From the IMG/VR virus record IMGVR_UViG_3300032116_000004, positions 1-64,000 of that record: DNA of 64,000 nt. One strand, written 5' to 3'. The notes beneath the pieces are model-generated. The model had not been told where the DNA came from. It made no database searches and saw only the letters and a list, made by a program, of their open reading frames with translations. Positions 1 to 64,000 of this stretch are shown one piece after another (positions within the stretch are counted from its first letter, which is position 1; the number at the start of each line of letters is the position of its first letter). The position numbers and the translations under genes are program-made.

Positions 1-57
1 CAGATACGGTTATTGTGGGACTGTTTGGAATATCTCAAAGTAAAGGAACTGGTATGA
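1..57 (+). CDS. 3' end of upstream hypothetical protein (partial)
   Basis: Frame 1 reads QIRLLWDCLEYLKVKELV*, ending in an ATGA overlap with the ATG at 54. Confidence 0.5.
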   Translation, partial: QIRLLWDCLEYLKVKELV

Positions 58-698
58 TCATAGGAGTATGCGGATTCATAGGTTCAGGCAAAGATACCAT
101 CGCTGATTATCTTGTGAACATACATCAATTCCGTAGAGAAAGTTTCGCCAACACGCTGAAAGATGCCTGTGCGGCTGTGTTTGGCTGGGATCGCACCATG
201 CTGGAAGGGCGCACCAAACAGGCCCGAGAGTGGCGTGAACAAGTGGATGAGTGGTGGTCAAAGCGTCTTGGACAAGTGATCACACCACGTTGGGTGCTAC
301 AGTATTGGGGCACCGAAGTGTGCCGTCGGGCTTTCCATGACGATATCTGGATTGCCAGCCTTGAAAACAAACTGCGCACATCACAGGATGATGTGGTGAT
401 TTCTGACTGTCGTTTCCCTAATGAGATTAGTGCTATCCGGGCCCAGGGCGGCATAGTTATCCGTGTGGTCCGCGGGCCAGAGCCCGAATGGTATGCAGTG
501 GCCCAACAGGCCAATCTCGGCACAAATGGAGCATCTCAGATGCTAGGTAGCATAGGAATACATGCCAGTGAAACTGCCTGGGTGGGCACGGAATTCGATG
601 CAGTGATAGACAACAACGGCACCATGGACCAACTGTTCCAGCAGATCACCGATCTTCTTCGAGATCTCCGCGTCGCCAAGGCAAGTCCTCTCTCATGA
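54..698 (+). CDS. deoxynucleoside monophosphate kinase (T4 gp1-like)
   Basis: MIIGVCGFIGSGKDT P-loop, SFA..LK, R.VLQ..GTE, ISDCRFPNE and HASE motifs; start at ATG 54 by ATGA coupling. Confidence 0.9.
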   Translation: MIIGVCGFIGSGKDTIADYLVNIHQFRRESFANTLKDACAAVFGWDRTMLEGRTKQAREWREQVDEWWSKRLGQVITPRWVLQYWGTEVCRRAFHDDIWIASLENKLRTSQDDVVISDCRFPNEISAIRAQGGIVIRVVRGPEPEWYAVAQQANLGTNGASQMLGSIGIHASETAWVGTEFDAVIDNNGTMDQLFQQITDLLRDLRVAKASPLS

Positions 699-993
699 TC
701 TCGGCTGTGCAATTAAGGCACACGCTACGGAGATTACGCAGTTCAGAGTTGTTGAGATTACCATCTACATGATATACTAGAGTCTGAGACTGGACTTTGG
801 CGCGGAATCCACAGCGGTCACAGATCATTTTTTTCTTGTATCCTGCCTGTTTCCATCTGGGTTCTGTTGGTTTTTGCCGACGATCTTTCCTGATGCAGTT
901 GTCGCAACGACTACGATAGTAGATCTTATCGCCACGATAGCAATTCACGGCAGATGGTCGTTTGTTGCAGGCTTTGCACAGGGGTCTTGACAT
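646..993 (-). CDS. small zinc-binding HNH-family endonuclease-like protein
   Basis: CxxC pairs plus HVDGNLNNSELRNLRSVCLNC HNH-like core; TAAATA motif 5 nt before the ATG. Confidence 0.7.
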   Translation of the reverse strand: MSRPLCKACNKRPSAVNCYRGDKIYYRSRCDNCIRKDRRQKPTEPRWKQAGYKKKMICDRCGFRAKVQSQTLVYHVDGNLNNSELRNLRSVCLNCTAEIMREDLPWRRGDLEEDR

Positions 994-998
994 GCAGA

Positions 999-1004
999 TA
1001 TTTA
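999..1004 (-). promoter_or_regulatory. late promoter-like TAAATA
   Basis: TATTTA on + strand, 5 nt upstream of minus-strand ATG 993; resembles the T4 late promoter TATAAATA. Confidence 0.6.
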
Positions 1005-1056
1005 AGCAAAACCTTAGGTAAGGGCAAGGTTAGATGGTGGTTTTGGTGTGTGCCGC

Positions 1057-1062
1057 TAAATA
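1057..1062 (+). promoter_or_regulatory. late promoter-like TAAATA for tail sheath
   Basis: TAAATA followed by AAGGA RBS and ATG 1091. Confidence 0.65.
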
Positions 1063-1090
1063 TCAATAGCACTTTTAAAGGAACAGACAC

Positions 1091-4000
1091 ATGGCACTAC
1101 TTAGCCCAGGCGTAGAAGTTACGATCATAGATGAATCCAACTATCTACCAGCTCCTACAAATTCAGTACCATTTATCTTGATAGCCACAGCGCAAAACAA
1201 GATCAGTGGTAGCGGTGTTGGCGTGGCTGCCGGCACCACAGAGGTCAACGCAAATCGAGTTTATTTAATCTCTAGCCAAAGAGATTTGGTCAACACATTT
1301 GGTAACCCATTCTTCTACAAAACCACAGCAGGCACACCAATCAATGGTTATGAACTTAACGAATACGGTCTGCTCGCAGCCTATTCTGTTCTAGGCATTT
1401 CCAATCGTGCATACGTCCAGCGTGCCAACATTGACTTGAGCGAACTCACAGCCAGTTTGACACGCCCCACAGGTGCACCCAACAACGGTGACTATTGGTT
1501 AGATACATCGGCCACTGTCTGGGGTATTTCTGAGTGGAGTTTCACTACCAACACATTTACCAACAAGACACCCATAGTGATCACATCAGCAGATGACTTG
1601 ATAGATCCATTGGACACTACCACTGCTCCTTTGGACAGCATCGGTAACATCGGTGACTATGCTGTGGTAGCCGTGAATGCCAACAACTATACCTATTTCA
1701 AATCTCCAGGTAACACTGTCAGTGATCCAGTGGTTGCTGCCAATACCTGGGTGTTAGTGGGGTCAGATGATTGGAAAAACTCATGGCCCTCAGTGATAGG
1801 AACCCAAACCAATCCCACATTGACCAATGCACAAAGCATTTACCTCAATGATCAGTTGGTTACTATCGCTGGAACCACGGTCACTGCCATGGCCTCGGCA
1901 ATCAATGCAGCCAACGTTCCTGGCATCAGTGCCAAGAATGTCAGTGGCAAGTTGGAAATCTACATCGATTCCAACGGATCCAATGATGGATCCACTGATG
2001 ATGGCAACGGTATCCTTGACATAGCCAACGGCACAGGAACTCTGTTGACCGATCTAGGAATCACACCACGCATCTACTATGCACCTGTGCTACAACAGAG
2101 TCCAAACTACACAGTTCCACGCTGGAGGACCACTGACACTGAGCCACATCCAACTGGTTCGGTATGGAACAAGACCAATACAGTAAACCAAGGTGCGGAT
2201 CTCGCAGTGAAGAAATATGATTCCACATTGGGACTGTTTGTGCAACAGAGTTGTCCACTTTATGCCAACGATCAGAGCGCAAACAAGGCTCTAGATCCGG
2301 CTGGTGGTGGTCGCAACATCACAGCAGGTTCGACCTATGCTCAATATGATGTGGACGAAGACTTCACATTCACTATCAAGATCCTTGAGCGTCTGGCCAG
2401 CGGTAACACAATCATCATTGGTGACGACACATCACCAACATTTGTCAACGGCGAACAGTTCACTATCTCCTGGAGCGTGAAAAACAGTGATACACTGACC
2501 ACCGCGGTCACAGCCACGCTGGGCGGAACCACAGCGGCAGATTTTGTCACAGCATTTTTGGCCGCTATACCATCCGGTGCTCCAGTCACAGCAGGCGTGA
2601 CATCAGATGGCGCCATCCAGATACAGCACACCCAAGGTGGTAGCATCGTGCTTGAAGACACATCCGGCACACCCGTGGCAGATGCAGGTATCAATACATC
2701 AGTCACTGGAGTGCGAGCAGGTGTGAGCAATCAGTTGATCCTATCTAACTGGGTAGGTGCACCCACATTCACATACACTGCCAGCGACGTGGCACCTAGC
2801 CAAGATCCTGCTGATGGACGCTTGTGGTATTATTCTGCCACAGATCAAGTTGACATCATGATCAATAGTGGCAATGCCTGGGTTGGATATCGCACACTCA
2901 GCAATGATGTGCGCGGTTACAATTTGACACAGACAGATCCCGCTGGACCAATCATTTCTGTCACAGCACCCACTGTGCAAAGTGACGATACTCCACTGGT
3001 CTATGGTGATCTCTGGATCGACACCAGCGATCTTGAACTGTATCCAGTGATCAAGCGTTGGCAATCAGTAGACGGTGCAGATCAATGGGTATTGATCGAC
3101 AACACCGACCAGACCACCGAAAATGGTGTGCTGTTCGCTGACTTCCGTTGGGCTACCAACGGTGACACAGATCCTATCACTGCTCCAATTCCAACCATAA
3201 CCAGTTTGCTGGCCAGCTCGTATCTGGATCCAGATGCACCTGAGTATACATTGTATCCTGCAGGCATGTTGGCATTCAACCTGCGTCGTTCAGGATTCAA
3301 CGTCAAGAGCTTCCAGGTAGATTACTTCAATGCCACTGACTATCCTGATTTCACAGGCACAGTCACTGATGCATGGGTCACTGCCAGCGGATTGAAAAAC
3401 GATGGATCACCTTACATGGGTCGCAAAGCAGTGCGGAACATGGTGGTGCAGGCCATGAAATCATCGATAGATGGCAATCAAGATCTGCGCGAAGAACAAC
3501 GCCAGTTCAATTTGATCGCCACACCCAACTATCCAGAATTGATAGTGAATATGATAGCACTCAACAATGAGCGCAACAACACAGCGTTTGTAGTTGGTGA
3601 CACACCAATGCGCTTGCCTGACACAGCCGACGCTATCACTGCATGGGCGACCAATGCTGGTGGTGCTGGTTTAGACGGAGAAGATGGACTGGTCACAGCT
3701 GATGCGTATCTTGGCACGTTCTATCCATCATGCCAAACCACAGATTTGACTGGTGGCACAGTGGTGCAACCGCCCAGCCATATGATGTTGCGCACTATCC
3801 TGCGTAGCGACGAAGTTTCGTTCCCATGGTTGGCACCTGCCGGCACACGCCGCGGTGTGGTTGACAATGCGTTTTCGTTGGGATATGTCAATGCCCAGAC
3901 CGGACAGTTTATCTCAACAGCGATCCGTCAAAGCATACGTGATACCTTGTATGAAAACAAGATCAACCCGATCACGTTCATACCTGGCACGGGCATAACC

Positions 4001-4384
4001 AACTACGGTAACAAGACCGAAGCTGCAACACCGTCGGCACTGGATCGTATCAATGTGGCACGTTTGATTGCATTCTTGCGTGGACGCCTTGAAACCATTG
4101 GCAAGAGCTTTGTGTTTGAACCCAATGATCAGATCACTCGTGATGAGATATCCAATGCTATCTCTAACTTGTTGAACGATCTTGTGGCCAAGCGTGGTGT
4201 TTACGACTACCTGGTTGTGTGTGATGAATCAAACAACACACCGGCTCGTATCGATCGCAACGAACTCTATGTTGACATCGCAATCGAGCCTGTGAAAGCA
4301 GTTGAATTCATCTACATACCGGTTCGTATCAAGAACACAGGTGAGATTGCCGCAGGCGATGTTGCTACCGCAAGCACCGTCTAA
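1091..4384 (+). CDS. contractile tail sheath protein (gp18-like) with large inserted domains
   Basis: N-terminal LSPGVEVTIIDES; C-terminal PWLAPAG..RG, LYENKINPI, DRINVARL, FEPND, VCDESNNTP..IDRNEL..DIAIEPVKAVEFIYI. Confidence 0.95.
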   Translation: MALLSPGVEVTIIDESNYLPAPTNSVPFILIATAQNKISGSGVGVAAGTTEVNANRVYLISSQRDLVNTFGNPFFYKTTAGTPINGYELNEYGLLAAYSVLGISNRAYVQRANIDLSELTASLTRPTGAPNNGDYWLDTSATVWGISEWSFTTNTFTNKTPIVITSADDLIDPLDTTTAPLDSIGNIGDYAVVAVNANNYTYFKSPGNTVSDPVVAANTWVLVGSDDWKNSWPSVIGTQTNPTLTNAQSIYLNDQLVTIAGTTVTAMASAINAANVPGISAKNVSGKLEIYIDSNGSNDGSTDDGNGILDIANGTGTLLTDLGITPRIYYAPVLQQSPNYTVPRWRTTDTEPHPTGSVWNKTNTVNQGADLAVKKYDSTLGLFVQQSCPLYANDQSANKALDPAGGGRNITAGSTYAQYDVDEDFTFTIKILERLASGNTIIIGDDTSPTFVNGEQFTISWSVKNSDTLTTAVTATLGGTTAADFVTAFLAAIPSGAPVTAGVTSDGAIQIQHTQGGSIVLEDTSGTPVADAGINTSVTGVRAGVSNQLILSNWVGAPTFTYTASDVAPSQDPADGRLWYYSATDQVDIMINSGNAWVGYRTLSNDVRGYNLTQTDPAGPIISVTAPTVQSDDTPLVYGDLWIDTSDLELYPVIKRWQSVDGADQWVLIDNTDQTTENGVLFADFRWATNGDTDPITAPIPTITSLLASSYLDPDAPEYTLYPAGMLAFNLRRSGFNVKSFQVDYFNATDYPDFTGTVTDAWVTASGLKNDGSPYMGRKAVRNMVVQAMKSSIDGNQDLREEQRQFNLIATPNYPELIVNMIALNNERNNTAFVVGDTPMRLPDTADAITAWATNAGGAGLDGEDGLVTADAYLGTFYPSCQTTDLTGGTVVQPPSHMMLRTILRSDEVSFPWLAPAGTRRGVVDNAFSLGYVNAQTGQFISTAIRQSIRDTLYENKINPITFIPGTGITNYGNKTEAATPSALDRINVARLIAFLRGRLETIGKSFVFEPNDQITRDEISNAISNLLNDLVAKRGVYDYLVVCDESNNTPARIDRNELYVDIAIEPVKAVEFIYIPVRIKNTGEIAAGDVATASTV

Positions 4385-4401
4385 CGGTATCGCTAGTGCA
4401 G

Positions 4402-4430
4402 AAAAATGGGGCTTTGGCCCCATTTTTTTT
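4402..4430 (+). terminator. rho-independent terminator after tail sheath
   Basis: AAAAATGGGGC-TTTG-GCCCCATTTTTTTT hairpin plus T-run. Confidence 0.85.
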
Positions 4431-4444
4431 GATCTCATCTCAGA

Positions 4445-4450
4445 TAAATA
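4445..4450 (+). promoter_or_regulatory. late promoter-like TAAATA for tail tube
   Basis: TAAATA then AGGAG RBS and ATG 4478. Confidence 0.65.
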
Positions 4451-4477
4451 ATTGCAATAAGGATTCAGGAGACCAGT

Positions 4478-5095
4478 ATGTCTATCGCATCATTGAACAG
4501 AATGACAGTGCCGTTGGCAAGTGATCAGTCAAGCCCAACCCAGGGTTTGCTGATGCCCAAACTCAAGTATCGCTTCAGAGTGGTGTTTGAGAATCTTGGC
4601 GTAAGCACACCAAGAACTGAACTCACCAAACAGGTGATCAGTTTCACACGCCCTACAATCAACTTTCCAGAGATTGAAGTGCCGGTATATAACAGCACCA
4701 TCTATCTCGCAGGCAAATACAATTGGGAAGCTGTCACATGTGAATTGCGTGACGATGCCGGTGGCAACGTTTCTAAACTGGTTGGCGAACAACTGCAGAA
4801 GCAGTTGGATTTCGTAGAGCAGGCTTCAGCCGCTTCAGGTATCGACTACAAATTCACCACACGCTGTGAAATACTGGACGGTGGTAATGGTGCGTTTGCG
4901 CCCAACGTGCTTGAAACTTGGGAACTGTATGGTTGCTACTTGAGCACAGTGAACTACAACGATTTGAACTACGGTGAGAGTGCCGCAGTCACAGTTTCCA
5001 TGACCTTGCGTTATGACAATGCCATCCAGACACCGATTGGTTCTGGTGTTGGTGCCACAGTAGGTAGAACACTGGGCGACGTAGTAACCGGCTAA
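4478..5095 (+). CDS. tail tube protein (gp19-like)
   Basis: Follows sheath; PKLKYRFRV, YLAGK..W, WELYGCY, L.YDNA tube-type motifs; 205 aa. Confidence 0.85.
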   Translation: MSIASLNRMTVPLASDQSSPTQGLLMPKLKYRFRVVFENLGVSTPRTELTKQVISFTRPTINFPEIEVPVYNSTIYLAGKYNWEAVTCELRDDAGGNVSKLVGEQLQKQLDFVEQASAASGIDYKFTTRCEILDGGNGAFAPNVLETWELYGCYLSTVNYNDLNYGESAAVTVSMTLRYDNAIQTPIGSGVGATVGRTLGDVVTG

Positions 5096-5101
5096 TCAAT
5101 C

Positions 5102-6370
5102 ATGGCCTTTGGAGCGGACTTCCTCAAGGGGTTCTTTGGAAGCGACTATCTAAAGGACTACACACACGCCAGCAAGACTTTCCGTGCCAACGGATATGAG
5201 CTGGCGCCTCGTTTTAAATATCTCTTCCATGTCTACTTTAATCTCAACACCATTGAAATCCCCAAGTTGGCCGAAGTGTTCAATCGCCAGGAACGAGACA
5301 ACATTGGACTATTGGTAAAAACAGCACAACTTCCCAACTACAACATCGAAGTTGACACAATGAATCAATACAATCGCAAGCGATTGGTCCAGAAGCGCAT
5401 AGACTACAACCCTTGCCAAATCGTGTTCCACGATGATGGCAGCGATCTGGTGCGGAGCCTGTGGTATAACTATTTCGCATACTACTACAAAGATCCTACC
5501 CAACAATATTGGGGTGTGCCCGTCACACAAGGCAGCGCCGGCCAGAGCGGCAACGGCGGTGATCCCAAACTCAGTTACAACGGTCGAGACATCTACAACG
5601 ATCAACGCACTGTGAACGACTGGGGTTATGTTGGTGAGTCCTACAGTGATGGTGTGTCGGCACCCAATGGCAAACCACCATTCTTCCGCGACATCACCAT
5701 ATATGGCATGAGCCAGCATGATTTCTGCGCCTATGTTTTGATCAACCCCATGATCACCGATTTCCGGCATGACACCTATGATTACAGCCAAAACACCGGC
5801 ACCATGGAACATCAGATGACCTTGCGTTACGAGACAGTGAAATACTATCAAGGCAAGATCGATACTTCTCGGCCCAGTGCCAACATCAAAGGATTTGCCG
5901 ATCCATCACGCTACGACACAGTGCGCAGTCCTCTGGATCGGTTGGGCAACAACGCGACCATATTGGGACAGGGTGGTTTAGTAGACACAGTGGGAGGCAT
6001 AGTGAACGATCTACAGTCGGGTTCTGTATTGGGCATCATTGGTGCCGTGCAAAAAGCCGGCACTGCCTATCAGACTTTCAAAGGCAAAAATCTCCAGAGC
6101 ATAGTGCGCAATGAAGCCAATGCCGTGGTGCAGGATGTGATCCGAGGGCAGTTACCAGGCGCTGTGAGACAAACAGCCAACGCCGCCGACGGATTTTTCT
6201 TCCCCAAAGTTCCGGTGCAACAGAATTCCACTACCACTGATCCGGCTTCGCCGAGAACAGCCGAACCTACTCTGTCAGGACCTACTACCCAGGCAGTGCC
6301 TACAGAATTCACACGCACTGGTAGGACCATACAGCCTGTAAATCAACAAGTAAATAACAACATACGATGA
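5102..6370 (+). CDS. tail tube-like baseplate protein (gp48/gp54-like)
   Basis: Tube-like motifs (LVKTAQLP, NQYNRKR..Q..IDY, FHDD, MTLRYE); position after tube gene. Confidence 0.6.
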   Translation: MAFGADFLKGFFGSDYLKDYTHASKTFRANGYELAPRFKYLFHVYFNLNTIEIPKLAEVFNRQERDNIGLLVKTAQLPNYNIEVDTMNQYNRKRLVQKRIDYNPCQIVFHDDGSDLVRSLWYNYFAYYYKDPTQQYWGVPVTQGSAGQSGNGGDPKLSYNGRDIYNDQRTVNDWGYVGESYSDGVSAPNGKPPFFRDITIYGMSQHDFCAYVLINPMITDFRHDTYDYSQNTGTMEHQMTLRYETVKYYQGKIDTSRPSANIKGFADPSRYDTVRSPLDRLGNNATILGQGGLVDTVGGIVNDLQSGSVLGIIGAVQKAGTAYQTFKGKNLQSIVRNEANAVVQDVIRGQLPGAVRQTANAADGFFFPKVPVQQNSTTTDPASPRTAEPTLSGPTTQAVPTEFTRTGRTIQPVNQQVNNNIR

Positions 6371-6726
6371 GCACAGTAAACTATACCGATCCAAGACTTG
6401 ACATGACTGTCAGGGTGTTTGATAATTTTTACGAATTTGCCGTAGAAGTTCCTGTGGATCAATACGATGCGGTCTACAGTTATTTTGCTAGGATTTTCAA
6501 AGACAAGACCGCAGCCAAAAATTTTACAGTGAGTCTGTTCCAGGTAGCAGATTACAGTAGACGTCCTGTGCTGGAATTGCTCCAAGAAATACAAGGACAA
6601 GACCAGTTACAATTGACATCTACCTTGTGTTACTATCTCAACAACCAAAGAAGCAACGCCACGCTGTTGGGTGTGAATGCCGTGGTGCAACCTAACTTCT
6701 ATGCGGCCCGCAATGTGTTACCATGA
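6367..6726 (+). CDS. hypothetical protein
   Basis: ATGA-coupled ORF in structural operon; TAAATA at 6351. Confidence 0.7.
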   Translation: MSTVNYTDPRLDMTVRVFDNFYEFAVEVPVDQYDAVYSYFARIFKDKTAAKNFTVSLFQVADYSRRPVLELLQEIQGQDQLQLTSTLCYYLNNQRSNATLLGVNAVVQPNFYAARNVLP

Positions 6727-7157
6727 GCCGCAACTATGCACAGGGATTTTTTGAAGTCCGCAATCCCAACAAATATCTAGGCAAAGGCCGACCCAAATAT
6801 CGTTCGGGTTGGGAACATGCTTTCATGCGTTTCTGTGACAACAACGATTCCATAGTGGGATGGGCCAGCGAGAGCATTGCTATCCCATATCGCAATCCGC
6901 TCACAGGCAAAATGACCAACTATATTCCTGATTTCTTGGTGCAATATCGCACCCGAGACAGCAGAGTGATCACTGAACTGATCGAAATCAAGCCCAAAAA
7001 GCAAAGCATCCTGGAAAGCAAGGCCAGTGCCCGTGACCGTGCCATAGTGGCAGTGAACTACGCCAAATGGGATGCCGCTTCGAAGTGGTGCCGCCGCCAA
7101 GGCATCCAGTTCCGGGTGATAACCGAAGACGACATCTTCCGCAACGGTAAAAAATAA
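6723..7157 (+). CDS. head completion protein (T4 gp4-like, TnsA-like nuclease fold)
   Basis: NPNKY.G, YRSGWE..FMRFCD, WASE...IPY, Y.PDF, IEIKP, N.AKW.AA, F.VITE. Confidence 0.88.
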   Translation: MSRNYAQGFFEVRNPNKYLGKGRPKYRSGWEHAFMRFCDNNDSIVGWASESIAIPYRNPLTGKMTNYIPDFLVQYRTRDSRVITELIEIKPKKQSILESKASARDRAIVAVNYAKWDAASKWCRRQGIQFRVITEDDIFRNGKK

Positions 7158-7171
7158 GCGGTAAATACCGC

Positions 7172-7654
7172 ATGACGAGAAAATTAGAAGAACTGTTTGA
7201 TCTGCCTCGCAAAGAGGATGAATCCATAGACGATCAAACTCCCTCTGAACCTGCCCTGCCTGTATTGCCCGAAACTCTGGCCACTCTTGACAAGATCGAG
7301 CAAGCATTGCCCGCTGTGCGAGGCCTGGAAGCATCAGACGAAGAAATGGACGAATTGGCCGGCAAGGCACGAGAAAGTTTTGACGATCTCATGGATCTGG
7401 GCATGCAGGTAGACAGCCGCTATGCATCAGAGATATTTTCCGTGGCCAGCACCATGCTGGGTCACGCTATCACGGCCAAAACAGCCAAGATGAACAAAAA
7501 ACTCAAGATGATACAGTTACAGATGCAGAAAGCCAAACTGGATCGCGAGTCCAACGACGGAGACATACCCGTCACAGGCACAGGGCATGTGCTGGATCGC
7601 AACGAAATGCTGGAACGCCTTGTGCGCCGCGAACAACCAAAGAAGCCAGAATAG
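7172..7654 (+). CDS. hypothetical helical protein (possible small terminase-like)
   Basis: Helical, acidic-to-basic 160 aa with DRNEML near the C-terminus; TAAATA 4 nt before ATG; function uncertain. Confidence 0.55.
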   Translation: MTRKLEELFDLPRKEDESIDDQTPSEPALPVLPETLATLDKIEQALPAVRGLEASDEEMDELAGKARESFDDLMDLGMQVDSRYASEIFSVASTMLGHAITAKTAKMNKKLKMIQLQMQKAKLDRESNDGDIPVTGTGHVLDRNEMLERLVRREQPKKPE

Positions 7655-7679
7655 GCTAAATATGATATAGGGGATTGAT

Positions 7680-8285
7680 ATGAAAACTTTTGCAGAATAC
7701 CTAACAGAATCAAAACACACGTATGATTATCGCATCAAGATAGCAGGAGACATGCCTGAGGGCTTTATGCCCGCATTCAAAGACAAGCTCAAGCAGTTTG
7801 ATGTAGTGTCAATGAGCGACGTGAAAAAAACACCTGTGCAGAAACAGCTCAAAGATTTCCCACAGTGCAACAATGAATCAATGACTTTCTTTGATGTTAC
7901 TTTCAACTATCCTGCAACACCTCCCCAAATCACCCAGATAGCTGAATTGCTGAAACTCAATCCCAACAACATTCTAATGCAAGACAAGAAATATGCAGAC
8001 AGCATGGATGAAGAGCGTGCCAAGCAAGATGTAGAAAACAAAAACGTCTTGACCGATACAGATTTTCCTGCGCCTGACAAACAGCAACGAGATCTCAAGA
8101 AAGATTACTCAGCCGCTCCCAAAGAACATCAGGTAGTGGTCAAGAACGCATACAAGAGCGATTTCACTGTGGCTGGTGGCAAGACACCGCCTGCTGTGAC
8201 TTCCAATGATTTCCCCATGGGAGACGTCAGCCCCGTGGGGACGAAACAAAACAAGATACCGGCTGTCCACAGCTCTGCCAGATAA
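7680..8285 (+). CDS. putative internal head protein
   Basis: N-terminus MKTFAEYLTES resembles the T4 capsid-targeting sequence; TAAATA at 7657. Confidence 0.6.
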   Translation: MKTFAEYLTESKHTYDYRIKIAGDMPEGFMPAFKDKLKQFDVVSMSDVKKTPVQKQLKDFPQCNNESMTFFDVTFNYPATPPQITQIAELLKLNPNNILMQDKKYADSMDEERAKQDVENKNVLTDTDFPAPDKQQRDLKKDYSAAPKEHQVVVKNAYKSDFTVAGGKTPPAVTSNDFPMGDVSPVGTKQNKIPAVHSSAR

Positions 8286-8295
8286 GGAAAACAAA

Positions 8296-9936
8296 ATGAA
8301 CAACATGTATGACATACTAGGTAAAATGAACTTGCTGGAAGGTCGTGGTTCCAAACCAGACTTTCTGGATCTGGACAAAGATGGCAACAAAACAGAACCA
8401 ATGAAGTCGGCGGCCAAAGAAGTAGACGAAGCATCCTATTCGGCCAAGGCCGCACGTGCCGGCAAAGACATCGGTAAACCTGGCAAGGCCTTTGCGCAGA
8501 TCGCAAAGTCAGCCGGTGAGCGATATGGTAGCAAAGAGCGTGGCGAGAAAGTGGCTGGCGCTGTGTTGGCCAAACTGCGCAAAACCAATGAAGATGACAT
8601 GGAAGAAGGCAACCGGTTCACAGGTAATCTTGCAAAAGCTCGTGCCGCTGGCAAGAAGATGGCCGACCTAGACGGTGACGGAGACATGGAACCAGTGCGC
8701 GAATATGAATTTGATGATCGCGATGACTTTGATCGCAGAGCCCGATCAGGCGACACAGTGAAAACAACCAAAGGCACGCTGAAGAAAACCGATCGCGGTG
8801 TGCAACACACACGTCGTCATGATGACGACAATACAGGCAGTGACGATGACTACGATGAGCACGGCAACCTCAAACCAGGCCGCAAAGATCCCAGTGCTGA
8901 AAAGCGTGGACGTGGCCGACCCAAGGGCACCAAGCATGCCATCGGTGCTAAAGGCCCCACAGGCAAGAGCAAATTGCTGAAAAAAGGTGCTATCAAAGAA
9001 GGCGATATTGATAGTATTAGTCTCGTAGATAAAGGTGAATACGATCGCGAAGGCGACATGGCCCGTGAACAGTTACACACGGTGATGGATGCAGCCAAAG
9101 AATTACACAGCATACTTGATGCAGATGAGAATTTACCAGAGTGGGTGCAGTCAAAGATCACCAAGGCCCTGGACTATCTTGACACAGCACGTGACTATGT
9201 CAAGGCCAGTGATGCTGAAGACGCAGAAGAAGTCATGCCCGAGCGCAAACTGTCAAAGCCTGAAATGGACAAGCGCGAAAAGTTTGTGAAGTCAATGAAG
9301 AAATCCAAAGGCGACTTTGAAAAGCGTTATGGCGAGCGTGGTGAAGAAGTGATGTATGCTACTGCCACCAAGATGGCCAAGAAAAAAGGCAAAGAGGAAA
9401 CTGAAGAGTCCACAGTGGCCGGATCAGTGGCCACGGCTCCTGCCACAGGAAAAGGGAAAAAAGGTATGATATTTGGTAAAGGCGTGTATGAAAGCCAGAT
9501 CACAGAAAGCTACAATCGCAGACTCAGCGAAGTGCTCACGGAAGGCATGAGCATCAACATGTCAGTGGGTGAAAACGGCGAAAAGAATCTGTCTGTGACA
9601 GCGTCAGATGACGATGCTGTAAAACTGGCACAGATACTGAAACTGGCTGGCATGGGGTCGGCTGGTGGCTACGAAGAAACATGCCCTGCATGCGGTTCCA
9701 CACCTTGTGGTTGCGAGCAAATGGCCGAAGGCCAAGAAGATGTGGCCAACGCACCCGAAGCAGAAACACAAACTGCAGACTACATGACCAAGACCATCGC
9801 AGGCGGTCTCAACAAGCAAAAACGTGACATAGCAGGCAACGGTCAGACCACTGTGCCTGTCACAGCAGTGCGTGTGCAAGAAGCCGAAGAACTTGAATCA
9901 CATTTGAGCAAACTGTATCAACAATACAAAGCATGA
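8296..9936 (+). CDS. large charged modular protein, putative prohead core/internal protein
   Basis: AAGGA RBS before ATG 8296; E/K/D-rich; repeated (L/I)xE-G/S motifs, DxDxDG motifs, RGRP motif. Confidence 0.65.
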   Translation: MNNMYDILGKMNLLEGRGSKPDFLDLDKDGNKTEPMKSAAKEVDEASYSAKAARAGKDIGKPGKAFAQIAKSAGERYGSKERGEKVAGAVLAKLRKTNEDDMEEGNRFTGNLAKARAAGKKMADLDGDGDMEPVREYEFDDRDDFDRRARSGDTVKTTKGTLKKTDRGVQHTRRHDDDNTGSDDDYDEHGNLKPGRKDPSAEKRGRGRPKGTKHAIGAKGPTGKSKLLKKGAIKEGDIDSISLVDKGEYDREGDMAREQLHTVMDAAKELHSILDADENLPEWVQSKITKALDYLDTARDYVKASDAEDAEEVMPERKLSKPEMDKREKFVKSMKKSKGDFEKRYGERGEEVMYATATKMAKKKGKEETEESTVAGSVATAPATGKGKKGMIFGKGVYESQITESYNRRLSEVLTEGMSINMSVGENGEKNLSVTASDDDAVKLAQILKLAGMGSAGGYEETCPACGSTPCGCEQMAEGQEDVANAPEAETQTADYMTKTIAGGLNKQKRDIAGNGQTTVPVTAVRVQEAEELESHLSKLYQQYKA

Positions 9937-10571
9937 TGAAAACTTTCAAAGATTATCTCGCCGAATCTGAACAATGGATGGACAATCCGGCCGTTGGTGA
10001 TGATTTTGCTATCAACATCCAAGAAGATTGCTTGATCGAAAGCCATATCATTGGCGTGGAAGAAGATAGACTGTGCATCGAAGCCGACGCCAAACTGATC
10101 AGCATACTGGAAAGTTATGGATACACTGTAGAAGATACCTGCTCTGAATGCATGCAGGAAGCATGCTCTTGCAAAGACATGGAAGAGTCCATGAGCGTAG
10201 ATGATACTTTGGTCAGCGAAGATCCCACACAAGAAGAACCTGCTTCGGACAGCCAACCTGGTGCACCCGACGGCACAGCCGCCGATGACCCCATTGGTGA
10301 AGCTGAATATCAAGGTCGCAAAGTTCCCCTGGGCAAACCCATGCGTGGCGACGTCAAGAAATTCAAAGTATATGTCCGTGATCCCAGTTCGGGCAATATC
10401 AAGAAAGTAAACTTTGGTCATGGTGGAACATCAGCCAAACGGTTGGGTCAAAAGACCATGAAGATCAAGAAGTCCAATCCTGCACGTCGCCGATCATTCC
10501 GTGCCCGACACAACTGCGACAATCCGGGACCAAGAACAAAGGCAAGATATTGGTCTTGCCGTGCGTGGTAA
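9933..10571 (+). CDS. putative internal head protein with basic Cys/His C-terminal domain
   Basis: MKTFKDYLAES N-terminus; C-terminal KKFKVYV..KKVNFG..RRRSFRARHNC..KARYWSC domain. Confidence 0.65.
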   Translation: MMKTFKDYLAESEQWMDNPAVGDDFAINIQEDCLIESHIIGVEEDRLCIEADAKLISILESYGYTVEDTCSECMQEACSCKDMEESMSVDDTLVSEDPTQEEPASDSQPGAPDGTAADDPIGEAEYQGRKVPLGKPMRGDVKKFKVYVRDPSSGNIKKVNFGHGGTSAKRLGQKTMKIKKSNPARRRSFRARHNCDNPGPRTKARYWSCRAW

Positions 10572-10586
10572 TAAGGAAAAACAACA

Positions 10587-10865
10587 ATGGCCGCAAACGT
10601 CTACACCAGTCTAGCAAACGCTACAGTCTACTCAGATAAACTGCAGATCGCCACCGGGGCTAACACCGTGACATATCAAGCCTATGCCACAGCACTCGGC
10701 AGTGCGGCTGCGGTAGGCAATATCTATTCAGCACCTATCAGCATACCGGCTAATACTGTGTTTGAAGTCTATGCTGGTGCTGGTAACAAGGTGACCGTTA
10801 CCGGAACACCTTTTACTGCTTTGGAACTAGGCACAGCGAGCTCAGCACAAGAAAGCGTGTTCTAA
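10587..10865 (+). CDS. hypothetical protein (small, Ala/Thr-rich, probably structural)
   Basis: AAGGA RBS; 92 aa beta-type composition. Confidence 0.7.
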   Translation: MAANVYTSLANATVYSDKLQIATGANTVTYQAYATALGSAAAVGNIYSAPISIPANTVFEVYAGAGNKVTVTGTPFTALELGTASSAQESVF

Positions 10866-10874
10866 GGAGCAATC

Positions 10875-11246
10875 GTGCGAGCACGCGAATTTATCGTTGA
10901 AAGTCCAGAAGGTAAGATGACCAAGCGACAGAGATGGAGCACTCGTGGTGTTCATCGTTTCAAAGATGCCGATGGTCGCGATCGCTACTACGAACTGAAT
11001 CGAGTGATGATGGCCGTGGCCTCAGCAGATGGTGTAAATCCTATAGATATCCCCAGTGCATCGTGGGCACACAATTACGACATCGCTTTTCCTTATACTG
11101 AAGAAGAAGCGGCCATGCTTCGGCAGGCCTACGATGCAGTAGGCAGCATACACCATGATCTAAACAACGGCGACATGCGCAGCCAAGAAGCACCCGGTGG
11201 TAACCCAAAGAGTCCCATCAAAGGTTTCCGAGGATATCCTCGATGA
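10875..11246 (+). CDS. hypothetical protein (paralog 1, MRAREF...FRGYPR)
   Basis: AAGGAG RBS, GTG start; shares both termini with the next gene. Confidence 0.7.
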   Translation: MRAREFIVESPEGKMTKRQRWSTRGVHRFKDADGRDRYYELNRVMMAVASADGVNPIDIPSASWAHNYDIAFPYTEEEAAMLRQAYDAVGSIHHDLNNGDMRSQEAPGGNPKSPIKGFRGYPR

Positions 11247-11647
11247 GAGCCCGAGAGTTTGTCGCTGAGCAAAAAACATTGGCGCCAGAACAAGAGTCTC
11301 CCATGCAACACACCTACGTGATCCCTGGATTGTCAGCATCAGATCCTTACAACAACTACAGATTCATGGTGGCCATCGCCCGTGCTCGTGCTGACTACGC
11401 TTCTGCACTGAATCCACAGAACAATGGCATCGATCCGTTCAAACCTGAATGGAGTTCAGAAACAGCATTTGGCGAACACGGAGTGATCGCAGGCATGAAC
11501 GCAGGCATAAAGCCCGTGATTGACCGTGCGTTGAAAATGACCAACACGCCAGGTGGCAAAAAATTAGTGACTTCAGAGAAGAGCCAGGAGCCCAGCACTA
11601 CCAATGCTACCAGCCCTATAAAAAGTTTCAGAGGATATCCTAGATAA
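11243..11647 (+). CDS. hypothetical protein (paralog 2, MRAREF...FRGYPR)
   Basis: ATGA coupling; tandem paralog. Confidence 0.7.
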   Translation: MRAREFVAEQKTLAPEQESPMQHTYVIPGLSASDPYNNYRFMVAIARARADYASALNPQNNGIDPFKPEWSSETAFGEHGVIAGMNAGIKPVIDRALKMTNTPGGKKLVTSEKSQEPSTTNATSPIKSFRGYPR

Positions 11648-12282
11648 TGGCCAGCCCGCCACCACCCTACAGCGACATAACCGGCATCAGCCGGGCGGCC
11701 ATGAAGGACAATGCCCAGGTCACTGTGGGCCAATACAATGGCAATGCAAGGCCAGCAGAACTGGTAGTAGAACAAAACGCCCTGAACTTGTATGCTGGTG
11801 ACAACAACGGCAATCTGGTGTTGTTGGCCAATGCCAATGCCACCAAGTTCTACGGATCGTTCTACGATACCACCAATCAGAACAACGACACTGGCAATGT
11901 CAACTACATGCAGTTCAACACCACCTCCAGCAACAATCATGTGAGCATAGTCAGTGGCGATGAAATCACTGTGGATTTTGCCGGTGTTTATGACATCCAA
12001 TTCAGCGCACAATTCCTGCAAACTGGTGGCGGCACACACAACATGGAAATATGGCTGGAAAAAAATGGCAACACTGTGCCAGACTCTGGTGGCGTCACCA
12101 CCTTTACAGGCAACAATAACAAAGTGGTCGTTGGTTGGAACTATGTGGAGTCCTTGGCAGCCGGTGACCATGTAAAGTTGGCCTGGTGGAGTAGTTTTGC
12201 TGGCATTGATATTGTGGCACTGGCCAGTGAAGGTCCAGGCCCTGTGGTACCCAGCGTCATAGTGACTGTGGTACAAGTTTAG
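11647..12282 (+). CDS. putative structural fibre/decoration protein with C1q/BclA-like C-terminal jelly roll
   Basis: TAATG coupling; YGSFYDTT..Q, ITV..AGVYDIQFSAQ, L.AGD.V.L pattern. Confidence 0.55.
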   Translation: MASPPPPYSDITGISRAAMKDNAQVTVGQYNGNARPAELVVEQNALNLYAGDNNGNLVLLANANATKFYGSFYDTTNQNNDTGNVNYMQFNTTSSNNHVSIVSGDEITVDFAGVYDIQFSAQFLQTGGGTHNMEIWLEKNGNTVPDSGGVTTFTGNNNKVVVGWNYVESLAAGDHVKLAWWSSFAGIDIVALASEGPGPVVPSVIVTVVQV

Positions 12283-12322
12283 CCACTTTGTTGCGCTACC
12301 AGCCCTAGCTAAATAGTATATT

Positions 12323-13945
12323 ATGGCCTATCCAAATCCAGCTAACGTAGCACCGTGGTATCTACGTAACATAACGCAGGCCCTGGAGCTGGACGAGGCC
12401 ACCGGCAACGTATTTGTCCGCACCAACGCTGTGCTAGTTGGCAATGTGTCAGTGGGCAATATAAGCATTGGCGCACTGGGTAATATCGATCTCACAGGCA
12501 ACACCATGCCCATATCGGGCAATGTCACTGTTTTCCAGGGCACCACACCTTGGGTGATCTCAGGCAACACCAATGTCGCTATAACGTCGGGCAATGTGGG
12601 CATAACCGGAAACATCGCGGGTATCACTGCCAACGTCACTGTGGTTGATGGTGGTGGAAGCATAACCATAGATGGCAATGTGGGCATCACTGGCACGGCC
12701 AATGTGGTGCTGGCTGATGACGCCAATGTAGTGATATCTGGGTTTGGCGGAGCCACTGCCGATGCGTTTGGGCGTCTGCGTGTGTCTGAACCTGTTAGCC
12801 TGTTTGAAACTCAGGCTCGCTACTACGATCATGGCCAGTTTGCTAACTCCATATCTGGCACTGGCAACGTGGTATATGTAGCCGCTCAGAGTTCCTATCA
12901 GCTCAACGTGGGCACAGCGTCGGGCGATTCAGTGCTGAGAGAAACGCTGAAGCCATTTCCTTACCAGCCTGGCAAGAGCCAACTCACACTGAACACATTT
13001 TGTTTTAACACACCAAAGACAAATCTCCGCCAGCGTGTGGGCTTGTTTGATGCCAACGACGGTGTGTATTTTGAAAACGATGGATCCTACAACTACATGG
13101 TCATACGTTCAGGATCCACTGGAGTGGAAGAGCGTATCAGACAAGATGCCTGGAATGTCGATCAACTCAATGGCACAGGACCTGTGACCAATCCGTCTGG
13201 TATCACGCTGTATCCTGATCGAACACAGATCTTTTTTGCTGATGTGGAGTGGCTGGGCGTGGGCTCAGTGCGTGTGGGCTTTGTCATCAACGGTGCGTAT
13301 ATTATCTGTCATTCATTTCCTCATGCCAATCAACCGGGCAACACCAAGGTCTACATGACCACGGCCACCTTGCCCATACGCTATGAAATAACCAACACTG
13401 GCGCTGTCGCCGGCACCAGCATGATGACACAGATCTGTAGCACAGTGATCTCTGAAGGTGGATTCCAACTGAGTGGATCAGGCAATCCCAGAGCCGCCAG
13501 TCATGCCATAGGCACTCCGGTTCGCTTGCCCAATGATCAGACTTTTAAACCCGTTATCGCTATCCGACTCAAGAGCACCAATCTCAATGCCGTGGTTATA
13601 CCCATAAACTACAGCCTGGTACCTGTGGCTGCCAGCATATTCCAGTTCCGAATCTATAAAAAAGCCATCACATCAGGTGGCTCATGGACGGATTCAGCTG
13701 TAGACAGTTCAGTGCAATACAACCTCGCTCCCACAGCCTTGGTGTCAGGCGACATCGCTGAACAGTCATTCATAAACTCAACCAACCAGAGCACAGGTTC
13801 TCCCACGCAAGAAACATTTACTTTTGAATATCAGCTGGAGCGAGAGCCTTTTACTGGCACACCATACGAGTATGTGATTACCATGGCCACCACCGGCACC
13901 AATCAAGACGTCTATGCCAGTGTGGAATGGCAAGAAATAACATAA
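12323..13945 (+). CDS. putative virion structural protein with GN(V/I) repeat stalk and globular C-terminal domain
   Basis: Repeated GNV/GNI units, then DAFGRLRVS, YQPGKS, WLGVG.VR.GF, LPIRYEI; TAAATA 7 nt before ATG. Confidence 0.6.
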   Translation: MAYPNPANVAPWYLRNITQALELDEATGNVFVRTNAVLVGNVSVGNISIGALGNIDLTGNTMPISGNVTVFQGTTPWVISGNTNVAITSGNVGITGNIAGITANVTVVDGGGSITIDGNVGITGTANVVLADDANVVISGFGGATADAFGRLRVSEPVSLFETQARYYDHGQFANSISGTGNVVYVAAQSSYQLNVGTASGDSVLRETLKPFPYQPGKSQLTLNTFCFNTPKTNLRQRVGLFDANDGVYFENDGSYNYMVIRSGSTGVEERIRQDAWNVDQLNGTGPVTNPSGITLYPDRTQIFFADVEWLGVGSVRVGFVINGAYIICHSFPHANQPGNTKVYMTTATLPIRYEITNTGAVAGTSMMTQICSTVISEGGFQLSGSGNPRAASHAIGTPVRLPNDQTFKPVIAIRLKSTNLNAVVIPINYSLVPVAASIFQFRIYKKAITSGGSWTDSAVDSSVQYNLAPTALVSGDIAEQSFINSTNQSTGSPTQETFTFEYQLEREPFTGTPYEYVITMATTGTNQDVYASVEWQEIT

Positions 13946-13956
13946 AGGATATCAAG

Positions 13957-14397
13957 ATGAAACTCTACGTTTTTTTAGCACTGCTCATAGCCATAGCAGT
14001 TCCAGCCTTGGCACAAAAAGCACCACAAGGCGTTACCTATGACGCACAAATACTAAGGGTCAGCGACGGCGACACTATTGTTATCAGTGCGCCGTTTCTT
14101 CCTCGACCGCTCAAGCCAGAACTTGCTGTCCGCATCTATGGTGTTGACACTCCAGAAAAAGGACACCGATCTCAGTGCCCCAGCGAAGCACAACGTGGTG
14201 AAGCTGCCAGTGCCTTTACCAAACAAGCAGTTGCATCAACACAAAAGCACCAAGTCACACTCTATGCCTGGGACAAGTTCGGTGGTCGTGTTCTGGGAGA
14301 TATCATACTGAATGGTGTGAGCCTACGTGCTGAATTGATTAAAAATGGATTCGCCAGAGAATACTACGGTGACGCCAAGCAGTCGTGGTGTCAGTAG
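13957..14397 (+). CDS. thermonuclease (SNase-like) with signal peptide
   Basis: VSDGDTI, VRIYGVDTPE, DKFGGRVLG, LIKNGFAREY; hydrophobic N-terminus ending ALA-Q. Confidence 0.88.
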   Translation: MKLYVFLALLIAIAVPALAQKAPQGVTYDAQILRVSDGDTIVISAPFLPRPLKPELAVRIYGVDTPEKGHRSQCPSEAQRGEAASAFTKQAVASTQKHQVTLYAWDKFGGRVLGDIILNGVSLRAELIKNGFAREYYGDAKQSWCQ

Positions 14398-14927
14398 GTT
14401 CGTATCTGTTCTTCTTTGAGGCCCAGATACAGATGCCACGAAGGATGCCGCACCCCTCGATAAGTGCTCTTCACTGAATCTACCAACTTCCAGTAGTTAG
14501 GCTTGTAAGGAGTTTTGTTTGGCCTCCACACCTTGTTGCCTTTGTTGGAGTTGCAGGTCTTGCAACAGGTCACGCAGTTTTCCCAAGAAGTGATGCCACC
14601 TTGTGCTCTGGGCAACACATGGTCTATGGTTAGATGTCTTGCGCCCAAGGTGTCATTGCAATATTGGCAAGTAAACAGATCACGCAGATAGAGATTCTGG
14701 CGGCTGAAACGCATACCACCATTCTTACCAAATCCTTTCTTTGTGACAGCCACAGCAGGCACACGCATTTCCAATTTGGCACTGCGCACAGTCCAATCGT
14801 CATACCATTCTAGCACTTGGATCTTGTCCAAGAAGAACAGTTTGATAGCAGTCTGCCAATCTATGGTTGACAGCGGCAAGTAGTTTACTGGTTGATAGTC
14901 TGGTGCTAATACTAACGTGTCGCTCAT
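14391..14927 (-). CDS. HNH endonuclease (McrA-like)
   Basis: LRD.FTCQYC, TIDHVLPRAQGG..SWENCVTCC..CNSNKG. Confidence 0.9.
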   Translation of the reverse strand: MSDTLVLAPDYQPVNYLPLSTIDWQTAIKLFFLDKIQVLEWYDDWTVRSAKLEMRVPAVAVTKKGFGKNGGMRFSRQNLYLRDLFTCQYCNDTLGARHLTIDHVLPRAQGGITSWENCVTCCKTCNSNKGNKVWRPNKTPYKPNYWKLVDSVKSTYRGVRHPSWHLYLGLKEEQIRTY

Positions 14928-14932
14928 AATGA

Positions 14933-14960
14933 TATTTATCGGCGTATATTTTGGTAAGTA
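14933..14960. promoter_or_regulatory. back-to-back late promoter-like motifs (TAAATA minus, TAAGTA plus)
   Basis: TATTTA 14933-14938, 5 nt from minus ATG 14927; TAAGTA 14955-14960, 5 nt from ATG 14966. Confidence 0.55.
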
Positions 14961-14965
14961 ACAGT

Positions 14966-16531
14966 ATGTCCAAGAGTCTCGAAGGCGTCCTTATCAAGCA
15001 ACCGCATCGCAGGATGCCTTACACTGAACAGCAGGTCGATGAGTTCGTGAAATGTGCGGATCCTGAATCGGGTCCTACTTACTTCATGAGTCATTTTTTC
15101 TACATACAACATCCCTTGTATGGTAAGATGCTGTATCAGCCCTATGAATTCCAAGAACGCTTGATCGAGACCTATCACAATTATAGATTCTCTATATCCA
15201 TGATGCCTAGGCAAACGGGCAAATCTACTTCGGCAGCAGGCTATCTGCTGTGGTATGCCATGTTCGTTCCGGATTCGACCATCTTGGTGGCCGCCCACAA
15301 GTATCTGGGCGCACAGGAGATCATGCAACGTGTTCGTTATGCCTATGAAGCCTGTCCAGATCATATCAGGGCAGGGGTTGTGAGTTACAACAAAGGATCT
15401 ATAGAATTTGACAATGGATCACGTATCGTCAGCCAGACCACAACAGAAAACACCGGTCGTGGTATGTCAATAACCTTGCTCTACTGCGACGAGTTTGCGT
15501 TCGTGCGCCCGGGCATAGCCAAAGAGTTTTGGACTTCCATCACACCCACGCTGTCAACTGGTGGTAAAGCCATTGTTACGTCCACGCCCAATTCAGACGA
15601 AGATCAGTTTGCGCTGATCTGGAAACTGGCCAACAAACTGGAAGATGACTACGGCAATCCCACAGAAATAGGGCAGAATGGTTTCCGGGCTTTCCGTGCA
15701 TATTGGCGCGAACATCCTGACCGTGACGATGCCTGGGCTTCACAGCAAAAAGCCATACTGGGCGAAGAACGTTTCCGCCGAGAGATGGACTGCGAATTCA
15801 TCATCGACGACGAGACCTTGATCGCTCCTACTAAACTGATCGATCTTGTGGCCACTGAACCCATCTACAAGACTGGACAGGTGCGCTGGTTCAAACCCAT
15901 AAACAAAGAGCATATCTATGTAGTAGCCCTGGACCCTAGCCTGGGCACCGGGGGAGACCCGTCGGCCATCCAGGTGTTTGATGCCAACACCACAGAACAG
16001 GTAGCCGAATGGCGGCACAACCGGACCGACATTCCCAGCCAGGTTCGCATCTTGGCCGATGTGTGCAAACACATTAATGAAACACTGCGTGATTCCAAAA
16101 GCATCTATTTTACAGTGGAGAACAATACCATTGGCGAAGCTGCCTTGATATCCATAGCAGAATATGGCGAAGAAAACATCCAGGGCTATTTCCTCAGCGA
16201 TCCCAGCAGTGGCGGCGGACGCAGATATCGCAAAGGATTCAACACCACCAACAAGCCCAAACTGGCGGCCTGCGCCAAACTGAAAAATCTCATTGAAACT
16301 GGTAGGATGCGCATTAATTCTGCCAGCCTCATCACTGAACTCAAGAACTTCATAGCGCACGGTGCCAGTTACGCGGCCAAAGTAGGCGAAACCGATGATC
16401 TTGTCATGGCCACGCTGTTGGCTGTGCGCATGATGCAACTGCTCCAGAGTTATCATCAAGAACTGGACACACAACTGCGTGATCATTCGGATACCATCAT
16501 AGAACCCATGCCCTTCATAGCCGTGTTCTAA
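14966..16531 (+). CDS. terminase large subunit (gp17-like)
   Basis: PRQTGKS Walker A, LLYCDEFA Walker B, TSTPN, ALDPSLG and DDLVMA nuclease motifs. Confidence 0.95.
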   Translation: MSKSLEGVLIKQPHRRMPYTEQQVDEFVKCADPESGPTYFMSHFFYIQHPLYGKMLYQPYEFQERLIETYHNYRFSISMMPRQTGKSTSAAGYLLWYAMFVPDSTILVAAHKYLGAQEIMQRVRYAYEACPDHIRAGVVSYNKGSIEFDNGSRIVSQTTTENTGRGMSITLLYCDEFAFVRPGIAKEFWTSITPTLSTGGKAIVTSTPNSDEDQFALIWKLANKLEDDYGNPTEIGQNGFRAFRAYWREHPDRDDAWASQQKAILGEERFRREMDCEFIIDDETLIAPTKLIDLVATEPIYKTGQVRWFKPINKEHIYVVALDPSLGTGGDPSAIQVFDANTTEQVAEWRHNRTDIPSQVRILADVCKHINETLRDSKSIYFTVENNTIGEAALISIAEYGEENIQGYFLSDPSSGGGRRYRKGFNTTNKPKLAACAKLKNLIETGRMRINSASLITELKNFIAHGASYAAKVGETDDLVMATLLAVRMMQLLQSYHQELDTQLRDHSDTIIEPMPFIAVF

Positions 16532-16544
16532 TAAATATAATACC

Positions 16545-18056
16545 ATGAGCGATAAAAACACACCCGCACGCCAACTATATGACCTGCTCGTAGCGCAGGA
16601 TTTTGAACCCGAAGCCCTGGACAGCCAAGGCAAACCCGCCGCTGATCCTGCTGATGCAGACATCATCAGTTTTGACTATGCCACTCCTGAAAAGGACTAT
16701 GGCACTGTGGTAGTGGCCCTGGACGGTGAAAACAACCTGGACATGTATTTTGGAGACAACATGGCACGAGCCATGGAAGGCAATGATCGTGGCGACTGGT
16801 ATGATTTCCTGTATCTGGTTCGCATGTTCGCCAAACGCAATCTGCTCACGTTTAACGTAAAAAATCTCAGCAGACTCAAATACAACATGAAGACCATGGC
16901 TGCCGTCAAAGAAAGCCTGTTTGAAGGCTACTATGGCAACCGCAAGATTTCCTACTCAGATCAACCCAATCGCGCACGGCTTGTGATCAAACACAACAAA
17001 ACCTTGGGTGAAGGTGATGCACGTTTCCGCCATATCGAAAGCCTCTATGTAGAGAATGCCGAAGGTGAACGTTTCCGTGTGCCCAGCCGCAGCCTCACAC
17101 ATGGTCGCATGCTGGCACGACACGTGGCCGAAGGTGGCACACCCTACGATGCCTTTGGCATCCACATCACAGAGATCGTGGATGAGATGAAAACGCTCAG
17201 CAACTTCGTGCGTGCGGCACGGCATCGTGACTATACCGGTGAAGCCGCGCACATGGTAGAAGCTGCCATACGCCACTACGCTGATCTCAAAGCCAAGGCC
17301 AAGAAGATGATAGGTCGCAGAGGCTATCACGAAGAACGTGACAGTTTTGATCCTGCTGAGATCACAGAGATAGACGAAGCAGTGGAGACCATACGCGAAT
17401 TGTTCGTGAAACAGACTTTGGATCCTAGAGTAGAACAGGCCTTGCCTGTGCTGGCACGACTGCAAGAACAGGATCTCCCCGAAGCCGACGAATTTGAATC
17501 ATGGACTGACCGTGTGATGGAAGGCACCTGGGCCATACCAGAGACTCCTGAGCAGGTAAAAAAATTACAGATCTTGATGAGCAAAGATCTCATCGTGGGA
17601 CCTGATGCTTCCAATGCCACAGAACAACTGTATGACATCATTGGCGACGACGAACTGTTTGACATCTTGGAAGACATGGCCATGACCAACCCTGACGCCA
17701 ATGTGTGGGACGATCCTCGTGTGCAAAAAAGATTGGAACAGTTGGGCATACCAGGTATGGATGCCATAGACCTTGATGCAGTCAAAGAAGGACAGGTAAA
17801 AAGATTGGCCATGGGCGACATCTCTGCAGAACCAGATGCTCAAGGACCCTATGATGTGATACGCAGGCGTGATGGTATCGAATCCGGCCTACATCAATAT
17901 GGCAATCGTGAGCAGGCCCGGAAACACGCACAGAATCTCAAGAACAAATACCCCAGCATGGAAGTGGGCATCAGACCCGCTGGTCAACGAACCGAATATA
18001 TAGGCATCAAAGAAAGCCAAGGGCTAGATAGATTATTGAATCTAGCTCGGTCATGA
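16545..18056 (+). CDS. hypothetical protein (probable head-associated)
   Basis: 503-aa ORF; TAAATA 7 nt before ATG; internal LFEG/VMEG/VKEG/IKES motifs. Confidence 0.7.
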   Translation: MSDKNTPARQLYDLLVAQDFEPEALDSQGKPAADPADADIISFDYATPEKDYGTVVVALDGENNLDMYFGDNMARAMEGNDRGDWYDFLYLVRMFAKRNLLTFNVKNLSRLKYNMKTMAAVKESLFEGYYGNRKISYSDQPNRARLVIKHNKTLGEGDARFRHIESLYVENAEGERFRVPSRSLTHGRMLARHVAEGGTPYDAFGIHITEIVDEMKTLSNFVRAARHRDYTGEAAHMVEAAIRHYADLKAKAKKMIGRRGYHEERDSFDPAEITEIDEAVETIRELFVKQTLDPRVEQALPVLARLQEQDLPEADEFESWTDRVMEGTWAIPETPEQVKKLQILMSKDLIVGPDASNATEQLYDIIGDDELFDILEDMAMTNPDANVWDDPRVQKRLEQLGIPGMDAIDLDAVKEGQVKRLAMGDISAEPDAQGPYDVIRRRDGIESGLHQYGNREQARKHAQNLKNKYPSMEVGIRPAGQRTEYIGIKESQGLDRLLNLARS

Positions 18057-18616
18057 ACGCTGTCCGGATCAATCAGCAACTGTGGACGGCCAAAGATTTC
18101 TTTGAACCCGATCAATGGCGATCGATCAAACTGGCATATAGACGATCTCGCGTGCCATTTTCCATGCAGTATGACGACCGTTTGCTCACACCATGGTCAG
18201 ACACTCCCGAATTACAACAGATAGTAGAAGCCAACACTGAACGTGTGAGCCAACTGGTCGGCCGGCCTCTGGCACCGCAAGTGGCCTATGTCAGCATCGA
18301 TCTAGCCGGCAGTTCCATAATGATGCACAGGCTACATCCTGACATCTTGGTGCAGGTGCAGATTGGCATGGGCGAAGAATCCGACTGCCGTATGGCATTC
18401 TGTTTCTGTCATGACAGCCAGGTCAATGCGGAAAGCGAACTAGACTATCAGCCTATGCGCCGGCTCACTAGACACGATGTTGATGTGGTCAATTATGAAC
18501 CCAATCTAGCCAGCATCTATGTCAATGAACCTCGTGGATTCTGTGGCATGCTGTCCTGCGTGCCGGGCAACACAGTGAGAGAAGTGCTGGTATTGAGTTA
18601 TACCAAATTGTATTGA
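18053..18616 (+). CDS. degenerate 2OG-Fe(II) oxygenase-like protein
   Basis: Aligns by eye with paralogs (HRLHPDILVQVQI vs HSDSPDIIVTYQVY) but lacks the HxD Asp and the distal His. Confidence 0.5.
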   Translation: MNAVRINQQLWTAKDFFEPDQWRSIKLAYRRSRVPFSMQYDDRLLTPWSDTPELQQIVEANTERVSQLVGRPLAPQVAYVSIDLAGSSIMMHRLHPDILVQVQIGMGEESDCRMAFCFCHDSQVNAESELDYQPMRRLTRHDVDVVNYEPNLASIYVNEPRGFCGMLSCVPGNTVREVLVLSYTKLY

Positions 18617-19158
18617 AATGTCACGCTGGCACGTGTGCCGATTCCAGGCAATACCCTATGAGGTTTGAGATCGGTATTGACATTGATATAACCTTTGTTA
18701 TTGGCCAACTCTAACTTGTATGGCGGATCCACATGCAAGAATTCGATACCGTGACAGGGATCCTGTTTTGAAGACCAAATGTCAACATAGACTTGATAGG
18801 TAACTATGATGTCTGGTGAATCTGAATGTGTCTGGCAGGCAAAGCCCGGCAAGTCTAGCCAAAATTTCACTATCATGAGATTGAGATCCAATCCAGAGAT
18901 CTGATTCAATGAAGGTATGATATCCAACCCTATCTGTTGTAATCGGGCATGATCCGGGCCCGGTTGCAACATCAGTCTGCGATGGGGTCGTGAAACTGCG
19001 AATTGATTTTGTTCGTTTATCACAATGTCCTGCATCCATGACAATGTTTCGGAGCAAAAACACTCATCCACAAGCCAACAGTTCGGTGCCACTGATTGCA
19101 ATTGACAGACTTGATCATATATCTTGACTTGTTGTGTAGATGTGTTATACTGTGTCAT
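18598..19158 (-). CDS. 2OG-Fe(II) oxygenase superfamily protein
   Basis: FWLD.PGF...HSD, NKGY, PHRV, RAS (HxD..H..R); start set at ATG 19158, 7 nt after TAAATA. Confidence 0.7.
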   Translation of the reverse strand: MTQYNTSTQQVKIYDQVCQLQSVAPNCWLVDECFCSETLSWMQDIVINEQNQFAVSRPHRRLMLQPGPDHARLQQIGLDIIPSLNQISGLDLNLMIVKFWLDLPGFACQTHSDSPDIIVTYQVYVDIWSSKQDPCHGIEFLHVDPPYKLELANNKGYINVNTDLKPHRVLPGIGTRASVTFQYNLV

Positions 19159-19207
19159 ATGCCGATATTTACATGCCAAAATCAATGTTCAAAAGAAAAA
19201 TCGCCTT

Positions 19208-19241
19208 TTGACATTGACATGCTAAATATCTATGCTACACT
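19208..19241 (+). promoter_or_regulatory. sigma70-like promoter(s) with nested TAAATA upstream of SSB
   Basis: TTGACA(19208)-17-TATGCT and TTGACA(19214)-16-TACACT; TAAATA 19223-19228. Confidence 0.65.
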
Positions 19242-19304
19242 CAGTAGGGTGTATGCAAGGCATATATAGGCAATTTAAAATTTCTTGAAAGGACAATTTC
19301 TATT

Positions 19305-20294
19305 ATGGCATCATTAGCAGAAATCCGCGCTCGACTACAAGCCGCAGAGTCGAACAAAGGCGGACAATCACAAGGCGGCGACAACGCAATTTACCCCCAC
19401 TGGAACATCGATGAAGGACAGAGCGCAACGCTTCGTTTCCTTCCTGACGGCGACTCAAAGAACACTTTCTTCTGGGTCGAACGGGCGATGATCAAACTGC
19501 CATTCAATGGCGTCAAAGGGGAAATGGATTCCAAACAGGTCCAAGTGCAGGTTCCCTGCGTAGAGATGTGGGGCGATGCTTGCCCGATCTTGGCAGAAGT
19601 GCGCACCTGGTTCAAAGACAAAGCCCTTGAAGACATGGGCCGTAAGTATTGGAAGAAGCGTTCATACATCATGCAAGGATTCGTCCGCGAAAATCCCCTG
19701 GCAGATGACAAGACACCGGAAAATCCCATACGCCGATTCATCATCGGTCCTCAGATTTTCCAAACAATCAAGTCCGCACTCATGGATCCAGAACTGGAAG
19801 AGTTGCCAACAGACTTGATGCGTGGTCTGGATTTCCGTATCACCAAGACATCCAAAGGTGGTTACGCAGACTACTCAACCTCCAAATGGGCTCGTAAGGA
19901 GAGTGCGTTGACAGAAGCAGAACAGGCCGCGATCGAGGCTCATGGCTTGTTCAATTTGTCCGACTTCCTTCCTAAGAAACCCGGCGAAGCAGAACTCAAA
20001 GTTATGAAAGAAATGTTTGAGGCTTCTGTCGACGGCAAACCTTACGATCCCGACCGTTGGGGTGCATACTTCCGTCCGGCTGGTGTAGCGGCTCCGCAAG
20101 GTTCTTCCACAGGCTCTGAAACTGTTGTAGAATCAGCCGCACCAGTGGAGAAGTCGGCACCTGTTTCTACTGCCATCTCGTTCGACGAAGGCGATGACGC
20201 ACCCACGCCCACAGCGCCGGTGCAGGCCAAACCAGGTGCACAAAATGCCCAAGACATCTTGGCCATGATCCGCGCACGTCAAAACAAACAGTAA
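19305..20294 (+). CDS. single-stranded DNA-binding protein (gp32-like)
   Basis: LRFLPD, C...G..CPI, KYWKKRSY, G.DFRI.KT..GGYADYSTS, acidic low-complexity tail. Confidence 0.9.
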   Translation: MASLAEIRARLQAAESNKGGQSQGGDNAIYPHWNIDEGQSATLRFLPDGDSKNTFFWVERAMIKLPFNGVKGEMDSKQVQVQVPCVEMWGDACPILAEVRTWFKDKALEDMGRKYWKKRSYIMQGFVRENPLADDKTPENPIRRFIIGPQIFQTIKSALMDPELEELPTDLMRGLDFRITKTSKGGYADYSTSKWARKESALTEAEQAAIEAHGLFNLSDFLPKKPGEAELKVMKEMFEASVDGKPYDPDRWGAYFRPAGVAAPQGSSTGSETVVESAAPVEKSAPVSTAISFDEGDDAPTPTAPVQAKPGAQNAQDILAMIRARQNKQ

Positions 20295-20310
20295 TATATA
20301 CGAGCAATCA

Positions 20311-20335
20311 CACAGGGGTTCGCCCCTGTGTTCTT
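20311..20335 (+). terminator. UUCG hairpin / terminator or attenuator between SSB and uvsX
   Basis: CACAGGGG-TTCG-CCCCTGTG followed by TTCTT. Confidence 0.6.
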
Positions 20336-20350
20336 CTAGACAGGTGAAAT

Positions 20351-21409
20351 ATGGGTAAACCCTTTGACGTTTCAAAATTCCGCAAGGAAATAACAAAATC
20401 AATCGATGGATTGAGTATCGGTTTCAATGATCCAACAGACTGGATCTCTACAGGTAATTTCGCCTTGAATTATCTTATCTCTGGAGACTTTAACAAAGGT
20501 GTGCCCTTGGGCAAGGTCACTGTGTTCGCCGGTGAGTCTGGTGCAGGCAAAAGTTATATCTGTAGTGGCAACATCGTCAAGCATGCGCAGGAACAAGGTA
20601 TTTTTGTGGTATTGATTGACACAGAGAACGCCTTGGACGAAGCATGGTTGCACGCCCTGGGGGTGGATACAGATGAACGGAAACTGTTAAAACTGAGCAT
20701 GGCCATGATCGATGATGTGGCCAAAACTATTTCAACATTCATGGCTGACTACAAAGGCTTGCCTGCAGATGAACGCCCCAAGGTCATGTTTGTGATCGAC
20801 TCTGTGGGTATGTTGCTCACACCCACTGACGTGAACCAGTTTGAAGCCGGTGACATGAAAGGTGACCTAGGTCGCAAAGCCAAGAGCCTTACTGCTTTGG
20901 TGCGTAACTGCGTAAACATGTTTGGTAACTACAACGTGGGCATGGTGTGTACCAATCATACCTATGCCAGCCAAGACATGTTCGATCCTGATGATAAAAT
21001 CTCCGGCGGTCAAGGCTTTATCTATGCTTCTAGTATTGTGGTTGCCATGCGCAAACTCAAACTCAAAGAAGATGAAGATGGCAACAAAATTTCAGATGTC
21101 ATGGGTATCCGATCTGCTTGTAAAGTGATGAAAACACGCTATGCCAAACCATTCGAAGGTGTGCAGGTCAAGATCCCCTATGAAACAGGTATGAATCCTT
21201 ATTCCGGACTCACCGACTTGGCAGAGAAAAAAGGTATGTTAAAGAAAGATGGCAACAAACTCATGTTTGTGACCAGCGAAGGAGAGATCATTAAATACTT
21301 CCGCAAAGGCTGGGAATCCAACGAAGACGGTTGCCTTGACAAAGTCATGCGAGATTTCCAAAATCAGAAGACTGAGGTAAGTATTGCTGAATCAGAACAG
21401 GAGGAATAA
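20351..21409 (+). CDS. uvsX: RecA-like recombinase UvsX
   Basis: STGNFALN..ISG, AGESGAGKS, IDTENA, VIDSVG, NHTY, SGGQG..YASS. Confidence 0.93.
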   Translation: MGKPFDVSKFRKEITKSIDGLSIGFNDPTDWISTGNFALNYLISGDFNKGVPLGKVTVFAGESGAGKSYICSGNIVKHAQEQGIFVVLIDTENALDEAWLHALGVDTDERKLLKLSMAMIDDVAKTISTFMADYKGLPADERPKVMFVIDSVGMLLTPTDVNQFEAGDMKGDLGRKAKSLTALVRNCVNMFGNYNVGMVCTNHTYASQDMFDPDDKISGGQGFIYASSIVVAMRKLKLKEDEDGNKISDVMGIRSACKVMKTRYAKPFEGVQVKIPYETGMNPYSGLTDLAEKKGMLKKDGNKLMFVTSEGEIIKYFRKGWESNEDGCLDKVMRDFQNQKTEVSIAESEQEE

Positions 21410-21412
21410 CTG

Positions 21413-21652
21413 ATGTCAGTAGAATTAGCCGCAGAAATTTGGACCGAAGTCAAACGCTATGTCAACTCTGTAGACAGATCTGAAGCCGCAGAAACCTTGG
21501 TCACGGTATTGATTGACAACGACGTCAGCGCCGAAGAAATCAAAAATTCATTCAAGGGCGATGGCGACGTAAAACGTGCCTTGGCAGAATATCTCAAGGA
21601 AGAAGAAGATCTTGGGGAAGATGAAGAAGACGATTACGATGACGAGTATTGA
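21413..21652 (+). CDS. hypothetical acidic protein
   Basis: GGAGG RBS; 79 aa with acidic tail. Confidence 0.75.
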   Translation: MSVELAAEIWTEVKRYVNSVDRSEAAETLVTVLIDNDVSAEEIKNSFKGDGDVKRALAEYLKEEEDLGEDEEDDYDDEY

Positions 21653-22902
21653 TGTCTGCGAAATATTTCCCAATCAAAACTGCCACTGCTTGTCAATTAA
21701 AATGGAATTGGTCTACCCTGTATCTACACGATGAAACTACAGCCAGTTGTCATCGCACAGGTTGGAGTCCTTTGACTGTAGAAAATTTTGACGATTTCCA
21801 TAACACCGAGAAAAAAAAACAAGAGCGTATCGCAATGTTGGACGGCCAATGGCCCAAAGAAAGTTGTGGATACTGTAGAGAAATAGAACAGTCGGGCGGG
21901 TTCAGTGATAGGATGTTGCATCTCAATATTCCTGACCTGGTTCCGCCGGAGTTAGGCCATGATCCAACAGCCATTACAGTATCTCCGACAATATTGGAAG
22001 TTTTTTTTAACAACACTTGCAATCTGGCCTGCCTTTATTGTTTGCCAGAATTGAGCAGTAAACTACATCAGGAAAATGTCAAATTTGGTGACTTCATAGC
22101 TGGACATATCAAACTGACGCCAGCACCTCGCCCACAAAACTATCCAGCACTGTTGGAAAAATTTTGGTCCTGGATGGATAAAAATTCTGGATCCTTGCGT
22201 AGGTTCAATGTGCTAGGAGGGGAACCATTCTATCAGGCTGAGTTTGAGAAATTGTTAGAGTTTTTTGAAAATAATCCACACTCCGATCTTGAATTAGGTA
22301 TAGTGACCAATCTAATGGTTTCTCAAGACAAACTAGATAAATTTGTGAAAATATTCCGTTCTTTGCTGGTAAAGAAACATCTCAAGCGCATTGACATAAC
22401 CTGTAGCATCGACTGCTGGGGACCTGAACAAGAATATGTCCGATATGGAGTTGATTTGGCATCATGGGAAAAAAATTTCCTAACTCTATTGACACACAAG
22501 TGGTTGACCATTAATATCAATCAGACTATATCAGTGCTAACTATCAAGACCATGCCTCAACTGTTGGAAAAACTATCATCGTGGAGGAATCAGCATCCTG
22601 TAGGACATTATTTTTCTGCCATCAGTCCACAACCTGGATATCTCATGCCTCATATAGTTGGAAAAGGAATTTTCCAAGAAGATTTTGATCGCATACTAGA
22701 TCTCATGCCAACAGATACCGAACAGGATCAGACATCCCTCAAATATATGCAAGGAATACGAGATCGAATCGAAAATTCTCAACCAGATCTACAATGTAAA
22801 TCTGATCTCAAATTATTCCTTGATGAAAAAGATCGTCGTAGGGGTAATAGTTGGCGCAAAACATTTCCGTGGCTGGTCAAGGAAATAGATAATGTGGTAT
22901 AG
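21649..22902 (+). CDS. radical SAM protein
   Basis: CNLACLYC (CxxxCxxC), GGEPF, VTNL, SID.W...EYVRYG; extra N-terminal Cys cluster (C..W, SCH, C.YC). Confidence 0.88.
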   Translation: MMSAKYFPIKTATACQLKWNWSTLYLHDETTASCHRTGWSPLTVENFDDFHNTEKKKQERIAMLDGQWPKESCGYCREIEQSGGFSDRMLHLNIPDLVPPELGHDPTAITVSPTILEVFFNNTCNLACLYCLPELSSKLHQENVKFGDFIAGHIKLTPAPRPQNYPALLEKFWSWMDKNSGSLRRFNVLGGEPFYQAEFEKLLEFFENNPHSDLELGIVTNLMVSQDKLDKFVKIFRSLLVKKHLKRIDITCSIDCWGPEQEYVRYGVDLASWEKNFLTLLTHKWLTININQTISVLTIKTMPQLLEKLSSWRNQHPVGHYFSAISPQPGYLMPHIVGKGIFQEDFDRILDLMPTDTEQDQTSLKYMQGIRDRIENSQPDLQCKSDLKLFLDEKDRRRGNSWRKTFPWLVKEIDNVV

Positions 22903-23344
22903 CCGAGTAGTTGCTAACCTGAGTGCTATTCCAGATTTTATAGCACACTACGAGCGCGAGCTAGAGGAAGCCAAACGCGAGTGCAGGATCGGTGGCTTTG
23001 TTGAAACCAATATCAAGGAATTGCCCGGTATCACTGAACATCGTTTTAACCAATTGCAAGAGATAGAAGCCATCTTAAACTATCTCAATATCCAATTGCG
23101 CAAGATCCGCCGTCGCCATTTCCAGAAGTATCTCGAGGGTTACGCCCGGGCGCTGACCAGCCGAGACGCGGAAAAATATGTAGATGGCGAGGACGAGGTC
23201 ATTGATTTTGAGACCATCATCAACGAAGTGGCTCTCTTACGTAATCGTTGGTTGGGTATCATGAAAGGGCTTGATACTAAACAATGGCAAATGGGACATA
23301 TCGTCCGCTTGCGCACAGCGGGGATGGAAGACATCCAGGTATGA
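22892..23344 (+). CDS. uvsY: recombination mediator UvsY
   Basis: Helical 150 aa near uvsX; KYVDGED, K.LD.K.WQ...IVRLR.AG. Confidence 0.8.
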   Translation: MWYSRVVANLSAIPDFIAHYERELEEAKRECRIGGFVETNIKELPGITEHRFNQLQEIEAILNYLNIQLRKIRRRHFQKYLEGYARALTSRDAEKYVDGEDEVIDFETIINEVALLRNRWLGIMKGLDTKQWQMGHIVRLRTAGMEDIQV

Positions 23345-24369
23345 TCAGTCGTTTACGACTGCATGACAATGGCCGAGTTTTATATTATGATGCTTGGCGC
23401 AATATCACTTCACAAGAACTGAGATCCGATGGGTTTGTTCCATTACTGGAACAGGATCTTGAACAACACAGACTTTCATTGAACGATGCCCGCGATTATA
23501 TTTGGGTTTTTGATCTCAAGCCCGAAGGCATTGATGCTGGAGACATGCAAGGAATGTTTGATTTGTTATGTCAAAGAAGACAGGTTCCTGTTGAAAATTT
23601 CCGGGTAATATTCAGTTGTGTAGAACAGATTGATCGATTGCCTTATCGAGCTACATCACTGCCCGACAGATTGATCTACAATGGTAATTGGTATGATCAT
23701 CTTCGGCATTACCGCATCAACTGGGCAGGCTTGCCAATGACGCACCGACTGACCTGTCTCATGCGAAGGCCCAGCATCGGCAGAGCGAATCTCGCAAAAC
23801 GGCTGCTATCAAAATTCAGATCTGATGAACTGATAATGACGTTTGGCACCAATGGTGTGGAGCCCAGCGATGACATCAAGCAGTTGATATGGCCGCGACC
23901 ATATCCCATGATTGTTGACCGCCCTATGGCTGATCAAGTTTTTCAGCATCGCATAGATCATGATTTTTTCTATCGAGCACCTGTGAATCTAGTAGTAGAA
24001 AGTTCCAGCCAGATCGACCCCAACACCTGGCGCAGTATTTTTATCACAGAAAAAACTTTCAAAGCCATGGCATGGCATCAGTTTCCTGTTTGGTATGCAG
24101 TGCCCGGCTTGGTGGCCCAAGTGAGGCGCATGGGGTTTGATGTGTTTGATGATGTGTTTGACAATCACTCATATGATGATATACCAGATCCCTGGGTGCG
24201 CATGACTCAGGTAGTGCAATTGGTGCATCGTGTCAGCCAGCAAGACATGGTAGAATTGAGACAACAACATTGGGATCGATTGCAAGCCAATGCTCAACTG
24301 ATCGACTATATACATGCCACAGCCATAGTTAGGCATACACAGATATTGGAAGAATTTTCTCATGCATAA
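23341..24369 (+). CDS. putative glycosyltransferase-like protein (FITEKT family)
   Basis: CLMRRP...R, NLVVES, FITEKTFK, GFDVFDD..D.HSYD; reminiscent of GT10-like donor-binding segment. Confidence 0.55.
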   Translation: MISRLRLHDNGRVLYYDAWRNITSQELRSDGFVPLLEQDLEQHRLSLNDARDYIWVFDLKPEGIDAGDMQGMFDLLCQRRQVPVENFRVIFSCVEQIDRLPYRATSLPDRLIYNGNWYDHLRHYRINWAGLPMTHRLTCLMRRPSIGRANLAKRLLSKFRSDELIMTFGTNGVEPSDDIKQLIWPRPYPMIVDRPMADQVFQHRIDHDFFYRAPVNLVVESSSQIDPNTWRSIFITEKTFKAMAWHQFPVWYAVPGLVAQVRRMGFDVFDDVFDNHSYDDIPDPWVRMTQVVQLVHRVSQQDMVELRQQHWDRLQANAQLIDYIHATAIVRHTQILEEFSHA

Positions 24370-25126
24370 AGGATTCTCAAGTCCACAAGCCAGCCACGAG
24401 CACAGTCTTCAAGTGCTGGAATCGCTGTATGAACACGACGATTTCATGGAAAGCGTGGGCCGCGTGATAGACCTAGGATGCGGAGCAGATGCTCTGGATC
24501 TCACCTGGTGGGCCACCCGAACCACCAGAGATGACAACCCTAGACCTCTCAATATCACTTGCACAGGTGTGGATACCGTGGTCGATTCACTGGCACCCCC
24601 AGCTAGACGTGCCGGCGTCCACTACATAAAACAAGATCTAGAGACTCTCAATCAAACCAAACACCGATATGACCTACTGTGGTGTCATGACACGTTCCAA
24701 TACATGATCAATCCCCTGGGTTGCCTGTCCAATTGGTGGAACATCGCCAATCCTGGTGCCATGCTGGTGCTCATGGTGCCGCAAACCACCAACATCGAAT
24801 TCCAGCGCCAGGCCTTTGACCTGCCCAGTCATTGTTATTACAATCACACCGTGGTCAGCTTGATGTATATGTTGGCCACTACCGGTTGGGACTGCTCATC
24901 GGGATTCTTCCAAAAAAATCCCGCAGATCCCTGGATCAACATCATAGTGTATCGCAGTGGTCATCAGCCCAGCGATCCCAAGACCACGTCGTGGTATCAT
25001 CTAGCCGAACGAGGCATGTTACCTTCCAGCGCAGTGGTAAGTTTGGATCGATATGGCTATGTGCGCCAGAGAGATCTGTTATTGCCTTGGTTGGACAAAA
25101 GCCTGGCCTATTTTGGCGATCATTGA
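24362..25126 (+). CDS. class I SAM-dependent methyltransferase
   Basis: VIDLGCG, YDLLWCHDTFQY, PGAML. Confidence 0.8.
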   Translation: MHKGFSSPQASHEHSLQVLESLYEHDDFMESVGRVIDLGCGADALDLTWWATRTTRDDNPRPLNITCTGVDTVVDSLAPPARRAGVHYIKQDLETLNQTKHRYDLLWCHDTFQYMINPLGCLSNWWNIANPGAMLVLMVPQTTNIEFQRQAFDLPSHCYYNHTVVSLMYMLATTGWDCSSGFFQKNPADPWINIIVYRSGHQPSDPKTTSWYHLAERGMLPSSAVVSLDRYGYVRQRDLLLPWLDKSLAYFGDH

Positions 25127-25145
25127 TCGCAATAAACTGCGTAGA

Positions 25146-25151
25146 TAAATA
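25146..25151 (+). promoter_or_regulatory. late promoter-like TAAATA heading the modification operon
   Basis: TAAATA then GGAGG RBS and ATG 25167. Confidence 0.6.
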
Positions 25152-25166
25152 CCCCATGGAGGTCAC

Positions 25167-25895
25167 ATGGGATTCAGCAATCTAATCACAAAAGCAGTGG
25201 GTTCAGTAGCGCCCGAACTTGTAACTAATCGTCGGCCCACAGTCATTGAACTGGGCAATCAAACTCTCAAGAACACCAAGGCACGCGGTGAAATCTATCA
25301 AAAGCTAGGCATATCTCCGCCCGCAGAATTAGGTGGAACCAAAGATTGGTATCTCAGTCTAGGGTTTGATCGATACTTGGCCATTGACGTCAATACTGAA
25401 CGAGATGCAGTGGCCATGGATCTCAACGTAGACATACCCAAGACCTACGGATTCCATGAGCAGTTTGATCTGGTCACAAACAACGGCACCGGGGAACATG
25501 TGTTCAACCAATACATGGTGTTCAAGAATGCACATGACCTTTGCCGTGTGGGCGGATTCATGATCCATGTGCTGCCATTCTATCGCTGGGTGGATCATGG
25601 ATTCTTCAACTACAACCCCAATCTGTTTCCGTGCTTGGCCAATCAAAACGATTATGAGTTGAGAGAGTTATGGATCGCATCCAGTGATGCCCAATATCTA
25701 CACAAACTAGACGTCAACAATCTGGGTCGCAACAAAGGCTACAGAGGCAAACTAGAACTTGATACCTGGGAAAGCGATCCCATGGTGGCTGCTGTGTTCC
25801 GCAAAGTCAAGGATGCACCATTTGAAATACCCATACAGCACATGTATGGTGGTGACAACATCAGCGACGATGGCATCGCTGGAAATTACCGATGA
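25167..25895 (+). CDS. class I SAM-dependent methyltransferase-like protein
   Basis: IELGNQ, DLN, FDLVTNNGTGEHVFNQ, GG.MIH..P, DHGFFNY. Confidence 0.75.
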   Translation: MGFSNLITKAVGSVAPELVTNRRPTVIELGNQTLKNTKARGEIYQKLGISPPAELGGTKDWYLSLGFDRYLAIDVNTERDAVAMDLNVDIPKTYGFHEQFDLVTNNGTGEHVFNQYMVFKNAHDLCRVGGFMIHVLPFYRWVDHGFFNYNPNLFPCLANQNDYELRELWIASSDAQYLHKLDVNNLGRNKGYRGKLELDTWESDPMVAAVFRKVKDAPFEIPIQHMYGGDNISDDGIAGNYR

Positions 25896-26551
25896 TCACT
25901 GCTGACAGACCTTATTCCGAACAGGAACTTGCAGTGGCCGAACGTGTGCGCGAGTTCACGATGACCAGCGGAAAATTCGTGATTTTTACCCAGCGCCTGA
26001 TACAAGATCTCAATCAACGAGACATACCCGGAGCGGTGGTTGAATGTGGCGTCTGGCGCGGAGGTCAGATCATGGCCGCTGCCATGGTAGACGATCATGA
26101 AAGAGATTATTGGCTCTATGATACATTTGAAGGTATGCAAGGAGTGTCTGAATATGATTATAGAGAAGGCAAACATGCCACTGAAAGTTTAAAATGGCGC
26201 AAAGGTGGACACGAAGGCCGCAACTGGTGCAGAGCCGATCTAGATGATGTGCAGAACAATGTATGGTCGGTATTGCCCCCGCATAGGACACATTTCATCA
26301 AGGGAGATGTAAGCCAAACTTTGACATCATCGGATCTACCGGATCAGATAGCATTTTTGAGATTGGACACAGATTTTTATCTCAGCACAAAGATTGAGTT
26401 AGAAGTGTTATATCCTCGACTGGTCAGTGGTGGGTATCTCGTGATTGATGACTATCACAGTTGGGATGGCGCTAAAAAAGCCGTGGATGAATATTTTGGT
26501 CCCGACCAAGAATTCACCAAACAAAAATTTGTAGTGGTGCAGAAATCATGA
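25892..26551 (+). CDS. TylF/MycF/NovP-family sugar O-methyltransferase
   Basis: IPGAVVECGVWRGG, YDTFEGM, IKG.V..TL, IAFLRLDTDFY.ST..EL..LYPRLVSGG...IDDY..W.G.KKAVDEYF. Confidence 0.92.
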   Translation: MITADRPYSEQELAVAERVREFTMTSGKFVIFTQRLIQDLNQRDIPGAVVECGVWRGGQIMAAAMVDDHERDYWLYDTFEGMQGVSEYDYREGKHATESLKWRKGGHEGRNWCRADLDDVQNNVWSVLPPHRTHFIKGDVSQTLTSSDLPDQIAFLRLDTDFYLSTKIELEVLYPRLVSGGYLVIDDYHSWDGAKKAVDEYFGPDQEFTKQKFVVVQKS

Positions 26552-27357
26552 ATCCCACTTGGACATGCTTTACCAGTTTTAATCGCAGGCTATACGACAT
26601 CATCGCCGAGGAGATGCTGGCTTCATGGTTGCATCACTGGCCCCAAGATGCAAAAATGGTAGTGTATCTTGAAGACGATATCGATTTGCCCACGGATCCT
26701 CGACTTGAGATCAGAGACTGGCAGACCTGTTGCGGTCAAAACTTTGATCATATCGCGCAGAACTCAACCACACTGATGCCTCATTGGGGCAGTCAGCATA
26801 CTCAACGCTATACCAAAAAAGGACTGGCCTGGGTCCATATGATGAATCACAGTCACGATCGGATATGCTGGTTAGATGCAGATAGTTTTACCATGCGTCC
26901 TTTTGAATCGCAACATCTGGATCGTGCGTTGGAAGATCACTGTGTGGCACTGTTTGATGTGAGTCGGCCCGTGGATGATCGATTGGTCGTTACCGCAGAA
27001 AGTGGCTTCGTGTTGATCGACACTGCACATGCTGATTTTTCCAAATTCCGAGATGAATATTCGCGCTATTATCTTGAGCCTTGCATGCCTGAATCAGCAT
27101 GGATGTTTTGGGACGGAGAGATATGCATGCATGCGGCATTGACCGTGGATCATGTCAATCTTCGATCTCAATGCCATAGGAAAAAAAGCACACCCATACA
27201 TGGTCATTGGTTGGGAGAATGGTTCCGTCATATGAAAACCAAGAGAAAAAAACACTGGCCTCTTTCGGCCTATAGAGAATTATGGCTCAATGGTCATGAA
27301 TTATCATCGGATGATATCAAGCCATTTTATCAACAAGGAAACAGCGATGCATCTTGA
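26548..27357 (+). CDS. GT-A fold glycosyltransferase
   Basis: ICWLDAD DxD motif, ESGFV, WDG, H.K; paralog of 31959-32798. Confidence 0.7.
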   Translation: MNPTWTCFTSFNRRLYDIIAEEMLASWLHHWPQDAKMVVYLEDDIDLPTDPRLEIRDWQTCCGQNFDHIAQNSTTLMPHWGSQHTQRYTKKGLAWVHMMNHSHDRICWLDADSFTMRPFESQHLDRALEDHCVALFDVSRPVDDRLVVTAESGFVLIDTAHADFSKFRDEYSRYYLEPCMPESAWMFWDGEICMHAALTVDHVNLRSQCHRKKSTPIHGHWLGEWFRHMKTKRKKHWPLSAYRELWLNGHELSSDDIKPFYQQGNSDAS

Positions 27358-28081
27358 TGTAACACAGACCATAACCAAAGACGATCTCCTACAGGATCCT
27401 TGCCCGTATTTTTGCATCCATGATGCTCTACCGCAGACATTGTATGATCAGTTGATAGCAGAGTATCCTGAAGCACACATGATGCAGGATGGCAAGACAC
27501 ATTTCCAGGCACGCCGTTATCGTCAGCATGAATTCGTTCCAGGAACTGTGTCTCCATTGTGGCAAGAATTTGTGGCCTATCACAACAGTGTGTCTTTCAA
27601 AAATCGTGTGTTGGATCTTTTTGAACCAGCCCTGGAAAAGTATTATCCAGAGTTTGCCCAAGATCTACGTGATGCAGGAGTATCAGAACGGCATGATGGT
27701 CGCGCTGGCACAGTGCAGATGGAAGTGCAGTTCGTTCTTAACGGTCAGCAAGATACCACAGTGAGGACCACGCATTTGGACAACAGCCGAGAACTGTTTG
27801 CTGGCCTGTTGTATATGCGCAAACCCGAAGACACCAGCGTGGGCGGCGACATCCAGGTGTTCCGCAAACTGGTGCCCGCTCCAGAATACACTGGCATCAG
27901 AGAAGTCAATCCGGATCATGTGGCAGCAGCCGGAACAGTTCCGTATCGTGCCAATACCATGATACTGTTTCTCAACACAGCAGATACCATCCACGGCGTG
28001 ACCCCGCGTATAGGTGCCAACTGTTTGCGCAGATACATCAACATAGACGCACATCAAGATAGGAAATTATTCCGAGTATGA
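27347..28081 (+). CDS. 2OG-Fe(II) oxygenase superfamily protein
   Basis: DP.PYF.I.DALP, THLDN, GLLYMR, GGD, N...F.NT...IHGVTPR, RRYIN. Confidence 0.8.
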   Translation: MHLDVTQTITKDDLLQDPCPYFCIHDALPQTLYDQLIAEYPEAHMMQDGKTHFQARRYRQHEFVPGTVSPLWQEFVAYHNSVSFKNRVLDLFEPALEKYYPEFAQDLRDAGVSERHDGRAGTVQMEVQFVLNGQQDTTVRTTHLDNSRELFAGLLYMRKPEDTSVGGDIQVFRKLVPAPEYTGIREVNPDHVAAAGTVPYRANTMILFLNTADTIHGVTPRIGANCLRRYINIDAHQDRKLFRV

Positions 28082-28638
28082 CTATAATCAATCAAAGTTA
28101 TCAACAACAGATACAGGCCATGCATGAAAAAGGCAAGTTCAACAACGGTGCCAAGCAATTCAAATTGGTCAGACCATTTATCGAACAATATCAACCCCGC
28201 GATCTCATTGATTTTGGTTGCGGCAAAGGTGCGCTGATCGCTACCATCAAAGAGAATTTTCCTGCCATAGAAGTGTTTGGATACGATCCAGGCAATCCAG
28301 ATTTCGCTGTCATGCCCACGCGGACTTTCGACACTATCATATCCACTGATGCCATCGAACATATCGAACCCGAGCACTTGGCTCAGAGCCTGGCAGTGAT
28401 GAGCGACAAGATGCAACGCTGTGGATTTTTCCGCATAGCCTGCCATCCTGCTAAAAAACTATTACCCGATGGGCGTAACTGCCATCTTATCGTAAAAGAG
28501 CCGGACTGGTGGCGAGAGCAGATACTTAAAAACATGCAGGTCAATATCGTATGGGAACGAGTAGAACCTTTCGATAGACGAGAAAAAAATCCCATACTGT
28601 TTGGCAGCAAATATGATGTGATATTGGAAAAACGATGA
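28078..28638 (+). CDS. class I SAM-dependent methyltransferase
   Basis: IDFGCGKG, YDPG, FDTIISTDAIEHI, N.HLIV....WW. Confidence 0.85.
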   Translation: MTIINQSYQQQIQAMHEKGKFNNGAKQFKLVRPFIEQYQPRDLIDFGCGKGALIATIKENFPAIEVFGYDPGNPDFAVMPTRTFDTIISTDAIEHIEPEHLAQSLAVMSDKMQRCGFFRIACHPAKKLLPDGRNCHLIVKEPDWWREQILKNMQVNIVWERVEPFDRREKNPILFGSKYDVILEKR

Positions 28639-29402
28639 AGAAAATAGTTTTGATAACCGGGGGATTCGATCCCATACATTCTGGGCACCTTGCTTACATC
28701 CAAGCAGCCAAGGCACTGGGAGACATCCTAGTGATAGGTGCCAACTCCGATGCATGGTTGCGACAAAAGAAAGGGCGTGCATTCATGCCTCTGCGCGAAC
28801 GCACTGCCATATTACGGGCTATCGCTGGTGTGGACTACGTGATAGATTTTGATGATTCAGACGGAACTGCAAAAAATGCCATCAGGATGTGTCGGCAGAG
28901 TTATCCGCAGGATGAGATTATTTTCGCCAACGGCGGTGATAGGACTGACTACAACTGTCCTGAGATGGATGTGGCCGATGACAATGTGAAGTTTGTGTTT
29001 GGCATAGGTGGATTCAACAAAGCCAATTCTTCGTCCTGGATACTGGAAGAATGGAAAGCGCCTCAGACACGACGTCCATGGGGTTATTATCGCGTGTTGC
29101 ATGAAACACCGGGAGTGAAAGTCAAAGAACTCACAGTAGAGCCAGGAGCCGCTCTCAGCATGCAACGTCATCAAGATCGCGCAGAATTCTGGTTGGTAGC
29201 ATCGGGCGAAGCCACGGTCTACACAGTGGATTCAACTACCACGGACACTGAACTACAGGGCCGTTATCAGCGTCATCAGTATCTACATATCAGCACACAT
29301 GAATGGCATCAGTTGGTCAACGAAGATCCTAACCCGCTCAAGATAGTGGAGATACAGTATGGTGATCGTTGTGAAGAAGAGGACATAGAAAGACAGTTAT
29401 GA
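28635..29402 (+). CDS. cytidylyltransferase-like (HxGH) domain fused to mannose-6-phosphate isomerase type II-like cupin
   Basis: TGGFDPIHSGH, G.NSD.WL..KKG, FANGGDR, SSS; then RPWGYY, KVKEL.V.PG..LS.QRH..R.E.W, EIQYG..C.E.DIER. Confidence 0.85.
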   Translation: MKKIVLITGGFDPIHSGHLAYIQAAKALGDILVIGANSDAWLRQKKGRAFMPLRERTAILRAIAGVDYVIDFDDSDGTAKNAIRMCRQSYPQDEIIFANGGDRTDYNCPEMDVADDNVKFVFGIGGFNKANSSSWILEEWKAPQTRRPWGYYRVLHETPGVKVKELTVEPGAALSMQRHQDRAEFWLVASGEATVYTVDSTTTDTELQGRYQRHQYLHISTHEWHQLVNEDPNPLKIVEIQYGDRCEEEDIERQL

Positions 29403-31063
29403 CTACCAATGTTTACATAGGCTGGGACAGCCGAGAACCCATAGCCGCCGATGTGTGCGAATACAGCATACAGCAAAACGCATCCGAGCCTGTGACGATC
29501 CATATGCTCAAACAAGATGATCTGAGAGAGAATCTGCTTTACACCAGACCCAGAGACGTGCAGGCCAGCACGGAATTCACCTTCACGAGATTTTTAGTTC
29601 CGCGTCTCAATGACTATAAAGGCTGGGCTATATTTTGTGACTGTGATTTCCTCTGGTTGGGAGACATACAAGAACTCATAGCACAGGCTGACCCACGATA
29701 TGCCGTGATGTTGGTCAAACATGACTATCGCCCACAAAACACTGTCAAGATGGATGGCCAGCGACAAGAGTATTACCCTCGCAAGAATTGGTCCAGCATG
29801 ATATTGTTCAACTGCGGACATAAATCAAACGAATGGCTCACGCCCTATCATATCAACAATGCCACCGGACAGGAACTACACAGATTCTCTTGGCTCAAAG
29901 AAGAAGAAATTGGCGAACTCAGACCCGAGTGGAACTGGTTGGTAGGATGGTATCATCAGCCATGGGATGGCACACCCAAAGCTCTGCATTACACCGAAGG
30001 CGGCCCCTGGTTTGACAACTACAGCCATTGTGCTTACAGCGATGTATGGAAAGAATATCAATGTGATCTGCGTGCCAAACAAGTGGATCACAGCACCAAA
30101 GAGATCGATAATCTTGATTACCCCCAGGAACTACGGCAGTTACTCAAGGATGTGGTCTGGTCTATCCAAGACAGCAAAAATCTCTACGGTTACAACCAAC
30201 ACGGTTATGATGATGTGTGCCAGCGTATCCAGAGATATGCCTGTGATCCAGAACAAAAGCAATTAATAGGAATAAGTGAAATGGAAGACGTCAGCCGCAA
30301 GGCCAAAGAAAAAGGTATCAAGTATGATGGCATAGTGCATAGTTTTGTCACCGGTGCCATGGGACGCATCAGTCCCTGGGTAGATGTGGAGCACAGCGAC
30401 AACCCTATCGCTCTGCGCAGTATCACCAAGAAAAAAATAATGCAACGATGCGAACAACAGGGCCGAGACTACTACTATATCGACACAGGATATTTTGGTA
30501 ACGGAAAACTCAAAGACTATCACAGAGTGACCAAGAATGCCATGCAATGGTTAGGTCCCATCCAAGATCGGCCTAGTGATAGATTAGACCGCACCAGAGT
30601 CCGACCCTATCGTCACACACCAGGCAGTAAGATCTTGATCTGTCCGCCCAGCGAGAAAGCTATGAAATATTGGAATCTGGATCTAGATTGCTGGATGGAA
30701 AAGACCATAACCACGATCAAAGAATACACTGATCGAGAGATTGAAGTGCGTCTCAAACAGCCTCGCAGTGTGAGAGCCAGCGTGGATACCATGCAGGATG
30801 CACTCAACCGAGATGTGCATTGTGTGGTCACTTTCAATTCTATCGCCGCGGTGGAAAGTTTGATCTATGGCAAACCAGTGTTTACCATGGGGCCCAATGC
30901 CGCACAGCCATTGTCCAACAAAGATCTATCCACTATAGAAACACCGTTCATGCCGGACACTGATCAGGTCTATGCCCTTTTGCGCTGTCTAGCCTACCAT
31001 CAGTTCACAGTGGAAGAGATGCGCTCAGGCTATGCCTGGGCCGTGATAAACGGACAAGAATGA
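29399..31063 (+). CDS. two-domain glycosyltransferase (GT8-like GT-A plus capsule-synthesis-like GT-B domain)
   Basis: IGWDSRE, STEFTFTRFLVP, FCDCDFL, YPRKNWSS, HYTEGGPW; C-terminal IDTGYF, VTFNS.AAVE...GKPVF, QFTVEEM.SG. Confidence 0.78.
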   Translation: MTTNVYIGWDSREPIAADVCEYSIQQNASEPVTIHMLKQDDLRENLLYTRPRDVQASTEFTFTRFLVPRLNDYKGWAIFCDCDFLWLGDIQELIAQADPRYAVMLVKHDYRPQNTVKMDGQRQEYYPRKNWSSMILFNCGHKSNEWLTPYHINNATGQELHRFSWLKEEEIGELRPEWNWLVGWYHQPWDGTPKALHYTEGGPWFDNYSHCAYSDVWKEYQCDLRAKQVDHSTKEIDNLDYPQELRQLLKDVVWSIQDSKNLYGYNQHGYDDVCQRIQRYACDPEQKQLIGISEMEDVSRKAKEKGIKYDGIVHSFVTGAMGRISPWVDVEHSDNPIALRSITKKKIMQRCEQQGRDYYYIDTGYFGNGKLKDYHRVTKNAMQWLGPIQDRPSDRLDRTRVRPYRHTPGSKILICPPSEKAMKYWNLDLDCWMEKTITTIKEYTDREIEVRLKQPRSVRASVDTMQDALNRDVHCVVTFNSIAAVESLIYGKPVFTMGPNAAQPLSNKDLSTIETPFMPDTDQVYALLRCLAYHQFTVEEMRSGYAWAVINGQE

Positions 31064-32013
31064 AAATAGCTGTATACCTCTCTGGTGTTCCTAGGAAATC
31101 TAAAAACGAATTCAAGCGCGATATCTTGACTAGATTTGCCCATGGTGCCAAGTTGGCCGGAGATGAAGTATATCTAGTGACCCAAGACGAACCTGTAGAA
31201 TGTGATGTGGCAGTGCTCCAAGGCTGGATAGGAATGAAAACCGGCGCACACCTCGAAGTGCGCCGTCGGGTGATCAAACAACAACGGCGAAGCAATGGAC
31301 ATACTTTGGCCATGGACAGCAATCTGTTTGGTTTCTTGGAACCTGCAGATTTCAATCGTTATCTGCGTTATAGCCTAGACGACGTGTTTCCTGACACTGG
31401 TTATTATTTTGATCGCGACCCGGATCTACAACGCTGGCAACGAATCAAAGCCCATTATGGTTTCGCCGAGCGCGGATGGAGCAACAACGGTCGCAATATC
31501 TTGGTCGCACTGCAACGCAATGGCGGTTGGAGCATGGGCGACGTTCCGGTGCAACAGTGGTTGGATACCTTGTTGCCTCAGATACGCCAGCACACTGATC
31601 GACCCATTGTGATCAGACCTCACCCAGGAAATCTAGCCATAGTGCCTACCATACAACTACCATCTGTGGCCCAGGTTGCCTGGAGCACACAACAAGACAT
31701 CAGAGAAGATCTCAATCAAACCTGGGCCACAGTGACCTACAATTCCAGTCCAGGTGTGGCCAGCATACTGTGGGGAGTTCCTGCATTTGTCACAGATCCT
31801 CGACCTGCCAAAAGCCAAGCCTGGCCCTGGGCCAGCAACAACATAGCAGAGATCGAATCACCACGCCGTGGTGATCGACAAGAGTTTTATACTAAACTAG
31901 CACAATGCCATTGGAGCTCGGAAGAGATCTCCAGCGGTGAAGCCTGGCGATTCATGCGTCAGCGCCTGCCAAAGATTCCTTGCCAATACCCCACACTGCT
32001 GTTCAATCCTTGA
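31060..32013 (+). CDS. capsule polysaccharide synthesis-like (KpsS/KpsC-like) glycosyltransferase
   Basis: LVALQ, IVIRPHP, VTYNSS.GV.S..WGVP, HWS.EEI.SG.AW. Confidence 0.6.
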   Translation: MKIAVYLSGVPRKSKNEFKRDILTRFAHGAKLAGDEVYLVTQDEPVECDVAVLQGWIGMKTGAHLEVRRRVIKQQRRSNGHTLAMDSNLFGFLEPADFNRYLRYSLDDVFPDTGYYFDRDPDLQRWQRIKAHYGFAERGWSNNGRNILVALQRNGGWSMGDVPVQQWLDTLLPQIRQHTDRPIVIRPHPGNLAIVPTIQLPSVAQVAWSTQQDIREDLNQTWATVTYNSSPGVASILWGVPAFVTDPRPAKSQAWPWASNNIAEIESPRRGDRQEFYTKLAQCHWSSEEISSGEAWRFMRQRLPKIPCQYPTLLFNP

Positions 32014-32798
32014 TTGCGATCATAATCATCGGGTAGGCTATGTCCCAAGGCCTTGCGTTTAGAGCCTTTCATGTGATCCATGTATAGGCCCAAGCGACTG
32101 GCGATAAAAGGATGCCCTGGGCCTTTGCCCGGCAGTTCGGGACTGAGATTGTGGAAAGAGGTCTGTCGTTGCGTCTGGAAGTCTTTGCGGATCACGTCAA
32201 ATACAAAACTGTCATGATATTCGCGCAGGCGGAAAAGATCTCCTGTGACATAAAGATCATGCCAACGGTCCATGAAACTGAGCAAATCGGGATGGCGCCG
32301 ATTATAGGCCACCCATCCGCATTCGCTGTGATATTTTTCCCTGCGTCCCAGATAACAGGCCATTGCTGAATCTTCGCATATGGTGCTCAAGAAATTTTCC
32401 GGAACGTCCTGGAAAGTCACTGTGTCTGCATCTAACCATATCACCCAGTCGCTGTCTAGAGTGCGGCAAGCATGGATCACAGCAAAGACCTTGTGGCTGA
32501 ATCTCACTGCATCCCACTTGAAAGCATTGTCTTTGAACGGTACTCCGGTGTCTTTGGCCACCAACCCATTGGCCATGGGATCGTTGCCCCAGCGATTTTT
32601 GAAATTTACCAAATCTGGTGACTGTGCCAACAGATCCAGGATCTTCACACGATCGCTGGGCGATCTGGGCTGGCAATTTTCTGCATATACTATCAGTTCC
32701 ACATCTCCGGGCCAATGGCGATCAAAAGCGTCGATCATGCGCTGGCCATATTGTTTGAGACCCGGGGCATGGAACGTGGTAATTACTGTGTATTTCAT
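31959..32798 (-). CDS. GT-A fold glycosyltransferase
   Basis: VITTF, WDAVRFSHKV, WLDAD, YLGR...SECGW, E.HDS.VFD, DHMKG; TAAATA 7 nt before ATG 32798. Confidence 0.75.
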   Translation of the reverse strand: MKYTVITTFHAPGLKQYGQRMIDAFDRHWPGDVELIVYAENCQPRSPSDRVKILDLLAQSPDLVNFKNRWGNDPMANGLVAKDTGVPFKDNAFKWDAVRFSHKVFAVIHACRTLDSDWVIWLDADTVTFQDVPENFLSTICEDSAMACYLGRREKYHSECGWVAYNRRHPDLLSFMDRWHDLYVTGDLFRLREYHDSFVFDVIRKDFQTQRQTSFHNLSPELPGKGPGHPFIASRLGLYMDHMKGSKRKALGHSLPDDYDRNQGLNSSVGYWQGIFGRR

Positions 32799-32811
32799 CG
32801 CAGGATATTTA

Positions 32812-33660
32812 GTGATCAAGACCATCGCCTATTTTCCATCTCAGTGCGCTCTCAACAGCAAAGAAGTGTTGGGAGCCTTTTTGGATCGATGTTCTCAACA
32901 GGGATGGCAACGTAGAGAAAATTCTCTAGATGCGGATGTAGCGGTGATCTGGTCGGTGTTGTGGCACGGTCGCATGCAACCCAATCGTTCAGTGTATCAG
33001 CATTATAAAAATCTCGGCCGACCGGTGATAGTGATAGATGTGGGCGCACTGAAACGTGGGCACACATGGAAGATCGCTGTGGACAACATCACCGCACAGG
33101 GATACTATGGACACACCACGGATCTTGATTGGGATCGCCCTGCCAAATTGGGAGTTAAACTATATCCAGTGCGCTTGGGCCAACCACGATTGATCATAGC
33201 CGCGCAACACAAACAGAGTTTCCAGGTAGAATCATTGCCCAGCATGGAACACTGGATCAATCAACAAATCGCCTTGGCTCGTTCACACACAGACTTGCCC
33301 ATAGTCGTGAGACCACATCCCAGGAGTGCATTGGATCCAGGTCTTTTGCCTCGAGATGTGACCATAGAAATGCCTCGCCCTATAAAAAATACCTACGATG
33401 ATTTTGATATCAATTATGACTGCAGGGCCTTGATAAATTATAACAGTGGCTCGGGCATACAGGCCGCCCTGTCTGGTTGCCAAGTCATCGTGGATCCCAG
33501 CAGTTTGGCTGCTCCTATTCGTACCAAATACGAGGATCTAGACACGTTGGTAGATCACGACAGAGATCGATGGTTAGTTGAGATATGCCACACAGAATAC
33601 ACAGTTGATGAAATAAGACAAGGTTCATGGTTAAAAAGAATAAAAACCGCGCTGTCGTAG
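32812..33660 (+). CDS. capsule polysaccharide synthesis-like (KpsS/KpsC-like) glycosyltransferase
   Basis: GTG start; WSVLW.GRM, VVRPHP, INYNSG.GI.A, EYT.DEI..G.W. Confidence 0.6.
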   Translation: MIKTIAYFPSQCALNSKEVLGAFLDRCSQQGWQRRENSLDADVAVIWSVLWHGRMQPNRSVYQHYKNLGRPVIVIDVGALKRGHTWKIAVDNITAQGYYGHTTDLDWDRPAKLGVKLYPVRLGQPRLIIAAQHKQSFQVESLPSMEHWINQQIALARSHTDLPIVVRPHPRSALDPGLLPRDVTIEMPRPIKNTYDDFDINYDCRALINYNSGSGIQAALSGCQVIVDPSSLAAPIRTKYEDLDTLVDHDRDRWLVEICHTEYTVDEIRQGSWLKRIKTALS

Positions 33661-34385
33661 AAACAGCGACATTGGAGCATATTGATTGCGCCTGCTTGAT
33701 ACACGACACCTTGTATCCATGGGACTATGTGGACAAACTCTACAATGCTCTTTGTCGCAATCTTTCTCTGCCGGTGAGAATGCATGTTTATACCGAAAGC
33801 AACAGAGTAGTGCCTGGTCACATGATACATCATGCCTTGGAAGAATGGCCTGGTGTGCGCGGCCCCAAACGATCGTGGTGGTACAAGATACAGTTATTCA
33901 ACCCACGGCATCATAGAGGACCCATGCTGTATTTGGATCTGGACACAGTGATCGTAGGCAATCTTGATTGGGTGTGGCGATTGCCCACGGATAGATTCTG
34001 GGCTGTGCAAGACTTCAAATATCTGTTCCGGCCCAGTAAAATAGCCATGAACTCCAGCATGATGTGGTTTGATCCTGCGAAGTTCGCGCACATTTATCAG
34101 CATTTTGATCCTGGGCAAATAGCACACAAACGCACGGCATGGCACGGTGATCAGGACTATCTACATGAGATACTGGGTCCTGGCCGAGAAAATTACTTTG
34201 AAAAAACCAGGGTGCAAAGTTGGCGCTGGCAACTCAAAGATGGAGGATTTGATTTTCGCACCCGTAAATATCTAGCCCCCGGCACTGGAACACACATACC
34301 AGATTCTACCAGTGTGTTGATTTTCCATGGCAGTCCCAAACCACACGAAGTGAAAGATGCTGTGATTGAACAGCACTGGTGCTAA
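33627..34385 (+). CDS. GT8-like glycosyltransferase
   Basis: YV.KL, WWYKIQLF, LYLDLDTVI, NSSMM, GDQDY, FHGSPKPHE. Confidence 0.8.
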   Translation: MVKKNKNRAVVETATLEHIDCACLIHDTLYPWDYVDKLYNALCRNLSLPVRMHVYTESNRVVPGHMIHHALEEWPGVRGPKRSWWYKIQLFNPRHHRGPMLYLDLDTVIVGNLDWVWRLPTDRFWAVQDFKYLFRPSKIAMNSSMMWFDPAKFAHIYQHFDPGQIAHKRTAWHGDQDYLHEILGPGRENYFEKTRVQSWRWQLKDGGFDFRTRKYLAPGTGTHIPDSTSVLIFHGSPKPHEVKDAVIEQHWC

Positions 34386-34494
34386 ATACTATGTGCGGTT
34401 CGGATACGGCTGTATCGCACGATAAAGATCCGGGTGCGCTAAGCCAAGCGATAGCCAGCCTAATGTCGTATTTAGATATTCAAAAGGAAAAATT

Positions 34495-34938
34495 ATGGCA
34501 AGCGTATTATTCCGCGGACGTGTTTTTGCAACACCCTCGGCAACAACAATTTTAATCGATGGCAATGAAGTTTTTAGCGGACAAGTAGGAGTTGGACAAC
34601 CGCTAGACACAGAAATTACATTGTTTTCTACAGATATTCCAGTGACAGGCAACGCTGTTGTTACTGCCCCTGTGTCAGTATCTGTCACATCCGGTGTAAT
34701 CACTGTGGGGCAAGTAGTCCGTTCAACTGATCCATCTACCTGTGGCTTTGATATGAGAAACAACGACATCCTAATCAACGGACAAGCACCTGAATGGCCA
34801 GCCACACCAGTGGATCCAATGCCAGGCGGCACGCCCCAGAGCCCCATCTGGAGCGGTTGGTTTTTTGAAATCAGCGCAGGAGAGACCATCACGTTCACTA
34901 TTGATGTAACAAATCCAGGTAATGTATCACCCACCTGA
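34495..34938 (+). CDS. hypothetical protein (beta-rich, possibly structural)
   Basis: AAGGA RBS; own TAAATA (34383) and downstream terminator. Confidence 0.7.
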   Translation: MASVLFRGRVFATPSATTILIDGNEVFSGQVGVGQPLDTEITLFSTDIPVTGNAVVTAPVSVSVTSGVITVGQVVRSTDPSTCGFDMRNNDILINGQAPEWPATPVDPMPGGTPQSPIWSGWFFEISAGETITFTIDVTNPGNVSPT

Positions 34939-34959
34939 TATAGTTTCAAATGGTAAAAC

Positions 34960-34986
34960 AACCCTGCCTTCGGCAGGGTTTTTTTG
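34960..34986 (+). terminator. rho-independent terminator
   Basis: AACCCTGCC-TTC-GGCAGGGTT plus T-run. Confidence 0.85.
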
Positions 34987-34989
34987 TGG

Positions 34990-35018
34990 TTGACCACAAA
35001 ATCCTTTTTCCGTAAAAT
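34990..35018 (+). promoter_or_regulatory. sigma70-like early promoter
   Basis: TTGACC-17-TAAAAT. Confidence 0.65.
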
Positions 35019-35095
35019 ACAATTATAGTAAATTTTAGCAGAATAGATCTGTGGCAAAAAAACAACACCCATAAAATGGGGGATTTTTGCCCAGG

Positions 35096-35124
35096 TTGAC
35101 CAGAATTAGCCATTTTGCTATAAT
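35096..35124 (+). promoter_or_regulatory. sigma70-like early promoter
   Basis: TTGACC-17-TATAAT, then AGGAG RBS and ATG 35157. Confidence 0.8.
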
Positions 35125-35156
35125 ATGGGTATAGTAACAAAAAAGGAGCCTAGACA

Positions 35157-36182
35157 ATGACGCAAGTCCTCATCAAGCGCGGTGTGTATCGCAATCAACC
35201 CATCGTGAACACCAACTTCACCCTAGTGAAAGATTTCTCCAGTTCGGCAAAAGGCAATTTCGTAACCGTGCAAAACGGCGATAATTTTCCTGGCTTTCCT
35301 GACGAGATCCGTGTTAAACTAGACTCTATCGAAGACATCGAAATCACCGGAGGTATTGTGTCGCAATCTAACAAGGTAGTAGAATTTAAAAAGACCGAAA
35401 AACCTGAAGAAACTGACGAAGAAATCATGGATCGTATTGAGCAACGGTTCGGGATCCTAGACGACATGACCAAGGCCGCCATCGCTGGCGACATCCGTGC
35501 CATGATTGTCACAGGCCCTCCTGGAGTGGGCAAATCCTACGGGGTAGAGTATCAACTGGAAAAGGCCGGCTTGTTTGATAACATCAGCGGTCGCAAGATC
35601 AAGTATGAAGTGATCAAAGGTGCCATGACTCCTATAGGATTGTATTGCACCTTGTATAAACATTCGGACCCTAAAAACGTCTTGGTGTTTGACGACTGCG
35701 ACTCCATTCTGCTAGATGACATCGCGCTGAACATCTTGAAAGCCGCTCTGGACTCGGGCAAAAAACGTCGTATCCATTGGAATTCAGACTCTTCGATGTT
35801 GCGCCGTGAAGGTGTTCCTGACCAGTTCGACTTCAAGGGTTCGGTGATTTTCATCACCAATCTAAAGTTTGATCATCTCAAGAGCAAGAAACTGCAAGAT
35901 CATCTTGAGGCTTTGCAGAGTCGCTGTCACTTCCTGGACCTTACGCTGAACACCACCCGCGACAAGATCCTGCGCATCAAGCAGATCTTCCGCAAAGGTG
36001 ACTTGTTCCAGGACTATGATTTCTCACCCGAACAGGGCGATGAGATTGTCCAATTCATGCAGGACAACCATGCCCGCATGCGCGAGATCAGTCTGCGCAT
36101 GGCGCTGAAATTGGCAGACTTGACCAAAGTCAGTTCTAACTGGAAAGCCCTAGCAGAGAATACCTGCATGCGACACGAATAA
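35157..36182 (+). CDS. AAA-family ATPase
   Basis: GPPGVGKS Walker A, LVFDDCD Walker B, IFITN, ALQSRC. Confidence 0.85.
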   Translation: MTQVLIKRGVYRNQPIVNTNFTLVKDFSSSAKGNFVTVQNGDNFPGFPDEIRVKLDSIEDIEITGGIVSQSNKVVEFKKTEKPEETDEEIMDRIEQRFGILDDMTKAAIAGDIRAMIVTGPPGVGKSYGVEYQLEKAGLFDNISGRKIKYEVIKGAMTPIGLYCTLYKHSDPKNVLVFDDCDSILLDDIALNILKAALDSGKKRRIHWNSDSSMLRREGVPDQFDFKGSVIFITNLKFDHLKSKKLQDHLEALQSRCHFLDLTLNTTRDKILRIKQIFRKGDLFQDYDFSPEQGDEIVQFMQDNHARMREISLRMALKLADLTKVSSNWKALAENTCMRHE

Positions 36183-36233
36183 GTTTACCCGGATCGCCAT
36201 CAAATAGTCTAGCTCCTAGGCGATCCGTTTCAC

Positions 36234-36266
36234 AGAGGCACCCTTTAAAAAGGTGCCTCTTTTTTT
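36234..36266 (+). terminator. rho-independent terminator
   Basis: AGAGGCACC...GGTGCCTCT plus T-run. Confidence 0.8.
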
Positions 36267-36285
36267 GACCTCGCTAAGTATTCAC

Positions 36286-37458
36286 ATGGGCAAAGACAAC
36301 AAAATATTTTGCACGGCACCATTTACTACTTTACGAATAGAATCTTATAGTGCCTCAATACCTGGCAAATATGATCAGTATGGAGTGATTTTCAAACCGG
36401 GATGTGTGTATGATCCACAGGGTCCTATATCCAGTCTTGACGAATATCTTCAAGGGCAGGAAATGTCCTGGCACAGAAATAACTTGTTGCAAGGATTGCA
36501 ACCACATCCTGGTTGTCATAGATGTTGGAAATCTGAACAAATTGGTCTAGACAGCACTAGAAAACAGTTGTTGAAAAAACCCTATGCCAGTGACCAGATG
36601 GGTATCAAATTGTTAGATGTTTTTTTTGGCAATGTGTGTAACATGGCCTGTTTTATGTGTGATCCTGAATGGTCCAGCAAACATGCCGAAGAAAGTTACC
36701 AATTGGGATTCATAAAGCAAAGAATCGATGTAAAAGACAACACAGACACAGTGTTGGAAACTATAGATCTGCTACCTGATCTCGAGCAGGTCAGTTTCAT
36801 AGGCGGGGAATTTTTCTTATTCAAAAACAACGTCAAAATTTGCAACAAGATCATTGAAAAAAATCTCGAAGCCAGGATCGTAACCAATGCCAGCGTATTG
36901 ACTGATGAACTTTGGAAAAAGCTTACAGAGATCAAAGCAATTGAAATGCAAATCAGCATAGATGCTATAGAAGAAACCTATGCTCTTATGCGTTACCCTT
37001 ACACCTGGGATACCTTGATCGGCAATTACCAAAAACTGAAACAACTATCAAACATCAAACTCAATTTTCATGTGGTCACACAGGTGCTTAATATTCAAAA
37101 TCTGCATGCCACTTTGGACTGGGCCAATCGAGAACGCACACCAATTTCTTTGCACAATCTATCGCCCGGATGCTGGTCTTGGGACATACTTACCGTTTCT
37201 GAAAAAATCGAACTGAAACAGTATCTACAGGATTGCAATCAAAGATTTAGATTGATATCCAAGCAGACGCAGTGGATACAAGATCTGATTGATGGGTTAG
37301 ACAAGGTTAAATTCAGTCCGCAATGGCGGCAACAGTTTGTGGATAGATTTTCCAAACTTATGAAACATAGGAAAGTTGATATACCGCAAATCCAAAAACA
37401 TTTGGGTATTTTCCGTAGCCTGTTTGACGAGGTCCTAACGGCAATGGATGCACATTAA
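36286..37458 (+). CDS. radical SAM protein
   Basis: FCTAPF, PGC, C.RC, CNMACFMC...WSS, GGEFF, VTNA, SIDA...MRYP; TAAGTA 5 nt before ATG 36286. Confidence 0.85.
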   Translation: MGKDNKIFCTAPFTTLRIESYSASIPGKYDQYGVIFKPGCVYDPQGPISSLDEYLQGQEMSWHRNNLLQGLQPHPGCHRCWKSEQIGLDSTRKQLLKKPYASDQMGIKLLDVFFGNVCNMACFMCDPEWSSKHAEESYQLGFIKQRIDVKDNTDTVLETIDLLPDLEQVSFIGGEFFLFKNNVKICNKIIEKNLEARIVTNASVLTDELWKKLTEIKAIEMQISIDAIEETYALMRYPYTWDTLIGNYQKLKQLSNIKLNFHVVTQVLNIQNLHATLDWANRERTPISLHNLSPGCWSWDILTVSEKIELKQYLQDCNQRFRLISKQTQWIQDLIDGLDKVKFSPQWRQQFVDRFSKLMKHRKVDIPQIQKHLGIFRSLFDEVLTAMDAH

Positions 37459-37465
37459 TCAAATT

Positions 37466-37496
37466 ATTTTGACACACGTCAAAATTAGTGTATAAT
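37466..37496 (+). promoter_or_regulatory. sigma70-like promoter overlapped by an inverted repeat
   Basis: TTGACA(37469)-16-TATAAT(37491); ATTTTGAC-acac-GTCAAAAT palindrome at 37466-37485. Confidence 0.65.
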
Positions 37497-37502
37497 ATCA
37501 CA

Positions 37503-38972
37503 ATGAGAACTGCACGACTAAGCATACGAGATGAAGTCAACGTCAAGATAGAAGGGCTAGAACTGGATGCACGTCGCACTCTAGTCAACAAGTTCAAATA
37601 TGATGTTCCTTACGCCAGATACCTACCAGCGGTAAGATTGGGGCGATGGGATGGCAAGGTCTCCTTTTTCCAACTGGGTGGTAGCACCTACGTAAACCTC
37701 TTGCCTGAAATCATACCAGTGCTGGAAGAATATGGTTACGACATAGAACTGGACGATCAAAGAGAGTATCGCACCACCTTTGAGTTTGAGCAAGTGCAAG
37801 AAGACACTTTCTCTAACATCTCTTGGCCCAAAGGACATCCCAATGCCGGCGAACCTGTCATGATGCGAGACTACCAAGTTGACATAGTCAACAACTTTCT
37901 TGCCAACCCTCAATGCCTGCAAGAAGTGGCCACTGGCGCCGGCAAAACAATCATGACTGCCGCCCTGAGCCATGCTGTGACACCTTATGGTCGTAGCATA
38001 GTGATAGTTCCTAACAAAAGTCTTGTGACACAGACAGAAAAAGACTACATCAACATGGGTCTGGACGTGGGTGTGTTCTTCGGAGACCGCAAAGAGTTTG
38101 GACGCACACACACCATCTGCACATGGCAGAGTCTCAATGTGCTGTTAAAGAACACCAAAAATCAATCAGCAGAAATCACCATTGGTGAATTTATCGAAGG
38201 CGTAGTGTGCGTGATAGTGGACGAGGTGCACATGGCCAAGGCCGATGCACTGAAAACTCTGCTCACAGGCGTGATGGCGCAAGTGCCAATCCGTTGGGGA
38301 TTGACAGGAACCATACCCAAAGAAGATTTTGAATTCCAGGCCTTGCATGTGAGTCTAGGACCAGTGATATCTCGACTGGCCGCCGCTGAACTGCAGGATA
38401 GAGGAGTGCTGGCGCAGTGCCATGTCAACATCGTGCAACTAGTAGACCATGTGGAATACAACAACTATCAAAGCGAACTGAAATATCTTTTAGAGGAATC
38501 AGGGCGGTTGGATACCATGGCCAGTTTGATACGGCAAGTTAACGAAACAGGCAACACTCTCGTGCTGGTAGATCGTATCACAGCCGGACAAGAACTAGTA
38601 AAACGACTGGGCGACCGTGCTGTGTTTGTTTCAGGCGCCACCAAAGCAAAGGACAGACAGGATGAATATGACGAAGTGGCTGAAGCTACCGATAAAATTA
38701 TTGTTGCTACCTATGGCGTGGCTGCTGTTGGTATCAATATTCCTCGTATTTTCAATCTGGTGCTTGTGGAACCCGGAAAGAGCTTTGTCCGAGTTATACA
38801 ATCAATTGGGCGCGGCATTAGAAAAGCTGAGGACAAAGACTTCGTCCAAATCTGGGACATCACCTCCACCTGCCGATTCGCCAAAAGGCACTTGACCAAG
38901 CGCAAACAGTTCTACAAAGAAGCCCGTTATCCTTTCACGCACGAGAAACTGGAGTGGATGACCATTGGGTAA
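37503..38972 (+). CDS. uvsW: UvsW-like SF2 DNA helicase
   Basis: WDGK, RDYQ, ATGAGKT, DEVH, GLTGT, GINIP, QSIGRGIR, H..KR..FY. Confidence 0.92.
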   Translation: MRTARLSIRDEVNVKIEGLELDARRTLVNKFKYDVPYARYLPAVRLGRWDGKVSFFQLGGSTYVNLLPEIIPVLEEYGYDIELDDQREYRTTFEFEQVQEDTFSNISWPKGHPNAGEPVMMRDYQVDIVNNFLANPQCLQEVATGAGKTIMTAALSHAVTPYGRSIVIVPNKSLVTQTEKDYINMGLDVGVFFGDRKEFGRTHTICTWQSLNVLLKNTKNQSAEITIGEFIEGVVCVIVDEVHMAKADALKTLLTGVMAQVPIRWGLTGTIPKEDFEFQALHVSLGPVISRLAAAELQDRGVLAQCHVNIVQLVDHVEYNNYQSELKYLLEESGRLDTMASLIRQVNETGNTLVLVDRITAGQELVKRLGDRAVFVSGATKAKDRQDEYDEVAEATDKIIVATYGVAAVGINIPRIFNLVLVEPGKSFVRVIQSIGRGIRKAEDKDFVQIWDITSTCRFAKRHLTKRKQFYKEARYPFTHEKLEWMTIG

Positions 38973-39570
38973 ACTGTATCAACAAGTGGGAGAACACCTA
39001 TTGGGCAAGTTCTCTGGTGAGGTTATCGTAGAGATTGGGTCGGATAGATGGGAAGGCAGCAGTGCCTATTTCGCAGATCTGGCCCACACACATGACATGA
39101 GATTTGTGTCTGTGGATCTCGATCAAGATGCCAGACATAGATTGCGCAAAACTATCGCTCCGGAGCACAGCCATCTTGCTGAATTTGTGCAAGCCGAAGG
39201 CACCCAATGGACAGCTCAATATTCCGGGTCAAAAATACGGGTGCTGTATCTGGATAACTTCGACTGGGATTGGCGCACTGATAGACAGCAACAAATGATC
39301 CAGGATCAAATCGCTTGGTATAGTCAGCAAGGCTTGATCATGACCAACATCAACTGCCAAACAGCACATGTCACTCAAATGGTCAATCTATTGCCGCATA
39401 TGAGTGATCGATGTGTGATATGTGTTGATGATACCTATGAATACAATGGCGTGTTTATTGGCAAGGGTGGCGCCGTGGTTCCTTATCTTTTGGGGCAAGG
39501 ATTTGGGGTCCTTGTCGCGAGAGATTATGGAGTCATACTCGGTCGCGGATACAGAAATTATATCGTATAA
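38965..39570 (+). CDS. putative SAM-dependent methyltransferase
   Basis: VIVEIGS.R, SVD, LYLD, VDDT, GKG...VPYL. Confidence 0.6.
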   Translation: MGKLYQQVGEHLLGKFSGEVIVEIGSDRWEGSSAYFADLAHTHDMRFVSVDLDQDARHRLRKTIAPEHSHLAEFVQAEGTQWTAQYSGSKIRVLYLDNFDWDWRTDRQQQMIQDQIAWYSQQGLIMTNINCQTAHVTQMVNLLPHMSDRCVICVDDTYEYNGVFIGKGGAVVPYLLGQGFGVLVARDYGVILGRGYRNYIV

Positions 39571-39578
39571 TGGATACT

Positions 39579-40079
39579 ATGAAGATACTCACACTAGACA
39601 ACACAGCCTATGATCTGGATGCGCTACCCGAAGAAGTGGATGACATGCGTTTCGCGATATTAGATAACTCAGATCCCGCAGATCCAGACTATCACTATAT
39701 TCCTCTGATCTTCCTTGAGAGTTTCAACTCACCGGCCTTGGTGCTACAGATCGGATCCCACAGGATCAAAATGCCCATAGACTGGCAAGTGCTGATAGGT
39801 GAGCCCGACTTGGGCGATCTAGAGATGTTGCCGTTGACGTCGATCAATGATCGCGGATTCAAAGTGTTCCAGTTCAATCCACTGACGTCATTCCGCCCCA
39901 GTTTCCTGGACATAGAGATCGTGGATGTCTATCACGACGTGGCATGGTATTGCCCTAAACTAAAAAATGGTCAGATGCTGTGTGTGCCACTCACAGAGGA
40001 TCCAGAACCTGATTGTGTGTATTTTGTCAAGGACATCTCCAGGAACTGTGAGATCGTTGACTACAACAAGGCTTGGTGA
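39579..40079 (+). CDS. hypothetical protein
   Basis: ORF in uvsW operon; TATAAT 7 nt before ATG 39579 (alternative start 39570). Confidence 0.7.
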   Translation: MKILTLDNTAYDLDALPEEVDDMRFAILDNSDPADPDYHYIPLIFLESFNSPALVLQIGSHRIKMPIDWQVLIGEPDLGDLEMLPLTSINDRGFKVFQFNPLTSFRPSFLDIEIVDVYHDVAWYCPKLKNGQMLCVPLTEDPEPDCVYFVKDISRNCEIVDYNKAW

Positions 40080-40519
40080 TGGATAAGTTAAGCATCGGCA
40101 ACGAAATGTCCGAGTTTGATCGTAAAAACAGATCATTCTATGATGAACTCACTGACGAAGAACGCAAGAAGTTTTCAAACTATCTCATGATACGTTGGGG
40201 ATCTGCCATACAAGGCGGTCAGGAATTGCAGGAATACTATGTGCAGAGCACCAATCACTATCTCAACAAAAACTTCTTTGCCATCAATCGTCACCCCAAA
40301 CTACAATGGTTATGTGCCACGGCAGTGAGTCCTGGTCTGGGCACACAACGGCATCAGTGGATCGCTCCCAAGAAGAAAGAAGCCGGCAACAGCGAAGTAA
40401 AGAAAACGTTGACAGACCTCTATCCTAACTGGAAGATGTCTGACATAGAAGTCATGGCCAAGTTGGTCACCAAAAAAGAACTACAAGAGTATCTACGTGA
40501 GCACGGAAACAAAGACTGA
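40079..40519 (+). CDS. putative clamp loader small subunit (gp62-like)
   Basis: F..YLMIRW.S, N..FF, HPKLQW, H.WI..KKK pattern resembles gp62; replication context. Confidence 0.5.
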   Translation: MDKLSIGNEMSEFDRKNRSFYDELTDEERKKFSNYLMIRWGSAIQGGQELQEYYVQSTNHYLNKNFFAINRHPKLQWLCATAVSPGLGTQRHQWIAPKKKEAGNSEVKKTLTDLYPNWKMSDIEVMAKLVTKKELQEYLREHGNKD

Positions 40520-41189
40520 CCACGTCTGTAGATATTGTGAAAAAACTTTTGCCAGGCCCGAGAGCCTGGCTGTGCATGTGTGCGAACAAAAACGCCGTTA
40601 TCAAGATCGAGAGGAGCCCGGTGTGCGGTTGGGGTTACAGGCCTATCTGCGTTTCTACGAAATGACGCAAGGTTCTGCCAAACTCAAAACCTTTGATGAT
40701 TTTGCCAAGAGTCCTTACTATCGAGCCTTTGTAAAGTTTGGCCGTCATTGTGTGGCCATCCGTGCTGTGAACACTGCCAGATTCATTGATTGGGTGGTAG
40801 AGAAAAACAAAAAGATCGATCATTGGTGTAGAGACAGCGTGTATGCAGAATACCTCGCAGAATACATGCGCAAGGAAAGCGTAAATGATGCCTTGGCTCG
40901 GGCCATAGAATATTCTATCGACTGGAGTGAAACCCATGGGCACCCGGCACAGGATTGTTTGAGATATGGCAACAGCAATGCCGTGGCCTATGCTGTGTCC
41001 ACCGGCCGCATCAGTGCTTGGGTATTGTATAACTGCGACAGCGGACAAAAATTGCTGGATGATCTAGACCAAGAGCAGATCGCCATAGTATGGCCTTGGA
41101 TCGATCCTGAATTCTGGCAACGCAAATTCCGCGATTATCCGGCAGATCAAGAGTATGCCCGCGAAATGTTACGACAGGCAGGTTGGTGA
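40497..41189 (+). CDS. hypothetical protein with N-terminal zinc finger
   Basis: CRYCEKTF....SLAVH.C C2HC-type finger. Confidence 0.7.
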   Translation: MSTETKTDHVCRYCEKTFARPESLAVHVCEQKRRYQDREEPGVRLGLQAYLRFYEMTQGSAKLKTFDDFAKSPYYRAFVKFGRHCVAIRAVNTARFIDWVVEKNKKIDHWCRDSVYAEYLAEYMRKESVNDALARAIEYSIDWSETHGHPAQDCLRYGNSNAVAYAVSTGRISAWVLYNCDSGQKLLDDLDQEQIAIVWPWIDPEFWQRKFRDYPADQEYAREMLRQAGW

Positions 41190-41767
41190 TGAGCGCAGAC
41201 ATTGACATAGATTTCGCTGATAGAGAAAAGATCCTGTCGCTGATACAGCACAGATCTGCGAGACAACATGTAGAATCTCAAGTGCGACGACACAACTCCG
41301 GAGTATATGTCACGGATATACCTTGGGATCCTATCAATCAATGTGCGTCCATAGACTATCAAGAAGCCGAATCTAGGGGTTACTTCAAACTGGATTTTTT
41401 AAATATGAGCGTGTATTCTTTGGTCCGGGGCCCGGATCATTACAAAGACATGTTGGATCGATCGCCCCCTTGGACAAAATTATGGACTGATACAGACTGG
41501 GCCAGCCGATTGGTGCATGTGGGCAATTACACTGGCCTGCTCTCAATCATGAGACCCGATTCTATACCCAGGATGGCAGCTTTTATATCTATCATACGCC
41601 CTGGCAAGGCCCATCTACAAAATCTCCCATGGGCCGAAGTGTTTGAGTCAGTGTGGGATGGTGACGACAGCCGTGGTTATACTTTCAAGAAAAGCCATGC
41701 TATCAGTTATGCGGCTTTGGTAGCACTGCACATGAACTTAATCGATCCTGCGAACCAGGGTGATTGA
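41189..41767 (+). CDS. miniature DNA polymerase III alpha (DnaE)-like protein
   Basis: ADIDIDF, RHNSGV, KLDFLN, IIRPG, GYTFKKSHAISYA in DnaE order within 192 aa. Confidence 0.75.
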   Translation: MSADIDIDFADREKILSLIQHRSARQHVESQVRRHNSGVYVTDIPWDPINQCASIDYQEAESRGYFKLDFLNMSVYSLVRGPDHYKDMLDRSPPWTKLWTDTDWASRLVHVGNYTGLLSIMRPDSIPRMAAFISIIRPGKAHLQNLPWAEVFESVWDGDDSRGYTFKKSHAISYAALVALHMNLIDPANQGD

Positions 41768-42115
41768 TTTGCGTTTGGATTTTTTGCGGGCTATGTCGGT
41801 GAGGCTGGTGCATGGTCCATGCACTATTTCCAGATCTTTGTTGGTAAATGTCCTGAGATAAGGGCGGAATACTTCCCAATCTTGCTTGAGGAATATATTG
41901 ATAGGTATGCTACGATTGCTTTCCCACCACCAAGTATTGGCCAATTCTAAGAACAGTTTCTTGAGATCTGCGTGGGGAATATTGCCAAAATCATAGATGG
42001 TGGTCACAGCATCATCGCGGTTCTGTATCACACCGATGTATTCATTGCCAGCATAGGTGCAAAATGTTATGAAAGGGTAGCGTTCGGCTATTTTAGCGAA
42101 GATTTCAGAGCCCAT
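41738..42115 (-). CDS. hypothetical protein
   Basis: YPF, EYIGVIQN, WWWESNR.IPINIFL, basic C-terminus; TATAAATA on minus strand at 42155-42162. Confidence 0.75.
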   Translation of the reverse strand: MGSEIFAKIAERYPFITFCTYAGNEYIGVIQNRDDAVTTIYDFGNIPHADLKKLFLELANTWWWESNRSIPINIFLKQDWEVFRPYLRTFTNKDLEIVHGPCTSLTDIARKKSKRKSITLVRRID

Positions 42116-42136
42116 AAATATCGTTAGGAAAACCTT

Positions 42137-43135
42137 ATGTATTCAACCACTGCCTATTTATATCAACAGCGACAGCAGGTCATTTTGATCGACACCAGTG
42201 GTGCCTATTTTGACCGGAGGTGGCAACCCGTGTATGCTAAAAATTTAAAAATCCATCGTGGCGTAGACAACGTCATACTGTTTGAATTCGTCAATCAAGA
42301 TCAGAAACCCGTGAACATCACTGGGTCTACCATCACTTTCCGATTGATCTCGACCAATGGTGATATACTTTTGTTGAGCAAAGACCTAGAAATACTCAGT
42401 GCCGCTTACGGCCGGGCCAAGGTCACTCTGCTCAGCACCGATCTAGACGAAGTTGATGCACAGCCCGTGGGCTGGAGCCTTGAACGTAACTCAGCCACCA
42501 GCGAACTCTACGAGCCTGTGTTTACCAATGCCTACTCCGGCGGCCGCGGCACAGCCGATGTAGTAGATTCAGTGTATCCTGCATTTGTGCCCAGTGAGAT
42601 AATGACTGTTCCTACCAACCCGGAAATCAGCCAGAGCAATCCCAATCGCAATCATACATCTGCGGTGTATACACAAGGTCGCGATCTTGTAACCTTCCAG
42701 ATGGACTTTGACAATTTCTCGGGCAACGTCAAGGCGCAGGGTTCCAGCACACAATTGGGGCCATGGTATGATGTTGGCAGCCAGCGACAGTATATCAACA
42801 GGACAGCACGTGATTATTGGAACGTAGAAGGATACCACAATTATCTCCGTTTCGAAGTAAATCAATATGGCTACAAGGCCAAAATTGGCAATGCAGTGGT
42901 CAGTGGTGGCACCGTGACCAATGTTACCATGAACAATTCTGGTAGTCAGTGGATTTCCACGCCATTCCCTAATGTAGACTTTGTGGGCGAAGGCACAGGT
43001 GCTGAAGGATATGCCGTGGCCACTGCAGGTGGCAATGTCAATGCTGTGATAGTCACAGCCGGTGGCGCAGGATACGTCAATAATCCCAATGCCAAAATCA
43101 ACAACGGATTCATTACATCCATCGCCTATAGATGA
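42137..43135 (+). CDS. putative structural/baseplate-associated protein
   Basis: TAAATA at 42115; LKIHRGVDN...F.F.NQDQKPV Ig-like N-terminus; C-terminal V..GG.GY repeats. Confidence 0.55.
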   Translation: MYSTTAYLYQQRQQVILIDTSGAYFDRRWQPVYAKNLKIHRGVDNVILFEFVNQDQKPVNITGSTITFRLISTNGDILLLSKDLEILSAAYGRAKVTLLSTDLDEVDAQPVGWSLERNSATSELYEPVFTNAYSGGRGTADVVDSVYPAFVPSEIMTVPTNPEISQSNPNRNHTSAVYTQGRDLVTFQMDFDNFSGNVKAQGSSTQLGPWYDVGSQRQYINRTARDYWNVEGYHNYLRFEVNQYGYKAKIGNAVVSGGTVTNVTMNNSGSQWISTPFPNVDFVGEGTGAEGYAVATAGGNVNAVIVTAGGAGYVNNPNAKINNGFITSIAYR

Positions 43136-43872
43136 AGATTAGGAAGTTAGTGGCATTTGGCTGTAGTTGGACCTATGGCGATGAACTCATCGCTCCTGAA
43201 TTCCGAGACTTGTCTGAAGAAGCATTCCGAGATCACTACGATCAAAATCGTCCTTACAGGCTGGCCAATGGCTTTGCGGGTCGTATTGCCAAAGAATTTG
43301 ATCTTGAACTAGACAACATGGCTTTTCCGGGATCCAGCCTTGAAAGCATGCGCTGGAACTTCATGTGGTATCTGCGCAACGGTCAGAGCACCGACGATGT
43401 TCTGTTTATCGTGGCACACACTGATAGCACACGGCAAAGCTGGTTTAACCCACAGCATCAAATTAGCATGAAGGATCCGCAATGGAATCGACACATGCAC
43501 GGAACTTGGTTGCTCCAACCCAACCCCGACATAGATGACAACTGGTTCTCTTTGCAACGATTATGGCTGGGCATGAGTTATCATAGAGAATGGGCAGAAT
43601 ACAATTTCCAAACATCCATCAATCTATTTGATCAGGCCGAGAGCAGGTATGGCATTCCGATAATACAGGTCAGCGCATTGCCCAATCCTTATTCTCTACG
43701 AGTGCCCAGTCTGATCTATCCAGGACTGAGTTTCAAAGAAATATTATACAACAAAAAGAAAGAATTGGGCATAGAACCGTTTGCTCGCGGCGGACATCCC
43801 AATGAATTGGGTCATAAAATCATTGCAGACCACTTGATCGAACACATAAAACATAGTAAAATGTTAGAGTGA
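43132..43872 (+). CDS. SGNH/GDSL hydrolase-like protein
   Basis: AFGCSWTYG, N.A.PG.S, GHPNELGH..IA. Confidence 0.7.
   Translation: MKIRKLVAFGCSWTYGDELIAPEFRDLSEEAFRDHYDQNRPYRLANGFAGRIAKEFDLELDNMAFPGSSLESMRWNFMWYLRNGQSTDDVLFIVAHTDSTRQSWFNPQHQISMKDPQWNRHMHGTWLLQPNPDIDDNWFSLQRLWLGMSYHREWAEYNFQTSINLFDQAESRYGIPIIQVSALPNPYSLRVPSLIYPGLSFKEILYNKKKELGIEPFARGGHPNELGHKIIADHLIEHIKHSKMLE
43834..43862 (+). promoter_or_regulatory. sigma70-like promoter for primase, inside upstream gene
   Basis: TTGATC-17-TAAAAT, 6 nt before GTG 43869. Confidence 0.5.
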
Positions 43873-44858
43873 TCGACATATTTTCTTATCTACCAGCCAA
43901 ACGCAAAAGCACAAGTTCTGGCTGGATTTCATTCAATGCTCCGTGTTGTGTTCACAATGGTGAAAGCCAGGATCGACGACAGCGCGGTGGAATCAAGGCC
44001 ACTGACCAAGGTTGGAGTTTCCACTGTTTCAATTGCGGATTCACTGCCAGCTTCATCCTGGGTCGCAATCTTTCATTCAAGGCTCGCAGACTGTTGCAAT
44101 GGCTTAATGTTCCACAACAAGAAATAGAATATATAAATCTCGAAAGCCTCAAACATCGAAACATCCAAGGCATACTGGATGATCGACAGCGCACTGCCAA
44201 TGTGGTGCAGGGCATCGAGTTTGAAGATCGAGAACTGCCGGAAGAATTCGCATTGGTGGATCGCGACATGTCAGTGCATTGGCAGTATCTCAGAGATCGT
44301 TGTGTGCCCGAGGATTATCCCATAGGTATGATCCATGGCCGGCCTGATGACAAATTCAGTCGTAGGCAAGGTGTGATCATACCGTTTACCTATGATGGAC
44401 GCATAGTAGGACACACACGTAGATTTTTTGATGATCATAATCCTCGCTACGTCCACGACATGCAACAGGGCTATGTGTTTGGCACAGATCTACAGCGACC
44501 AGATTGGCAGCATGTGATCGTGGTGGAAGGCATATTTGATGCTCTCAGCATCGGTGGATTGGCAGTATTGCATGCTGAAATCAATGATACCCAAGCGAGA
44601 CTGATACGCAGTATTGGTCGAGAAGTCACAGTGGTGCCCGATCAAGACAAGGCCGGTCTCAAGTTGATAGATTGTGCTATAGAACTGGGTTGGGCAGTGA
44701 GCATACCAGACTGGCCAGCGGATGTCAAGGACGTTAACGATGCAGTGATACGCCAAGGACGATTGGCCACGCTGTTGAATATTTTCCAGCATCGATGCAC
44801 CAGTAAAATAAAAATTGAAATGGCTCGGAAGAATCTCATGAGGAAACTCCATGTCTAG
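43869..44858 (+). CDS. DNA primase (gp61-like, zinc finger plus TOPRIM)
   Basis: N-terminal CC..HCFNC zinc domain, IIPF, VVEGIFDA, PDQDKAG, KDVND. Confidence 0.88.
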   Translation: MIDIFSYLPAKRKSTSSGWISFNAPCCVHNGESQDRRQRGGIKATDQGWSFHCFNCGFTASFILGRNLSFKARRLLQWLNVPQQEIEYINLESLKHRNIQGILDDRQRTANVVQGIEFEDRELPEEFALVDRDMSVHWQYLRDRCVPEDYPIGMIHGRPDDKFSRRQGVIIPFTYDGRIVGHTRRFFDDHNPRYVHDMQQGYVFGTDLQRPDWQHVIVVEGIFDALSIGGLAVLHAEINDTQARLIRSIGREVTVVPDQDKAGLKLIDCAIELGWAVSIPDWPADVKDVNDAVIRQGRLATLLNIFQHRCTSKIKIEMARKNLMRKLHV

Positions 44859-45558
44859 ATTGATCGTGTATGGCGACAGTTATAGCACACCAGGATTCTG
44901 TGTAGATGTCAAGGATTCTTGGTGGGGCTTAATGGCTGCTGCCTTGCAAGTTGATAGTGTAGAAAACTACAGTTGGCCAGGAAACAACGTAGATAGCATA
45001 TCACATCTCATAGTGGCTGGTTCTGGATTTAGTCCTAACGATTATGTAATAGTGGGTGTGCCCCCTATCGAGAGATTTACTGTGTATGATTATGATGGTA
45101 TGGCTCCTAGTTATCATAGATTTTTTGGCAATCTAGAACCCATAGATCAACCATGCTTACGAGAACATGATGGGCTCAGGCAAGTCACTACTCATCAGCT
45201 GGGCCAAGGCTATGTAATGTCATGGAATCGTAGTTGGCAAGAAGCACAGGCTCTTAGAGAATTATTTTTATTGACTAGATATATCCAAGGATGGACTAGC
45301 AATTATCTCATCGTGAATCTCGCCGAACCATTCCAGCCCAAGACCGAGTGGCCAACACTGGCCAGTATACAGAGAAGATTTTTAGCAGATCCGCACAGTA
45401 TCCTGTTTGAAGATACCTACTTCAGCACTAACAAAAATGTCCATCGTCCCGTGGACTTTGATACTCACGGATGGCACGGTCACTATGGATCTGCGGGCAA
45501 TCATCATTGGTATGAAAAAGTATTGTGTCCTCGCATGCAGGAGTTAGGATGGCTATGA
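44851..45558 (+). CDS. SGNH/GDSL hydrolase-like protein
   Basis: VYGDSYS, NYSWPGNN, R near IVG, GHYG..GN. Confidence 0.6.
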   Translation: MSRLIVYGDSYSTPGFCVDVKDSWWGLMAAALQVDSVENYSWPGNNVDSISHLIVAGSGFSPNDYVIVGVPPIERFTVYDYDGMAPSYHRFFGNLEPIDQPCLREHDGLRQVTTHQLGQGYVMSWNRSWQEAQALRELFLLTRYIQGWTSNYLIVNLAEPFQPKTEWPTLASIQRRFLADPHSILFEDTYFSTNKNVHRPVDFDTHGWHGHYGSAGNHHWYEKVLCPRMQELGWL

Positions 45559-46244
45559 ATTATTTTGGCGGCTGTAGCATCACCATGGGTGCAGGTTTCG
45601 AGAGCCAACAAAATGATCCCAGGATCTATCCCAATCTCATTGGCCATGCAGACAACGATGCCGAAGGTGGATCCAGCAATCTAAAAATTTTTACCCGAGC
45701 AGCCAAGGCTTTATTGGATCGTCGACATGATCGATATTTTGTGCAATGGAGTGCTTTGCACAGACACTGGGTTTACCCCAGCGCCAACCAGGGATTTTAT
45801 ATCGGTGCCGACACTGATAGCAATCTAATAGATAAAAAGTTTGTGGCCCAATATCAATTGCTTAATCACGATTATAGTAATATAATGTCATTGATAGACT
45901 ATACCAGGATACTGCAACAGATGTCCGATGATGCTGGAAAAGATATATGGTTTATCAATGGCATGATTCCTTGGACCCAAGACATGTTGACCAATCAATC
46001 TCACAGTGACTATGCCAAGACCTTATATCAAGATCTAGATGATGATCAAACTCGAGATTTCAGTGAACGGTTGCGCAATAATCTTGAATTGATAGACTGG
46101 ACACAATGGGTAAACCCGTGGCACAGCATCGTGGATCTCAAACTGGACCATGCACCGTTGGATGATCATCCGGGCGCTGCCACGCATAGAAAAATCGCTG
46201 ACATGATACAACAACACATAGATACATCGAGAGAAACCCAATGA
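45555..46244 (+). CDS. SGNH/GDSL hydrolase-like protein
   Basis: GGCSITMG, GGSSN, VQWS...R, D.HPG..TH..IA. Confidence 0.65.
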   Translation: MNYFGGCSITMGAGFESQQNDPRIYPNLIGHADNDAEGGSSNLKIFTRAAKALLDRRHDRYFVQWSALHRHWVYPSANQGFYIGADTDSNLIDKKFVAQYQLLNHDYSNIMSLIDYTRILQQMSDDAGKDIWFINGMIPWTQDMLTNQSHSDYAKTLYQDLDDDQTRDFSERLRNNLELIDWTQWVNPWHSIVDLKLDHAPLDDHPGAATHRKIADMIQQHIDTSRETQ

Positions 46245-47638
46245 AAGATTATTCCGTAGAAGTCCAAAAGTTGTTCCTGGAGTTTATGATGCAGGACGCA
46301 CAGAGTTACGTGCGAGTGCAGAACATATTCAATGAAGAAAACTTTGATCGCAGCCTGCGTAGTGCCGCGAAGTTTATCCGAGAACACTGTGATCAACACA
46401 AAACTTTGCCTGATCGCAAACAGGTTCGAGCAGTGACCAATGTTGACCTACAAGAAATACCCGATATCAATGAAGGGCATCTCGACTGGTTCATGGAAGA
46501 GTTTGAATCATTCACTCGTCGACAAGAATTGGAACGTGCGATCCTTAAGTCGGCGGACCTTTTGGAAAAGGGCAATTTTGATCCTGTGGAGAAGTTGATT
46601 AAGGATGCCGTGCAAATATCATTGACCAAGGATCTGGGCACAGATTACTTTGAAGATCCGCGATCGAGACTGCTGGCCTTGAAAAATAATAATGGACAGA
46701 ACTCTACTGGATGGCCTGCCCTGGACAAATTGCTGTATGGTGGATTCAACCGAGGTGAATTGCAGATTTTCGCAGGAGGTTCAGGTTCTGGCAAGAGTTT
46801 GTTCATGCAGAACTTGGCAGTGAACTGGGCACAGGCCGGGCTCAACGGTTGTTACATCACGCTGGAACTGTCAGAAGGTCTTTGTTCCATGCGCATCGAC
46901 TCCATGATGACCAATACGTCTAGCAAAGAAATTTTTCGAGATATCGATACAGTGGAAATGAAAGTCAAGATGATGCAGAAGAAGGCCGGCGCCTTGCAGA
47001 TCAAATACATGCCAGCACAGAGCACAGTGAATGATATCCGTGCATATCTCAAAGAACTGCAAGTGAAGACAAAGAAACGTGTGGATTTTTTATGCGTAGA
47101 TTATCTAGACTTGATCATGCCGGTGAGTGCCAAAGTTAGCCCCAATGATTTATTCGTCAAAGACAAGTATGTTTCAGAAGAACTGCGCAACTTGGCTAAA
47201 GAACTCAATGTATTGTTTGTCACTGCTTCGCAGTTGAATCGTGCGGCAGTGGAAGAGATTGAGTTCGATCATAGCCATATATCGGGTGGTATTTCCAAGA
47301 TCAACACAGCAGATAATGTGTTTGGTATCTTCACAAGTCGAGCCATGCGTGAACGTGGTCGCTATCAGATACAGTTGATGAAGACTCGTTCATCGAGTGG
47401 AGTGGGACAGAAGGTAGATTTAGAGTTTGACATTGAAAGCCTGCGTATCAGAGATTTAGGCGAAGACCAACAGCAAAGTTCTGGATTTGTCAAGAAACCC
47501 AACATCTACGAATCAATCAAGGCCAAGTCTACTATGAAGGATGACAACAGTGAACCAGCTGAAGATGTTGGCAAGGTCACAGCCGATGTGCAATCAAACA
47601 AACTCAAACAGTTATTAGGACAAATCAAACAGTCATGA
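46241..47638 (+). CDS. replicative DNA helicase (DnaB/gp41-like)
   Basis: STGW..LD..LYGG, AGGSGSGKS, ITLELSE, VDYLDL, ASQLNR, KTR. Confidence 0.93.
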   Translation: MKDYSVEVQKLFLEFMMQDAQSYVRVQNIFNEENFDRSLRSAAKFIREHCDQHKTLPDRKQVRAVTNVDLQEIPDINEGHLDWFMEEFESFTRRQELERAILKSADLLEKGNFDPVEKLIKDAVQISLTKDLGTDYFEDPRSRLLALKNNNGQNSTGWPALDKLLYGGFNRGELQIFAGGSGSGKSLFMQNLAVNWAQAGLNGCYITLELSEGLCSMRIDSMMTNTSSKEIFRDIDTVEMKVKMMQKKAGALQIKYMPAQSTVNDIRAYLKELQVKTKKRVDFLCVDYLDLIMPVSAKVSPNDLFVKDKYVSEELRNLAKELNVLFVTASQLNRAAVEEIEFDHSHISGGISKINTADNVFGIFTSRAMRERGRYQIQLMKTRSSSGVGQKVDLEFDIESLRIRDLGEDQQQSSGFVKKPNIYESIKAKSTMKDDNSEPAEDVGKVTADVQSNKLKQLLGQIKQS

Positions 47639-48243
47639 TAGATCAGGATTTGATCGAGAACAACAAGAAACATCTAGCGTCTTGCATCTCCAACAGACTG
47701 TCTACCCCTATAGCAGATTTGTATCAGATAACAGATGTCTTAGATCTTGCGATATTACAAAAACTCAATCAGTATGTTTCATCGGTTTCCAATGACAAAT
47801 GGCAAACAGTGGAAGGTCAAGAAACTCTTCCTAGACAAAAAATCACTTGGGATTTTGATACAGTGATAGAAGAGTTGCATGAAATATTTGATTCTGCGAC
47901 AGATCTGATCAATGAAACGTTTACAGACCCCTATAAACATTTCTGGGGAGTATCGCTCTGGAAAGATGAAGCGGGATATGAAATTGGTTGGCACACTGAT
48001 AATCCTGACATCGATGTTGCCATGCAAATATATCTCTACACTTCATCTGGGGTGGGAACAATCTTTGGATCGGAACACACTCCGATCCTGATACCCAGTG
48101 AGCACAACTCAGGGTATCTAATCCAACATGATAGAACAGACAAAATCTCTCATAGGTCAGAGAGTGTAGTTTCAGCCGGAACTACCCGCTACATCTTATA
48201 CGCTGTGTGGAGTCGCATCTCCAAGCATCTTACCGATACCTAA
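47635..48243 (+). CDS. 2OG-Fe(II) oxygenase superfamily protein
   Basis: LWKD..GY.IGWHTDNPDI, QIYL, GT, NSGY, SH, RY.LY. Confidence 0.75.
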   Translation: MIDQDLIENNKKHLASCISNRLSTPIADLYQITDVLDLAILQKLNQYVSSVSNDKWQTVEGQETLPRQKITWDFDTVIEELHEIFDSATDLINETFTDPYKHFWGVSLWKDEAGYEIGWHTDNPDIDVAMQIYLYTSSGVGTIFGSEHTPILIPSEHNSGYLIQHDRTDKISHRSESVVSAGTTRYILYAVWSRISKHLTDT

Positions 48244-49026
48244 CGATTGTCCTGTTTTATCTTTGGCCACATGTATTATTTTTGTTGGCAAGATATCTAA
48301 AGTCCTACAAATTTCTTGATGTTGACCGCCATAGGAATTCCATAGATAATCTCTTTCAAAATTATCAATCCAATAGCAACCGATAGAAGTGATCACTGTG
48401 TTGGTATCTTTGTAGTAGTCGTTGAATATTGTCACAGAATCCATGGATTTTTGCCTGCTGAATCGTAGTCCTACTCGATTCCATTGTAGGCTCAATTTGC
48501 TGAGACTCACACCAATGCTTTTGATGCAGGGATGATTGAGATCTAGATGGATATCTTTGGCAGTGACAATCCATGCCATATCGATGTGGATATCAATCAT
48601 CCTCTGTTCGCAGATTCTTAGAACATCCTCCCACTCCGGTCTGACATCGCAAAAAGTCCAATGGGGCATGGTGATGATCAATGGCTTGTTGGGCTCAAGG
48701 TCATTGACTTCTACTCCATGTTTGCCCATTAGGGTATAATAAGCATATTCGTTCTTGAGTATCTGAAATCCATTCCATCCATGCTTTTGGACAAAACTTT
48801 CTATATAATGTGTGCATCCCATGGTCACGTCCACATGAGGGAAAGCGTCCCACCCTTGTATATCGTTGATCTTGGTTGATGTGAACCATTCTTTTGCCAT
48901 CGGGAAAAAGTCTTGATAGGTGCTTTGTCTTTGAGCATCGTGATACCATGACTGTCGCAATGATATCATTTTTTGATCTTTCACAGGAAAGAGAGTTTTT
49001 GTTGTTTTAGTTAATTGCCATGTCAT
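48196..49026 (-). CDS. PLP-dependent transferase-like (fold type I) protein
   Basis: G.T..IE, EYAYY, IHIDMAW, SLSK (putative PLP Lys), RVGLR. Confidence 0.55.
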   Translation of the reverse strand: MTWQLTKTTKTLFPVKDQKMISLRQSWYHDAQRQSTYQDFFPMAKEWFTSTKINDIQGWDAFPHVDVTMGCTHYIESFVQKHGWNGFQILKNEYAYYTLMGKHGVEVNDLEPNKPLIITMPHWTFCDVRPEWEDVLRICEQRMIDIHIDMAWIVTAKDIHLDLNHPCIKSIGVSLSKLSLQWNRVGLRFSRQKSMDSVTIFNDYYKDTNTVITSIGCYWIDNFERDYLWNSYGGQHQEICRTLDILPTKIIHVAKDKTGQSLGIGKMLGDATPHSV

Positions 49027-49032
49027 GATGAT

Positions 49033-49503
49033 TTACTCAAATTGTGAGATAATAAATTTATAAAAAGGACTGAAAAATTCAAACTTCCATGTCCCATTGT
49101 GACTTAACCAAGTTTCTCCGATGATTTTTTCTTCCAACGCAACTCCAGCATCTATCTGTTGTTGTTTCCATACTGTGGAATAGATAGGTTCAAACCAACT
49201 GCGGTGCCAGATGAGATTCTGCACATCGATACCATCAATACAAACTTGATTCAAGATAACATATTGATCGAACCGAGATCCATTGTTATCAATCACGCAT
49301 TGATCATCTGTTTTGTTAAATCTCTTTAAAGATACTGTGTGTGGGCGATCAAATTCTAGATCATCCTCAAAGGATAATTTGCATTGCTTTTGATCTAGAG
49401 TTTTTGTGCATTTGATACGATCATCAACGGAAATTTCTATCATGGGAAATTTATCCCAAAATTCTGATCTTATGTCGAATTCAAAACGTATTCGTTCTTT
49501 CAT
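49033..49503 (-). CDS. hypothetical protein
   Basis: 156-aa ORF co-oriented in minus-strand operon. Confidence 0.7.
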   Translation of the reverse strand: MKERIRFEFDIRSEFWDKFPMIEISVDDRIKCTKTLDQKQCKLSFEDDLEFDRPHTVSLKRFNKTDDQCVIDNNGSRFDQYVILNQVCIDGIDVQNLIWHRSWFEPIYSTVWKQQQIDAGVALEEKIIGETWLSHNGTWKFEFFSPFYKFIISQFE

Positions 49504-50556
49504 TTACCACTCCGTTATATAATAGATGCCGCTGTCCCCGCGCTCAGGCCAATAATCCTCCCGGCCCCCTGATCGATGTATATCACTACAAACGCAGTGT
49601 ATTCCGGCATCCCAAAAATATCTAGATTGAAATTCTACCAAATGCGGAGTGATACCTAGAGATTCAAAATATTGAAAAGCCATTTCATCGTAAGCGCCAC
49701 ATATGATATTTTTTTCGTCTACTACCAACATATTGACTTCAAAAACAGTTTCTTGCGGATTGCCTAACCATTGTTCTGCCACGGCCATTATATCTGCGTT
49801 GAAATGCCCGTAGTCTACTCCGGGTAGATACCACTTGTCGGCTATACCAACGTGTTGGAGATTTTTATATGTGGTGTCTGGCAGATGGAACACAGACCAT
49901 CCTGGAAAACTTGAGTCATAGACCTTTCTATAATGAGACGTAAAAATATGCCCTGGCCTAATCGGACAAAAAACTCCGTCGTTATGATCTCCAGTGCCAC
50001 TGAGATGCACTCTATAATCTTTGGCTAATTCCTGTGCTACCAGATACGTGTATTTTTTTGATTCTGGTATATTTGGCTGATAATCTATCAGTATATCTTT
50101 TCCGGCCCGCACCACGCTGGCAAAAATCATCCAGGCCCATGGTTCTGGTGTAGCACGGTCAATGACATGTATTTTTTGTCCTGCTTGGCGATAATCATCT
50201 ACAGCACGTTGATAGGGATTTACTTCGGACGTGTATTGAGGCATGAGATGCAAAGTATCTCCTAGTGTCAGTGCTATGTCGCATGGACTTACCGGTGGTT
50301 TAAGCAAATGATCATGTTCGTCTAAAAAGTCGTCTATACGATCGAATTGAGGCCTGACTACTGTGACACCTAATTTTTCCAATGTGTCTGTTAGATTGTC
50401 AAAATCTTTGTTGGTAATTTCAGTGATTTTTGCAAAAATATCGTGGGATTTGTTGCCAAGATGCTGGTAAAAATCTGCAGGATAAGTGCCACCTACCCAT
50501 ACTTCTTTCAATGGTTGCCATTGGCTGTGACTTGAAACTTTACGTTGACTTATCAT
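49504..50556 (-). CDS. amidinotransferase family protein (glycine/inosamine-phosphate amidinotransferase-like)
   Basis: S...WQPLKEVWVG, GV.VVRP, HNDG, VNMLVVDE, C-terminal WDAGIHC (catalytic Cys); TAAATA 7 nt before ATG. Confidence 0.8.
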   Translation of the reverse strand: MISQRKVSSHSQWQPLKEVWVGGTYPADFYQHLGNKSHDIFAKITEITNKDFDNLTDTLEKLGVTVVRPQFDRIDDFLDEHDHLLKPPVSPCDIALTLGDTLHLMPQYTSEVNPYQRAVDDYRQAGQKIHVIDRATPEPWAWMIFASVVRAGKDILIDYQPNIPESKKYTYLVAQELAKDYRVHLSGTGDHNDGVFCPIRPGHIFTSHYRKVYDSSFPGWSVFHLPDTTYKNLQHVGIADKWYLPGVDYGHFNADIMAVAEQWLGNPQETVFEVNMLVVDEKNIICGAYDEMAFQYFESLGITPHLVEFQSRYFWDAGIHCVCSDIHRSGGREDYWPERGDSGIYYITEW

Positions 50557-50610
50557 ATAAGGATATTTACAGATACGTAAAATCTACTAAATAATTTAAA
50601 GGTTCGGATC

Positions 50611-50856
50611 ATGCACAAAAAGACCCGCAGTATATTAGAAGAACTCGATGCTATGTATATCGAGCGTGATCGCAGGCACGTGATAGAAAATCGTGCTTCA
50701 AACATCATTGCCGGCGCCATCAGGCTCATGGAGCAGATCGATGCCACTTATGATCCAGAGCAGGCAGAAAATCTCCAGCGCAAGCTACTCAACGCCATAC
50801 GCATGCGGGATGCGTCAAAATTCACGAGGACCGTGAGACGCACCGATGAAAGTTAA
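50611..50856 (+). CDS. hypothetical protein
   Basis: TAAATA at 50588; 81-aa helical ORF. Confidence 0.7.
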   Translation: MHKKTRSILEELDAMYIERDRRHVIENRASNIIAGAIRLMEQIDATYDPEQAENLQRKLLNAIRMRDASKFTRTVRRTDES

Positions 50857-51526
50857 ACAGGTCACTAACGAAGGTATTTTCCAAGATTTGGCCACCATTG
50901 GGCGTGCCGAGCAAGATCGCATGGCCCAAAGCCGTTCGGCCATGATGGGCAAGGCCGGAGCCGCGATCAAAGGCGCCATGGGCAAAATACCCGGCGTCAG
51001 TGCCATCCAGCAAACAGCCGCTGCCATCAAACAGGCCGCACAAGATACTACCATCCGGCAACTGGCAGATAAACTGGCCGCCGCATGGGACACAGAAGCC
51101 AAGAAAATAAACGCTGGCAAGACTGCTGGACAGGTCATGGATGCGGATGAATACAAAAAACGAGCGGCTGCCTGGTTAGAGCAAGCCATGCAAGGACAGG
51201 TCGCTGTGGATGAGCGCAACATGGACAAGTATATCACCCAACCAGCCATAGAACAGATGCGTGAATATCTGGCCAAGCATTTTTTGCCCGCCTACAAAGT
51301 CAGCAAAACCGCAGTGGCTCCGGAAATACCTAACGGATACAATGTGATGGTGCGTGGCGGCAGGGCAGGAACTACCGAGATTCCTGACGAAATCTACACC
51401 TGGGCCAATGGTCGTTGGACCAGTGCCAGCGGCCAACAGGTCATCGCCGGCACACCATTGCACAACAGTCTTTCACAGGATGCCGCAGGCAAAATCAAGT
51501 CCACCACAGTTTCGCAGGCCATATGA
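50846..51526 (+). CDS. putative internal head protein
   Basis: MKVKQVTNEG N-terminus; Ala/Gln/Lys-rich. Confidence 0.55.
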   Translation: MKVKQVTNEGIFQDLATIGRAEQDRMAQSRSAMMGKAGAAIKGAMGKIPGVSAIQQTAAAIKQAAQDTTIRQLADKLAAAWDTEAKKINAGKTAGQVMDADEYKKRAAAWLEQAMQGQVAVDERNMDKYITQPAIEQMREYLAKHFLPAYKVSKTAVAPEIPNGYNVMVRGGRAGTTEIPDEIYTWANGRWTSASGQQVIAGTPLHNSLSQDAAGKIKSTTVSQAI

Positions 51527-53400
51527 TGAGATTACTAGAAGGTGGCAACGTATTCAAGGATGATCAAGGACAGGTCATCACGCAACGCATAGCGCAAGCC
51601 GACATCATGCCCACTGTGCAGTGGCTAGAACCCATCACTGGCATTGACTTTACCACAGAAAAAGACTCCATAGATGGACAACCGGCACGCTGGTTGGGTT
51701 CCACCGGTCGCAAGGAATCATCAGGTGATCTGGATCTGCAGATAGATGCCACAAAAATCTCCAAAGAACAATTGATAGATCGACTGCGAGATTGGGCCAA
51801 ACAGCAAGGAGTGGATCCACAACGCTACATCAAGAAGTCCGGAATATCTGTGCATTTCCTCACTGCCATTGGTGGTGACCCACGTCGTGGGTTTGTGCAG
51901 ACCGATTTCATGTTCGCAAATAAACCACGCTGGAATCAGTTCGTGTTGCGTAGCGATCCGGCCAGTGCCTACAAAGGTGCCCTGCGCAACATCATGATCA
52001 ACTCCATGGCCAAATCCATGGGTTTCAAACTCAATCAGAATGATGGTATCGCAAATCGCAACACCAATGACATTGTCACCGACGATCCAGACGCGGTGGC
52101 CAAACTGTTGCTGAATCCCACCGCATCGGCCAAAGACCTCTATTCCGTGGAGAGCATCATGCGTGCTCTCAAAATGGATCCAAACAAAGACAGCAAGATA
52201 GCAGACTTCCGTGCGCACATGGAACGTGAAGGCCAGCCCTTTGATGAAAATTTAGAAGAAGCCGAAGTGCATTTCTTGGCTCGCCTGCGCGACAGGATCG
52301 TGAATCAGGGCATGCAAATCATCGCTGAAGGTGTGCGCATCGAGCATCCCGAAGACATGGTATTTGACATGGGCAGTCGCGGCGCACAACAAGCACTCAC
52401 AGGCATTGTAAATACCGCACAGCAACCAGACACTGCCACTGTGAAATGGGATGGCAAACCCGCTATCATCTTTGGTCGCAAATCCAACGGTGATTTTGTG
52501 CTCACTGACAAGGCCGGTTTCCTGGCCAAGGGCTATGATGGTCTGGCCACTTCGCCTGATATGATCGCCCGCATCATGACTGCCAGAGGCGGCGAGCGTG
52601 GCGAACTCATAGGACTATATCAAAAACTGTTTCCGTTGTTGAGAGCAGCCACACCTCCAGATTTCAGAGGCTATGTTCAAGGAGACTTGCTCTACAGCGC
52701 ACAACCTCAACAAGAGAATGGCAAATGGGTGTTCCAGCCCAACACAGTGAAATATTCAGTGGATGCTGACAGCGATCTTGGTCGCCAGATCGCGGCCAGT
52801 GATGCCGCAGTGGTCGTCCACACACAGTTAGATGCGCCAGGTGCGGCAGCCACTCCCATACGTGCGGCGGCACTGAAGCCGGTTCCGGGCCTGTTGATCT
52901 TGGACCCCAGCCTGCGAGAACCACAGCAAATAAAACTCGACGCCAAGACCGTAAAGAAAACACAGGATCTACTGAAATCCAAAGGTGCGGCCATAGATGC
53001 GCTGTTCAACCCTGCAGAACTGCGTGCCCGCAAGATCACCAACTTACCACAGTTGATGAAACAGTATATCAACACCCGTGTGCGTGCTGGCAGTTATGAT
53101 AACTTGATACAGGGATTTGGTCCCTGGGTGCAGGAACGAGAACCAGCCAAGGCACCGCGCATATTTGAGTGGGCCAATCTCAACAAACAGGGCGTGGCCG
53201 CTGTGTTCCAGACATTCTTGGATCTCAGCGCCTTGAAGAATCAAGTGGTGCGACAGTTAGACAGCCAAGCACATGATGTGCAGGCATCCATCAACGACGA
53301 GCCCGGACACGAAGGTTATGTGGGCCAGGGCATGAAATACGTGGATCGCATGCGTTTCAGCCAAGCCAACTTTGCCCGCAACAATCCTGATCTAGCCTGA
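51523..53400 (+). CDS. fusion protein: Pol-beta-type nucleotidyltransferase-like domain plus KxDG ligase-like domain
   Basis: LGSTG..SSGDLD..VQTDFM in the N-half; EHPED, TVKWDG, QGD, EGYV, KYVDR..FS in the C-half. Confidence 0.6.
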   Translation: MMRLLEGGNVFKDDQGQVITQRIAQADIMPTVQWLEPITGIDFTTEKDSIDGQPARWLGSTGRKESSGDLDLQIDATKISKEQLIDRLRDWAKQQGVDPQRYIKKSGISVHFLTAIGGDPRRGFVQTDFMFANKPRWNQFVLRSDPASAYKGALRNIMINSMAKSMGFKLNQNDGIANRNTNDIVTDDPDAVAKLLLNPTASAKDLYSVESIMRALKMDPNKDSKIADFRAHMEREGQPFDENLEEAEVHFLARLRDRIVNQGMQIIAEGVRIEHPEDMVFDMGSRGAQQALTGIVNTAQQPDTATVKWDGKPAIIFGRKSNGDFVLTDKAGFLAKGYDGLATSPDMIARIMTARGGERGELIGLYQKLFPLLRAATPPDFRGYVQGDLLYSAQPQQENGKWVFQPNTVKYSVDADSDLGRQIAASDAAVVVHTQLDAPGAAATPIRAAALKPVPGLLILDPSLREPQQIKLDAKTVKKTQDLLKSKGAAIDALFNPAELRARKITNLPQLMKQYINTRVRAGSYDNLIQGFGPWVQEREPAKAPRIFEWANLNKQGVAAVFQTFLDLSALKNQVVRQLDSQAHDVQASINDEPGHEGYVGQGMKYVDRMRFSQANFARNNPDLA

Positions 53401-53424
53401 TAGCCCCCGATTTCACCATTTCGG

Positions 53425-53432
53425 TATAAATA
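53425..53432 (+). promoter_or_regulatory. full T4-type late promoter TATAAATA
   Basis: Exact consensus; AGGAG RBS before ATG 53472. Confidence 0.75.
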
Positions 53433-53471
53433 AAAGTAGGCCCGCTAAGGCCACTTATTAGGAGATTTAAA

Positions 53472-53855
53472 ATGGCACAATTTACACGCACCAATGGTGA
53501 TTCGCAACCAGTATTCGCGCTAGACACACAGAATGGTCCAGTCGCACCTTCCACTTCGTTGGCCGGTGTTCCTGTCCAGCCTCAAGGTCCAAAACTTGAC
53601 TTCTTCCGTGCAGTTGCTAACAACAGCATCAACGGCGAAGGCGGTGTAGCAGAATACGTTGCAAACGTGATCCAGGCTATCCAGCAAACATCCACAGTTG
53701 CTATGTATCAAGTTGACGGCGTAGCATTGTCAGTGGCTGTATATCCTACAGGCGCATTCGCAAACGCTGCCGCTTTCTTGTCAGCAGCCAACATCACCTA
53801 CACAGGTTTCCAGTTAGACTCAGCCACAAACGCTGGTTTCAAACTCACAACCTAA
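53472..53855 (+). CDS. small, probably abundant structural protein
   Basis: Monocistronic with perfect late promoter, strong RBS and terminator; Ala/Val/Thr-rich. Confidence 0.7.
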   Translation: MAQFTRTNGDSQPVFALDTQNGPVAPSTSLAGVPVQPQGPKLDFFRAVANNSINGEGGVAEYVANVIQAIQQTSTVAMYQVDGVALSVAVYPTGAFANAAAFLSAANITYTGFQLDSATNAGFKLTT

Positions 53856-53876
53856 TCTGTAGTTTTGGTATAGAAG

Positions 53877-53906
53877 AAACCCTAGTTCTTTAACTAGGGT
53901 TTTTTT
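53877..53906 (+). terminator. rho-independent terminator
   Basis: AAACCCTAGTT-CTTT-AACTAGGGTTT plus T-run. Confidence 0.85.
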
Positions 53907-53923
53907 GTGGCTTAAATACCCGC

Positions 53924-54166
53924 ATGGCAGATCAACGATACGTATATGAAAGTCCTGATGGTGGACACACTATCTATCGCAGGCATCCTGGCAAACTGGA
54001 TAGAGAATTGGTATCCATCGATCAGGAAACCCAGGACAAACTGGCTGCCTTGAAAGAAGACAAACTGTGGGGCGATATACGGCGCAGAGCCCAGCAAGAT
54101 CCTGCCCTACAGCAGATGTTGGATCAACTACGGATCTACTACAGTCTCAAGTATGCAAAAGATTGA
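53924..54166 (+). CDS. hypothetical protein
   Basis: YESPDGG.TIY.R motif; TAAATA 5 nt before ATG. Confidence 0.7.
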   Translation: MADQRYVYESPDGGHTIYRRHPGKLDRELVSIDQETQDKLAALKEDKLWGDIRRRAQQDPALQQMLDQLRIYYSLKYAKD

Positions 54167-54584
54167 ATGCTATACCTTGTTTGATATCACTGCTACTGGG
54201 ATAAATGGGCACGTCAAAGCCGCACAGTTTCCTTATGTGAGTCGCAACGGACTGACCATGGCAGACCCAGCGTCCTTGGCACGAGCACGCAATCAACAAA
54301 GGAATTTTGACACCTTATTGCAGTTGATCGGACTGCGCACCCAAATGTTCAATGTCAGCGATCCCACTGTGCAGGACACAGGGCCCTTTGGCAATCAACG
54401 AACCTGGCACTTTGATTTTGAGATAGAACCGCAGGCGCAATGGTTGGTGGATGGTGATGAATTTTGGGTGCTTAAACAGGACAGTGACAGCACACCCATG
54501 ATCATTGATCTAGAAGAAACATCTGATCTCGAACCCAGGATCATAACATTAGGGGACAGCCCCAACACCATATATCATGCCTAA
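54153..54584 (+). CDS. hypothetical protein
   Basis: TLFDIT.TG, RNQQRNF.TL.Q.I.LR, W.F.FE. Confidence 0.7.
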   Translation: MQKIECYTLFDITATGINGHVKAAQFPYVSRNGLTMADPASLARARNQQRNFDTLLQLIGLRTQMFNVSDPTVQDTGPFGNQRTWHFDFEIEPQAQWLVDGDEFWVLKQDSDSTPMIIDLEETSDLEPRIITLGDSPNTIYHA

Positions 54585-54616
54585 ATCTATAAATAAATCC
54601 ATAACGAAGGAAGATC

Positions 54617-54880
54617 ATGGTCACGACCACGGACATCGAAAAGAAAAGCCTAGAAACTCACGTGGAACTGTGCGCGGAGAGATACAAGTTTCTGGAAGAA
54701 AAACTGGAAAACGTGGAGCAAAAGGTAACACAGACCGAAACCGTGATCAGAGAGATTCACGACATGATGCAAAGAATGGCCGACAAGCGCACGGATCAGA
54801 TCATATCGTGGGGCATAGGAATAATCGGGTTCCTGCTGGCCAGCCTGGGCTGGATGATAACCACATACGTGATCAAATAA
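54617..54880 (+). CDS. coiled-coil protein with C-terminal transmembrane helix (possible lysis/membrane protein)
   Basis: HVELCAERY, coiled coil, then WGIGIIGFLLASLGWMI; TATAAATA at 54588 and AAGGAAG RBS. Confidence 0.65.
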   Translation: MVTTTDIEKKSLETHVELCAERYKFLEEKLENVEQKVTQTETVIREIHDMMQRMADKRTDQIISWGIGIIGFLLASLGWMITTYVIK

Positions 54881-54891
54881 TCATAGACCGC

Positions 54892-55383
54892 GTGGAATCC
54901 ACGCTGGATCGCATAGCAAGACAGGTATTTGCCAATCCCAACTCAATACTGCCAGTCAACGATGGGTATCAAGCATTTGGACGCTATACTATCGTCAAAC
55001 AGGCCCAGTATTTTGAAGTGTATCGTGGAGCCACATTGGCCGCATGCCCCAGTTCTGCACGCCTGGCCCTGGCATGGTGCATAGCCGACAAACTGGGCAA
55101 ATTCACCCTCACACAAGAGATCATGCTGTTTGATCAAGAAATAGAACGCCGCAGAGATGAGATCAGATATTTCCGGCACATGATAGAAACCACCACAGAC
55201 ACTGAGCGTAAATATGTGCTGGAAGACAGATTGCAACACAGCCACACACGCTTGAAGTGGTTGCAAGAACACTTGGACAAATGCGTAAATCTGGCTAAAT
55301 ACTGGCAACAAAAAGGATTCAAAGATGAAACTGCAAGAATTGGACTCAAAAACCAAAACACAACAAACACGCAAAGTGCTTGA
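54892..55383 (+). CDS. hypothetical protein (start uncertain)
   Basis: C-terminal part of the 54577 ORF looks protein-like (ALAWCIADK, coiled coil). Confidence 0.55.
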   Translation: MESTLDRIARQVFANPNSILPVNDGYQAFGRYTIVKQAQYFEVYRGATLAACPSSARLALAWCIADKLGKFTLTQEIMLFDQEIERRRDEIRYFRHMIETTTDTERKYVLEDRLQHSHTRLKWLQEHLDKCVNLAKYWQQKGFKDETARIGLKNQNTTNTQSA

Positions 55384-56332
55384 AAGTTACTTTGGTCAAC
55401 AGTTAGACGTCGGCGCTGTCAGCGTCAAGACGGCCAAAGAGATGTTGAAAAAAATCCGCGGGCTGATCCGTGAGCATCGTGGCACACCACAATTCCATCG
55501 CAGTGAAAAGAATCCTGCTTATCTAAAGATGGTGGTCATGGAACAGGCTCTAGAGTCCAGGATACGAGAATCTCAACCTGGTGCCGCTCCTGGCATGGCC
55601 ATGGCACAACAAGATCCACGACAGGCCGCTGCCGCCGCACAAGCAGACGCCAAATCTATGTCGGGCGGAATACGCAAAGCCGCTGCCGCCACTGGCACGC
55701 AGGCCAATCCTTTGGCTCGCGCAGTATCACAGGCCGCCCTGGGCAAGACCTTGGATCAGACCCAAAAGAAAGCCATGGCAGGTTTTGCCGCTGGCATTGG
55801 TGCTGCCATGAAAGATCCTCAGCAGGCCACACGTCTACAACAGATGTTGAAAACAGCCACGGCATCAGCCATGGAAGGCAAACGAGCACGCCGGCTCAAA
55901 GAAGCCAGCGAGATACAACAGGCTCAAGTGGTATTGGCCGCACAAGACATGGTTGACCAAGTTCAAAAAATGATTGAACAAGTTTCGGCCATGCAGTTCA
56001 AAGATTTGCCAGCACTTGTAGATTCGATCCGTAACGATCTTGGTATGGATCAAGCACAACAGTTTAACAATGATTGCACAGCCGCACTACAAGGTCTCAT
56101 CCAGGGCCTCCAGGGTTCCAAGACCCAGCTGGAAACCGCACAAGGTGTGCTCACAGGTCAAGCCCCAGTGGTTCCCGGACAAGATGCTGGCGCCGCAGGA
56201 GCCGCTACCCTTCCTACCGGAGATGTATCCGGTGCTGACACCGGTGAAACTCCAGACCTCAGCCTAGATGCCAATCTCGATGTAGATGCTGAAGAACTAC
56301 CAGCCCGAGCATTAGGCCGCGAGCGTAGATAA
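55325..56332 (+). CDS. putative prohead core/internal protein
   Basis: MKLQEL N-terminus, IRES/MEG/LKEA sites, Ala/Gln-rich helices; TAAATA at 55296. Confidence 0.6.
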   Translation: MKLQELDSKTKTQQTRKVLESYFGQQLDVGAVSVKTAKEMLKKIRGLIREHRGTPQFHRSEKNPAYLKMVVMEQALESRIRESQPGAAPGMAMAQQDPRQAAAAAQADAKSMSGGIRKAAAATGTQANPLARAVSQAALGKTLDQTQKKAMAGFAAGIGAAMKDPQQATRLQQMLKTATASAMEGKRARRLKEASEIQQAQVVLAAQDMVDQVQKMIEQVSAMQFKDLPALVDSIRNDLGMDQAQQFNNDCTAALQGLIQGLQGSKTQLETAQGVLTGQAPVVPGQDAGAAGAATLPTGDVSGADTGETPDLSLDANLDVDAEELPARALGRERR

Positions 56333-56333
56333 C

Positions 56334-56669
56334 ATGCTGATCCGAGAGTTCCAGGATCCCTCAGTGCAGAGACTGGCCGCCATAGGCCAGTTTTTGCTCA
56401 AACGAGCCCAGGACACAGCCGCGGTCAAACCTTACAATGTAGATGCCTTTATAGATCTAGCCAGAGAAAATGGTATCAACATGGATCGGGAACGCTTGAT
56501 GACCTTGTCTACGCAACCACCACTCAACAATATCATCGCCAATATCCAGGGTGATGATATCATCTGGAAAGGTTCCCAAACCATCACACCAGATGGCGAA
56601 ACCATGTCAGTGGATCAAGCCCGCAAAAAAGTCAACCAAATGGCCAAACGGGCCATTGACATCAAGTAA
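56334..56669 (+). CDS. hypothetical protein
   Basis: MLIREF N-terminus; V.QMAKRA C-terminus. Confidence 0.7.
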   Translation: MLIREFQDPSVQRLAAIGQFLLKRAQDTAAVKPYNVDAFIDLARENGINMDRERLMTLSTQPPLNNIIANIQGDDIIWKGSQTITPDGETMSVDQARKKVNQMAKRAIDIK

Positions 56670-56684
56670 ATACTACTGTATACT
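56656..56684 (+). promoter_or_regulatory. sigma70-like promoter with nested TAAATA upstream of iscU
   Basis: TTGACA-17-TATACT; TAAATA 56667-56672; GGAGG RBS. Confidence 0.75.
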
Positions 56685-56700
56685 AACATAGGAGGTAGAT

Positions 56701-57093
56701 ATGGCTTATTCAGAAAAGGTCATTGATCACTATGAAAACCCCCGTAATGTTGGTGCTCTTGATAAGTCTGATCCTACCGTTGGCACTGGTATGGTTGGGG
56801 CACCTGCTTGCGGGGATGTAATGAAATTACAGATCAAGGTGGACGATGATACAGGTATTATTACAGATGCACGCTTTAAAACGTATGGCTGCGGATCGGC
56901 TATCGCGAGCTCGAGCCTGGTCACAGAATGGGTCAAAGGCAAAACCCTTGATGAAGCAGGAACAATCCGAAACAGCCAAATCGCAGAAGAACTAGCATTG
57001 CCACCAGTCAAGATCCACTGCTCCATCTTGGCCGAGGATGCCATCAAGGCTGCCATAGAAGACTATCGCAAAAAACATGATCACAGTCACTGA
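56701..57093 (+). CDS. iscU: Fe-S cluster scaffold IscU
   Basis: YSEKVIDHYENPRNVG, GAPACGDVMKLQ, FKTYGCGSAIASSS, LPPVKIHCS. Confidence 0.97.
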   Translation: MAYSEKVIDHYENPRNVGALDKSDPTVGTGMVGAPACGDVMKLQIKVDDDTGIITDARFKTYGCGSAIASSSLVTEWVKGKTLDEAGTIRNSQIAEELALPPVKIHCSILAEDAIKAAIEDYRKKHDHSH

Positions 57094-57406
57094 TGAAGCG
57101 GCCTGCCGCGTTAAGGAAAACATCGCCCGACGTGGACGCGGCCTAGGCATCAAGATTGGTGTGCGCACCACAGGCTGTTCGGGTCTGGCCTATACCCTGG
57201 AATACGTGGATACGGATCAAGGGCGAGAGCACTGCGTGGCACACTATGACATCAACGGTGTGCGCATATATGTGGATCCCAAGCATCGTCCTTATCTCGA
57301 AGGCATGACCATGGCATGGGTCAAAAACGGCCTCAACGAAGGATTTGATTTCATCAACCCTAACGAACGCGACCGCTGTGGTTGCGGAGAAAGTTTCCGA
57401 GTCTAA
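57077..57406 (+). CDS. iscA: Fe-S cluster carrier IscA
   Basis: TGCSGLAY, F.F.NPN....CGCGESF. Confidence 0.95.
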   Translation: MITVTDEAACRVKENIARRGRGLGIKIGVRTTGCSGLAYTLEYVDTDQGREHCVAHYDINGVRIYVDPKHRPYLEGMTMAWVKNGLNEGFDFINPNERDRCGCGESFRV

Positions 57407-57408
57407 TA

Positions 57409-58122
57409 TTGTATATTCAAAAATTTAACTACGAGCCCTTGAATCGCACCAGCGAAGATGGGCGACGACTGTATCTCACTCCCGATGGTAAAAAGTTACC
57501 ATCAGTTACTACCATACTTGACCGTACCAAGCCCGAAGAAAAGAAACAGGCTTTGGCCAATTGGAAAAAGCGTGTGGGTGAGGCCCAAGCACAGCAAATT
57601 ACCACGGAGGCCGCCAATCGCGGAACCCGTATGCATACATATCTTGAGCACTATGTCAAGACCGGTGAAATAAAACCAGCGGGCACTAATCCCTATGCCT
57701 GGAGCAGTCATGCCATGGCCATGACAGTGATTGAACAAGGACTTAAAAATGTTGAAGAATTTTGGGGTGTGGAAATACCGCTTTACTTTCCCAATCTCTA
57801 TGCAGGAACTTCGGACGGTGCTGGAATCCATCTTGGCAGCCAAAGCATCCTAGATTACAAACAAACCAACAAACCCAAGCGCCGGGAGTGGATCGAAGAT
57901 TACTTCCTGCAACTGGTGGCCTATGCCCTGGCCCACAACGAAGTGCATGGCACCCGCATACGCAAGGGCGTGGTGCTGATGTGTGTAAAACCTGAAATAG
58001 ACACACAGTTTACTATCACAAAACCCCCAGAATATCAGGAATTCGTGCTGGAAGAGGCGGATTTTGATTATTGGGAACAGCAGTGGTGGCGGCGCCTGGA
58101 GCTCTATTACTTGACCGCATAA
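57409..58122 (+). CDS. PD-(D/E)XK exonuclease
   Basis: LPSVTTIL, W..RVG, RGT.MH..LE, AGTSD, ILDYKQ, YFLQL.AYA; TTG start assumed. Confidence 0.85.
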   Translation: MYIQKFNYEPLNRTSEDGRRLYLTPDGKKLPSVTTILDRTKPEEKKQALANWKKRVGEAQAQQITTEAANRGTRMHTYLEHYVKTGEIKPAGTNPYAWSSHAMAMTVIEQGLKNVEEFWGVEIPLYFPNLYAGTSDGAGIHLGSQSILDYKQTNKPKRREWIEDYFLQLVAYALAHNEVHGTRIRKGVVLMCVKPEIDTQFTITKPPEYQEFVLEEADFDYWEQQWWRRLELYYLTA

Positions 58123-58142
58123 ATAGGTAATCGGAGAGTGGA

Positions 58143-59753
58143 ATGGCAATAGTTCAGATATCGCGTATCACGCAACGCAAAGGTCTAAGTGAAAATCTAC
58201 CGCAACTAGCGGGCGCAGAGTTTGGCTGGGTCATCGACCAGCGCAGATTGTTCATCGGCAATGGCACCATACAAGAAGGTGCTCCTGCCATTGGCAACAC
58301 TGAAATCCTCACCCAATATTCTGACATATTCGCCATAGCTGGAGCCTACACCTACAAAGGTGAAGCCGGTGGATACACTGTGCAGACCGGCCCCACACCA
58401 GGTGACCCCATCGAGCGCACACTGCAATCCAAACTGGATGACATGGCATCGATCAAAGATTTTGGTGCCACGGGCGACGGAGACAGCGACGACACTGATG
58501 CTATCAACCGTGCCCTGTTCCAGATGTTCTGCCGCGAACAGAATCCACAGGTGAGACGTAGCATATTCTTCCCTGCTGGTGTGTATCGTGTGACTTCCAC
58601 CATAAAGATCCCCCCGTTCTGTAAATTATACGGCGAAGGTGCCCGCAGTTCGGTCATATTCTTGGACACCACTGGTGACAGCACGTTGACTGCTACTTAT
58701 GTGGCCCAGACCGCAGACAGTCTACAGCAGGTCTATCCCAACATCGGCAACAACAATGCCACTGCACCTACCAACATAGAAATCTATGACATGGGCTTCC
58801 AGTCCGCAGAAACACTCAACATAGTGTCGATCCAGGAAGCCACCAATGTGTTGTTCCAAGACGTGGCATTCATTGGACCATTGGTGCAGGCCGAACTTGA
58901 CACCGATGTAGACGACATCTCAGGTGCCACATTCGGATCCACGACAACTTATCCCACAGAGAATATTTCGTTCACGGCCTGCGAATTTTCAGGACTGACC
59001 TATGGTTTATCCAGCGATGCTGCCATCTCTGGTATCACTGTCACTGACAGCAAATTCAACACGCTGTATCAAGGTGTGCTGTTGACAGGAACTGGTGCTG
59101 GTACTGCGGGCTATATAGGACCGCAGGGTTTCCGCATCACACAGAACTTGTTCGACGCTATCTATGCCGAAGGCATCGAGATCGATGGTGCGCAAAACAA
59201 CATGTCTGGATTCAACATGTTCCTGGACGTGGCCACCAAATTCCGTGGCGGCGCCTATCCTGCCGCCGACAATTTCAACGTCATACTGATCGACACAGAC
59301 AACAATGTAAGTTTTGGCGATATGTTTGAGCGTGATTCTTCAGCAGATGAATTAAAAGCACGTATCAATATCGACAACAAAAAAGTCTTTGCCATGGAAG
59401 CCGGCGAGAGATATCGCTTTGGCACCTTGGTACAAGAAGCTGGTGTGCTGGTAGACAAAACTGTTGGTAGTGGCACCTTGTTGACATTGCCTGCCGCGCT
59501 GGGTTCAGCATTTGAAGTGCGATACAATTTCAAAGATCTAGTAACCACTCAGGTCCGTTACGGCACCTTGGTCATTGTATCTGAAGACATAGATGACAGT
59601 TCTACTTTTCCTGTGTCTTTCACTGATGACTATACTGAAAATGGTCCTGTCGGACTCACGCTTTCTGTGAGCCAGGTAGGTTCTGACATCGAAGTCTCTT
59701 ACACCATCACGGCCAATGGCCGTTTCCGATACGCTGTTAGCACTCTAGGATAA
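58143..59753 (+). CDS. tail fibre/spike-like protein with pectate lyase-like beta-helix
   Basis: RI.QRKG...LPQLA.AEFGW N-terminus; SIKDFGATGDG.SDDTDAINRA, FFPAGVYRVT; TAAATA at 58120. Confidence 0.7.
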   Translation: MAIVQISRITQRKGLSENLPQLAGAEFGWVIDQRRLFIGNGTIQEGAPAIGNTEILTQYSDIFAIAGAYTYKGEAGGYTVQTGPTPGDPIERTLQSKLDDMASIKDFGATGDGDSDDTDAINRALFQMFCREQNPQVRRSIFFPAGVYRVTSTIKIPPFCKLYGEGARSSVIFLDTTGDSTLTATYVAQTADSLQQVYPNIGNNNATAPTNIEIYDMGFQSAETLNIVSIQEATNVLFQDVAFIGPLVQAELDTDVDDISGATFGSTTTYPTENISFTACEFSGLTYGLSSDAAISGITVTDSKFNTLYQGVLLTGTGAGTAGYIGPQGFRITQNLFDAIYAEGIEIDGAQNNMSGFNMFLDVATKFRGGAYPAADNFNVILIDTDNNVSFGDMFERDSSADELKARINIDNKKVFAMEAGERYRFGTLVQEAGVLVDKTVGSGTLLTLPAALGSAFEVRYNFKDLVTTQVRYGTLVIVSEDIDDSSTFPVSFTDDYTENGPVGLTLSVSQVGSDIEVSYTITANGRFRYAVSTLG

Positions 59754-59755
59754 CT

Positions 59756-60187
59756 GTGTGGCCCAACCGGTATGAAGACCGATTGGCTTCTTGGTATCAA
59801 CTGAGAGAGGCCAACCTCAGCAATGACTTAGATCAATGCCTATTGGCAGTGAATGATTGGTGGCAACAGTGCCCATGGGTTCCGTATTACCTCCACTGGG
59901 ATGACATGGCCGATTGGCCGGACCCCTGGGATCTTTTGTCCGATAATCATTTCTGCAGTCTTGCAAAAGCACTGGGCATAGTGTATACTCTACATATGAT
60001 GGCAAGATCAGACATAACCCAGGTGGAAATAGCCGTAAATGGCGAATCAGCGGACAATTTAGTCCTGGTCAATGAGGGAAAATATATACTGAATTGGGAA
60101 GCCGGGCAGTTGTTAAATATCACATCACCAGCAGTCAATATCAAGAAGAGCGTGGATTCACGAGCAGTCACAAAAAAAATCAATTGA
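59756..60187 (+). CDS. hypothetical protein (possible transglutaminase-like cysteine peptidase fold)
   Basis: WP.PWDLL....FC..AKALGI.YTL, LVLV....ILN. Confidence 0.55.
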   Translation: MWPNRYEDRLASWYQLREANLSNDLDQCLLAVNDWWQQCPWVPYYLHWDDMADWPDPWDLLSDNHFCSLAKALGIVYTLHMMARSDITQVEIAVNGESADNLVLVNEGKYILNWEAGQLLNITSPAVNIKKSVDSRAVTKKIN

Positions 60188-60194
60188 GGTAGCG

Positions 60195-62504
60195 ATGAGC
60201 ATACAAATCACAAAGAGAGACGGAAGCAAGGAGCCTCTGGATCTCGAGAAGTTGCATAAAGTAGTATTTTGGGCCACAGAAGGCATCACAGGCGTAAGCG
60301 CCAGCGAAGTAGAAATTAAAAGTCACATACAGTTTTACAATGGAATGAAAACCGCAGACATCCAGGAGACTCTGATCAAGAGCGCCGCGGATCTCATCAC
60401 TGAAGACACTCCCAACTATCAGTTTGTGGCCGGCCGACTGATCTGCTACCATATACGCAAACAAGTATACGGCCAGTTCCAACCTTGGCCAATCCGGCAG
60501 CTGGTCGAGAAAAATGTCACCGCAGGATTCTATGACGCGGAACTGCTCACTGCCTACAACGATGATGAGTGGGATCGCATCAACTCATTCATTCGACATG
60601 ATCGTGATGAACAACTGACCTATGCGGCCATGGAACAGTTCCGTGGCAAGTATCTGGTGCAGAATCGTGTGACCAAGGAGCTGTTTGAAACTCCGCAGAT
60701 GGCCTATGTGTTGATAGCGGCCACGCTGTTCCAACACTATCCAAGAGAAAGCCGCATGATGTGGGTGCGAGATTATTATGACGCTATTTCCACACATCAG
60801 GTATCACTGCCCACTCCGGTCATGGCCGGCGTGCGCACTCCTATCCGTCAATTCTCATCATGTGTGCTGATCGAGACCGCTGACAGCCTTGATTCAATCA
60901 ATGCCACTTCTTCCAGCGTGGTCAAGTATGTGAGCCAAAAAGCCGGTATTGGCATCGGCGGAGGACGCATACGTGCGTTGGGGTCACCCATCCGCAATGG
61001 AGATGCTTATCACACAGGTGTTATTCCTTTTTACAAAATGTTTCAGGCGGCTACCCGCTCGTGTAGCCAAGGCGGCGTGCGCAATGGAGCCGCCACTCTT
61101 TATTATCCCATCTGGCACTACGAAGTAGAAGATCTCCTGGTGCTAAAGAACAACAAAGGCACTGAAGACAATCGTGTGCGCCACATGGACTATGGTGTGC
61201 AATTCAACAAAGTCATGTATGAGCGACTGTTGACTGGTGGGGATATCACGCTGTTCTCACCGCATGATGTGCCCGAGATGTATGAAGCCTTCTTCACTGA
61301 TGTGGAACGTTTCCGTGAACTGTATGAAACAGCCGAACGCAACACCAAACTCCGTAAGAAAAAGCTCAAGGCCATCGACCTGTTCACGGCATTCATGCAA
61401 GAGCGCAAAGATACCGGACGCATCTATCTCCAGAACGTTGATCACGCCAACACTCACGGCTCGTTCAAGCCAGACTTGGCGCCTATTAAAATGAGCAATC
61501 TCTGCTGTGAGATCACCTTACCTACCAAACCACTCAATGATGTGCATGACAAGGACGGCGAGATCGCGTTATGCACACTCAGCGCCATCAACTGGGGTGT
61601 GTTCCGTGATCCTGAAGACATGGAACGTGCCTGCACTTTGGCTGTGCGAGGTCTGGATGCATTGTTGAGTTATCAGAACTATCCTATCCTGGCCGCGCAG
61701 ATCGCCACAGAAAATCGCAGACCTCTAGGAGTGGGCATCATCAACCTGGCCTATTGGTTGGCCAAGAACGATCTAAGTTACAGTGACCCCGGAGCACTGC
61801 CTGAAGTGGATCGTTGGGCGCAACACTGGTCATACTATCTCATCAAAGCATCAGCGGATCTAGCACAAGAGTTTGGCGCCTGTCCTCGCAGTCCTGAAAC
61901 CCGATATCACGATGGCATCTTGCCCGTGGATACCTACAAACGTGATGTGGACGAGTTGGTGCCGCATCGAGATCTAGTGGACTGGAAAGGTCTGCGTCAG
62001 CAGTTACAAAAACACGGCATCCGGAATTCTACCTTGATGGCCTTGATGCCAGCAGAGACGTCAGCACAGATATCTAACTCTACCAATGGTGTGGAACCTC
62101 CTCGCAGTTATGTTTCCATCAAGCAGAGCAAAGATGGTGTGCTCAAACAAGTAGTGCCCGAATATCGCAAACTCAAAAATAAGTATGAACTGCTGTGGGA
62201 TCAGAAAAGCCCCGAAGGCTATCTACGCATCATGGCTATCTTGCAGAAGTATATCGACCAAGGCATCTCTGTGAATACATCATACAATCCACAGCACTTT
62301 GAAGATGAGAAGATCCCTATGAGTGACATGCTCAAGCACATGATCATGTTCTATAAGTATGGTGGCAAGCAGTTGTATTATTTCAACACCTATGATGGCT
62401 CGGGGGAGATCGACGCAGATCGGATGAACAGACAGGAAATCCTGATCGAAGCCCCCGACACTTCGATACAAGCAGATGAAGACTGCGACAGTTGCAAAAT
62501 ATAA
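60195..62504 (+). CDS. nrdA: ribonucleotide reductase class Ia alpha subunit
   Basis: ATP-cone ITKRDG, PTPVMAG, QFSSCVL, SNLCCEI, CTLSA, MPAETS, C-terminal CDSCKI. Confidence 0.97.
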   Translation: MSIQITKRDGSKEPLDLEKLHKVVFWATEGITGVSASEVEIKSHIQFYNGMKTADIQETLIKSAADLITEDTPNYQFVAGRLICYHIRKQVYGQFQPWPIRQLVEKNVTAGFYDAELLTAYNDDEWDRINSFIRHDRDEQLTYAAMEQFRGKYLVQNRVTKELFETPQMAYVLIAATLFQHYPRESRMMWVRDYYDAISTHQVSLPTPVMAGVRTPIRQFSSCVLIETADSLDSINATSSSVVKYVSQKAGIGIGGGRIRALGSPIRNGDAYHTGVIPFYKMFQAATRSCSQGGVRNGAATLYYPIWHYEVEDLLVLKNNKGTEDNRVRHMDYGVQFNKVMYERLLTGGDITLFSPHDVPEMYEAFFTDVERFRELYETAERNTKLRKKKLKAIDLFTAFMQERKDTGRIYLQNVDHANTHGSFKPDLAPIKMSNLCCEITLPTKPLNDVHDKDGEIALCTLSAINWGVFRDPEDMERACTLAVRGLDALLSYQNYPILAAQIATENRRPLGVGIINLAYWLAKNDLSYSDPGALPEVDRWAQHWSYYLIKASADLAQEFGACPRSPETRYHDGILPVDTYKRDVDELVPHRDLVDWKGLRQQLQKHGIRNSTLMALMPAETSAQISNSTNGVEPPRSYVSIKQSKDGVLKQVVPEYRKLKNKYELLWDQKSPEGYLRIMAILQKYIDQGISVNTSYNPQHFEDEKIPMSDMLKHMIMFYKYGGKQLYYFNTYDGSGEIDADRMNRQEILIEAPDTSIQADEDCDSCKI

Positions 62505-62516
62505 AGAGAATAATAA

Positions 62517-63644
62517 ATGAGCGTATTGAATCTAAAAAAGAATCGTGACCACACCAAGAGCTTGGCTTTTCTTGATCCTCAAGGCGGACTAGGCATGCAA
62601 AGATATGACACACTGAAGTATCGTCAGTTTGACAAACTCACCGACAAGCAGTTGGGATTTTTCTGGCGTCCAGAAGAAATAGATGTGCTACGTGACTCCA
62701 AGGATTTCAAGGATCTCACACCATGGGAACAGCACATCTTTACCAGCAATCTCAAACGCCAGATATTGCTGGATTCTGTGCAAGGTCGTTCACCCAATCT
62801 GGCCTTCTTGCCTTTGGTTACACTGCCTGAATTAGAAACCTGGATAGAGACCTGGGCTTTCAATGAGACCATACACAGCCGTAGTTACACACACATCATC
62901 CGCAACATCTATTCCGACCCCGGCAAGATATTTGATGAGATGTTGGACATCGAAGATATCGTGACCTGCGGAACAGACTGTTCCAAATACTATGATGACC
63001 TCATACAATACTCCACTGCCTATCAACTGTTGGGAGTTGGCCGGCACACTGTCAACGGCAAGACACTGGAAATCACTGAATATGAACTGAAGAAACGACT
63101 ATGGTTGGCTGTGGCCTCGGTCAATGTGTTGGAAGGCATAAGATTTTATGTTTCGTTCGCTTGCTCGTGGGCATTTGCTGAGTTGAAAAAGATGGAAGGC
63201 AATGCCAAGATCATCAAACTGATCGCACGTGATGAAAACGTCCATCTAGGATTCACACAGACTCTGCTTAAACTGTTGCCACAAGACGATCCAGATTACG
63301 TGAAAATCAAACAAGAAACACAGGCCGACATGATCACCATGTATGAGTCAGCTGTAGAACAAGAAGAACGGTGGGCTGAGTATCTTTTCCGTGACGGAAG
63401 CATGATCGGTCTCAACAAACAGTTGTTGTGCGATTACGTAGAGTGGATCGCCCACAAGCGCATGACAGCCATTGGTTTGCCCAATCGCTATCGCGGCGGA
63501 TCCAACCCTTTGCCATGGACGGCCAAATGGATCGCAGGTGCTGAAGTGCAGGTAGCACCTCAAGAAACTGAGATCACTTCCTATGTGATCGGCGGCACCA
63601 AACAGGATGTCACAGATGCTACTTTTTCTGGTATGAGTCTATGA
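62517..63644 (+). CDS. nrdB: ribonucleotide reductase class Ia beta subunit
   Basis: FFWRPEE, LDSVQ, ETIHSRSY, LEGIRFYVSF, RDENVH, APQETEITSY. Confidence 0.97.
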   Translation: MSVLNLKKNRDHTKSLAFLDPQGGLGMQRYDTLKYRQFDKLTDKQLGFFWRPEEIDVLRDSKDFKDLTPWEQHIFTSNLKRQILLDSVQGRSPNLAFLPLVTLPELETWIETWAFNETIHSRSYTHIIRNIYSDPGKIFDEMLDIEDIVTCGTDCSKYYDDLIQYSTAYQLLGVGRHTVNGKTLEITEYELKKRLWLAVASVNVLEGIRFYVSFACSWAFAELKKMEGNAKIIKLIARDENVHLGFTQTLLKLLPQDDPDYVKIKQETQADMITMYESAVEQEERWAEYLFRDGSMIGLNKQLLCDYVEWIAHKRMTAIGLPNRYRGGSNPLPWTAKWIAGAEVQVAPQETEITSYVIGGTKQDVTDATFSGMSL

Positions 63645-63910
63645 TGTTGACTGTGTATTCAAAAACCGTTTGCCCGTTTTGTGTCAATGCTAAAAATTAC
63701 TTGAAAAGCAAAGACATACCCTTCGAAGAAATCAACATCGAAAAGGATGAGCAAGCACGCCAGTTCATCCAGGAAAAAGGTCATCGCACGGTGCCGCAGA
63801 TCTATTTTGAAGGCAAATTATTTGTGGAAGGTGGGTTCCAAGGTTTAAGTAAGTTGACGCGAACGGACATCCGCGAGCGCATGAATCTTACAGACCTAGG
63901 AACCATATGA
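63641..63910 (+). CDS. glutaredoxin
   Basis: CPFC, TVPQI, GG. Confidence 0.92.
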   Translation: MMLTVYSKTVCPFCVNAKNYLKSKDIPFEEINIEKDEQARQFIQEKGHRTVPQIYFEGKLFVEGGFQGLSKLTRTDIRERMNLTDLGTI

Positions 63911-64000
63911 ACGTATTCCAAAGAAGCCAAATATACACTCTAAAATTAATCAGCGGTGAAGAAATCACCGCCAAAGTCGTAGAAATCTGCGGCGATGTGA
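63907..64000 (+). CDS. hypothetical protein, 5' partial (Sm-like fold possible)
   Basis: ATGA coupling; MNVFQRSQIYTLKLISGEEITAKV runs off the window end. Confidence 0.6.
   Translation, partial: MNVFQRSQIYTLKLISGEEITAKVVEICGDV

What the first reader, a model, noticed from the sequence alone, without database searches (positions are those of the whole stretch)
41189..41767. Miniature C-family (DnaE-like) polymerase domain in a T4-like phage
Seen: a 192-aa ORF with ADIDIDF, RHNSGV, KLDFL, RPG and GYTFKKSHAISYA, in this order. Established: these correspond to the DnaE palm motifs PDIDIDF (two catalytic Asp), HAAG and KFDFLG (third Asp), and the finger motifs RPG and Y.FNKSHA..YA. In a DnaE of about 1100 aa these span several hundred residues. 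Here the PHP, most of the thumb, the clamp-binding and the OB domains are absent, yet all three acidic residues remain. The gene is stop/start-coupled (TGATG) at the end of the uvsW / gp62-like / zinc-finger operon, so it does not look like a decayed fragment. Inference: a minimal nucleotidyltransferase or one subunit of a split polymerase, perhaps completed by the neighbouring 39579, 40079 or 40497 products. It could act in priming, repair or handling of modified nucleotides.
Basis: partly seen in the sequence, partly recalled or inferred. Interest (0 to 1): 0.8.

Follow-up and report, generated by a model that had tools for sequence, protein, structure and literature searches.

The report
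Half of a split mini DNA polymerase
This 192-residue phage gene is a real, conserved piece of a bacterial-type (Pol III alpha) DNA polymerase, but it is only the second half of a two-gene miniature enzyme that was already described by sequence analysis in giant phages in 2021 and has never been tested at the bench.

Summary
The ORF at 41189-41767 exists as described, and all five motifs are present in the stated order. Sequence profiles and a confident AlphaFold model (pLDDT 96) match only C-family polymerases. The 192 residues span E. coli Pol III alpha 399-781. D4/D6 correspond to D401/D403 and K67/D69 to K553/D555, and all four are invariant in 78 diverse homologues. The gene is intact in 111 environmental copies and under purifying selection (omega about 0.1).

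It is not a stand-alone domain. It is the C-terminal unit of the "minimal, split DNA polymerase III alpha" that Iyer et al. (2021) described in group 2.2 jumbo phages (PHROG 11778). The missing N-terminal palm, with the GRGS NTP-binding loop (E. coli 264-392, Pfam PF07733), is a separate protein of about 173 aa. That gene lies next to the clamp-loader gene and is not in this window.

A 353-kb relative carries both halves. A natural 375-aa fusion of the two halves models as a DnaE core (Z 20.7).

The window comes from an uncultured freshwater jumbo phage. Verdict: correct observation, largely correct inference, known family. Polymerase activity is untested.

The parts
41189..41767 (+). C-terminal unit of the split minimal Pol III alpha (192 aa). 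It holds the palm strands with the metal-binding Asp residues and a reduced 'middle finger'.
   Evidence: PHROG 11778 'DNA polymerase', E 4e-52, full length. AF2 pLDDT 96.4. Only Pol III alpha among the structural and profile hits.
41198..41212 (+). DIDID: D4 and D6 correspond to E. coli D401 and D403 (catalytic); D8 corresponds to D405.
   Evidence: D4 and D6 are invariant and D8 at least 90% conserved in 78 homologues. E. coli numbering was checked. The structural alignment starts at E. coli 399.
41387..41395 (+). K67-L-D69 corresponds to E. coli K553-F-D555 (third catalytic Asp).
   Evidence: K67 and D69 are invariant. HMM alignment to E. coli 539-641.
41597..41605 (+). R137-P138-G139 corresponds to E. 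coli R639-P640-G641 (finger motif).
   Evidence: P138 is invariant and R137 at least 90% conserved. HMM alignment.
41684..41713 (+). F166-KKSHAISY-A175 corresponds to E. coli F756-NKSHSAAY-A765.
   Evidence: HMM alignment to E. coli 739-769. PHROG 405 (1190-aa DnaE-type) residues 775-809, E 6e-5.
41187..41191 (+). TGATG stop/start overlap with the upstream gene.
   Evidence: Read directly from the sequence. The same coupling occurs at 40077-40081 (TGATG) and 39568-39572 (TAATG).
37469..37496 (+). Perfect sigma-70 consensus promoter (TTGACA-16-TATAAT) ahead of uvsW. It is the likely start of the operon that ends with the C-unit.
   Evidence: It is the only such site in 64 kb, against 0.01 expected. 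Function is inferred.
37488..38972 (+). UvsW-type helicase, first gene of the conserved block.
   Evidence: About 50% identical to the UvsW-like genes of Atu_ph07, MIJ3 and 121Q, in the same position.
39570..40079 (+). Conserved 169-aa ORF of unknown function (phrog_11279).
   Evidence: Homologous and collinear in Atu_ph07, MIJ3 and 121Q. No family name.
40079..40519 (+). Conserved ORF of about 146 aa, unknown function (phrog_11758).
40497..41189 (+). 230-aa phage-specific protein with an N-terminal C2H2 zinc finger (phrog_11058). It is translationally coupled to the C-unit and is not the N-terminal polymerase unit.
41738..42115 (-). Conserved convergent 125-aa ORF (phrog_11637) that overlaps the 3' end of the C-unit gene by 30 nt.
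   Evidence: Homologous and in the same place in Atu_ph07, MIJ3 and 121Q, and weakly after the fused gene on L422.
43869..44858 (+). Toprim primase, part of the same conserved replication block.
   Evidence: Pfam Toprim, marginal: Toprim_2 22.9 bits against a cut-off of 22.1, Toprim_3 below its cut-off. Homologous to the primases of Atu_ph07, MIJ3 and 121Q.
46241..47638 (+). DnaB/gp41-type replicative helicase, end of the conserved block.
   Evidence: Pfam DnaB_C 3.7e-21. 38-55% identical to the phage homologues.

Best explanation
The gene encodes the C-terminal subunit of a two-piece, miniature C-family (Pol III alpha-type) nucleotidyltransferase that is specific to group 2.2 jumbo phages. 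This subunit supplies the palm beta-strands carrying the three metal-binding Asp residues (D4, D6, D69, plus K67). A short beta-hairpin stands where the thumb is in DnaE. It also supplies a cut-down helical finger with the RPG and FKKSHA..YA motifs. A second protein of about 173 aa, encoded elsewhere in the genome next to a GroES-like gene and the clamp-loader gene, supplies the first half of the palm, including the helix and GVGRGS loop that hold the incoming nucleotide's triphosphate. The two chains meet exactly at the point where DnaE runs from ...FERFL (392) to PDFDVDF (400-406). Shown: homology, fold, residue conservation, purifying selection, co-occurrence of the two halves, and a natural fusion. 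Inferred: that the two chains associate non-covalently into one active site; that the enzyme copies DNA; and that it works beside the phage's B-family replicase in replication or recombination-linked repair. The last point rests on gene position: this gene ends an operon that starts with uvsW and is followed by the primase and helicase genes.
For: Family membership: PHROG 11778, E 4e-52. Homologues of about 190 aa occur in 96 cultured jumbo phages and in more than 7900 metagenome clusters of 186-204 aa.

Fold: AF2 pLDDT 96.4. Only Pol III alpha among the hits. The model spans E. coli 399-781.

Catalytic residues D4, D6, K67 and D69 are invariant.

Selection: 111 of 111 environmental copies are intact at 183-209 aa. 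dN/dS is 0.10 against a 92%-identical copy, and dS is saturated in most other comparisons.

Partner: Atu_ph07 gp316 and its relatives end in ...GVGRGS..SSY.LY..G.H...S..Y.LD..EFL and match PF07733. They map to E. coli 264-392.

Co-occurrence: the genus counts in cultured phages are nearly the same for the two halves. Both halves lie on IMGVR_UViG_3300023184_000024, a 353-kb relative whose RNR small subunit is 79% identical to the window's.

Fusion: P0209 (375 aa) is the N-unit plus the C-unit, collinear with DnaE. PF07733 and TIGR00594 hits run across the junction. Its model gives Z 20.7, 19.8 and 17.2 to Mtb DnaE1, Taq Pol III alpha and PolC, against 9.3 for the C-unit alone.

Prior description: Iyer et al. 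2021, PMC7824862.

Synteny: the block uvsW, three ORFs, C-unit, reverse ORF, primase, helicase is conserved in Atu_ph07, MIJ3 and 121Q. Among the N-unit loci fetched (143 by HMM), tblastn finds the GroES-like gene in 143 held loci and the clamp loader in 115.
Against: The N-unit of this particular genome was not seen. It is absent from the 64-kb window, and I could not reach the rest of the genome.

No biochemical, structural or genetic study of either half was found.

The enzyme lacks the thumb, index finger (E. coli 642-738, which holds R709/R710), HhH, clamp-binding and OB parts, so it is unclear how it would hold a primer-template.

E. coli R390 aligns with Glu/Asp in the N-units.

The fusion rests on one 2.4-kb contig.

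The fused model was built from a shallow 17-row alignment with no inter-domain covariation.
Confidence: 0.8

Rival explanations
1. The 192-aa protein works alone as a minimal nucleotidyltransferase, for example in priming, terminal transfer or handling of modified nucleotides.
For: It models confidently as a compact single chain and keeps all three acidic residues.
Against: It begins three residues before the first catalytic Asp. It therefore lacks the helix and G[GS] loop that Pol-beta-type nucleotidyltransferases and DnaE use to bind the triphosphate; this rests on established knowledge and on the mapping. A dedicated partner family that carries exactly that element co-occurs with it, and the two are found fused.
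Confidence: 0.06
2. The missing part of the enzyme is supplied by the adjacent, translationally coupled products (169-aa, about 146-aa or 230-aa zinc-finger ORFs) rather than by a distant gene.
For: TGATG coupling. The three ORFs keep their order beside the C-unit in phages as distant as Atu_ph07, MIJ3 and 121Q.
Against: None of them resembles the N-terminal palm: N-unit HMM E of 18 or more, and no Pfam, NCBIfam or atlas lead. XacN1 keeps the C-unit without these neighbours. They could still be extra accessory subunits, such as DNA-binding ones, which was not testable here.
Confidence: 0.05
3. The heterodimer is catalytically active but is not a DNA polymerase in replication. It could be a repair or translesion enzyme, a short-patch primer extender, or a non-templated nucleotidyltransferase.
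For: The phage group already has a B-family replicase (Iyer et al.; Atu_ph07 annotation). The thumb, clamp-binding and most DNA-binding parts are missing. The gene sits with uvsW, a recombination and repair helicase.
Against: DnaE-specific finger motifs are retained, and both halves are linked to replisome genes: primase and helicase, and the clamp loader.
Confidence: 0.25
4. The ORF is a decayed fragment of a full-length dnaE, or an inactive structural remnant.
For: Its small size. It is invisible to Pfam and NCBIfam.
Against: Homologues have a constant length of about 190 aa across 355 clusters at 50% identity, and none of the best 150 is a full-length DnaE. All copies examined are intact and dN/dS is about 0.1. 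The catalytic residues are invariant.
Confidence: 0.01

Closest known systems
Minimal split DNA polymerase III alpha of group 2.2 jumbo phages (Iyer, Anantharaman, Krishnan, Burroughs & Aravind 2021, Viruses 13:63). The C-terminal unit is PHROG 11778, for example 121Q gene 16, MIJ3_00061 and the Atu_ph07 ORF at 58304-58864.
   Same: Same family (E 4e-52), length, motifs and start at the DxD strand. Same gene neighbourhood: uvsW ... C-unit, reverse ORF, primase, helicase. The partner N-unit is encoded far away.
   Different: Only 32-42% identical to any cultured phage's copy. It comes from an uncultured, abundant freshwater lineage. An extra methyltransferase-like gene follows uvsW. The N-unit of this genome itself was not seen.
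Bacterial Pol III alpha (DnaE; E. coli 2HNH, Taq 2HPI/3E0D, M. tuberculosis 5LEW) and PolC (3F2B)
   Same: Pol-beta-like palm with the same three Asp and Lys. The RPG and F.KSH..YA finger motifs. The order of elements is collinear.
   Different: 192 aa plus about 173 aa on two chains, against about 1160 aa on one chain. There is no PHP domain. The thumb (433-510) is replaced by a hairpin. The index finger (642-738), ring and little fingers with HhH, the clamp-binding motif, the OB fold and the tau-binding tail are absent. R390 is not conserved.
PHP-less phage 'DnaE-like DNA polymerase III alpha' (about 560-650 aa; many Streptomyces, Mycobacterium and Pseudomonas phages). A 566-aa example lies in contigs related to this window (L316, L332, L338, L361).
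   Same: Phage-borne C-family catalytic core without a PHP domain.
   Different: Those are single chains with full PF07733 and PF17657 hits, and they keep a thumb and larger fingers. The window protein is half of a smaller, split version. The window itself lacks the 566-aa gene.
Split-intein DnaE of cyanobacteria (established knowledge; not tested here)
   Same: A C-family polymerase encoded by two distant genes.
   Different: There the break lies far downstream in the protein, and the halves are joined by protein trans-splicing. Here the N-units end a few residues after the FL motif and the C-unit starts three residues before the DxD, which leaves no room for intein halves. No splicing is expected.

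Membership tests
Split minimal Pol III alpha, C-terminal unit (Iyer et al. 2021; PHROG 11778) | Full-length sequence match to the family profile | tested here: met
   phrog_11778, E 4.2e-52, residues 3-185 on profile 7-191 of 197. 96 jumbo-phage records by tblastn.
Split minimal Pol III alpha, C-terminal unit (Iyer et al. 2021; PHROG 11778) | Stand-alone ORF of about 190 aa that begins at the DxD strand and carries the Mg-binding and template-binding parts | tested here: met
   192 aa, starting MSADIDIDF. Homologues are 183-216 aa.
Split minimal Pol III alpha, C-terminal unit (Iyer et al. 2021; PHROG 11778) | A separate N-terminal NTP-binding unit (GRGS, PF07733) encoded elsewhere in the same genome | tested here: inconclusive
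   Absent from the 64-kb window. The rest of the genome was not available. Both units are present on a 353-kb relative and in all cultured phage groups that hold the C-unit.
Split minimal Pol III alpha, C-terminal unit (Iyer et al. 2021; PHROG 11778) | Host genome is a group 2.2 jumbo phage (UvsW, gp41-type helicase, T4-type terminase, B-family polymerase) | tested here: inconclusive
   UvsW, primase, DnaB-type helicase, T4-type terminase and sheath are in the window, with synteny to 121Q, MIJ3 and Atu_ph07. Relatives are contigs of 343-353 kb. No B-family polymerase is in the window. The largest window ORFs scanned give no polymerase family hit.
C-family DNA polymerase (DnaE/PolC) | Pol-beta-like palm with three catalytic carboxylates and the conserved Lys | tested here: met
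   D4, D6, D69 and K67 correspond to E. coli D401, D403, D555 and K553, and are invariant.
C-family DNA polymerase (DnaE/PolC) | G-S triphosphate-binding loop (E. coli R362-G363-S364) on the same polypeptide | tested here: not met
   The ORF starts at the equivalent of E. coli 399. The loop is on the separate N-unit family.
C-family DNA polymerase (DnaE/PolC) | N-terminal PHP domain | tested here: not met
   No PHP match in Pfam or NCBIfam. The structural alignment starts at E. coli 399.
C-family DNA polymerase (DnaE/PolC) | Thumb, complete fingers (PF17657), HhH, clamp-binding motif and OB fold | tested here: not met
   192 residues cover E. coli 399-781, with 433-510 and 642-738 deleted, and nothing beyond 781. 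No PF17657 hit.
C-family DNA polymerase (DnaE/PolC) | Template-directed DNA synthesis | not testable with these tools
   No experimental report was found.

The most novel reading that the evidence does not exclude
The two-piece core is only the centre of a larger phage-specific polymerase. In this reading the conserved operon partners stand in for the lost thumb, DNA-binding and clamp-binding modules. These partners are the coupled C2H2 zinc-finger protein, the 169-aa and about 146-aa proteins, and the convergent 125-aa ORF. The clamp-loader-linked N-unit neighbours may play a similar part. The result would be a modular second replicase, for example a lagging-strand or recombination-primed extender working beside the B-family enzyme. 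It would also be a living model of a pre-fusion C-family polymerase.
Probability: 0.15. Interest if true: 0.75.

Novelty: new member of a known kind. Interest (0 to 1): 0.4.

Why it matters
If the two small chains really form an active enzyme, together about 365 residues, it would be the smallest known C-family polymerase core. It would also be a natural experiment in how much of Pol III alpha is needed for catalysis. The family is very abundant in freshwater and other metagenomes: thousands of 90% clusters for each half. It sits inside the replication modules of jumbo phages that already have a B-family polymerase. Its role therefore bears on how giant phages organise replication and repair, and on ideas about the ancestry of bacterial replicases raised by Iyer et al. 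2021. For genome annotation, the C-unit is invisible to Pfam and NCBIfam and is often labelled 'hypothetical' or even 'membrane protein', so correct naming has practical value. None of this is a new discovery from this window. The open question is experimental.

Tried and rejected
1. Pfam, NCBIfam and single-sequence PDB searches of the ORF found nothing. Only PHROGs, family profiles and structure searches see the homology.

2. I looked for the N-unit inside the window with a GRGS motif scan, tblastn with Atu_ph07 gp316, and an N-unit HMM against all 797 reading frames. All were negative.

3. I tried to find the N-unit of the window's own genome or closest contigs, using IMG/VR scans with the N-unit alignment, the L104 N-unit, a 'typical' lineage N-unit (P0373), and a walk from the RNR gene. 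The lists are cut at 80 loci or 600 rows, and no contig was shared with the C-unit lists. A targeted walk on contig 3300023184_000024 did find the 3' part of a C-unit.

5. A deep alignment for the fused protein failed, because MAFFT overlays the N- and C-units when many rows are given (A3 and A4 are wrong). Only a 17-row alignment (A5) was correct, and that one was used.

6. Intein-mediated joining was rejected because there is no room for intein halves.

7. I searched the window for PolB, a DnaQ-like exonuclease, a clamp loader and a GroES-like gene, using the Atu_ph07, 121Q, XacN1 and MIJ3 proteins. Nothing was found.

8. For RNA evidence, no metatranscriptome run was listed as holding the gene.

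9. The PA5oct omics paper holds nothing on these genes.
Full report
**The observation.** The window holds an ORF from ATG 41189 to TGA 41767 on the + strand, 192 codons. It reads MSADIDIDF ... RRHNSGVYV ... FKLDFLN ... IIRPGK ... Its start codon overlaps the stop of the upstream 230-aa gene in TGATG. The same kind of coupling (TAATG, TGATG) joins the genes further upstream.

**Is the DnaE resemblance real?** Pfam, NCBIfam and a single-sequence search of PDB sequences find nothing. This explains why many database copies are called 'hypothetical' or even 'membrane protein'. Other methods do see the homology:
- PHROGs places the protein full-length in phrog_11778, 'DNA polymerase' (E 4e-52). It also gives a weak C-terminal match to a 1190-aa DnaE-type family.
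- An exhaustive search of 1.8 billion representatives gave 355 clusters, almost all 180-216 aa.
- I aligned 78 of them (A2). D4, D6, K67, D69 and P138 are invariant. D8, H35, G38, R137, K167 and H170 are at least 90% conserved.
- A profile of A2 hits only Pol III alpha among 177,635 PDB sequences (E 7e-6 to 1e-4; the next hit is at 0.8).
- With A2, AlphaFold2 gives a model with pLDDT 96.4 and pTM 0.89.
- In Foldseek the first 13 hits are all Pol III alpha from Thermus, Mycobacterium and E. coli. Probability is 1.00 for the first 8 and 0.69-0.92 for the next five, and everything after is below 0.05.
- VIA-align gives Z 9.3-8.2, with 182-190 of the 192 residues aligned to Taq 460-838 and E. coli 399-781.

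With the E. coli dnaE sequence in hand, the correspondences are:

| Window protein | E. coli Pol III alpha |
|---|---|
| D4, D6, D8 | D401, D403, D405 |
| K67, D69 | K553, D555 |
| R137-P138-G139 | R639-P640-G641 |
| F166 to A175 | F756 to A765 |

The thumb (433-510) is replaced by a beta-hairpin. About 90 residues of the index finger (642-738) are missing, and nothing lies beyond residue 781.

**Not a decayed fragment.** I extracted 111 environmental copies from fetched loci. All are intact at 183-209 aa. Against a 92%-identical copy, dN is 0.049 and dS is 0.51 (omega 0.10). Against most more distant copies dS is saturated.

**What it is.** The family has been described. [quoted passage not shown] The window ORF is the C-terminal unit.

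I identified the N-terminal unit from Atu_ph07 gp316, which that phage's paper calls a Pol III alpha subunit. It is 177 aa and ends ...GVGRGSCVSSYILYIIGVHKVNSIKYDLDFSEFLE. Its relatives are 170-199 aa and carry PF07733. The family profile maps to E. coli 264-392, ending at FERFL. The two families thus cover adjacent, non-overlapping segments of DnaE. The break falls between L392 and the PDFDVDF strand. The window protein starts three residues before its first catalytic Asp, so it lacks the helix and GS loop that bind the incoming triphosphate. That makes a stand-alone enzyme unlikely.

**Evidence that the halves belong together.**
1. Co-occurrence. The C-unit is in 96 cultured phage records and the short N-unit is in the same groups, with nearly the same genus counts: Escherichia 34/34, Pseudomonas 11/11, Erwinia 8/8, Xanthomonas 4/4, Yersinia 4/4. 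The distance between the two genes is 15 kb in XacN1, 31 kb in 121Q, 43.5 kb in MIJ3 and 182 kb in Atu_ph07.
2. A natural fusion. P0209 (375 aa) reads ...GVGRGSSSASLLLFLLKIHLIDPIKYKLNIKEFIKDNKEGIYNIADFDIDT..., which is the N-unit plus the C-unit in DnaE order. PF07733 and TIGR00594 matches run across the junction. It sits on a 2.4-kb, 25% GC contig and is followed by the same kind of convergent small ORF as the C-unit in MIJ3 and 121Q.
3. Structure of the fusion. A model of the fusion (pLDDT 86, pTM 0.83) matches only C-family polymerases (Foldseek E down to 5.6e-8). Z is 20.7 to M. tuberculosis DnaE1, 19.8 to Taq, 17.2 to PolC and 13.7-14.9 to E. coli, over 317-350 residues. The C-unit alone gives 9.3.

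**This phage.** The window has no close cultured relative: the C-unit is below 60% identical to every phage record. The gene block is homologous and collinear with Atu_ph07, MIJ3 (PA5oct-like) and 121Q (Rak2-like), at 25-55% identity. The block runs uvsW, 169-aa ORF, about 146-aa ORF, 230-aa zinc-finger ORF, C-unit, reverse 125-aa ORF, structural ORF, primase, DnaB-type helicase. The window also holds a sheath gene, a T4-type terminase and a class I RNR. IMG/VR contig 3300031963_000041 (104 kb) is identical over the helicase and the C-unit. Related contigs reach 343-353 kb. At least 12 freshwater or lake metagenome runs hold the stretch almost word for word. It is an uncultured freshwater jumbo phage of group 2.2.

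**Where is its N-unit?** It is not in the window. A GRGS scan, tblastn and an N-unit HMM against all 797 reading frames give nothing (best E 3.4). In 121Q, MIJ3 and Atu_ph07 the N-unit lies beside a GroES-like gene and the clamp-loader gene. Among the N-unit loci fetched (143 by HMM), tblastn finds that GroES-like gene in 143 held loci and the clamp loader in 115. None of those genes is in the window.

I could not reach the rest of this genome. A 352,754-bp relative (IMGVR_UViG_3300023184_000024; RNR small subunit 79% identical, with the same C-unit-to-RNR spacing of about 20 kb) carries an N-unit at about 36.7 kb and a C-unit ending at about 293.8 kb. The N-unit family is as abundant in metagenomes as the C-unit family; both searches saturate at 8000 candidates. 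I therefore expect the partner gene to lie outside the window. That is an inference.

**Expression context.** The only perfect sigma-70 consensus promoter in the 64 kb (0.01 expected by chance) sits at 37469-37496, directly ahead of uvsW. The genes from there to the C-unit are all on the + strand and overlap or abut. The next gene converges on them. This looks like one early operon read by the host polymerase, ending with the C-unit. That too is inferred. No RNA run holding the gene was listed.

**Mechanism.**
- Shown: the fold, the catalytic residues, selection, the partner family, the fusion and the synteny.
- Inferred: the two chains assemble non-covalently into one Pol-beta-type active site. 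The N-unit positions the nucleotide triphosphate. The C-unit binds the two metal ions and contributes the residual finger. The enzyme adds nucleotides to a DNA primer.

Its role is probably auxiliary to the B-family replicase that this phage group carries (Iyer et al.; Atu_ph07 annotation). Possible roles are short-patch or recombination-linked synthesis, or one strand of the fork. How it holds DNA without a thumb, HhH or clamp-binding parts is unexplained. The conserved coupled neighbours, especially the zinc-finger protein, are candidates for accessory roles, but nothing here tests that.

**Novelty and score.** The family and the split-enzyme idea are published. This is a new member from an abundant uncultured lineage. 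I found no biochemical or genetic test of the family in the paper library. The finding is correct and worth annotating, but it is not a discovery. Interest is 0.4, held up mainly by the fact that activity, partners and role remain entirely untested.

Noticed in passing
window 37469-37496 (+): The only perfect sigma-70 consensus promoter (TTGACA-16 nt-TATAAT) in the 64-kb window, against 0.01 expected by chance. It lies immediately upstream of uvsW. The listed GTG start at 37488 falls inside the -10 box, so the real uvsW start is probably the ATG five codons further on.
   Followed up: partly
L316:8871-10607 (-), L332:12408-14111 (-), L361:4050-5792 (-), L338:11396-12907 (-): Four contigs related to the window carry an additional unsplit 566-aa DnaE-like polymerase without a PHP domain (PF07733 6.7e-41, PF17657 2.7e-14). 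It lies downstream of the helicase on the opposite strand, and three of the four (L316, L332, L338) also showed a split C-unit on the fetched stretch. It belongs to the widespread phage 'DnaE-like' group (1243 phage records). The window lacks it.
   Followed up: partly
L422:1066-2193 (protein P0209): A natural single-chain fusion of the N- and C-units (375 aa) on a 2.4-kb, 25% GC metagenome contig. It is the only fused form among the best 150 representatives.
   Followed up: yes
L226 (121Q), L227 (MIJ3), L002 (Atu_ph07), L083-L222: The N-terminal unit is almost always followed by a small conserved ORF, a GroES-like gene and the gp44/RFC-type clamp-loader gene. Across the loci held, tblastn found these in 125, 143 and 115 loci respectively; the HMM had found an N-unit in 143 loci.
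   Followed up: partly
L223:805-1623 (121Q gene 9) and L227:562-1335 (MIJ3 exoX): 121Q gene 9, annotated 'DNA polymerase III', sits just upstream of uvsW. It is 30% identical over 266 aa (E 3e-32) to the MIJ3 gene annotated exoX (Exodeoxyribonuclease 10), which lies near that phage's N-unit. XacN1 has an annotated epsilon-like gene 2.3 kb from its C-unit. No such gene is in the window. A possible proofreading partner was not examined.
   Followed up: no
window 38965-39570 (+): A methyltransferase-like ORF (Methyltransf_24, E 6e-5, just below the Pfam cut-off) is inserted between uvsW and the conserved 169-aa gene. The cultured relatives have no homologue at that place.
   Followed up: no
window 21649-22902 (+) and 36253-37458 (+): Two radical-SAM-domain ORFs (Pfam Radical_SAM 1.2e-5, below the cut-off, and 9.1e-15, above it). 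The second lies directly upstream of the uvsW promoter.
   Followed up: no
window 43132-43872, 44851-45558, 45525-46244 (+): Three ORFs of about 240 aa around the primase gene begin with G(C/D)S-type motifs (FGCSWTYGDE, YGDSYSTPG, GGCSITMG) that recall SGNH/GDSL hydrolases. None has a Pfam hit, and only a weak C-terminal similarity links the first and third.
   Followed up: partly
window 1091-4384 (+): An unusually long (1097 aa) tail-sheath protein; only its last 100 residues match the sheath C-terminal domain.
   Followed up: no
IMG/VR samples 3300023184 and 3300028392: In two samples the C-unit and the N-unit were found on different large contigs with adjacent numbers: 000025 (345 kb) and 000024 (353 kb), and 000034 (149 kb) and 000036 (143 kb). 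In the second sample the two contigs may be pieces of one genome.
   Followed up: no

What the first reader, a model, noticed from the sequence alone, without database searches (positions are those of the whole stretch)
47635..50556. Amidinotransferase - unknown - PLP-fold operon converging on a 2OG oxygenase
Seen: a minus-strand three-gene unit behind a leaderless TAAATA, visibly A/T-richer than its flanks. It encodes an amidinotransferase (HNDG, GIHC; the usual PRD is PCD), a 156-aa unknown and a short PLP-fold-like protein (DMAW, SLSK, RVG). Its end overlaps the 3' end of a 2OG oxygenase. Established: oxidation, transamination then amidino transfer is how StrB1-type pathways install guanidino groups. 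Inference: the phage may add a cationic guanidino/amidino group to a sugar, base or protein.
Basis: partly seen in the sequence, partly recalled or inferred. Interest (0 to 1): 0.6.

Follow-up and report, generated by a model that had tools for sequence, protein, structure and literature searches.

The report
Phage oxidise–aminate–guanidinylate gene module
An uncultured 316-kb freshwater phage carries a tight, widely conserved four-gene set (an iron/2-oxoglutarate oxygenase, a new short vitamin-B6 aminotransferase with a sugar-binding-like partner, and an arginine-type amidinotransferase) that most likely turns a C-H or C-OH position of a sugar-like substrate into a positively charged guanidino group, a modification not yet described for any phage.

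Summary
Four ORFs lie at the stated coordinates, and the region has unusually low GC (0.40 against 0.473 genome-wide).

- **amt350** matches only amidinotransferases in the PDB (AGAT, profile E 1.8e-17). Its Cys, His and both guanidinium-binding Asp are invariant; the third triad Asp is not conserved.
- **g276** (the "PLP-fold" protein) is a compact class-I aminotransferase fold (Z 16.9). It has the full PLP-binding residue set and founds a 270–310-aa family (406 representatives).
- **g156** (the "unknown") is a CBM60-like β-sandwich (Z 10.9).
- **g202** is a P4H-type 2OG oxygenase with HxD…H and Arg conserved.

Evidence that the genes work together:
- In 38 non-redundant viral loci, g276 has g156 beside it in 33, g202 in 31 and an amidinotransferase in 20.
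- The commonest order is g156>g276>amt>g202.
- Linked amidinotransferases come from at least two separate clades.
- The short PLP domain is also found fused to a PhyH oxygenase and to radical-SAM enzymes.

The same genome holds two more amidinotransferase paralogues, both inside sugar-nucleotide clusters.

I read this as an oxidation, transamination and amidino-transfer tailoring module, probably acting on a carbohydrate-like substrate. Both substrate and product are unproven.

The parts
49504..50556 (-). amt350: divergent amidinotransferase of the AGAT/StrB1 superfamily (phrog_25854), first gene of the minus-strand unit
   Evidence: No Pfam or NCBIfam hit. PDB phmmer gives AGAT at 4.8e-9. The family profile gives AGAT 1.8e-17, SxtG 1.8e-14, HsvA 6.7e-14 and StrB1 4.3e-11, and no hydrolase of the superfamily. 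Invariant in 29 sequences: D93 (= AGAT D170), H191 and D193 (= H303, D305), C321 (= C407). AGAT D254 aligns to the variable column I144.
49033..49503 (-). g156: stand-alone CBM60/CBM36-like beta-sandwich, the near-constant upstream partner of the PLP enzyme
   Evidence: No Pfam or PHROG hit. AF2 model pLDDT 95. Foldseek: CBM60 2xfd/2xhh at E 3e-4. VIA-align: 2xhh Z 10.9, rmsd 3.2, 116 of 119 residues aligned, next best Z 5.9. The nearest named Atlas cluster by features is CBM60, 0.85, a lead only. It lies directly upstream of g276 on the same strand in 33 of 38 non-redundant loci.
48196..49026 (-). g276: compact (276 aa) fold-type-I, class-I-like PLP-dependent enzyme, probably an aminotransferase; member of a new short family
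   Evidence: No direct Pfam or PDB sequence hit. AF2 pLDDT 92. Foldseek: MalY, C-S lyases, aromatic aminotransferases, NifS and CobD at E about 4e-7. VIA-align Z 16.9-14.5 over residues 6-273 against class I/II aminotransferases. 406 cluster representatives, mostly 270-310 aa. G70, P121, D149, S174, S176, K177, R184 and G186 are at least 90% conserved in 118 representatives. 35 of 118 hit PF00155.
47635..48243 (+). g202: small Fe(II)/2-oxoglutarate oxygenase (2OG-FeII_Oxy_3, P4H-like), convergent with g276 and overlapping it by 48 nt
   Evidence: No direct Pfam hit. Atlas features 0.95 and structure TM 0.76 to PF13640/PF13661 clusters. H120, D122 and H173 are invariant and R185 is present in all full-length homologues. 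It lies beside g276 in 31 of 38 non-redundant loci, mostly co-directional.
50557..50610 (.). 54-bp divergent intergenic region between amt350 (-) and the structural gene g81 (+); holds the TAAATA hexamer
   Evidence: Sequence read. Promoter-like matches are not above shuffled expectation. No Rfam family.

Best explanation
**What it is.** The four genes form one accessory tailoring module. It sits in a variable island between the DnaB helicase and the first structural genes of an uncultured 316-kb freshwater phage.

**Proposed mechanism.**
1. g202 (Fe/2OG oxygenase) oxidises a C-H or CH-OH position of the substrate to a carbonyl.
2. g276 (short class-I-type PLP enzyme), working with its CBM60-like partner g156, transaminates that carbonyl to a primary amine. 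If glutamate is the amino donor, this step also regenerates the 2-oxoglutarate that g202 consumes.
3. amt350 transfers an amidino group from L-arginine, through a Cys321 thiouronium intermediate, to the new amine. This gives a guanidinium group.

**Proposed substrate.** Most likely a carbohydrate or cyclitol-like molecule, either free, nucleotide-activated or already part of a glycan.

**Shown here:** the fold and family of each protein, conservation of the cofactor and catalytic residues, and the genomic linkage.

**Inferred:** the order of the steps, the amino and amidino donors, the carbohydrate nature of the substrate, and a physical g156-g276 complex.
For: **Enzyme identities.**
- amt350 matches only amidinotransferases, with C321, H191, D193 and D93 invariant.
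- g276 has a class-I aminotransferase fold with the D149 / S-x-S-K177 / R184 constellation, conserved in at least 90% of 118 representatives; 35 of 118 reach PF00155.
- g202 has HxD...H plus Arg.
- g156 is CBM60-like, Z 10.9 against a next best of 5.9.

**Linkage.**
- In 38 non-redundant IMG/VR loci with adequate flanks, g276 is accompanied by g156 in 33, g202 in 31 and an amidinotransferase in 20.
- The commonest arrangement is the co-directional g156>g276>amt>g202, which places amt inside the operon.
- Amidinotransferases linked to g276 fall in at least two separate clades with 100% support, each nested among unlinked ones. Strongly supported branches force at least 4 changes of the label, so recruitment was repeated.

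**Fusions.**
- The short PLP domain is fused to a PhyH-type 2OG oxygenase (P0352).
- It is fused in both orders to radical-SAM domains (P0336, P0362, and P0344 with 36 members). These pair it directly with oxidising enzymes.

**Carbohydrate context.**
- The same genome has two further amidinotransferase paralogues.
- One sits beside a 4,6-dehydratase/epimerase, a DegT sugar aminotransferase and a carbamoyltransferase.
- The other is StrB1-like (E 2.7e-63) and lies next to a UDP-glucose/GDP-mannose dehydrogenase-family gene.
- In cyanophage S-SCSM2R a distant homologue lies between KdsA/KdsB and two 2OG oxygenases (PMC12801897).
- In one relative (L016) a GNAT acetyltransferase follows the g156-g276 pair where others have amt, which fits alternative capping of an amine.

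**Established chemistry.** The streptidine pathway runs dehydrogenase, then aminotransferase, then StrB1. This is textbook knowledge, not tested here.
Against: - No product, substrate or activity is known for any member, and no cultured phage carries g156 or g276.
- g276 resembles class I/II amino-acid aminotransferases and C-S lyases, not the DegT family that normally aminates sugars. Fold alone cannot distinguish a transaminase from a lyase or a decarboxylase.
- The AGAT triad Asp254 aligns to a variable column (I144) in the amt350 type, so full catalytic competence is unproven.
- amt350 orthologues occur without g156, g276 or g202 in close relatives (L009, L010, L022). Conversely, 18 of 38 core loci lack any amidinotransferase within 3.5 kb.
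- The CBM60 resemblance is structural only. Its Ca2+ and sugar ligands were not checked.
- Hydroxylation alone gives an alcohol, not a ketone, so a second oxidation or attack on a carbinol carbon has to be assumed.
- No kinase or glycosyltransferase is part of the module.
Confidence: 0.45

Rival explanations
1. The module makes or alters a free arginine-derived or other amino-acid-derived metabolite rather than a sugar. g202 would hydroxylate an amino acid, g276 would act as an ordinary alpha-amino-acid aminotransferase, cyclase or lyase, and amt350 would use or make a guanidino acid.
For: The structural neighbours of g276 are amino-acid enzymes. They include the arginine-modifying MppP, MppQ, RohP and Plu4 at Z 15.3-16.2, tied with many others. 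All characterised amidinotransferases use L-arginine. Viral AMG surveys report guanidinoacetate/creatine genes (PMC11360552). The commonest neighbour of the wider phage amidinotransferase family has weak similarity to arginyl-tRNA-protein transferase.
Against: No invariant C-terminal Arg equivalent to the alpha-carboxylate-binding Arg of class I aminotransferases was recognised. The near-constant partner is CBM-like. The paralogues sit among sugar-nucleotide genes. g202 is P4H-like, not the VioC/TauD type known for free arginine.
Confidence: 0.2
2. amt350 is functionally independent of g156-g276-g202. The genes share only a recombination hot spot (a variable island next to DnaB) and do not feed one another.
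For: amt350 orthologues stand alone beside DnaB in L009, L010 and L022. 51 of 56 non-redundant amidinotransferase-centred loci lack g276. 18 of 38 core loci lack amt. The island is GC-poor and variable in content.
Against: In the commonest arrangement amt lies between g276 and g202 in a tightly packed co-directional operon (9 clusters). At least two phylogenetically separate amidinotransferase clades are attached to the core, one of them (19 rows) exclusively so. In the window the amt350 coding region abuts the g156 start codon with no gap.
Confidence: 0.15
3. The module modifies proteins, for example virion proteins. A P4H-like hydroxylase would act on Pro or Lys side chains, followed by further tailoring that could include amidination of a lysine-type amine.
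For: g202 belongs to the prolyl-4-hydroxylase-like PF13640 group. In cyanophage S-SCSM2R the amidinotransferase ORF266 and a 2OG oxygenase (ORF269) were both detected in purified virions (PMC12801897). The module lies directly next to structural genes.
Against: A PLP transaminase has no obvious role on a protein side chain. No protein-directed amidinotransferase is known. The CBM-like partner and the sugar context of the paralogues point elsewhere.
Confidence: 0.1
4. The module hypermodifies phage DNA bases, as in the PLP- and radical-SAM-dependent thymidine hypermodification pathways, ending in a guanidino side chain.
For: The module sits beside replication genes (primase, DnaB). Known thymidine hypermodification pathways use PLP enzymes and radical-SAM enzymes (PMC5889632, PMC8989533, listed). 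A cationic group on DNA would plausibly block restriction.
Against: No thymidylate-synthase-like hydroxymethylase (PF00303) and no TGT/DpdA (PF01702) were found in the 91%-complete genome. No kinase or glycosylase-fold transferase is in the module. The module is located next to terminase, not replication genes, in L023.
Confidence: 0.08

Closest known systems
Streptidine branch of streptomycin biosynthesis (StrI dehydrogenase, StsC aminotransferase, StrB1 amidinotransferase)
   Same: The same three-step logic: oxidise a carbinol, transaminate, then transfer an amidino group from arginine. amt350 is a sequence relative of StrB1 (profile E 4.3e-11). A StrB1-like paralogue (E 2.7e-63) is in the same genome.
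   Different: The oxidant is an Fe/2OG oxygenase, not an NAD dehydrogenase. The PLP enzyme is a 276-aa class-I-like protein, not a DegT/StsC type. It comes with a CBM-like partner. No kinase is present. The host is a phage and the substrate is unknown.
L-arginine:glycine amidinotransferase (AGAT, PDB 1jdw) with SxtG, CyrA and HsvA
   Same: These are the best sequence matches. The nucleophile Cys, the His-x-Asp motif and the N-terminal guanidinium-binding Asp are conserved.
   Different: Identity is only about 20-25%. There is no Pfam hit. The triad Asp254 position is variable. The protein is shorter (350 aa). The family is confined to viral metagenomic contigs (phrog_25854, unknown function).
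Class I/II PLP aminotransferases and C-S lyases (MalY, PatB, kynurenine aminotransferase, HisC/CobD)
   Same: The fold aligns over the whole protein (Z about 15-17). It shares the Asp-x-Ala-aromatic, Ser-x-Ser-Lys and Arg-x-Gly cofactor motifs.
   Different: About 100 residues shorter. No recognisable alpha-carboxylate Arg. It forms a distinct family of about 270-310-aa proteins that is nearly always preceded by a CBM60-like gene and is sometimes fused to radical-SAM or PhyH domains.
Cyanophage S-SCSM2R amidinotransferase clusters (ORF266-269 and ORF305-309) and the Campylobacter phage CP220/CPt10 radical-SAM plus amidinotransferase cluster
   Same: These phages also combine an amidinotransferase with 2OG oxygenases, or with a fold-I aminotransferase and radical-SAM enzymes, beside sugar genes. 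The paralogue-2 cluster of this genome has the same make-up.
   Different: Those clusters lack g156 and g276 (and no tblastn match). Their function is also unknown; the authors called them 'antibiotic synthesis genes'.

Membership tests
Amidinotransferase (AGAT/StrB1 branch of the guanidino-group-modifying superfamily) | Significant sequence similarity to characterised amidinotransferases rather than to hydrolases of the superfamily | tested here: met
   Single sequence: AGAT 4.8e-9. Family profile: AGAT 1.8e-17, SxtG, HsvA, StrB1. No ADI, DDAH or agmatine deiminase chain was listed.
Amidinotransferase (AGAT/StrB1 branch of the guanidino-group-modifying superfamily) | Nucleophilic Cys near the C-terminus (AGAT C407) | tested here: met
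   C321 in GIHC is invariant in 29 sequences and aligned to AGAT GFHC.
Amidinotransferase (AGAT/StrB1 branch of the guanidino-group-modifying superfamily) | Catalytic His and the two guanidinium-binding Asp (AGAT H303, D305, D170) | tested here: met
   H191, D193 and D93 are invariant. PCD in the window protein is PRD in more distant members.
Amidinotransferase (AGAT/StrB1 branch of the guanidino-group-modifying superfamily) | Third member of the Cys-His-Asp triad (AGAT D254, StrB1 D179) | tested here: not met
   D254 aligns to I144, a variable column (I/T/V/E/S...). The Asp is present in the L015/L024-type and in the StrB1-like paralogue. This rests on alignment only; no 3D model of amt350 could be made.
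Amidinotransferase (AGAT/StrB1 branch of the guanidino-group-modifying superfamily) | Curated family model (Pfam PF02274, NCBIfam) | tested here: not met
   No hit at E <= 0.1 (Pfam) or <= 1 (NCBIfam). Only phrog_25854, of unknown function, matched.
Amidinotransferase (AGAT/StrB1 branch of the guanidino-group-modifying superfamily) | Arginine-dependent amidino transfer to an amine | not testable with these tools
   Needs an enzyme assay.
Fold-type I PLP enzymes, class I/II aminotransferase group (PF00155) | Fold of the large and small domains | tested here: met
   AF2 pLDDT 92. Foldseek E 3.7e-7. VIA-align Z 16.9, with 261 residues aligned over 6-273.
Fold-type I PLP enzymes, class I/II aminotransferase group (PF00155) | Schiff-base Lys in S-x-S-K, Asp to the pyridine N, phosphate-binding Arg and Gly loop | tested here: met
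   K177, S174, S176, D149, R184, G186 and G70 are at least 90% conserved across 118 representatives down to about 20% identity. Their equivalence to AspAT D222, K258 and R266 is from my own knowledge of that sequence.
Fold-type I PLP enzymes, class I/II aminotransferase group (PF00155) | Curated Pfam model above its gathering score | tested here: inconclusive
   The window protein has no hit. 35 of 118 family representatives hit PF00155 at E <= 0.01, best 1.8e-9; three of the four scanned individually (P0352, P0347, P0319) scored 24-28 bits, above the 19.7-bit cut-off.
Fold-type I PLP enzymes, class I/II aminotransferase group (PF00155) | Alpha-carboxylate-binding Arg of the small domain and the usual 350-400-aa size | tested here: not met
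   The protein is 276 aa. No invariant Arg lies in the C-terminal 50 residues.
Fe(II)/2-oxoglutarate oxygenase (2OG-FeII_Oxy_3, PF13640) | HxD...H iron triad and 2OG-binding Arg | tested here: met
   H120, D122 and H173 are invariant in 7 sequences. R185 is present in all 6 full-length ones.
Fe(II)/2-oxoglutarate oxygenase (2OG-FeII_Oxy_3, PF13640) | Double-stranded beta-helix fold or family-model hit | tested here: inconclusive
   No direct Pfam hit. The Atlas's own model has TM 0.76 to a PF13640/PF13661 cluster, with feature score 0.95. I made no model of my own.
CBM60/CBM36 calcium-dependent carbohydrate-binding modules | Beta-sandwich fold match | tested here: met
   2xhh: Z 10.9, 116 of 119 residues aligned, rmsd 3.2, next best Z 5.9. 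Foldseek E 3e-4.
CBM60/CBM36 calcium-dependent carbohydrate-binding modules | Ca2+ and sugar-ligand residues; PF16841 sequence membership | not tested
   No Pfam hit. Ligand residues could not be mapped without coordinates. The Atlas feature score of 0.85 is a lead only.

The most novel reading that the evidence does not exclude
Phages of several lineages carry a self-contained minimal pathway. A 2OG oxygenase and a previously unrecognised short PLP aminotransferase with a lectin-like subunit exchange 2-oxoglutarate and glutamate, and an amidinotransferase finishes the job. Together they write a guanidinium group onto a glycan or sugar nucleotide that ends up on the virion, on DNA or on the host surface. 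This would be a new class of cationic phage modification and the first biological role for the large phage amidinotransferase family (phrog_25854).
Probability: 0.2. Interest if true: 0.85.

Novelty: new variant of a known kind. Interest (0 to 1): 0.66.

Why it matters
Amidinotransferase-like genes are common in viral metagenomes: more than 570 relatives were confirmed in IMG/VR. They are annotated either as 'unknown' or, misleadingly, as glycine amidinotransferase or 'antibiotic synthesis' genes.

This module gives that family a concrete, testable biochemical setting. It also defines a new short PLP-enzyme family with a lectin-like partner.

If the product is a guanidinylated sugar, glycan, nucleotide or protein, it would add a new cationic chemistry to phage-host conflict, for example masking of DNA or virions, or remodelling of receptors. 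It would also supply compact enzymes for installing amines and guanidines at unactivated positions.

The same genome carries three amidinotransferases, 14 radical-SAM matches and sugar-nucleotide genes. That suggests a large, unexplored biosynthetic investment by freshwater jumbo phages.

Tried and rejected
**Searches that found nothing.**
- Direct Pfam, NCBIfam and PHROG scans of the four proteins gave nothing useful apart from phrog_25854 for amt350.
- PDB sequence searches with g276, g202 and the g276 family profile gave only chance-level rows: Cas12i2 and flavodoxin, E > 0.01.
- tblastn of g276, g156 and a distant g276 homologue against 50,697 GenBank phage records found no match.
- Rfam found no family, and the repeats were only short chance-sized ones plus a 25-nt inverted repeat inside g276.

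**Jobs that could not run.**
It gives no verdict.
- A genome-contig scan with the broad alignment A5 failed for lack of a conserved stretch, so cellular homologues were not surveyed.

**Expression and promoter.**
- No RNA run holds the region, so expression is unknown.
- The promoter/terminator scan was not above shuffled expectation.

**DNA-modification reading.**
- It was looked for and not supported: no ThyA-like gene and no TGT/DpdA gene in the genome.

**Other checks.**
- I looked for a g156 domain fused to the PLP domain among the 150 listed representatives and found none.

Full report
**1. What is in the sequence**

The window is the first 64 kb of a 315,778-bp IMG/VR virus record, estimated 91% complete. 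Near-identical DNA occurs in lake and freshwater metagenomes of 17 studies.

ORFs at the reported place:
- g202: 47635-48243 (+).
- g276: 48196-49026 (-).
- g156: 49033-49503 (-).
- amt350: 49504-50556 (-).

The minus-strand genes are packed with 0-nt and 6-nt gaps. g276 and g202 converge and overlap by 48 nt.

To the left lie primase, two unknown genes and a DnaB helicase. To the right lie a small virion protein (phrog_11854), g226 and a DUF6267 protein.

The 2.9-kb stretch has GC 0.401, against 0.473 for the genome. This is the lowest 1.3% of windows.

The TAAATA hexamer exists, but promoter-like sites are not enriched.

**2. What each protein is**

None of the four hits Pfam or NCBIfam directly.

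*amt350*
- It matches only amidinotransferases in the PDB: AGAT 4.8e-9 as a single sequence, 1.8e-17 with a 29-sequence profile, followed by SxtG, HsvA and StrB1.
- D93, H191, D193 and C321 are invariant. They align with AGAT D170, H303, D305 and C407.
- AGAT D254, the third triad residue, aligns with a variable column (I144). The Asp is kept in a second subfamily (L015/L024 type) and in the StrB1-like paralogue.

*g276*
- It has 181 close homologues and a confident model, pLDDT 92.
- The model aligns over its whole length to class I/II aminotransferases and C-S lyases: Foldseek E about 4e-7; VIA-align Z 16.9-14.5.
- An exhaustive profile search found 406 cluster representatives, mostly 270-310 aa.
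- In 118 of them, G70, P121, D149, S174, S176, K177, R184 and G186 are at least 90% conserved. This is the PLP-binding constellation.
- 35 of the 118 hit PF00155.
- It is therefore a genuine but unusually short fold-type-I PLP enzyme family.

*g156*
- It gives a pLDDT-95 beta-sandwich.
- Its one outstanding structural match is the calcium-dependent carbohydrate-binding module CBM60/36: Z 10.9, 116 of 119 residues aligned, next best Z 5.9.

*g202*
- It is a P4H-like Fe/2OG oxygenase. Atlas features score 0.95 and TM is 0.76 to PF13640 clusters.
- H120, D122, H173 and R185 are conserved.

**3. Are the genes a unit?**

Close relatives (66-74% identity) keep amt-g156-g276. Two relatives have amt350 alone.

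More distant jumbo-phage contigs carry DnaB-g156-g276-amt'-g202 on one strand, or g156-g276(-g202) elsewhere, for example next to terminase.

A systematic survey of IMG/VR gave these results.

| Loci surveyed | Result |
|---|---|
| 38 non-redundant g276 loci with at least 1.8 kb on both sides | g156 nearby in 33, always directly upstream on the same strand |
| same 38 loci | g202 nearby in 31 |
| same 38 loci | an amidinotransferase nearby in 20 |
| same 38 loci | commonest order g156>g276>amt>g202 (9 clusters) |
| 56 non-redundant amidinotransferase-centred loci | 51 lack g276 |

The amidinotransferase family is thus much broader than the module.

A tree of 102 amidinotransferases places the g276-linked ones in at least two separate clades with 100% support. 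One clade holds six linked rows plus L009. The other holds 19 rows, all linked. Each is nested among unlinked sequences, and at least four label changes are forced. Repeated recruitment of different amidinotransferases to the same core is the strongest argument for a shared pathway.

Independent support for the oxidant-PLP pairing comes from fusion proteins:
- PhyH (a 2OG oxygenase) fused to the short PLP domain.
- Radical SAM fused to the short PLP domain, in both orders. One of these fusions has 36 members and sits in runs of radical-SAM genes.

**4. Context that bears on the substrate**

The genome has two more amidinotransferase paralogues.
- Paralogue 2 (L025:7750-8805) lies with an epimerase/4,6-dehydratase, a DegT sugar aminotransferase, a NodU-type carbamoyltransferase and four consecutive radical-SAM genes.
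- Paralogue 3 (L026:7232-8152) is StrB1-like (E 2.7e-63). A UDP-glucose/GDP-mannose dehydrogenase-family gene lies two genes upstream.

Published phage genomes show the same themes without explanation:
- S-SCSM2R has an amidinotransferase next to KdsA/KdsB and 2OG oxygenases. Both the amidinotransferase and an oxygenase were found in virions.
- CP220/CPt10 carry radical-SAM clusters with an amidinotransferase.

No ThyA-like gene and no TGT gene is present. This speaks against the known routes to base hypermodification.

**5. Most likely mechanism**

1. Oxidation by g202.
2. Transamination by g276 with g156.
3. Amidino transfer from arginine by amt350, giving a guanidinium group.

If glutamate is the amino donor, the transaminase regenerates the oxygenase's 2-oxoglutarate. 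This coupling is my inference.

The carbohydrate assignment rests on two things: the CBM-like partner and the sugar-nucleotide setting of the paralogues. It is the weakest link.

Rival readings are kept open, with reasons given in their sections: a free amino-acid product, a protein target, a DNA target, and an independent amt350.

**6. Comparison and novelty**

The logic is that of streptidine biosynthesis, but every component differs:
- an Fe/2OG oxidant instead of an NAD dehydrogenase;
- a 276-aa class-I-like PLP enzyme with a lectin-like partner instead of a DegT enzyme;
- a divergent amidinotransferase lacking the canonical triad Asp.

No cultured phage in GenBank has g156 or g276. The paper searches found no description of the module.

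I rate it a new variant of a known kind of pathway, built partly from unrecognised families.

**7. Limits**

- There are no biochemical data and no evidence of expression.
- The complex test could not be run.
- Cellular genomes were not surveyed.
- The co-occurrence counts depend on my HMMs (E <= 1e-5) and on a 3.5-kb neighbourhood.

Noticed in passing
L025:7750-8805 (genome 247752-248798, outside the window) and L025:1920-15976: A second amidinotransferase paralogue (30% identical to amt350; AGAT 1.1e-15). It sits in a cluster with an NAD epimerase/4,6-dehydratase, a DegT/DnrJ sugar aminotransferase, a NodU-type carbamoyltransferase and four consecutive radical-SAM/SPASM genes. This is the same make-up as the unexplained clusters of cyanophage S-SCSM2R and Campylobacter phages CP220/CPt10.
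   Followed up: partly
L026:7232-8152 (genome 85234-86139, outside the window): A third paralogue, closely StrB1-like (inosamine-phosphate amidinotransferase, E 2.7e-63). A UDP-glucose/GDP-mannose dehydrogenase-family gene lies two genes upstream. UvdE, a HODM-like protein and an isocitrate-lyase-family gene lie downstream. A StrB1-like gene also lies about 3 kb from the g156-g276 pair in contig L016.
   Followed up: partly
whole genome; in the window at 22006-22350 and 36622-37125: 14 radical-SAM matches in one phage genome (8 above the Pfam cut-off). NifU-like and IscA-like Fe-S assembly genes lie a few kb to the right of the module, at roughly window 56.7-57.4 kb (mapped from L018).
   Followed up: no
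window 44851-45558 and 45525-46244: The two unknown genes between primase and DnaB begin with GDS- and GGCS-type motifs reminiscent of SGNH/GDSL esterases. No library hit; not tested further.
   Followed up: no
window 18655-19023 (-), 27767-28036 (+), 32313-32483 (-): There is a truncated g202-like open frame, a second weak 2OG-FeII_Oxy_3 match and a weak glycosyltransferase-2 match elsewhere in the window.
   Followed up: no
L022:8017-9800; L009, L010; L016:8837-9394: The slot between DnaB and the first structural gene is a variable island. Relatives carry amt350 alone, or amt350 plus a 255-aa unknown and a radical-SAM/SPASM protein. In L016, where the g156-g276 pair lies at a different genomic site, a GNAT acetyltransferase follows it in place of an amidinotransferase.
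   Followed up: partly
L135:4219-4956 (-), L142:3978-4571 (+) and 30 or so further amidinotransferase loci: In the wider phage amidinotransferase family (more than 570 IMG/VR relatives) two neighbours recur most often: a protein of about 165 aa with no known family, and one of about 143 aa with weak similarity to the C-terminal domain of arginyl-tRNA-protein transferase (E 1.2e-4, below the cut-off). They occur in 33 and 32 of 81 loci.
   Followed up: partly
P0344 (L187:6001-8100), P0336, P0362, P0352, P0355: The short PLP domain occurs fused to radical-SAM domains (in both orders) and to a PhyH oxygenase. In P0355 it follows an N-terminal region with a DGSHR motif that looks ParB/Srx-like by eye.
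   Followed up: partly
window 48530-48602: A 25-nt inverted repeat (84% complementary, 23-nt spacer) lies inside the g276 coding sequence, over the IDIHIDMAW codons. It is probably a by-product of the repeated codons.
   Followed up: no

Follow-up and report, generated by a model that had tools for sequence, protein, structure and literature searches.

An uncultured freshwater jumbo phage carries a single gene whose product joins a predicted minimal family-X polymerase-like (PolX-like) domain to a DUF6267 domain with a predicted ATP-dependent ligase-type nucleotidyltransferase fold. We propose, with a probability of roughly 0.5, that the two are end-repair enzymes made in one chain, which would be packaged, cut apart, and ejected with the DNA. 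The gene occupies positions 51523-53400 (+ strand) of the window, the 64,000-nucleotide stretch of DNA that was analyzed, and is one frame of 625 amino acids with no interruptions. The phage was seen in many lake metagenomes among public sequencing runs, and the sole RNA run among them contained 5% of the words.

The ATG of the fusion gene overlaps the stop codon of the ORF upstream, as ATGA. Most close homologues (101 of 120) begin one residue further on, which makes the ATG at 51526, giving a protein that begins MRLLE, the probable true start. The overlapping ORF (226 amino acids; 50846-51526, +) had no family match, and its absence from a relative (L014) sets it apart from the conserved parts of the system. 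The conserved partner is an 81-residue protein encoded by the apparent operon's first gene (50611-50856, +), which matches phrog_11854 ("virion structural protein"), shares 46% identity with Phosso gp444, and in L014 lies directly 5' of the fusion gene. Its positional equivalent in PA5oct, EST35_0230, carries a virion-protein flag from mass spectrometry.

The N-terminal half (residues 7-236; 51541-52230, +) was identified by its fold. When its AF2 model (pLDDT 92.9) was compared with known structures by VIA-align, the family-X polymerases matched over both palm and thumb at Z 7.5-10.7, among them Pol beta (Z 10.7; model residues 13-210 aligned to Pol beta 140-335), ASFV Pol X (Z 9.2; 159 of 176 residues aligned), Pol lambda, TdT and Thermus PolX, whereas non-PolX nucleotidyltransferases, including TUTases and CCA-adding enzymes, matched over the palm only (∼85 residues, Z no higher than 6.8). 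Foldseek agreed with a PolX palm plus thumb, and the Atlas clusters that are the language-model neighbors of this half, and only these, carry PolX families. PDB searches, run both with the protein sequence and with a profile of each half, returned nothing meaningful, the N-half having no match by sequence or by profile, and it had no Pfam match (DNA_pol_B_palm or thumb). The stretch LGSTGRKESSGDLD (51694-51735, +) contains the nucleotide-binding G-S loop and the catalytic aspartates D69 and D71, and VQTDF (51895-51909, +) contributes the third catalytic carboxylate, D128. The motifs that had been quoted for this half were located at residues 58-62 (LGSTG), 66-71 (SSGDLD) and 125-129 (VQTDF), and in an alignment of 40 diverse N-half homologues G59, S60, D69, D71 and D128 were invariant or nearly so. 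The 8-kDa dRP-lyase domain and the fingers with their helix-hairpin-helix are absent from this domain of ∼230 residues, whose alignments begin at the Pol beta palm; because ASFV Pol X is without the same parts, their absence rules out a canonical Pol beta and not a minimal PolX. The original call of a Pol-beta/PolX-type nucleotidyltransferase was thus correct, and can be made more exact as a palm-plus-thumb minimal PolX.

The C-terminal half (residues 270-625; 52330-53397, +) is a DUF6267 domain by its match to PF19782 (137.1 bits against a cut-off of 27; residues 273-618, E = 1.3e-39). A weak Pfam EAL match (E = 0.0096) fell short of the cut-off and was set aside as spurious. Candidates for the ligase motifs occur in this half in the expected order, as initially proposed, and on strands: motif I, TVKWDG (residues 306-311; 52438-52455, +), with K308 as the predicted AMP-accepting lysine, then a motif Ia-like T-D-K-x-G, a motif III-like strand YVQGDLLY (52672-52695, +; QGD at residues 386-388, D388 invariant), a motif IIIa candidate, PNTVxY, and finally motif IV, EGYV (597-600), and motif V, KYVDR (605-609; both within 53311-53349, +), where E597, G598, K605 and R609 are invariant. 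About 30 residues before motif I lies RIEHPED (52336-52356, +; H275, E277, D278), an invariant motif specific to this family. Invariant or near-invariant columns also include H275, D278, K308, D310 and G311, the last three without exception in 47 diverse C-half homologues. Since the motif residues of both halves are invariant or near-invariant family columns, the motifs are more than chance.

The AF2 model of the C-half (pLDDT 94.0) was likewise compared by VIA-align. The best 21 of 48,161 PDB chains were all RNA or DNA ligases (Z 7.2-4.9), led by NgrRnl (Z 7.2), TbREL1 (6.4) and T4 Rnl2 (6.3), and the structural matches also include Trl1 and the ASFV ligase; these scores of Z 5-7.2 are modest, and the alignments span model residues 15-360 yet cover just 154-193 residues. 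The closest named Atlas clusters were PF09414 RNA_ligase. The per-domain Foldseek check suggested in the initial annotation, which had supported PolX for the N-half, was not significant for the C-half against the PDB (best E 0.36), so the ligase assignment rests on VIA-align, the motifs and the Atlas leads, which together bear out the earlier ligase-like call. Comparison of the C-half profile by hhalign was not significant with either T4 Rnl2 or a ligase-like protein of Phosso, where motif I alone lined up. No OB domain or appended accessory domain was found, the chain stopping in the model ∼20 residues past motif V, and an all-helical insert of 107 residues (474-580; 52942-53262, +), between motif IIIa and motif IV, substitutes for the usual accessory domain. 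Judging from the models, we are confident that both folds are as assigned, and both enzymes are probably active. The idea that the fusion supplies the phage's replicative ligase was rejected, because a canonical PF01068 ATP-dependent DNA ligase is encoded at ∼67-68.5 kb of the genome; the fusion's ligase is therefore an additional enzyme with a separate job.

ASFV Pol X and the ASFV ligase form a viral gap-filling and sealing repair system that is carried in the virion. The N-half resembles ASFV Pol X (O174L) as a minimal palm-plus-thumb family-X enzyme, and in both viruses it is paired with a ligase (NP419L in ASFV). The phage differs in carrying both enzymes on one polypeptide, in a bacteriophage, and in having a ligase that is nearer to RNA ligases and lacks OB and N-terminal DNA-binding domains; the two pairs have no sequence-level similarity. 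PolX-DNA ligase fusions in one protein do occur in Nucleocytoviricota (Atlas clusters with PF01068 or PF03120 plus DNA_pol_lambd_f, palm and thumb), but these combine a canonical ATP- or NAD-dependent ligase with an OB domain and a full-length PolX with fingers, in contrast to DUF6267 and a truncated PolX, and the phage and Nucleocytoviricota fusions evidently arose independently. Bacterial LigD, the NHEJ ligase-polymerase-phosphoesterase, likewise combines a ligase with a gap-filling polymerase in one chain for break repair, although its polymerase has the archaeo-eukaryotic primase fold rather than PolX and its ligase is a canonical ATP-dependent one that includes an OB domain; for the fusion, no Ku partner was seen. 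The Rnl2/Rnl5 enzymes T4 Rnl2, T. brucei REL1 and Naegleria NgrRnl, which align over 170-183 residues, share with the C-half the KxDG, EG and K motifs and the lack of an OB domain. They differ from it in the absence of significant sequence or profile similarity, in having their accessory module appended rather than inserted between motifs IIIa and IV, and in lacking the extra invariant RIxHPED motif.

The two modules are coupled, being found fused in both orders and also separate. DUF6267 is very abundant among viruses: 1405 clusters at 50% identity were matched, as were more than 4000 clusters at 90% identity in one search, and the domain is present in 468 phage records. The PolX-like gene in Atu_ph07, Phosso and PA5oct adjoins a distinct RNA-ligase-like gene, and the ligase-like genes of Atu_ph07 and Phosso have weak PF09414 matches. 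Other partners recur as well. HAD phosphatase domains are fused to two relatives (P0143, P0155), and HIGH-motif cytidylyltransferase/NMNAT-like domains and NT5C-type nucleotidases are fused in P0139 and P0155 and encoded by adjacent genes in Syn9, P-RSM6 and L016; for P0121 and P0216, the gene context available did not extend far enough to inform.

Two candidate sites for a prohead protease flank the polymerase domain. The leader M(M)RLLE (51523-51540, +) ends in L-L-E6, followed by G7, and the linker (52231-52332, +), which has a highly conserved helix, FLARLRDRIVNQGM, contains I-A-E269, followed by G270; the linker motifs that had been quoted are at residues 242 (ENLEE), 266 (IIAEG) and 273-278 (IEHPED). 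With a pLDDT from below 50 to ∼70 in the AF2 models, the linker is predicted to be unstructured. [LI]-x-E stands directly before the GG of the polymerase domain in 61 of 65 homologues, including all 16 internal copies, and the linker site is found no more than 12 residues upstream of RIxHxED in 89 of 114 homologues, compared with a background of 8.9%, at a variable distance from the ligase domain and with A, G or S at P1' in 73 of the 89. Among the 120 close homologues, P3 of the leader site is L in 67 and I in 53, P2 is variable and P1 is always E, while at the linker site P3 is I in 117 and L in 3, P1 is E in all, and P1' is G in 116. The proposed cuts at LLE and IAE gain support from the conservation of P3 and P1, with P2 free at both sites. 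Some homologues have longer leaders resembling a capsid-targeting sequence (CTS), such as MRFTEF...LLE-GG, and in other phages stand-alone DUF6267 proteins begin with full CTS-like leaders (MRAQEFLTE is one). A full CTS of the MKTYQEFIAE type is absent from the fusion, and it speaks against packaging that the leader, of 5-6 residues, has no EF(I/L)xE core.

In the genome, a T4-type prohead protease gene (PF03420; G000 312548-312967, E = 4.8e-28) lies inside a portal-protease-scaffold-capsid block, and at least nine genes at 162-172 kb of the genome begin MR(A/S)QEF(I/L/V)xE, a T4-like CTS cluster; the T4 internal proteins IPIII and IPII begin MKTYQEFIAE. A DUF2608/HAD protein in the same genome also carries a CTS-like leader. 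Similar N-termini had been described among the gene's neighbors, and this applies partly within the window (MKLQEL...VLE-S at 55325, ILE-E at 50611) and strongly elsewhere in the genome. A parallel to the fusion's short leader is T4 Alt, also an enzyme rather than a structural protein, which begins MELITE and is cut after E6; this loss of six residues at ITE-6 provides a precedent for a 6-residue propeptide (PMC5694885). Like Alt and IPI-III, the fusion has a short putative propeptide ending in [LI]-x-E in a genome with a T4-type prohead protease, but it lacks their full CTS, and its packaging and cleavage are predictions. A cut at the second site, inside the chain, would separate two enzymes of one precursor, for which no T4 ejected protein is known as a counterpart, the second cut of Alt taking off a C-terminal propeptide (PMC5694885). 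PA5oct EST35_0231, a homologue of the N-half (E = 2e-8), is annotated as a structural/virion protein by ESI-MS/MS, as are its neighbors that are homologous to genes in the window, although the PA5oct mass spectrometry also picked up enzymes that its authors judged unrelated to the virion (PMC7318152). The initial suggestion of a head-packaged precursor is thus strengthened by the protease gene, the CTS cluster and PA5oct, and packaging with cleavage appears to stand a little short of an even chance.

Late synthesis of the protein, also proposed initially, is suggested by a TAAATA motif, a candidate T4-type late promoter core (50588-50593, +). The motif exists, but it is placed 23 nt ahead of the apparent operon's first gene (50611), a position 935 nt upstream of the fusion ORF. 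The density of TAAATA is 10-fold higher in the 80 nt that precede genes (1.91 vs. 0.19 per kb); virion genes, tail genes among them, show this enrichment, a copy stands ahead of the tail sheath gene, and the genome encodes a weak gp55 homologue. However, a sigma-70-like match overlaps the TAAATA at 50588, so late timing is only a possibility.

In the sequence of events that we favor, the fusion would be made from the operon headed by this T4-late-type motif and would enter the prohead, where the T4-type prohead protease would cut after L-L-E6 and I-A-E269, freeing two enzymes that would later be ejected with the genome. Residues 7-236 would act as an ASFV Pol X-like minimal polymerase that extends a 3'-OH by one or a few nucleotides at gaps or breaks. 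Residues 270-625 would be adenylylated at K308 and, by passing the AMP on to a 5'-phosphate, would close the nick, with the inserted helical module as a presumed nucleic-acid clamp. Breaks in the incoming DNA, or host-damaged nucleic acid, could in this way be filled and sealed before the onset of phage gene expression. DNA gap-filling and sealing is the most tentative element of the scheme.

It is also conceivable, if somewhat unlikely, that the same enzymes are not packaged and work in the cytoplasm as a one-chain enzyme for gaps and nicks in replication, recombination and base-excision repair, with the conserved [LI]xE residues as structural or docking elements. The gene's place in a replication and nucleotide-metabolism neighborhood, with a DnaB-like helicase upstream and an exonuclease and NrdAB downstream, a synteny that is kept in a relative, counts against packaging. 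So do the absence of a leader from PA5oct EST35_0231 and from the DUF6267 proteins of cultured cyanomyoviruses, which are encoded directly after the gp41 helicase and MazG in genomes without any known ligase, a reported open point since at least 2010 (PMC2984593), and in the virion proteome of the cyanophage S-SCSM2R (23 proteins) DUF6267 is not named. Identity among 120 metagenomic homologues is very high, at 65-97%, as is usual for core enzymes and in contrast to the hypervariable internal proteins of T4. Furthermore, [LI]xE abuts the GG without variable spacing, and so might be an intrinsic part of the domain's N-terminus. A reading of LLE-GG as mere part of the fold was abandoned in view of leaderless relatives, whose N-termini are M-GG or M-SG, and of the variable P2: the leader is dispensable for the fold, a cut would give the same mature N-terminus, and yet P3 and P1 are conserved. 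Also difficult to reconcile with a cytoplasmic role are the second site, which lies in a linker predicted to be unstructured and whose distance from its domain varies, the full CTS-like leaders of stand-alone DUF6267 proteins, the virion location favored by PA5oct mass spectrometry, and the canonical ATP-dependent DNA ligase already in the genome.

The remaining alternatives concern the substrate. Since the best structural matches of the C-half are RNA ligases, its substrate may be RNA or a hybrid, and the fusion might be an RNA repair or modifying pair, modeled on T4 Rnl1/Pnkp or the trypanosome TUTase and REL1, in which the ligase seals broken RNA (tRNA cut by a host anticodon nuclease, for example) and the PolX-like half restores or tails the 3' ends of RNA. 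The language-model neighbors (PF09414 clusters), the missing OB domain, the HAD phosphatase fusions, which recall the Pnkp phosphatase, and the weak PF09414 matches in Atu_ph07 and Phosso would all fit such a pair. Rnl2/Rnl5-type enzymes, however, seal duplex nicks and not tRNA loops, a preference that counts against tRNA repair, no kinase domain was present in the fusions examined, and the N-half fits family-X DNA polymerases over palm and thumb, so that we regard an RNA pair as improbable. Less probable again, and to be viewed with considerable skepticism, is that the targets of the two domains are nucleotides or proteins and not polynucleotide ends, as in nucleotide or NAD-related metabolism or in the nucleotidylation of a host target, with a ligase-like fold that would serve only self-nucleotidylation or transfer. 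The recurrent HIGH-motif cytidylyltransferase/NMNAT-like and NT5C-type nucleotidase partners point this way, but the PolX thumb is kept, a motif Ia-like element follows motif I, and within the KxDG covalent nucleotidyltransferase superfamily the members known so far are all either capping enzymes or ligases of polynucleotides. The initial ideas of countering anticodon nucleases and of nucleotide tagging found no specific support.

A broader possibility, which we consider doubtful but worth stating, is that DUF6267 is a new, structurally distinct polynucleotide ligase family with two uses. In many uncultured phages, this one included, its precursor would be capsid-targeted, alone or fused to a minimal PolX, cut by the protease and ejected as a packaged repair kit, and in marine cyanomyoviruses the leaderless form would be the long-missing stand-in for the T4 gp30 DNA ligase. 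Literature searches by the name DUF6267 gave no match, and those for phage PolX/ligase virion cargo gave nothing relevant. If this possibility is true, DUF6267 ligases would be widespread in T4-like and jumbo phages, with two roles.

With DUF6267 placed among the ligases, a core gene of marine cyanomyoviruses acquires a function that can be tested, and the fusion of a family-X polymerase to a ligase in tailed phages extends the repair strategy of ASFV and giant viruses to bacteriophages. If the [LI]xE sites are real protease sites, phage heads would deliver nucleic-acid repair enzymes besides anti-restriction and host-takeover cargo, and T4 capsid-targeting logic would be conserved far beyond the T-even phages. 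On the broader reading, this would be the first DNA-repair cargo of the gap-filling and sealing kind described for a phage head, and such delivery could inform both studies of the earliest minutes of infection and the engineering of protein delivery.

The fusion gene is an uninterrupted open reading frame (ORF) of 625 aa at 51523-53400 on the plus strand, whose ATG shares ATGA with the stop codon of an upstream 226-aa ORF. Because 101 of the 120 close homologues begin one residue further in, the real start is probably the ATG at 51526 (MRLLE...). The initial annotation had taken the product, from short motifs, to be a nucleotidyltransferase joined to a ligase-like enzyme, and when the translated ORF was checked, all of these motifs were present in the order described, with LGSTG (residue 58), SSGDLD (66) and VQTDF (125) in the N-half, ENLEE (242), IIAEG (266) and IEHPED (273) in the linker and the start of the C-half, and TVKWDG (306), QGD (386), EGYV (597) and KYVDR (605) in the C-half.

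The window covers positions 1-64,000 of an IMG/VR viral record of 315,778 bp that is estimated to be 91% complete. Judged from the tail sheath sequence (1091-4384), the phage is a jumbo myovirus with Atu_ph07, PA5oct and Phosso as distant relatives, and metagenomes of lake and freshwater origin, produced by several studies, contain near-identical DNA. The fusion gene is flanked upstream by a DnaB-like helicase gene (46241-47638) and downstream by an exonuclease gene (57382-58122), followed by NrdA and NrdB; a 69%-identical relative (locus L014) keeps the order helicase, 85-aa gene, fusion gene, with exonuclease and NrdA further along. Three minus-strand genes (48196-49026, 49033-49503 and 49504-50556) break up the otherwise plus-strand region at 48001-50556, where the G+C content is the lowest in the window (0.40 vs. 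about 0.48) and where the relative has a radical-SAM gene; this block is possibly an inserted cassette. Further downstream, two plus-strand ORFs (54577-55383 and 54617-54880) overlap in different frames; the 87-aa ORF at 54617-54880 (MVTTTDIEKK...) has a homologue in the same relative as well as PHROG matches, and the 268-aa ORF at 54577-55383 is unlikely to be a gene.

In an alignment of 40 diverse homologues, the N-half (residues 7-236) was invariant at positions including G59 and D71, and nearly so at S/T60, G68, D69, H111, Q126 and D128, a residue pattern that reads as the G-[ST]...DxD...D signature of Pol-beta-type nucleotidyltransferases. The AlphaFold2 model built from this alignment (pLDDT 92.9) was compared with the PDB using Foldseek, and the top 50 matches were all family-X DNA polymerases (Pol lambda, E 1.7e-4, about 200 columns), with the same picture among Swiss-Prot models (B. 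subtilis PolX; Pol beta residues 148-332). In VIA-align, a search of 48,161 chains that is independent of Foldseek, the ten best chains were likewise all family X, including Pol beta (Z 10.7; 162 residues, model 13-210 on 140-335), ASFV Pol X (Z 9.2; 159 of 176 residues), Pol lambda, TdT, Thermus PolX, Pol mu and Deinococcus PolX. Since these matches covered palm and thumb, whereas TUTases, CD-NTases and CCA-adding enzymes matched over the palm only (about 85 residues, Z 6.8 or lower), the modelled N-half is a minimal, palm-plus-thumb PolX of the ASFV Pol X type, without 8-kDa and fingers domains. An independent language-model search gave neighbours with the families NTP_transf_2, DNA_pol_B_palm and DNA_pol_B_thumb.

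Only the C-half (residues 270-625) has a Pfam name, DUF6267 (E 1.3e-39), of which our literature search found no mention. Among 47 diverse homologues, the invariant residues (protein numbering) were H275, D278, K308, D310, G311, G318, D388, P406 and Y411, followed by G420, H433, K572, E597, G598, K605, R609 and F612, and a collinear series resembles ligase motifs I (KWDG), Ia (TDKxG), III (GDLLY), IIIa (PNTVxY), IV (EGYV) and V (KxVDR). Foldseek returned no significant match for the C-half model (pLDDT 94.0), with a top list still enriched in RNA/DNA ligases and capping enzymes. In VIA-align, places 1-21 of the 48,161 chains were all ligases, each aligned over 154-193 residues between model positions 15 and 360. 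The Z values, 7.2 for Naegleria RNA ligase, 6.4 for T. brucei REL1 and 6.3 for T4 Rnl2, are modest by VIA-align's own caveats; fungal Trl1, T4 Rnl1, archaeal and human DNA ligases, and the T4 and T7 DNA ligases were also among the top 21. Of the 100 named hits among Atlas protein clusters, reached as language-model neighbours, 82 carried PF09414 RNA_ligase. Because the all-ligase list, the motif pattern and these neighbours agree, we judge membership in the ligase superfamily to be secure, at modest Z. At the sequence level, the C-half appears as a separate family, and comparisons of its profile with T4 Rnl2 and with PDB sequences failed. Its modelled architecture is also distinct, with the family-specific RIxHPED motif about 30 residues ahead of motif I, an unusual all-helical module of 107 residues (474-580) inserted between motifs IIIa and IV, and a chain that ends, unusually, about 20 residues past motif V and therefore has no OB or appended domain. 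We hold the fold assignments of both halves, as predicted from these models, with high confidence.

A word-indexed search with the fusion protein matched more than 4000 proteins, the best 120 of which were 65-97% identical and 615-641 aa long, all full length save one 486-aa fragment; exhaustive searching gave 1405 clusters at 50% identity. At 80% coverage or above, the phage collection yielded no cultured phage carrying the fused gene. The halves also stand alone (N-halves of about 250 aa, C-halves of about 370-400 aa), fusions occur in N-C and in C-N order (homologues P0137, P0147 and P0148), and longer proteins add domains that are cytidylyltransferase-like (P0139), DUF2608/HAD (P0143) or DUF5661 plus NT5C/HAD (P0155). 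In the cultured relatives Atu_ph07, Phosso and PA5oct, a ligase-like gene of a different kind adjoins the PolX-like gene: Atu_ph07 AUZ94878 matches PF09414 weakly (E 0.002), Phosso gp446 has KLDG at motif I, and PA5oct EST35_0228 is homologous to gp446 at its N-terminus. Giant eukaryotic viruses carry PolX-ligase fusions made from canonical modules (Atlas clusters), and some relatives have HAD phosphatase domains joined to the fusion; PolX, ligase and HAD together make up the set of domains expected for end healing, gap filling and sealing. The same genome encodes a canonical ATP-dependent DNA ligase at about 67-68.5 kb, just outside the window, and the DUF6267 half is therefore not the genome's sole ligase. 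Immediately before the linker site, the helix FLARLRDRIVNQGM (residues 251-264; 52273-52314) hardly varies among homologues. Where the two halves are separate proteins, it lies C-terminally in the polymerase-like one or N-terminally in the ligase-like one, and it could serve in targeting, in tethering or in binding a partner.

The initial annotation had also proposed a head-packaged precursor cut by the prohead protease after [LI]-x-E. In the 40-homologue alignment, E6, G7, G8, N9, F11 and K12 are conserved parts of the N-domain, which speaks against processing; the wider comparison points the other way. [LI]-x-E stands directly ahead of GG in 61 of 65 homologues, including all 16 in which the domain lies inside a longer protein. 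Among the 120 close homologues, this site has L (67) or I (53) at P3, N, L, T, S or A at P2, and E in every case at P1. Atu_ph07, Phosso, PA5oct and homologues P0122 and P0131 lack the leader and start M-GG or M-SG, so it is not needed for the N-half fold; cleavage in the one form and, we infer, methionine removal in the other would give all of them the same N-terminal Gly/Ser. On the ligase side, 89 of 114 homologues have an [LI]-x-E no more than 12 residues from RIxHxED, vs. 8.9% of 12-residue windows drawn at random from these proteins; it lies a variable 2-6 residues from the domain and is followed by A, G or S in 73 of the 89. This site lies in the low-confidence stretch between the two AlphaFold2 models, and in the 120 close homologues it has I (117) or L (3) at P3, a variable P2, an invariant E at P1 and mostly G (116) at P1'. 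Many stand-alone DUF6267 proteins have leaders such as MRAQEFLTE, MRSSEFITE, MKIIELLTE and MRLTELLVE, and some stand-alone N-domains start MRFTEF...LLE-GG.

The genome encodes a T4 gp21-type prohead protease (312482-313105 of the whole record; PF03420, E 4.8e-28) in a block with portal, scaffold and gp23-like capsid genes. At least nine genes at 161,989-172,194 (L007:1989-12194, outside the window) start MR(A/S)QEF(I/L/V)xE, and leaders in the cluster include MRSQEFISE, MRAQELLVE, MRVAEFIAE, MRAREFVTE and MKASEFVSE. To judge from these leaders, which closely resemble those of T4 IPII and IPIII, the cluster looks like an internal-protein locus; both T4 proteins start MKTYQEFIAE, an experimentally defined capsid-targeting sequence (CTS; PMC9026906). 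One 132-aa protein there (L007:2570-2968) has the CTS-like leader MRAQELLVE followed at once by a twin-arginine (TAT) export signal, suggesting an ejected protein that is later exported to the periplasm. Another, of 614 aa (L007:2965-4809; MRAQEFANSK...DIDDTL), combines a CTS-like leader with a DUF2608/HAD phosphatase domain and also matches GNAT weakly; in P0143, a DUF2608 domain precedes the PolX-DUF6267 unit within one fused protein, and the 614-aa protein may be an end-healing partner of the polymerase and ligase. The ejected T4 enzyme Alt starts MELITE and loses exactly six residues at ITE-6, together with a C-terminal propeptide at LTE-619 (PMC5694885). PA5oct EST35_0231, an N-half homologue (E 2e-8) sharing LGSTG..GDIDL and QVDFM, has neighbours homologous to window genes 50611, 54153 and 55325, and all are annotated 'structural protein, ESI-MS/MS'; 93 virion-associated proteins were detected in that phage (PMC7318152). 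In the 80 nt ahead of genes, TAAATA reaches ten times its genome-wide density, and copies stand before the tail sheath gene, before further virion genes and before gene 50611, the first of the operon (window positions include 1057, 4445, 12310, 16532, 50588, 53427, 53913, 55296, 56667 and 58120); the genome also has a weak gp55 homologue. Genome-wide, TAAATA occurs 88 times on the plus and 33 times on the minus strand, with no clear preference in flanking bases.

We propose that the fusion protein joins a gap-filling polymerase to a nick-sealing ligase, that it may well travel with the phage DNA and be cut at E6 and E269 into two enzymes by the prohead protease, and that these would mend interruptions in the genome as it enters, perhaps assisted by the CTS-bearing HAD phosphatase. 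For this protein, we put packaging together with cleavage at a little under even odds (roughly 0.45), because several points count against them: the leader has only 5-6 residues and no EF(I/L)xE core, the PA5oct virion homologue and the cultured cyanomyovirus DUF6267 proteins (starting M(A/K)KNTHLEHPED) are leaderless, a sigma-70-like promoter match overlaps the operon's TAAATA, and the family is far more conserved than T4 internal proteins. In addition, the PA5oct authors considered seven detected proteins to be enzymes unrelated to the virion (PMC7318152), and DUF6267 was not singled out in the S-SCSM2R virion proteome of 23 proteins. The leading alternative, rather unlikely as we see it, is a replication or repair enzyme with the same chemistry that is not packaged; RNA repair, for which the nearest ligase structures of the C-half, being RNA ligases, would speak, is improbable, and chemistry at the nucleotide level, to which the recurrent cytidylyltransferase/NMNAT-like and nucleotidase partners point, ranks last and is more improbable still.

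The repair enzyme that we favor is proposed to work like ASFV Pol X with its ligase, like the giant-virus PolX-ligase fusions and, more loosely, like LigD; its ligase half is most similar to Rnl2/Rnl5 enzymes, and its candidate targeting and processing resemble those of T4 Alt. By sequence comparison, it is a member of none of these families. Leaderless DUF6267 proteins are encoded just downstream of gp41 helicase and MazG in the cyanomyoviruses Syn9 (gp183, L005:3944-4906), P-RSM6 (L001:6067-7245) and S-SCSM2R (L011:3001-3981). Adjoining DUF6267 are cytidylyltransferase/NMNAT-like genes in Syn9 (gp184, L005:4908-6056), P-RSM6 (CPXG_00042, L001:7246-8343) and a metagenomic relative (L016:7049-10255), whose products have T4-like 10-residue leaders (MKKFSAFLSE-A, MITFHVFITE-A) or, in the metagenomic relative, MRLDELEE-A, and from these leaders may also be capsid-targeted. 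That cyanomyoviruses lack a gp30 homologue was noted in 2010 (PMC2984593), and neither a PF01068 nor a PF01653 ligase was found in Syn9, P-RSM6 or S-SCSM2R; DUF6267 is a candidate for the 'missing' gp30-type ligase of these phages.
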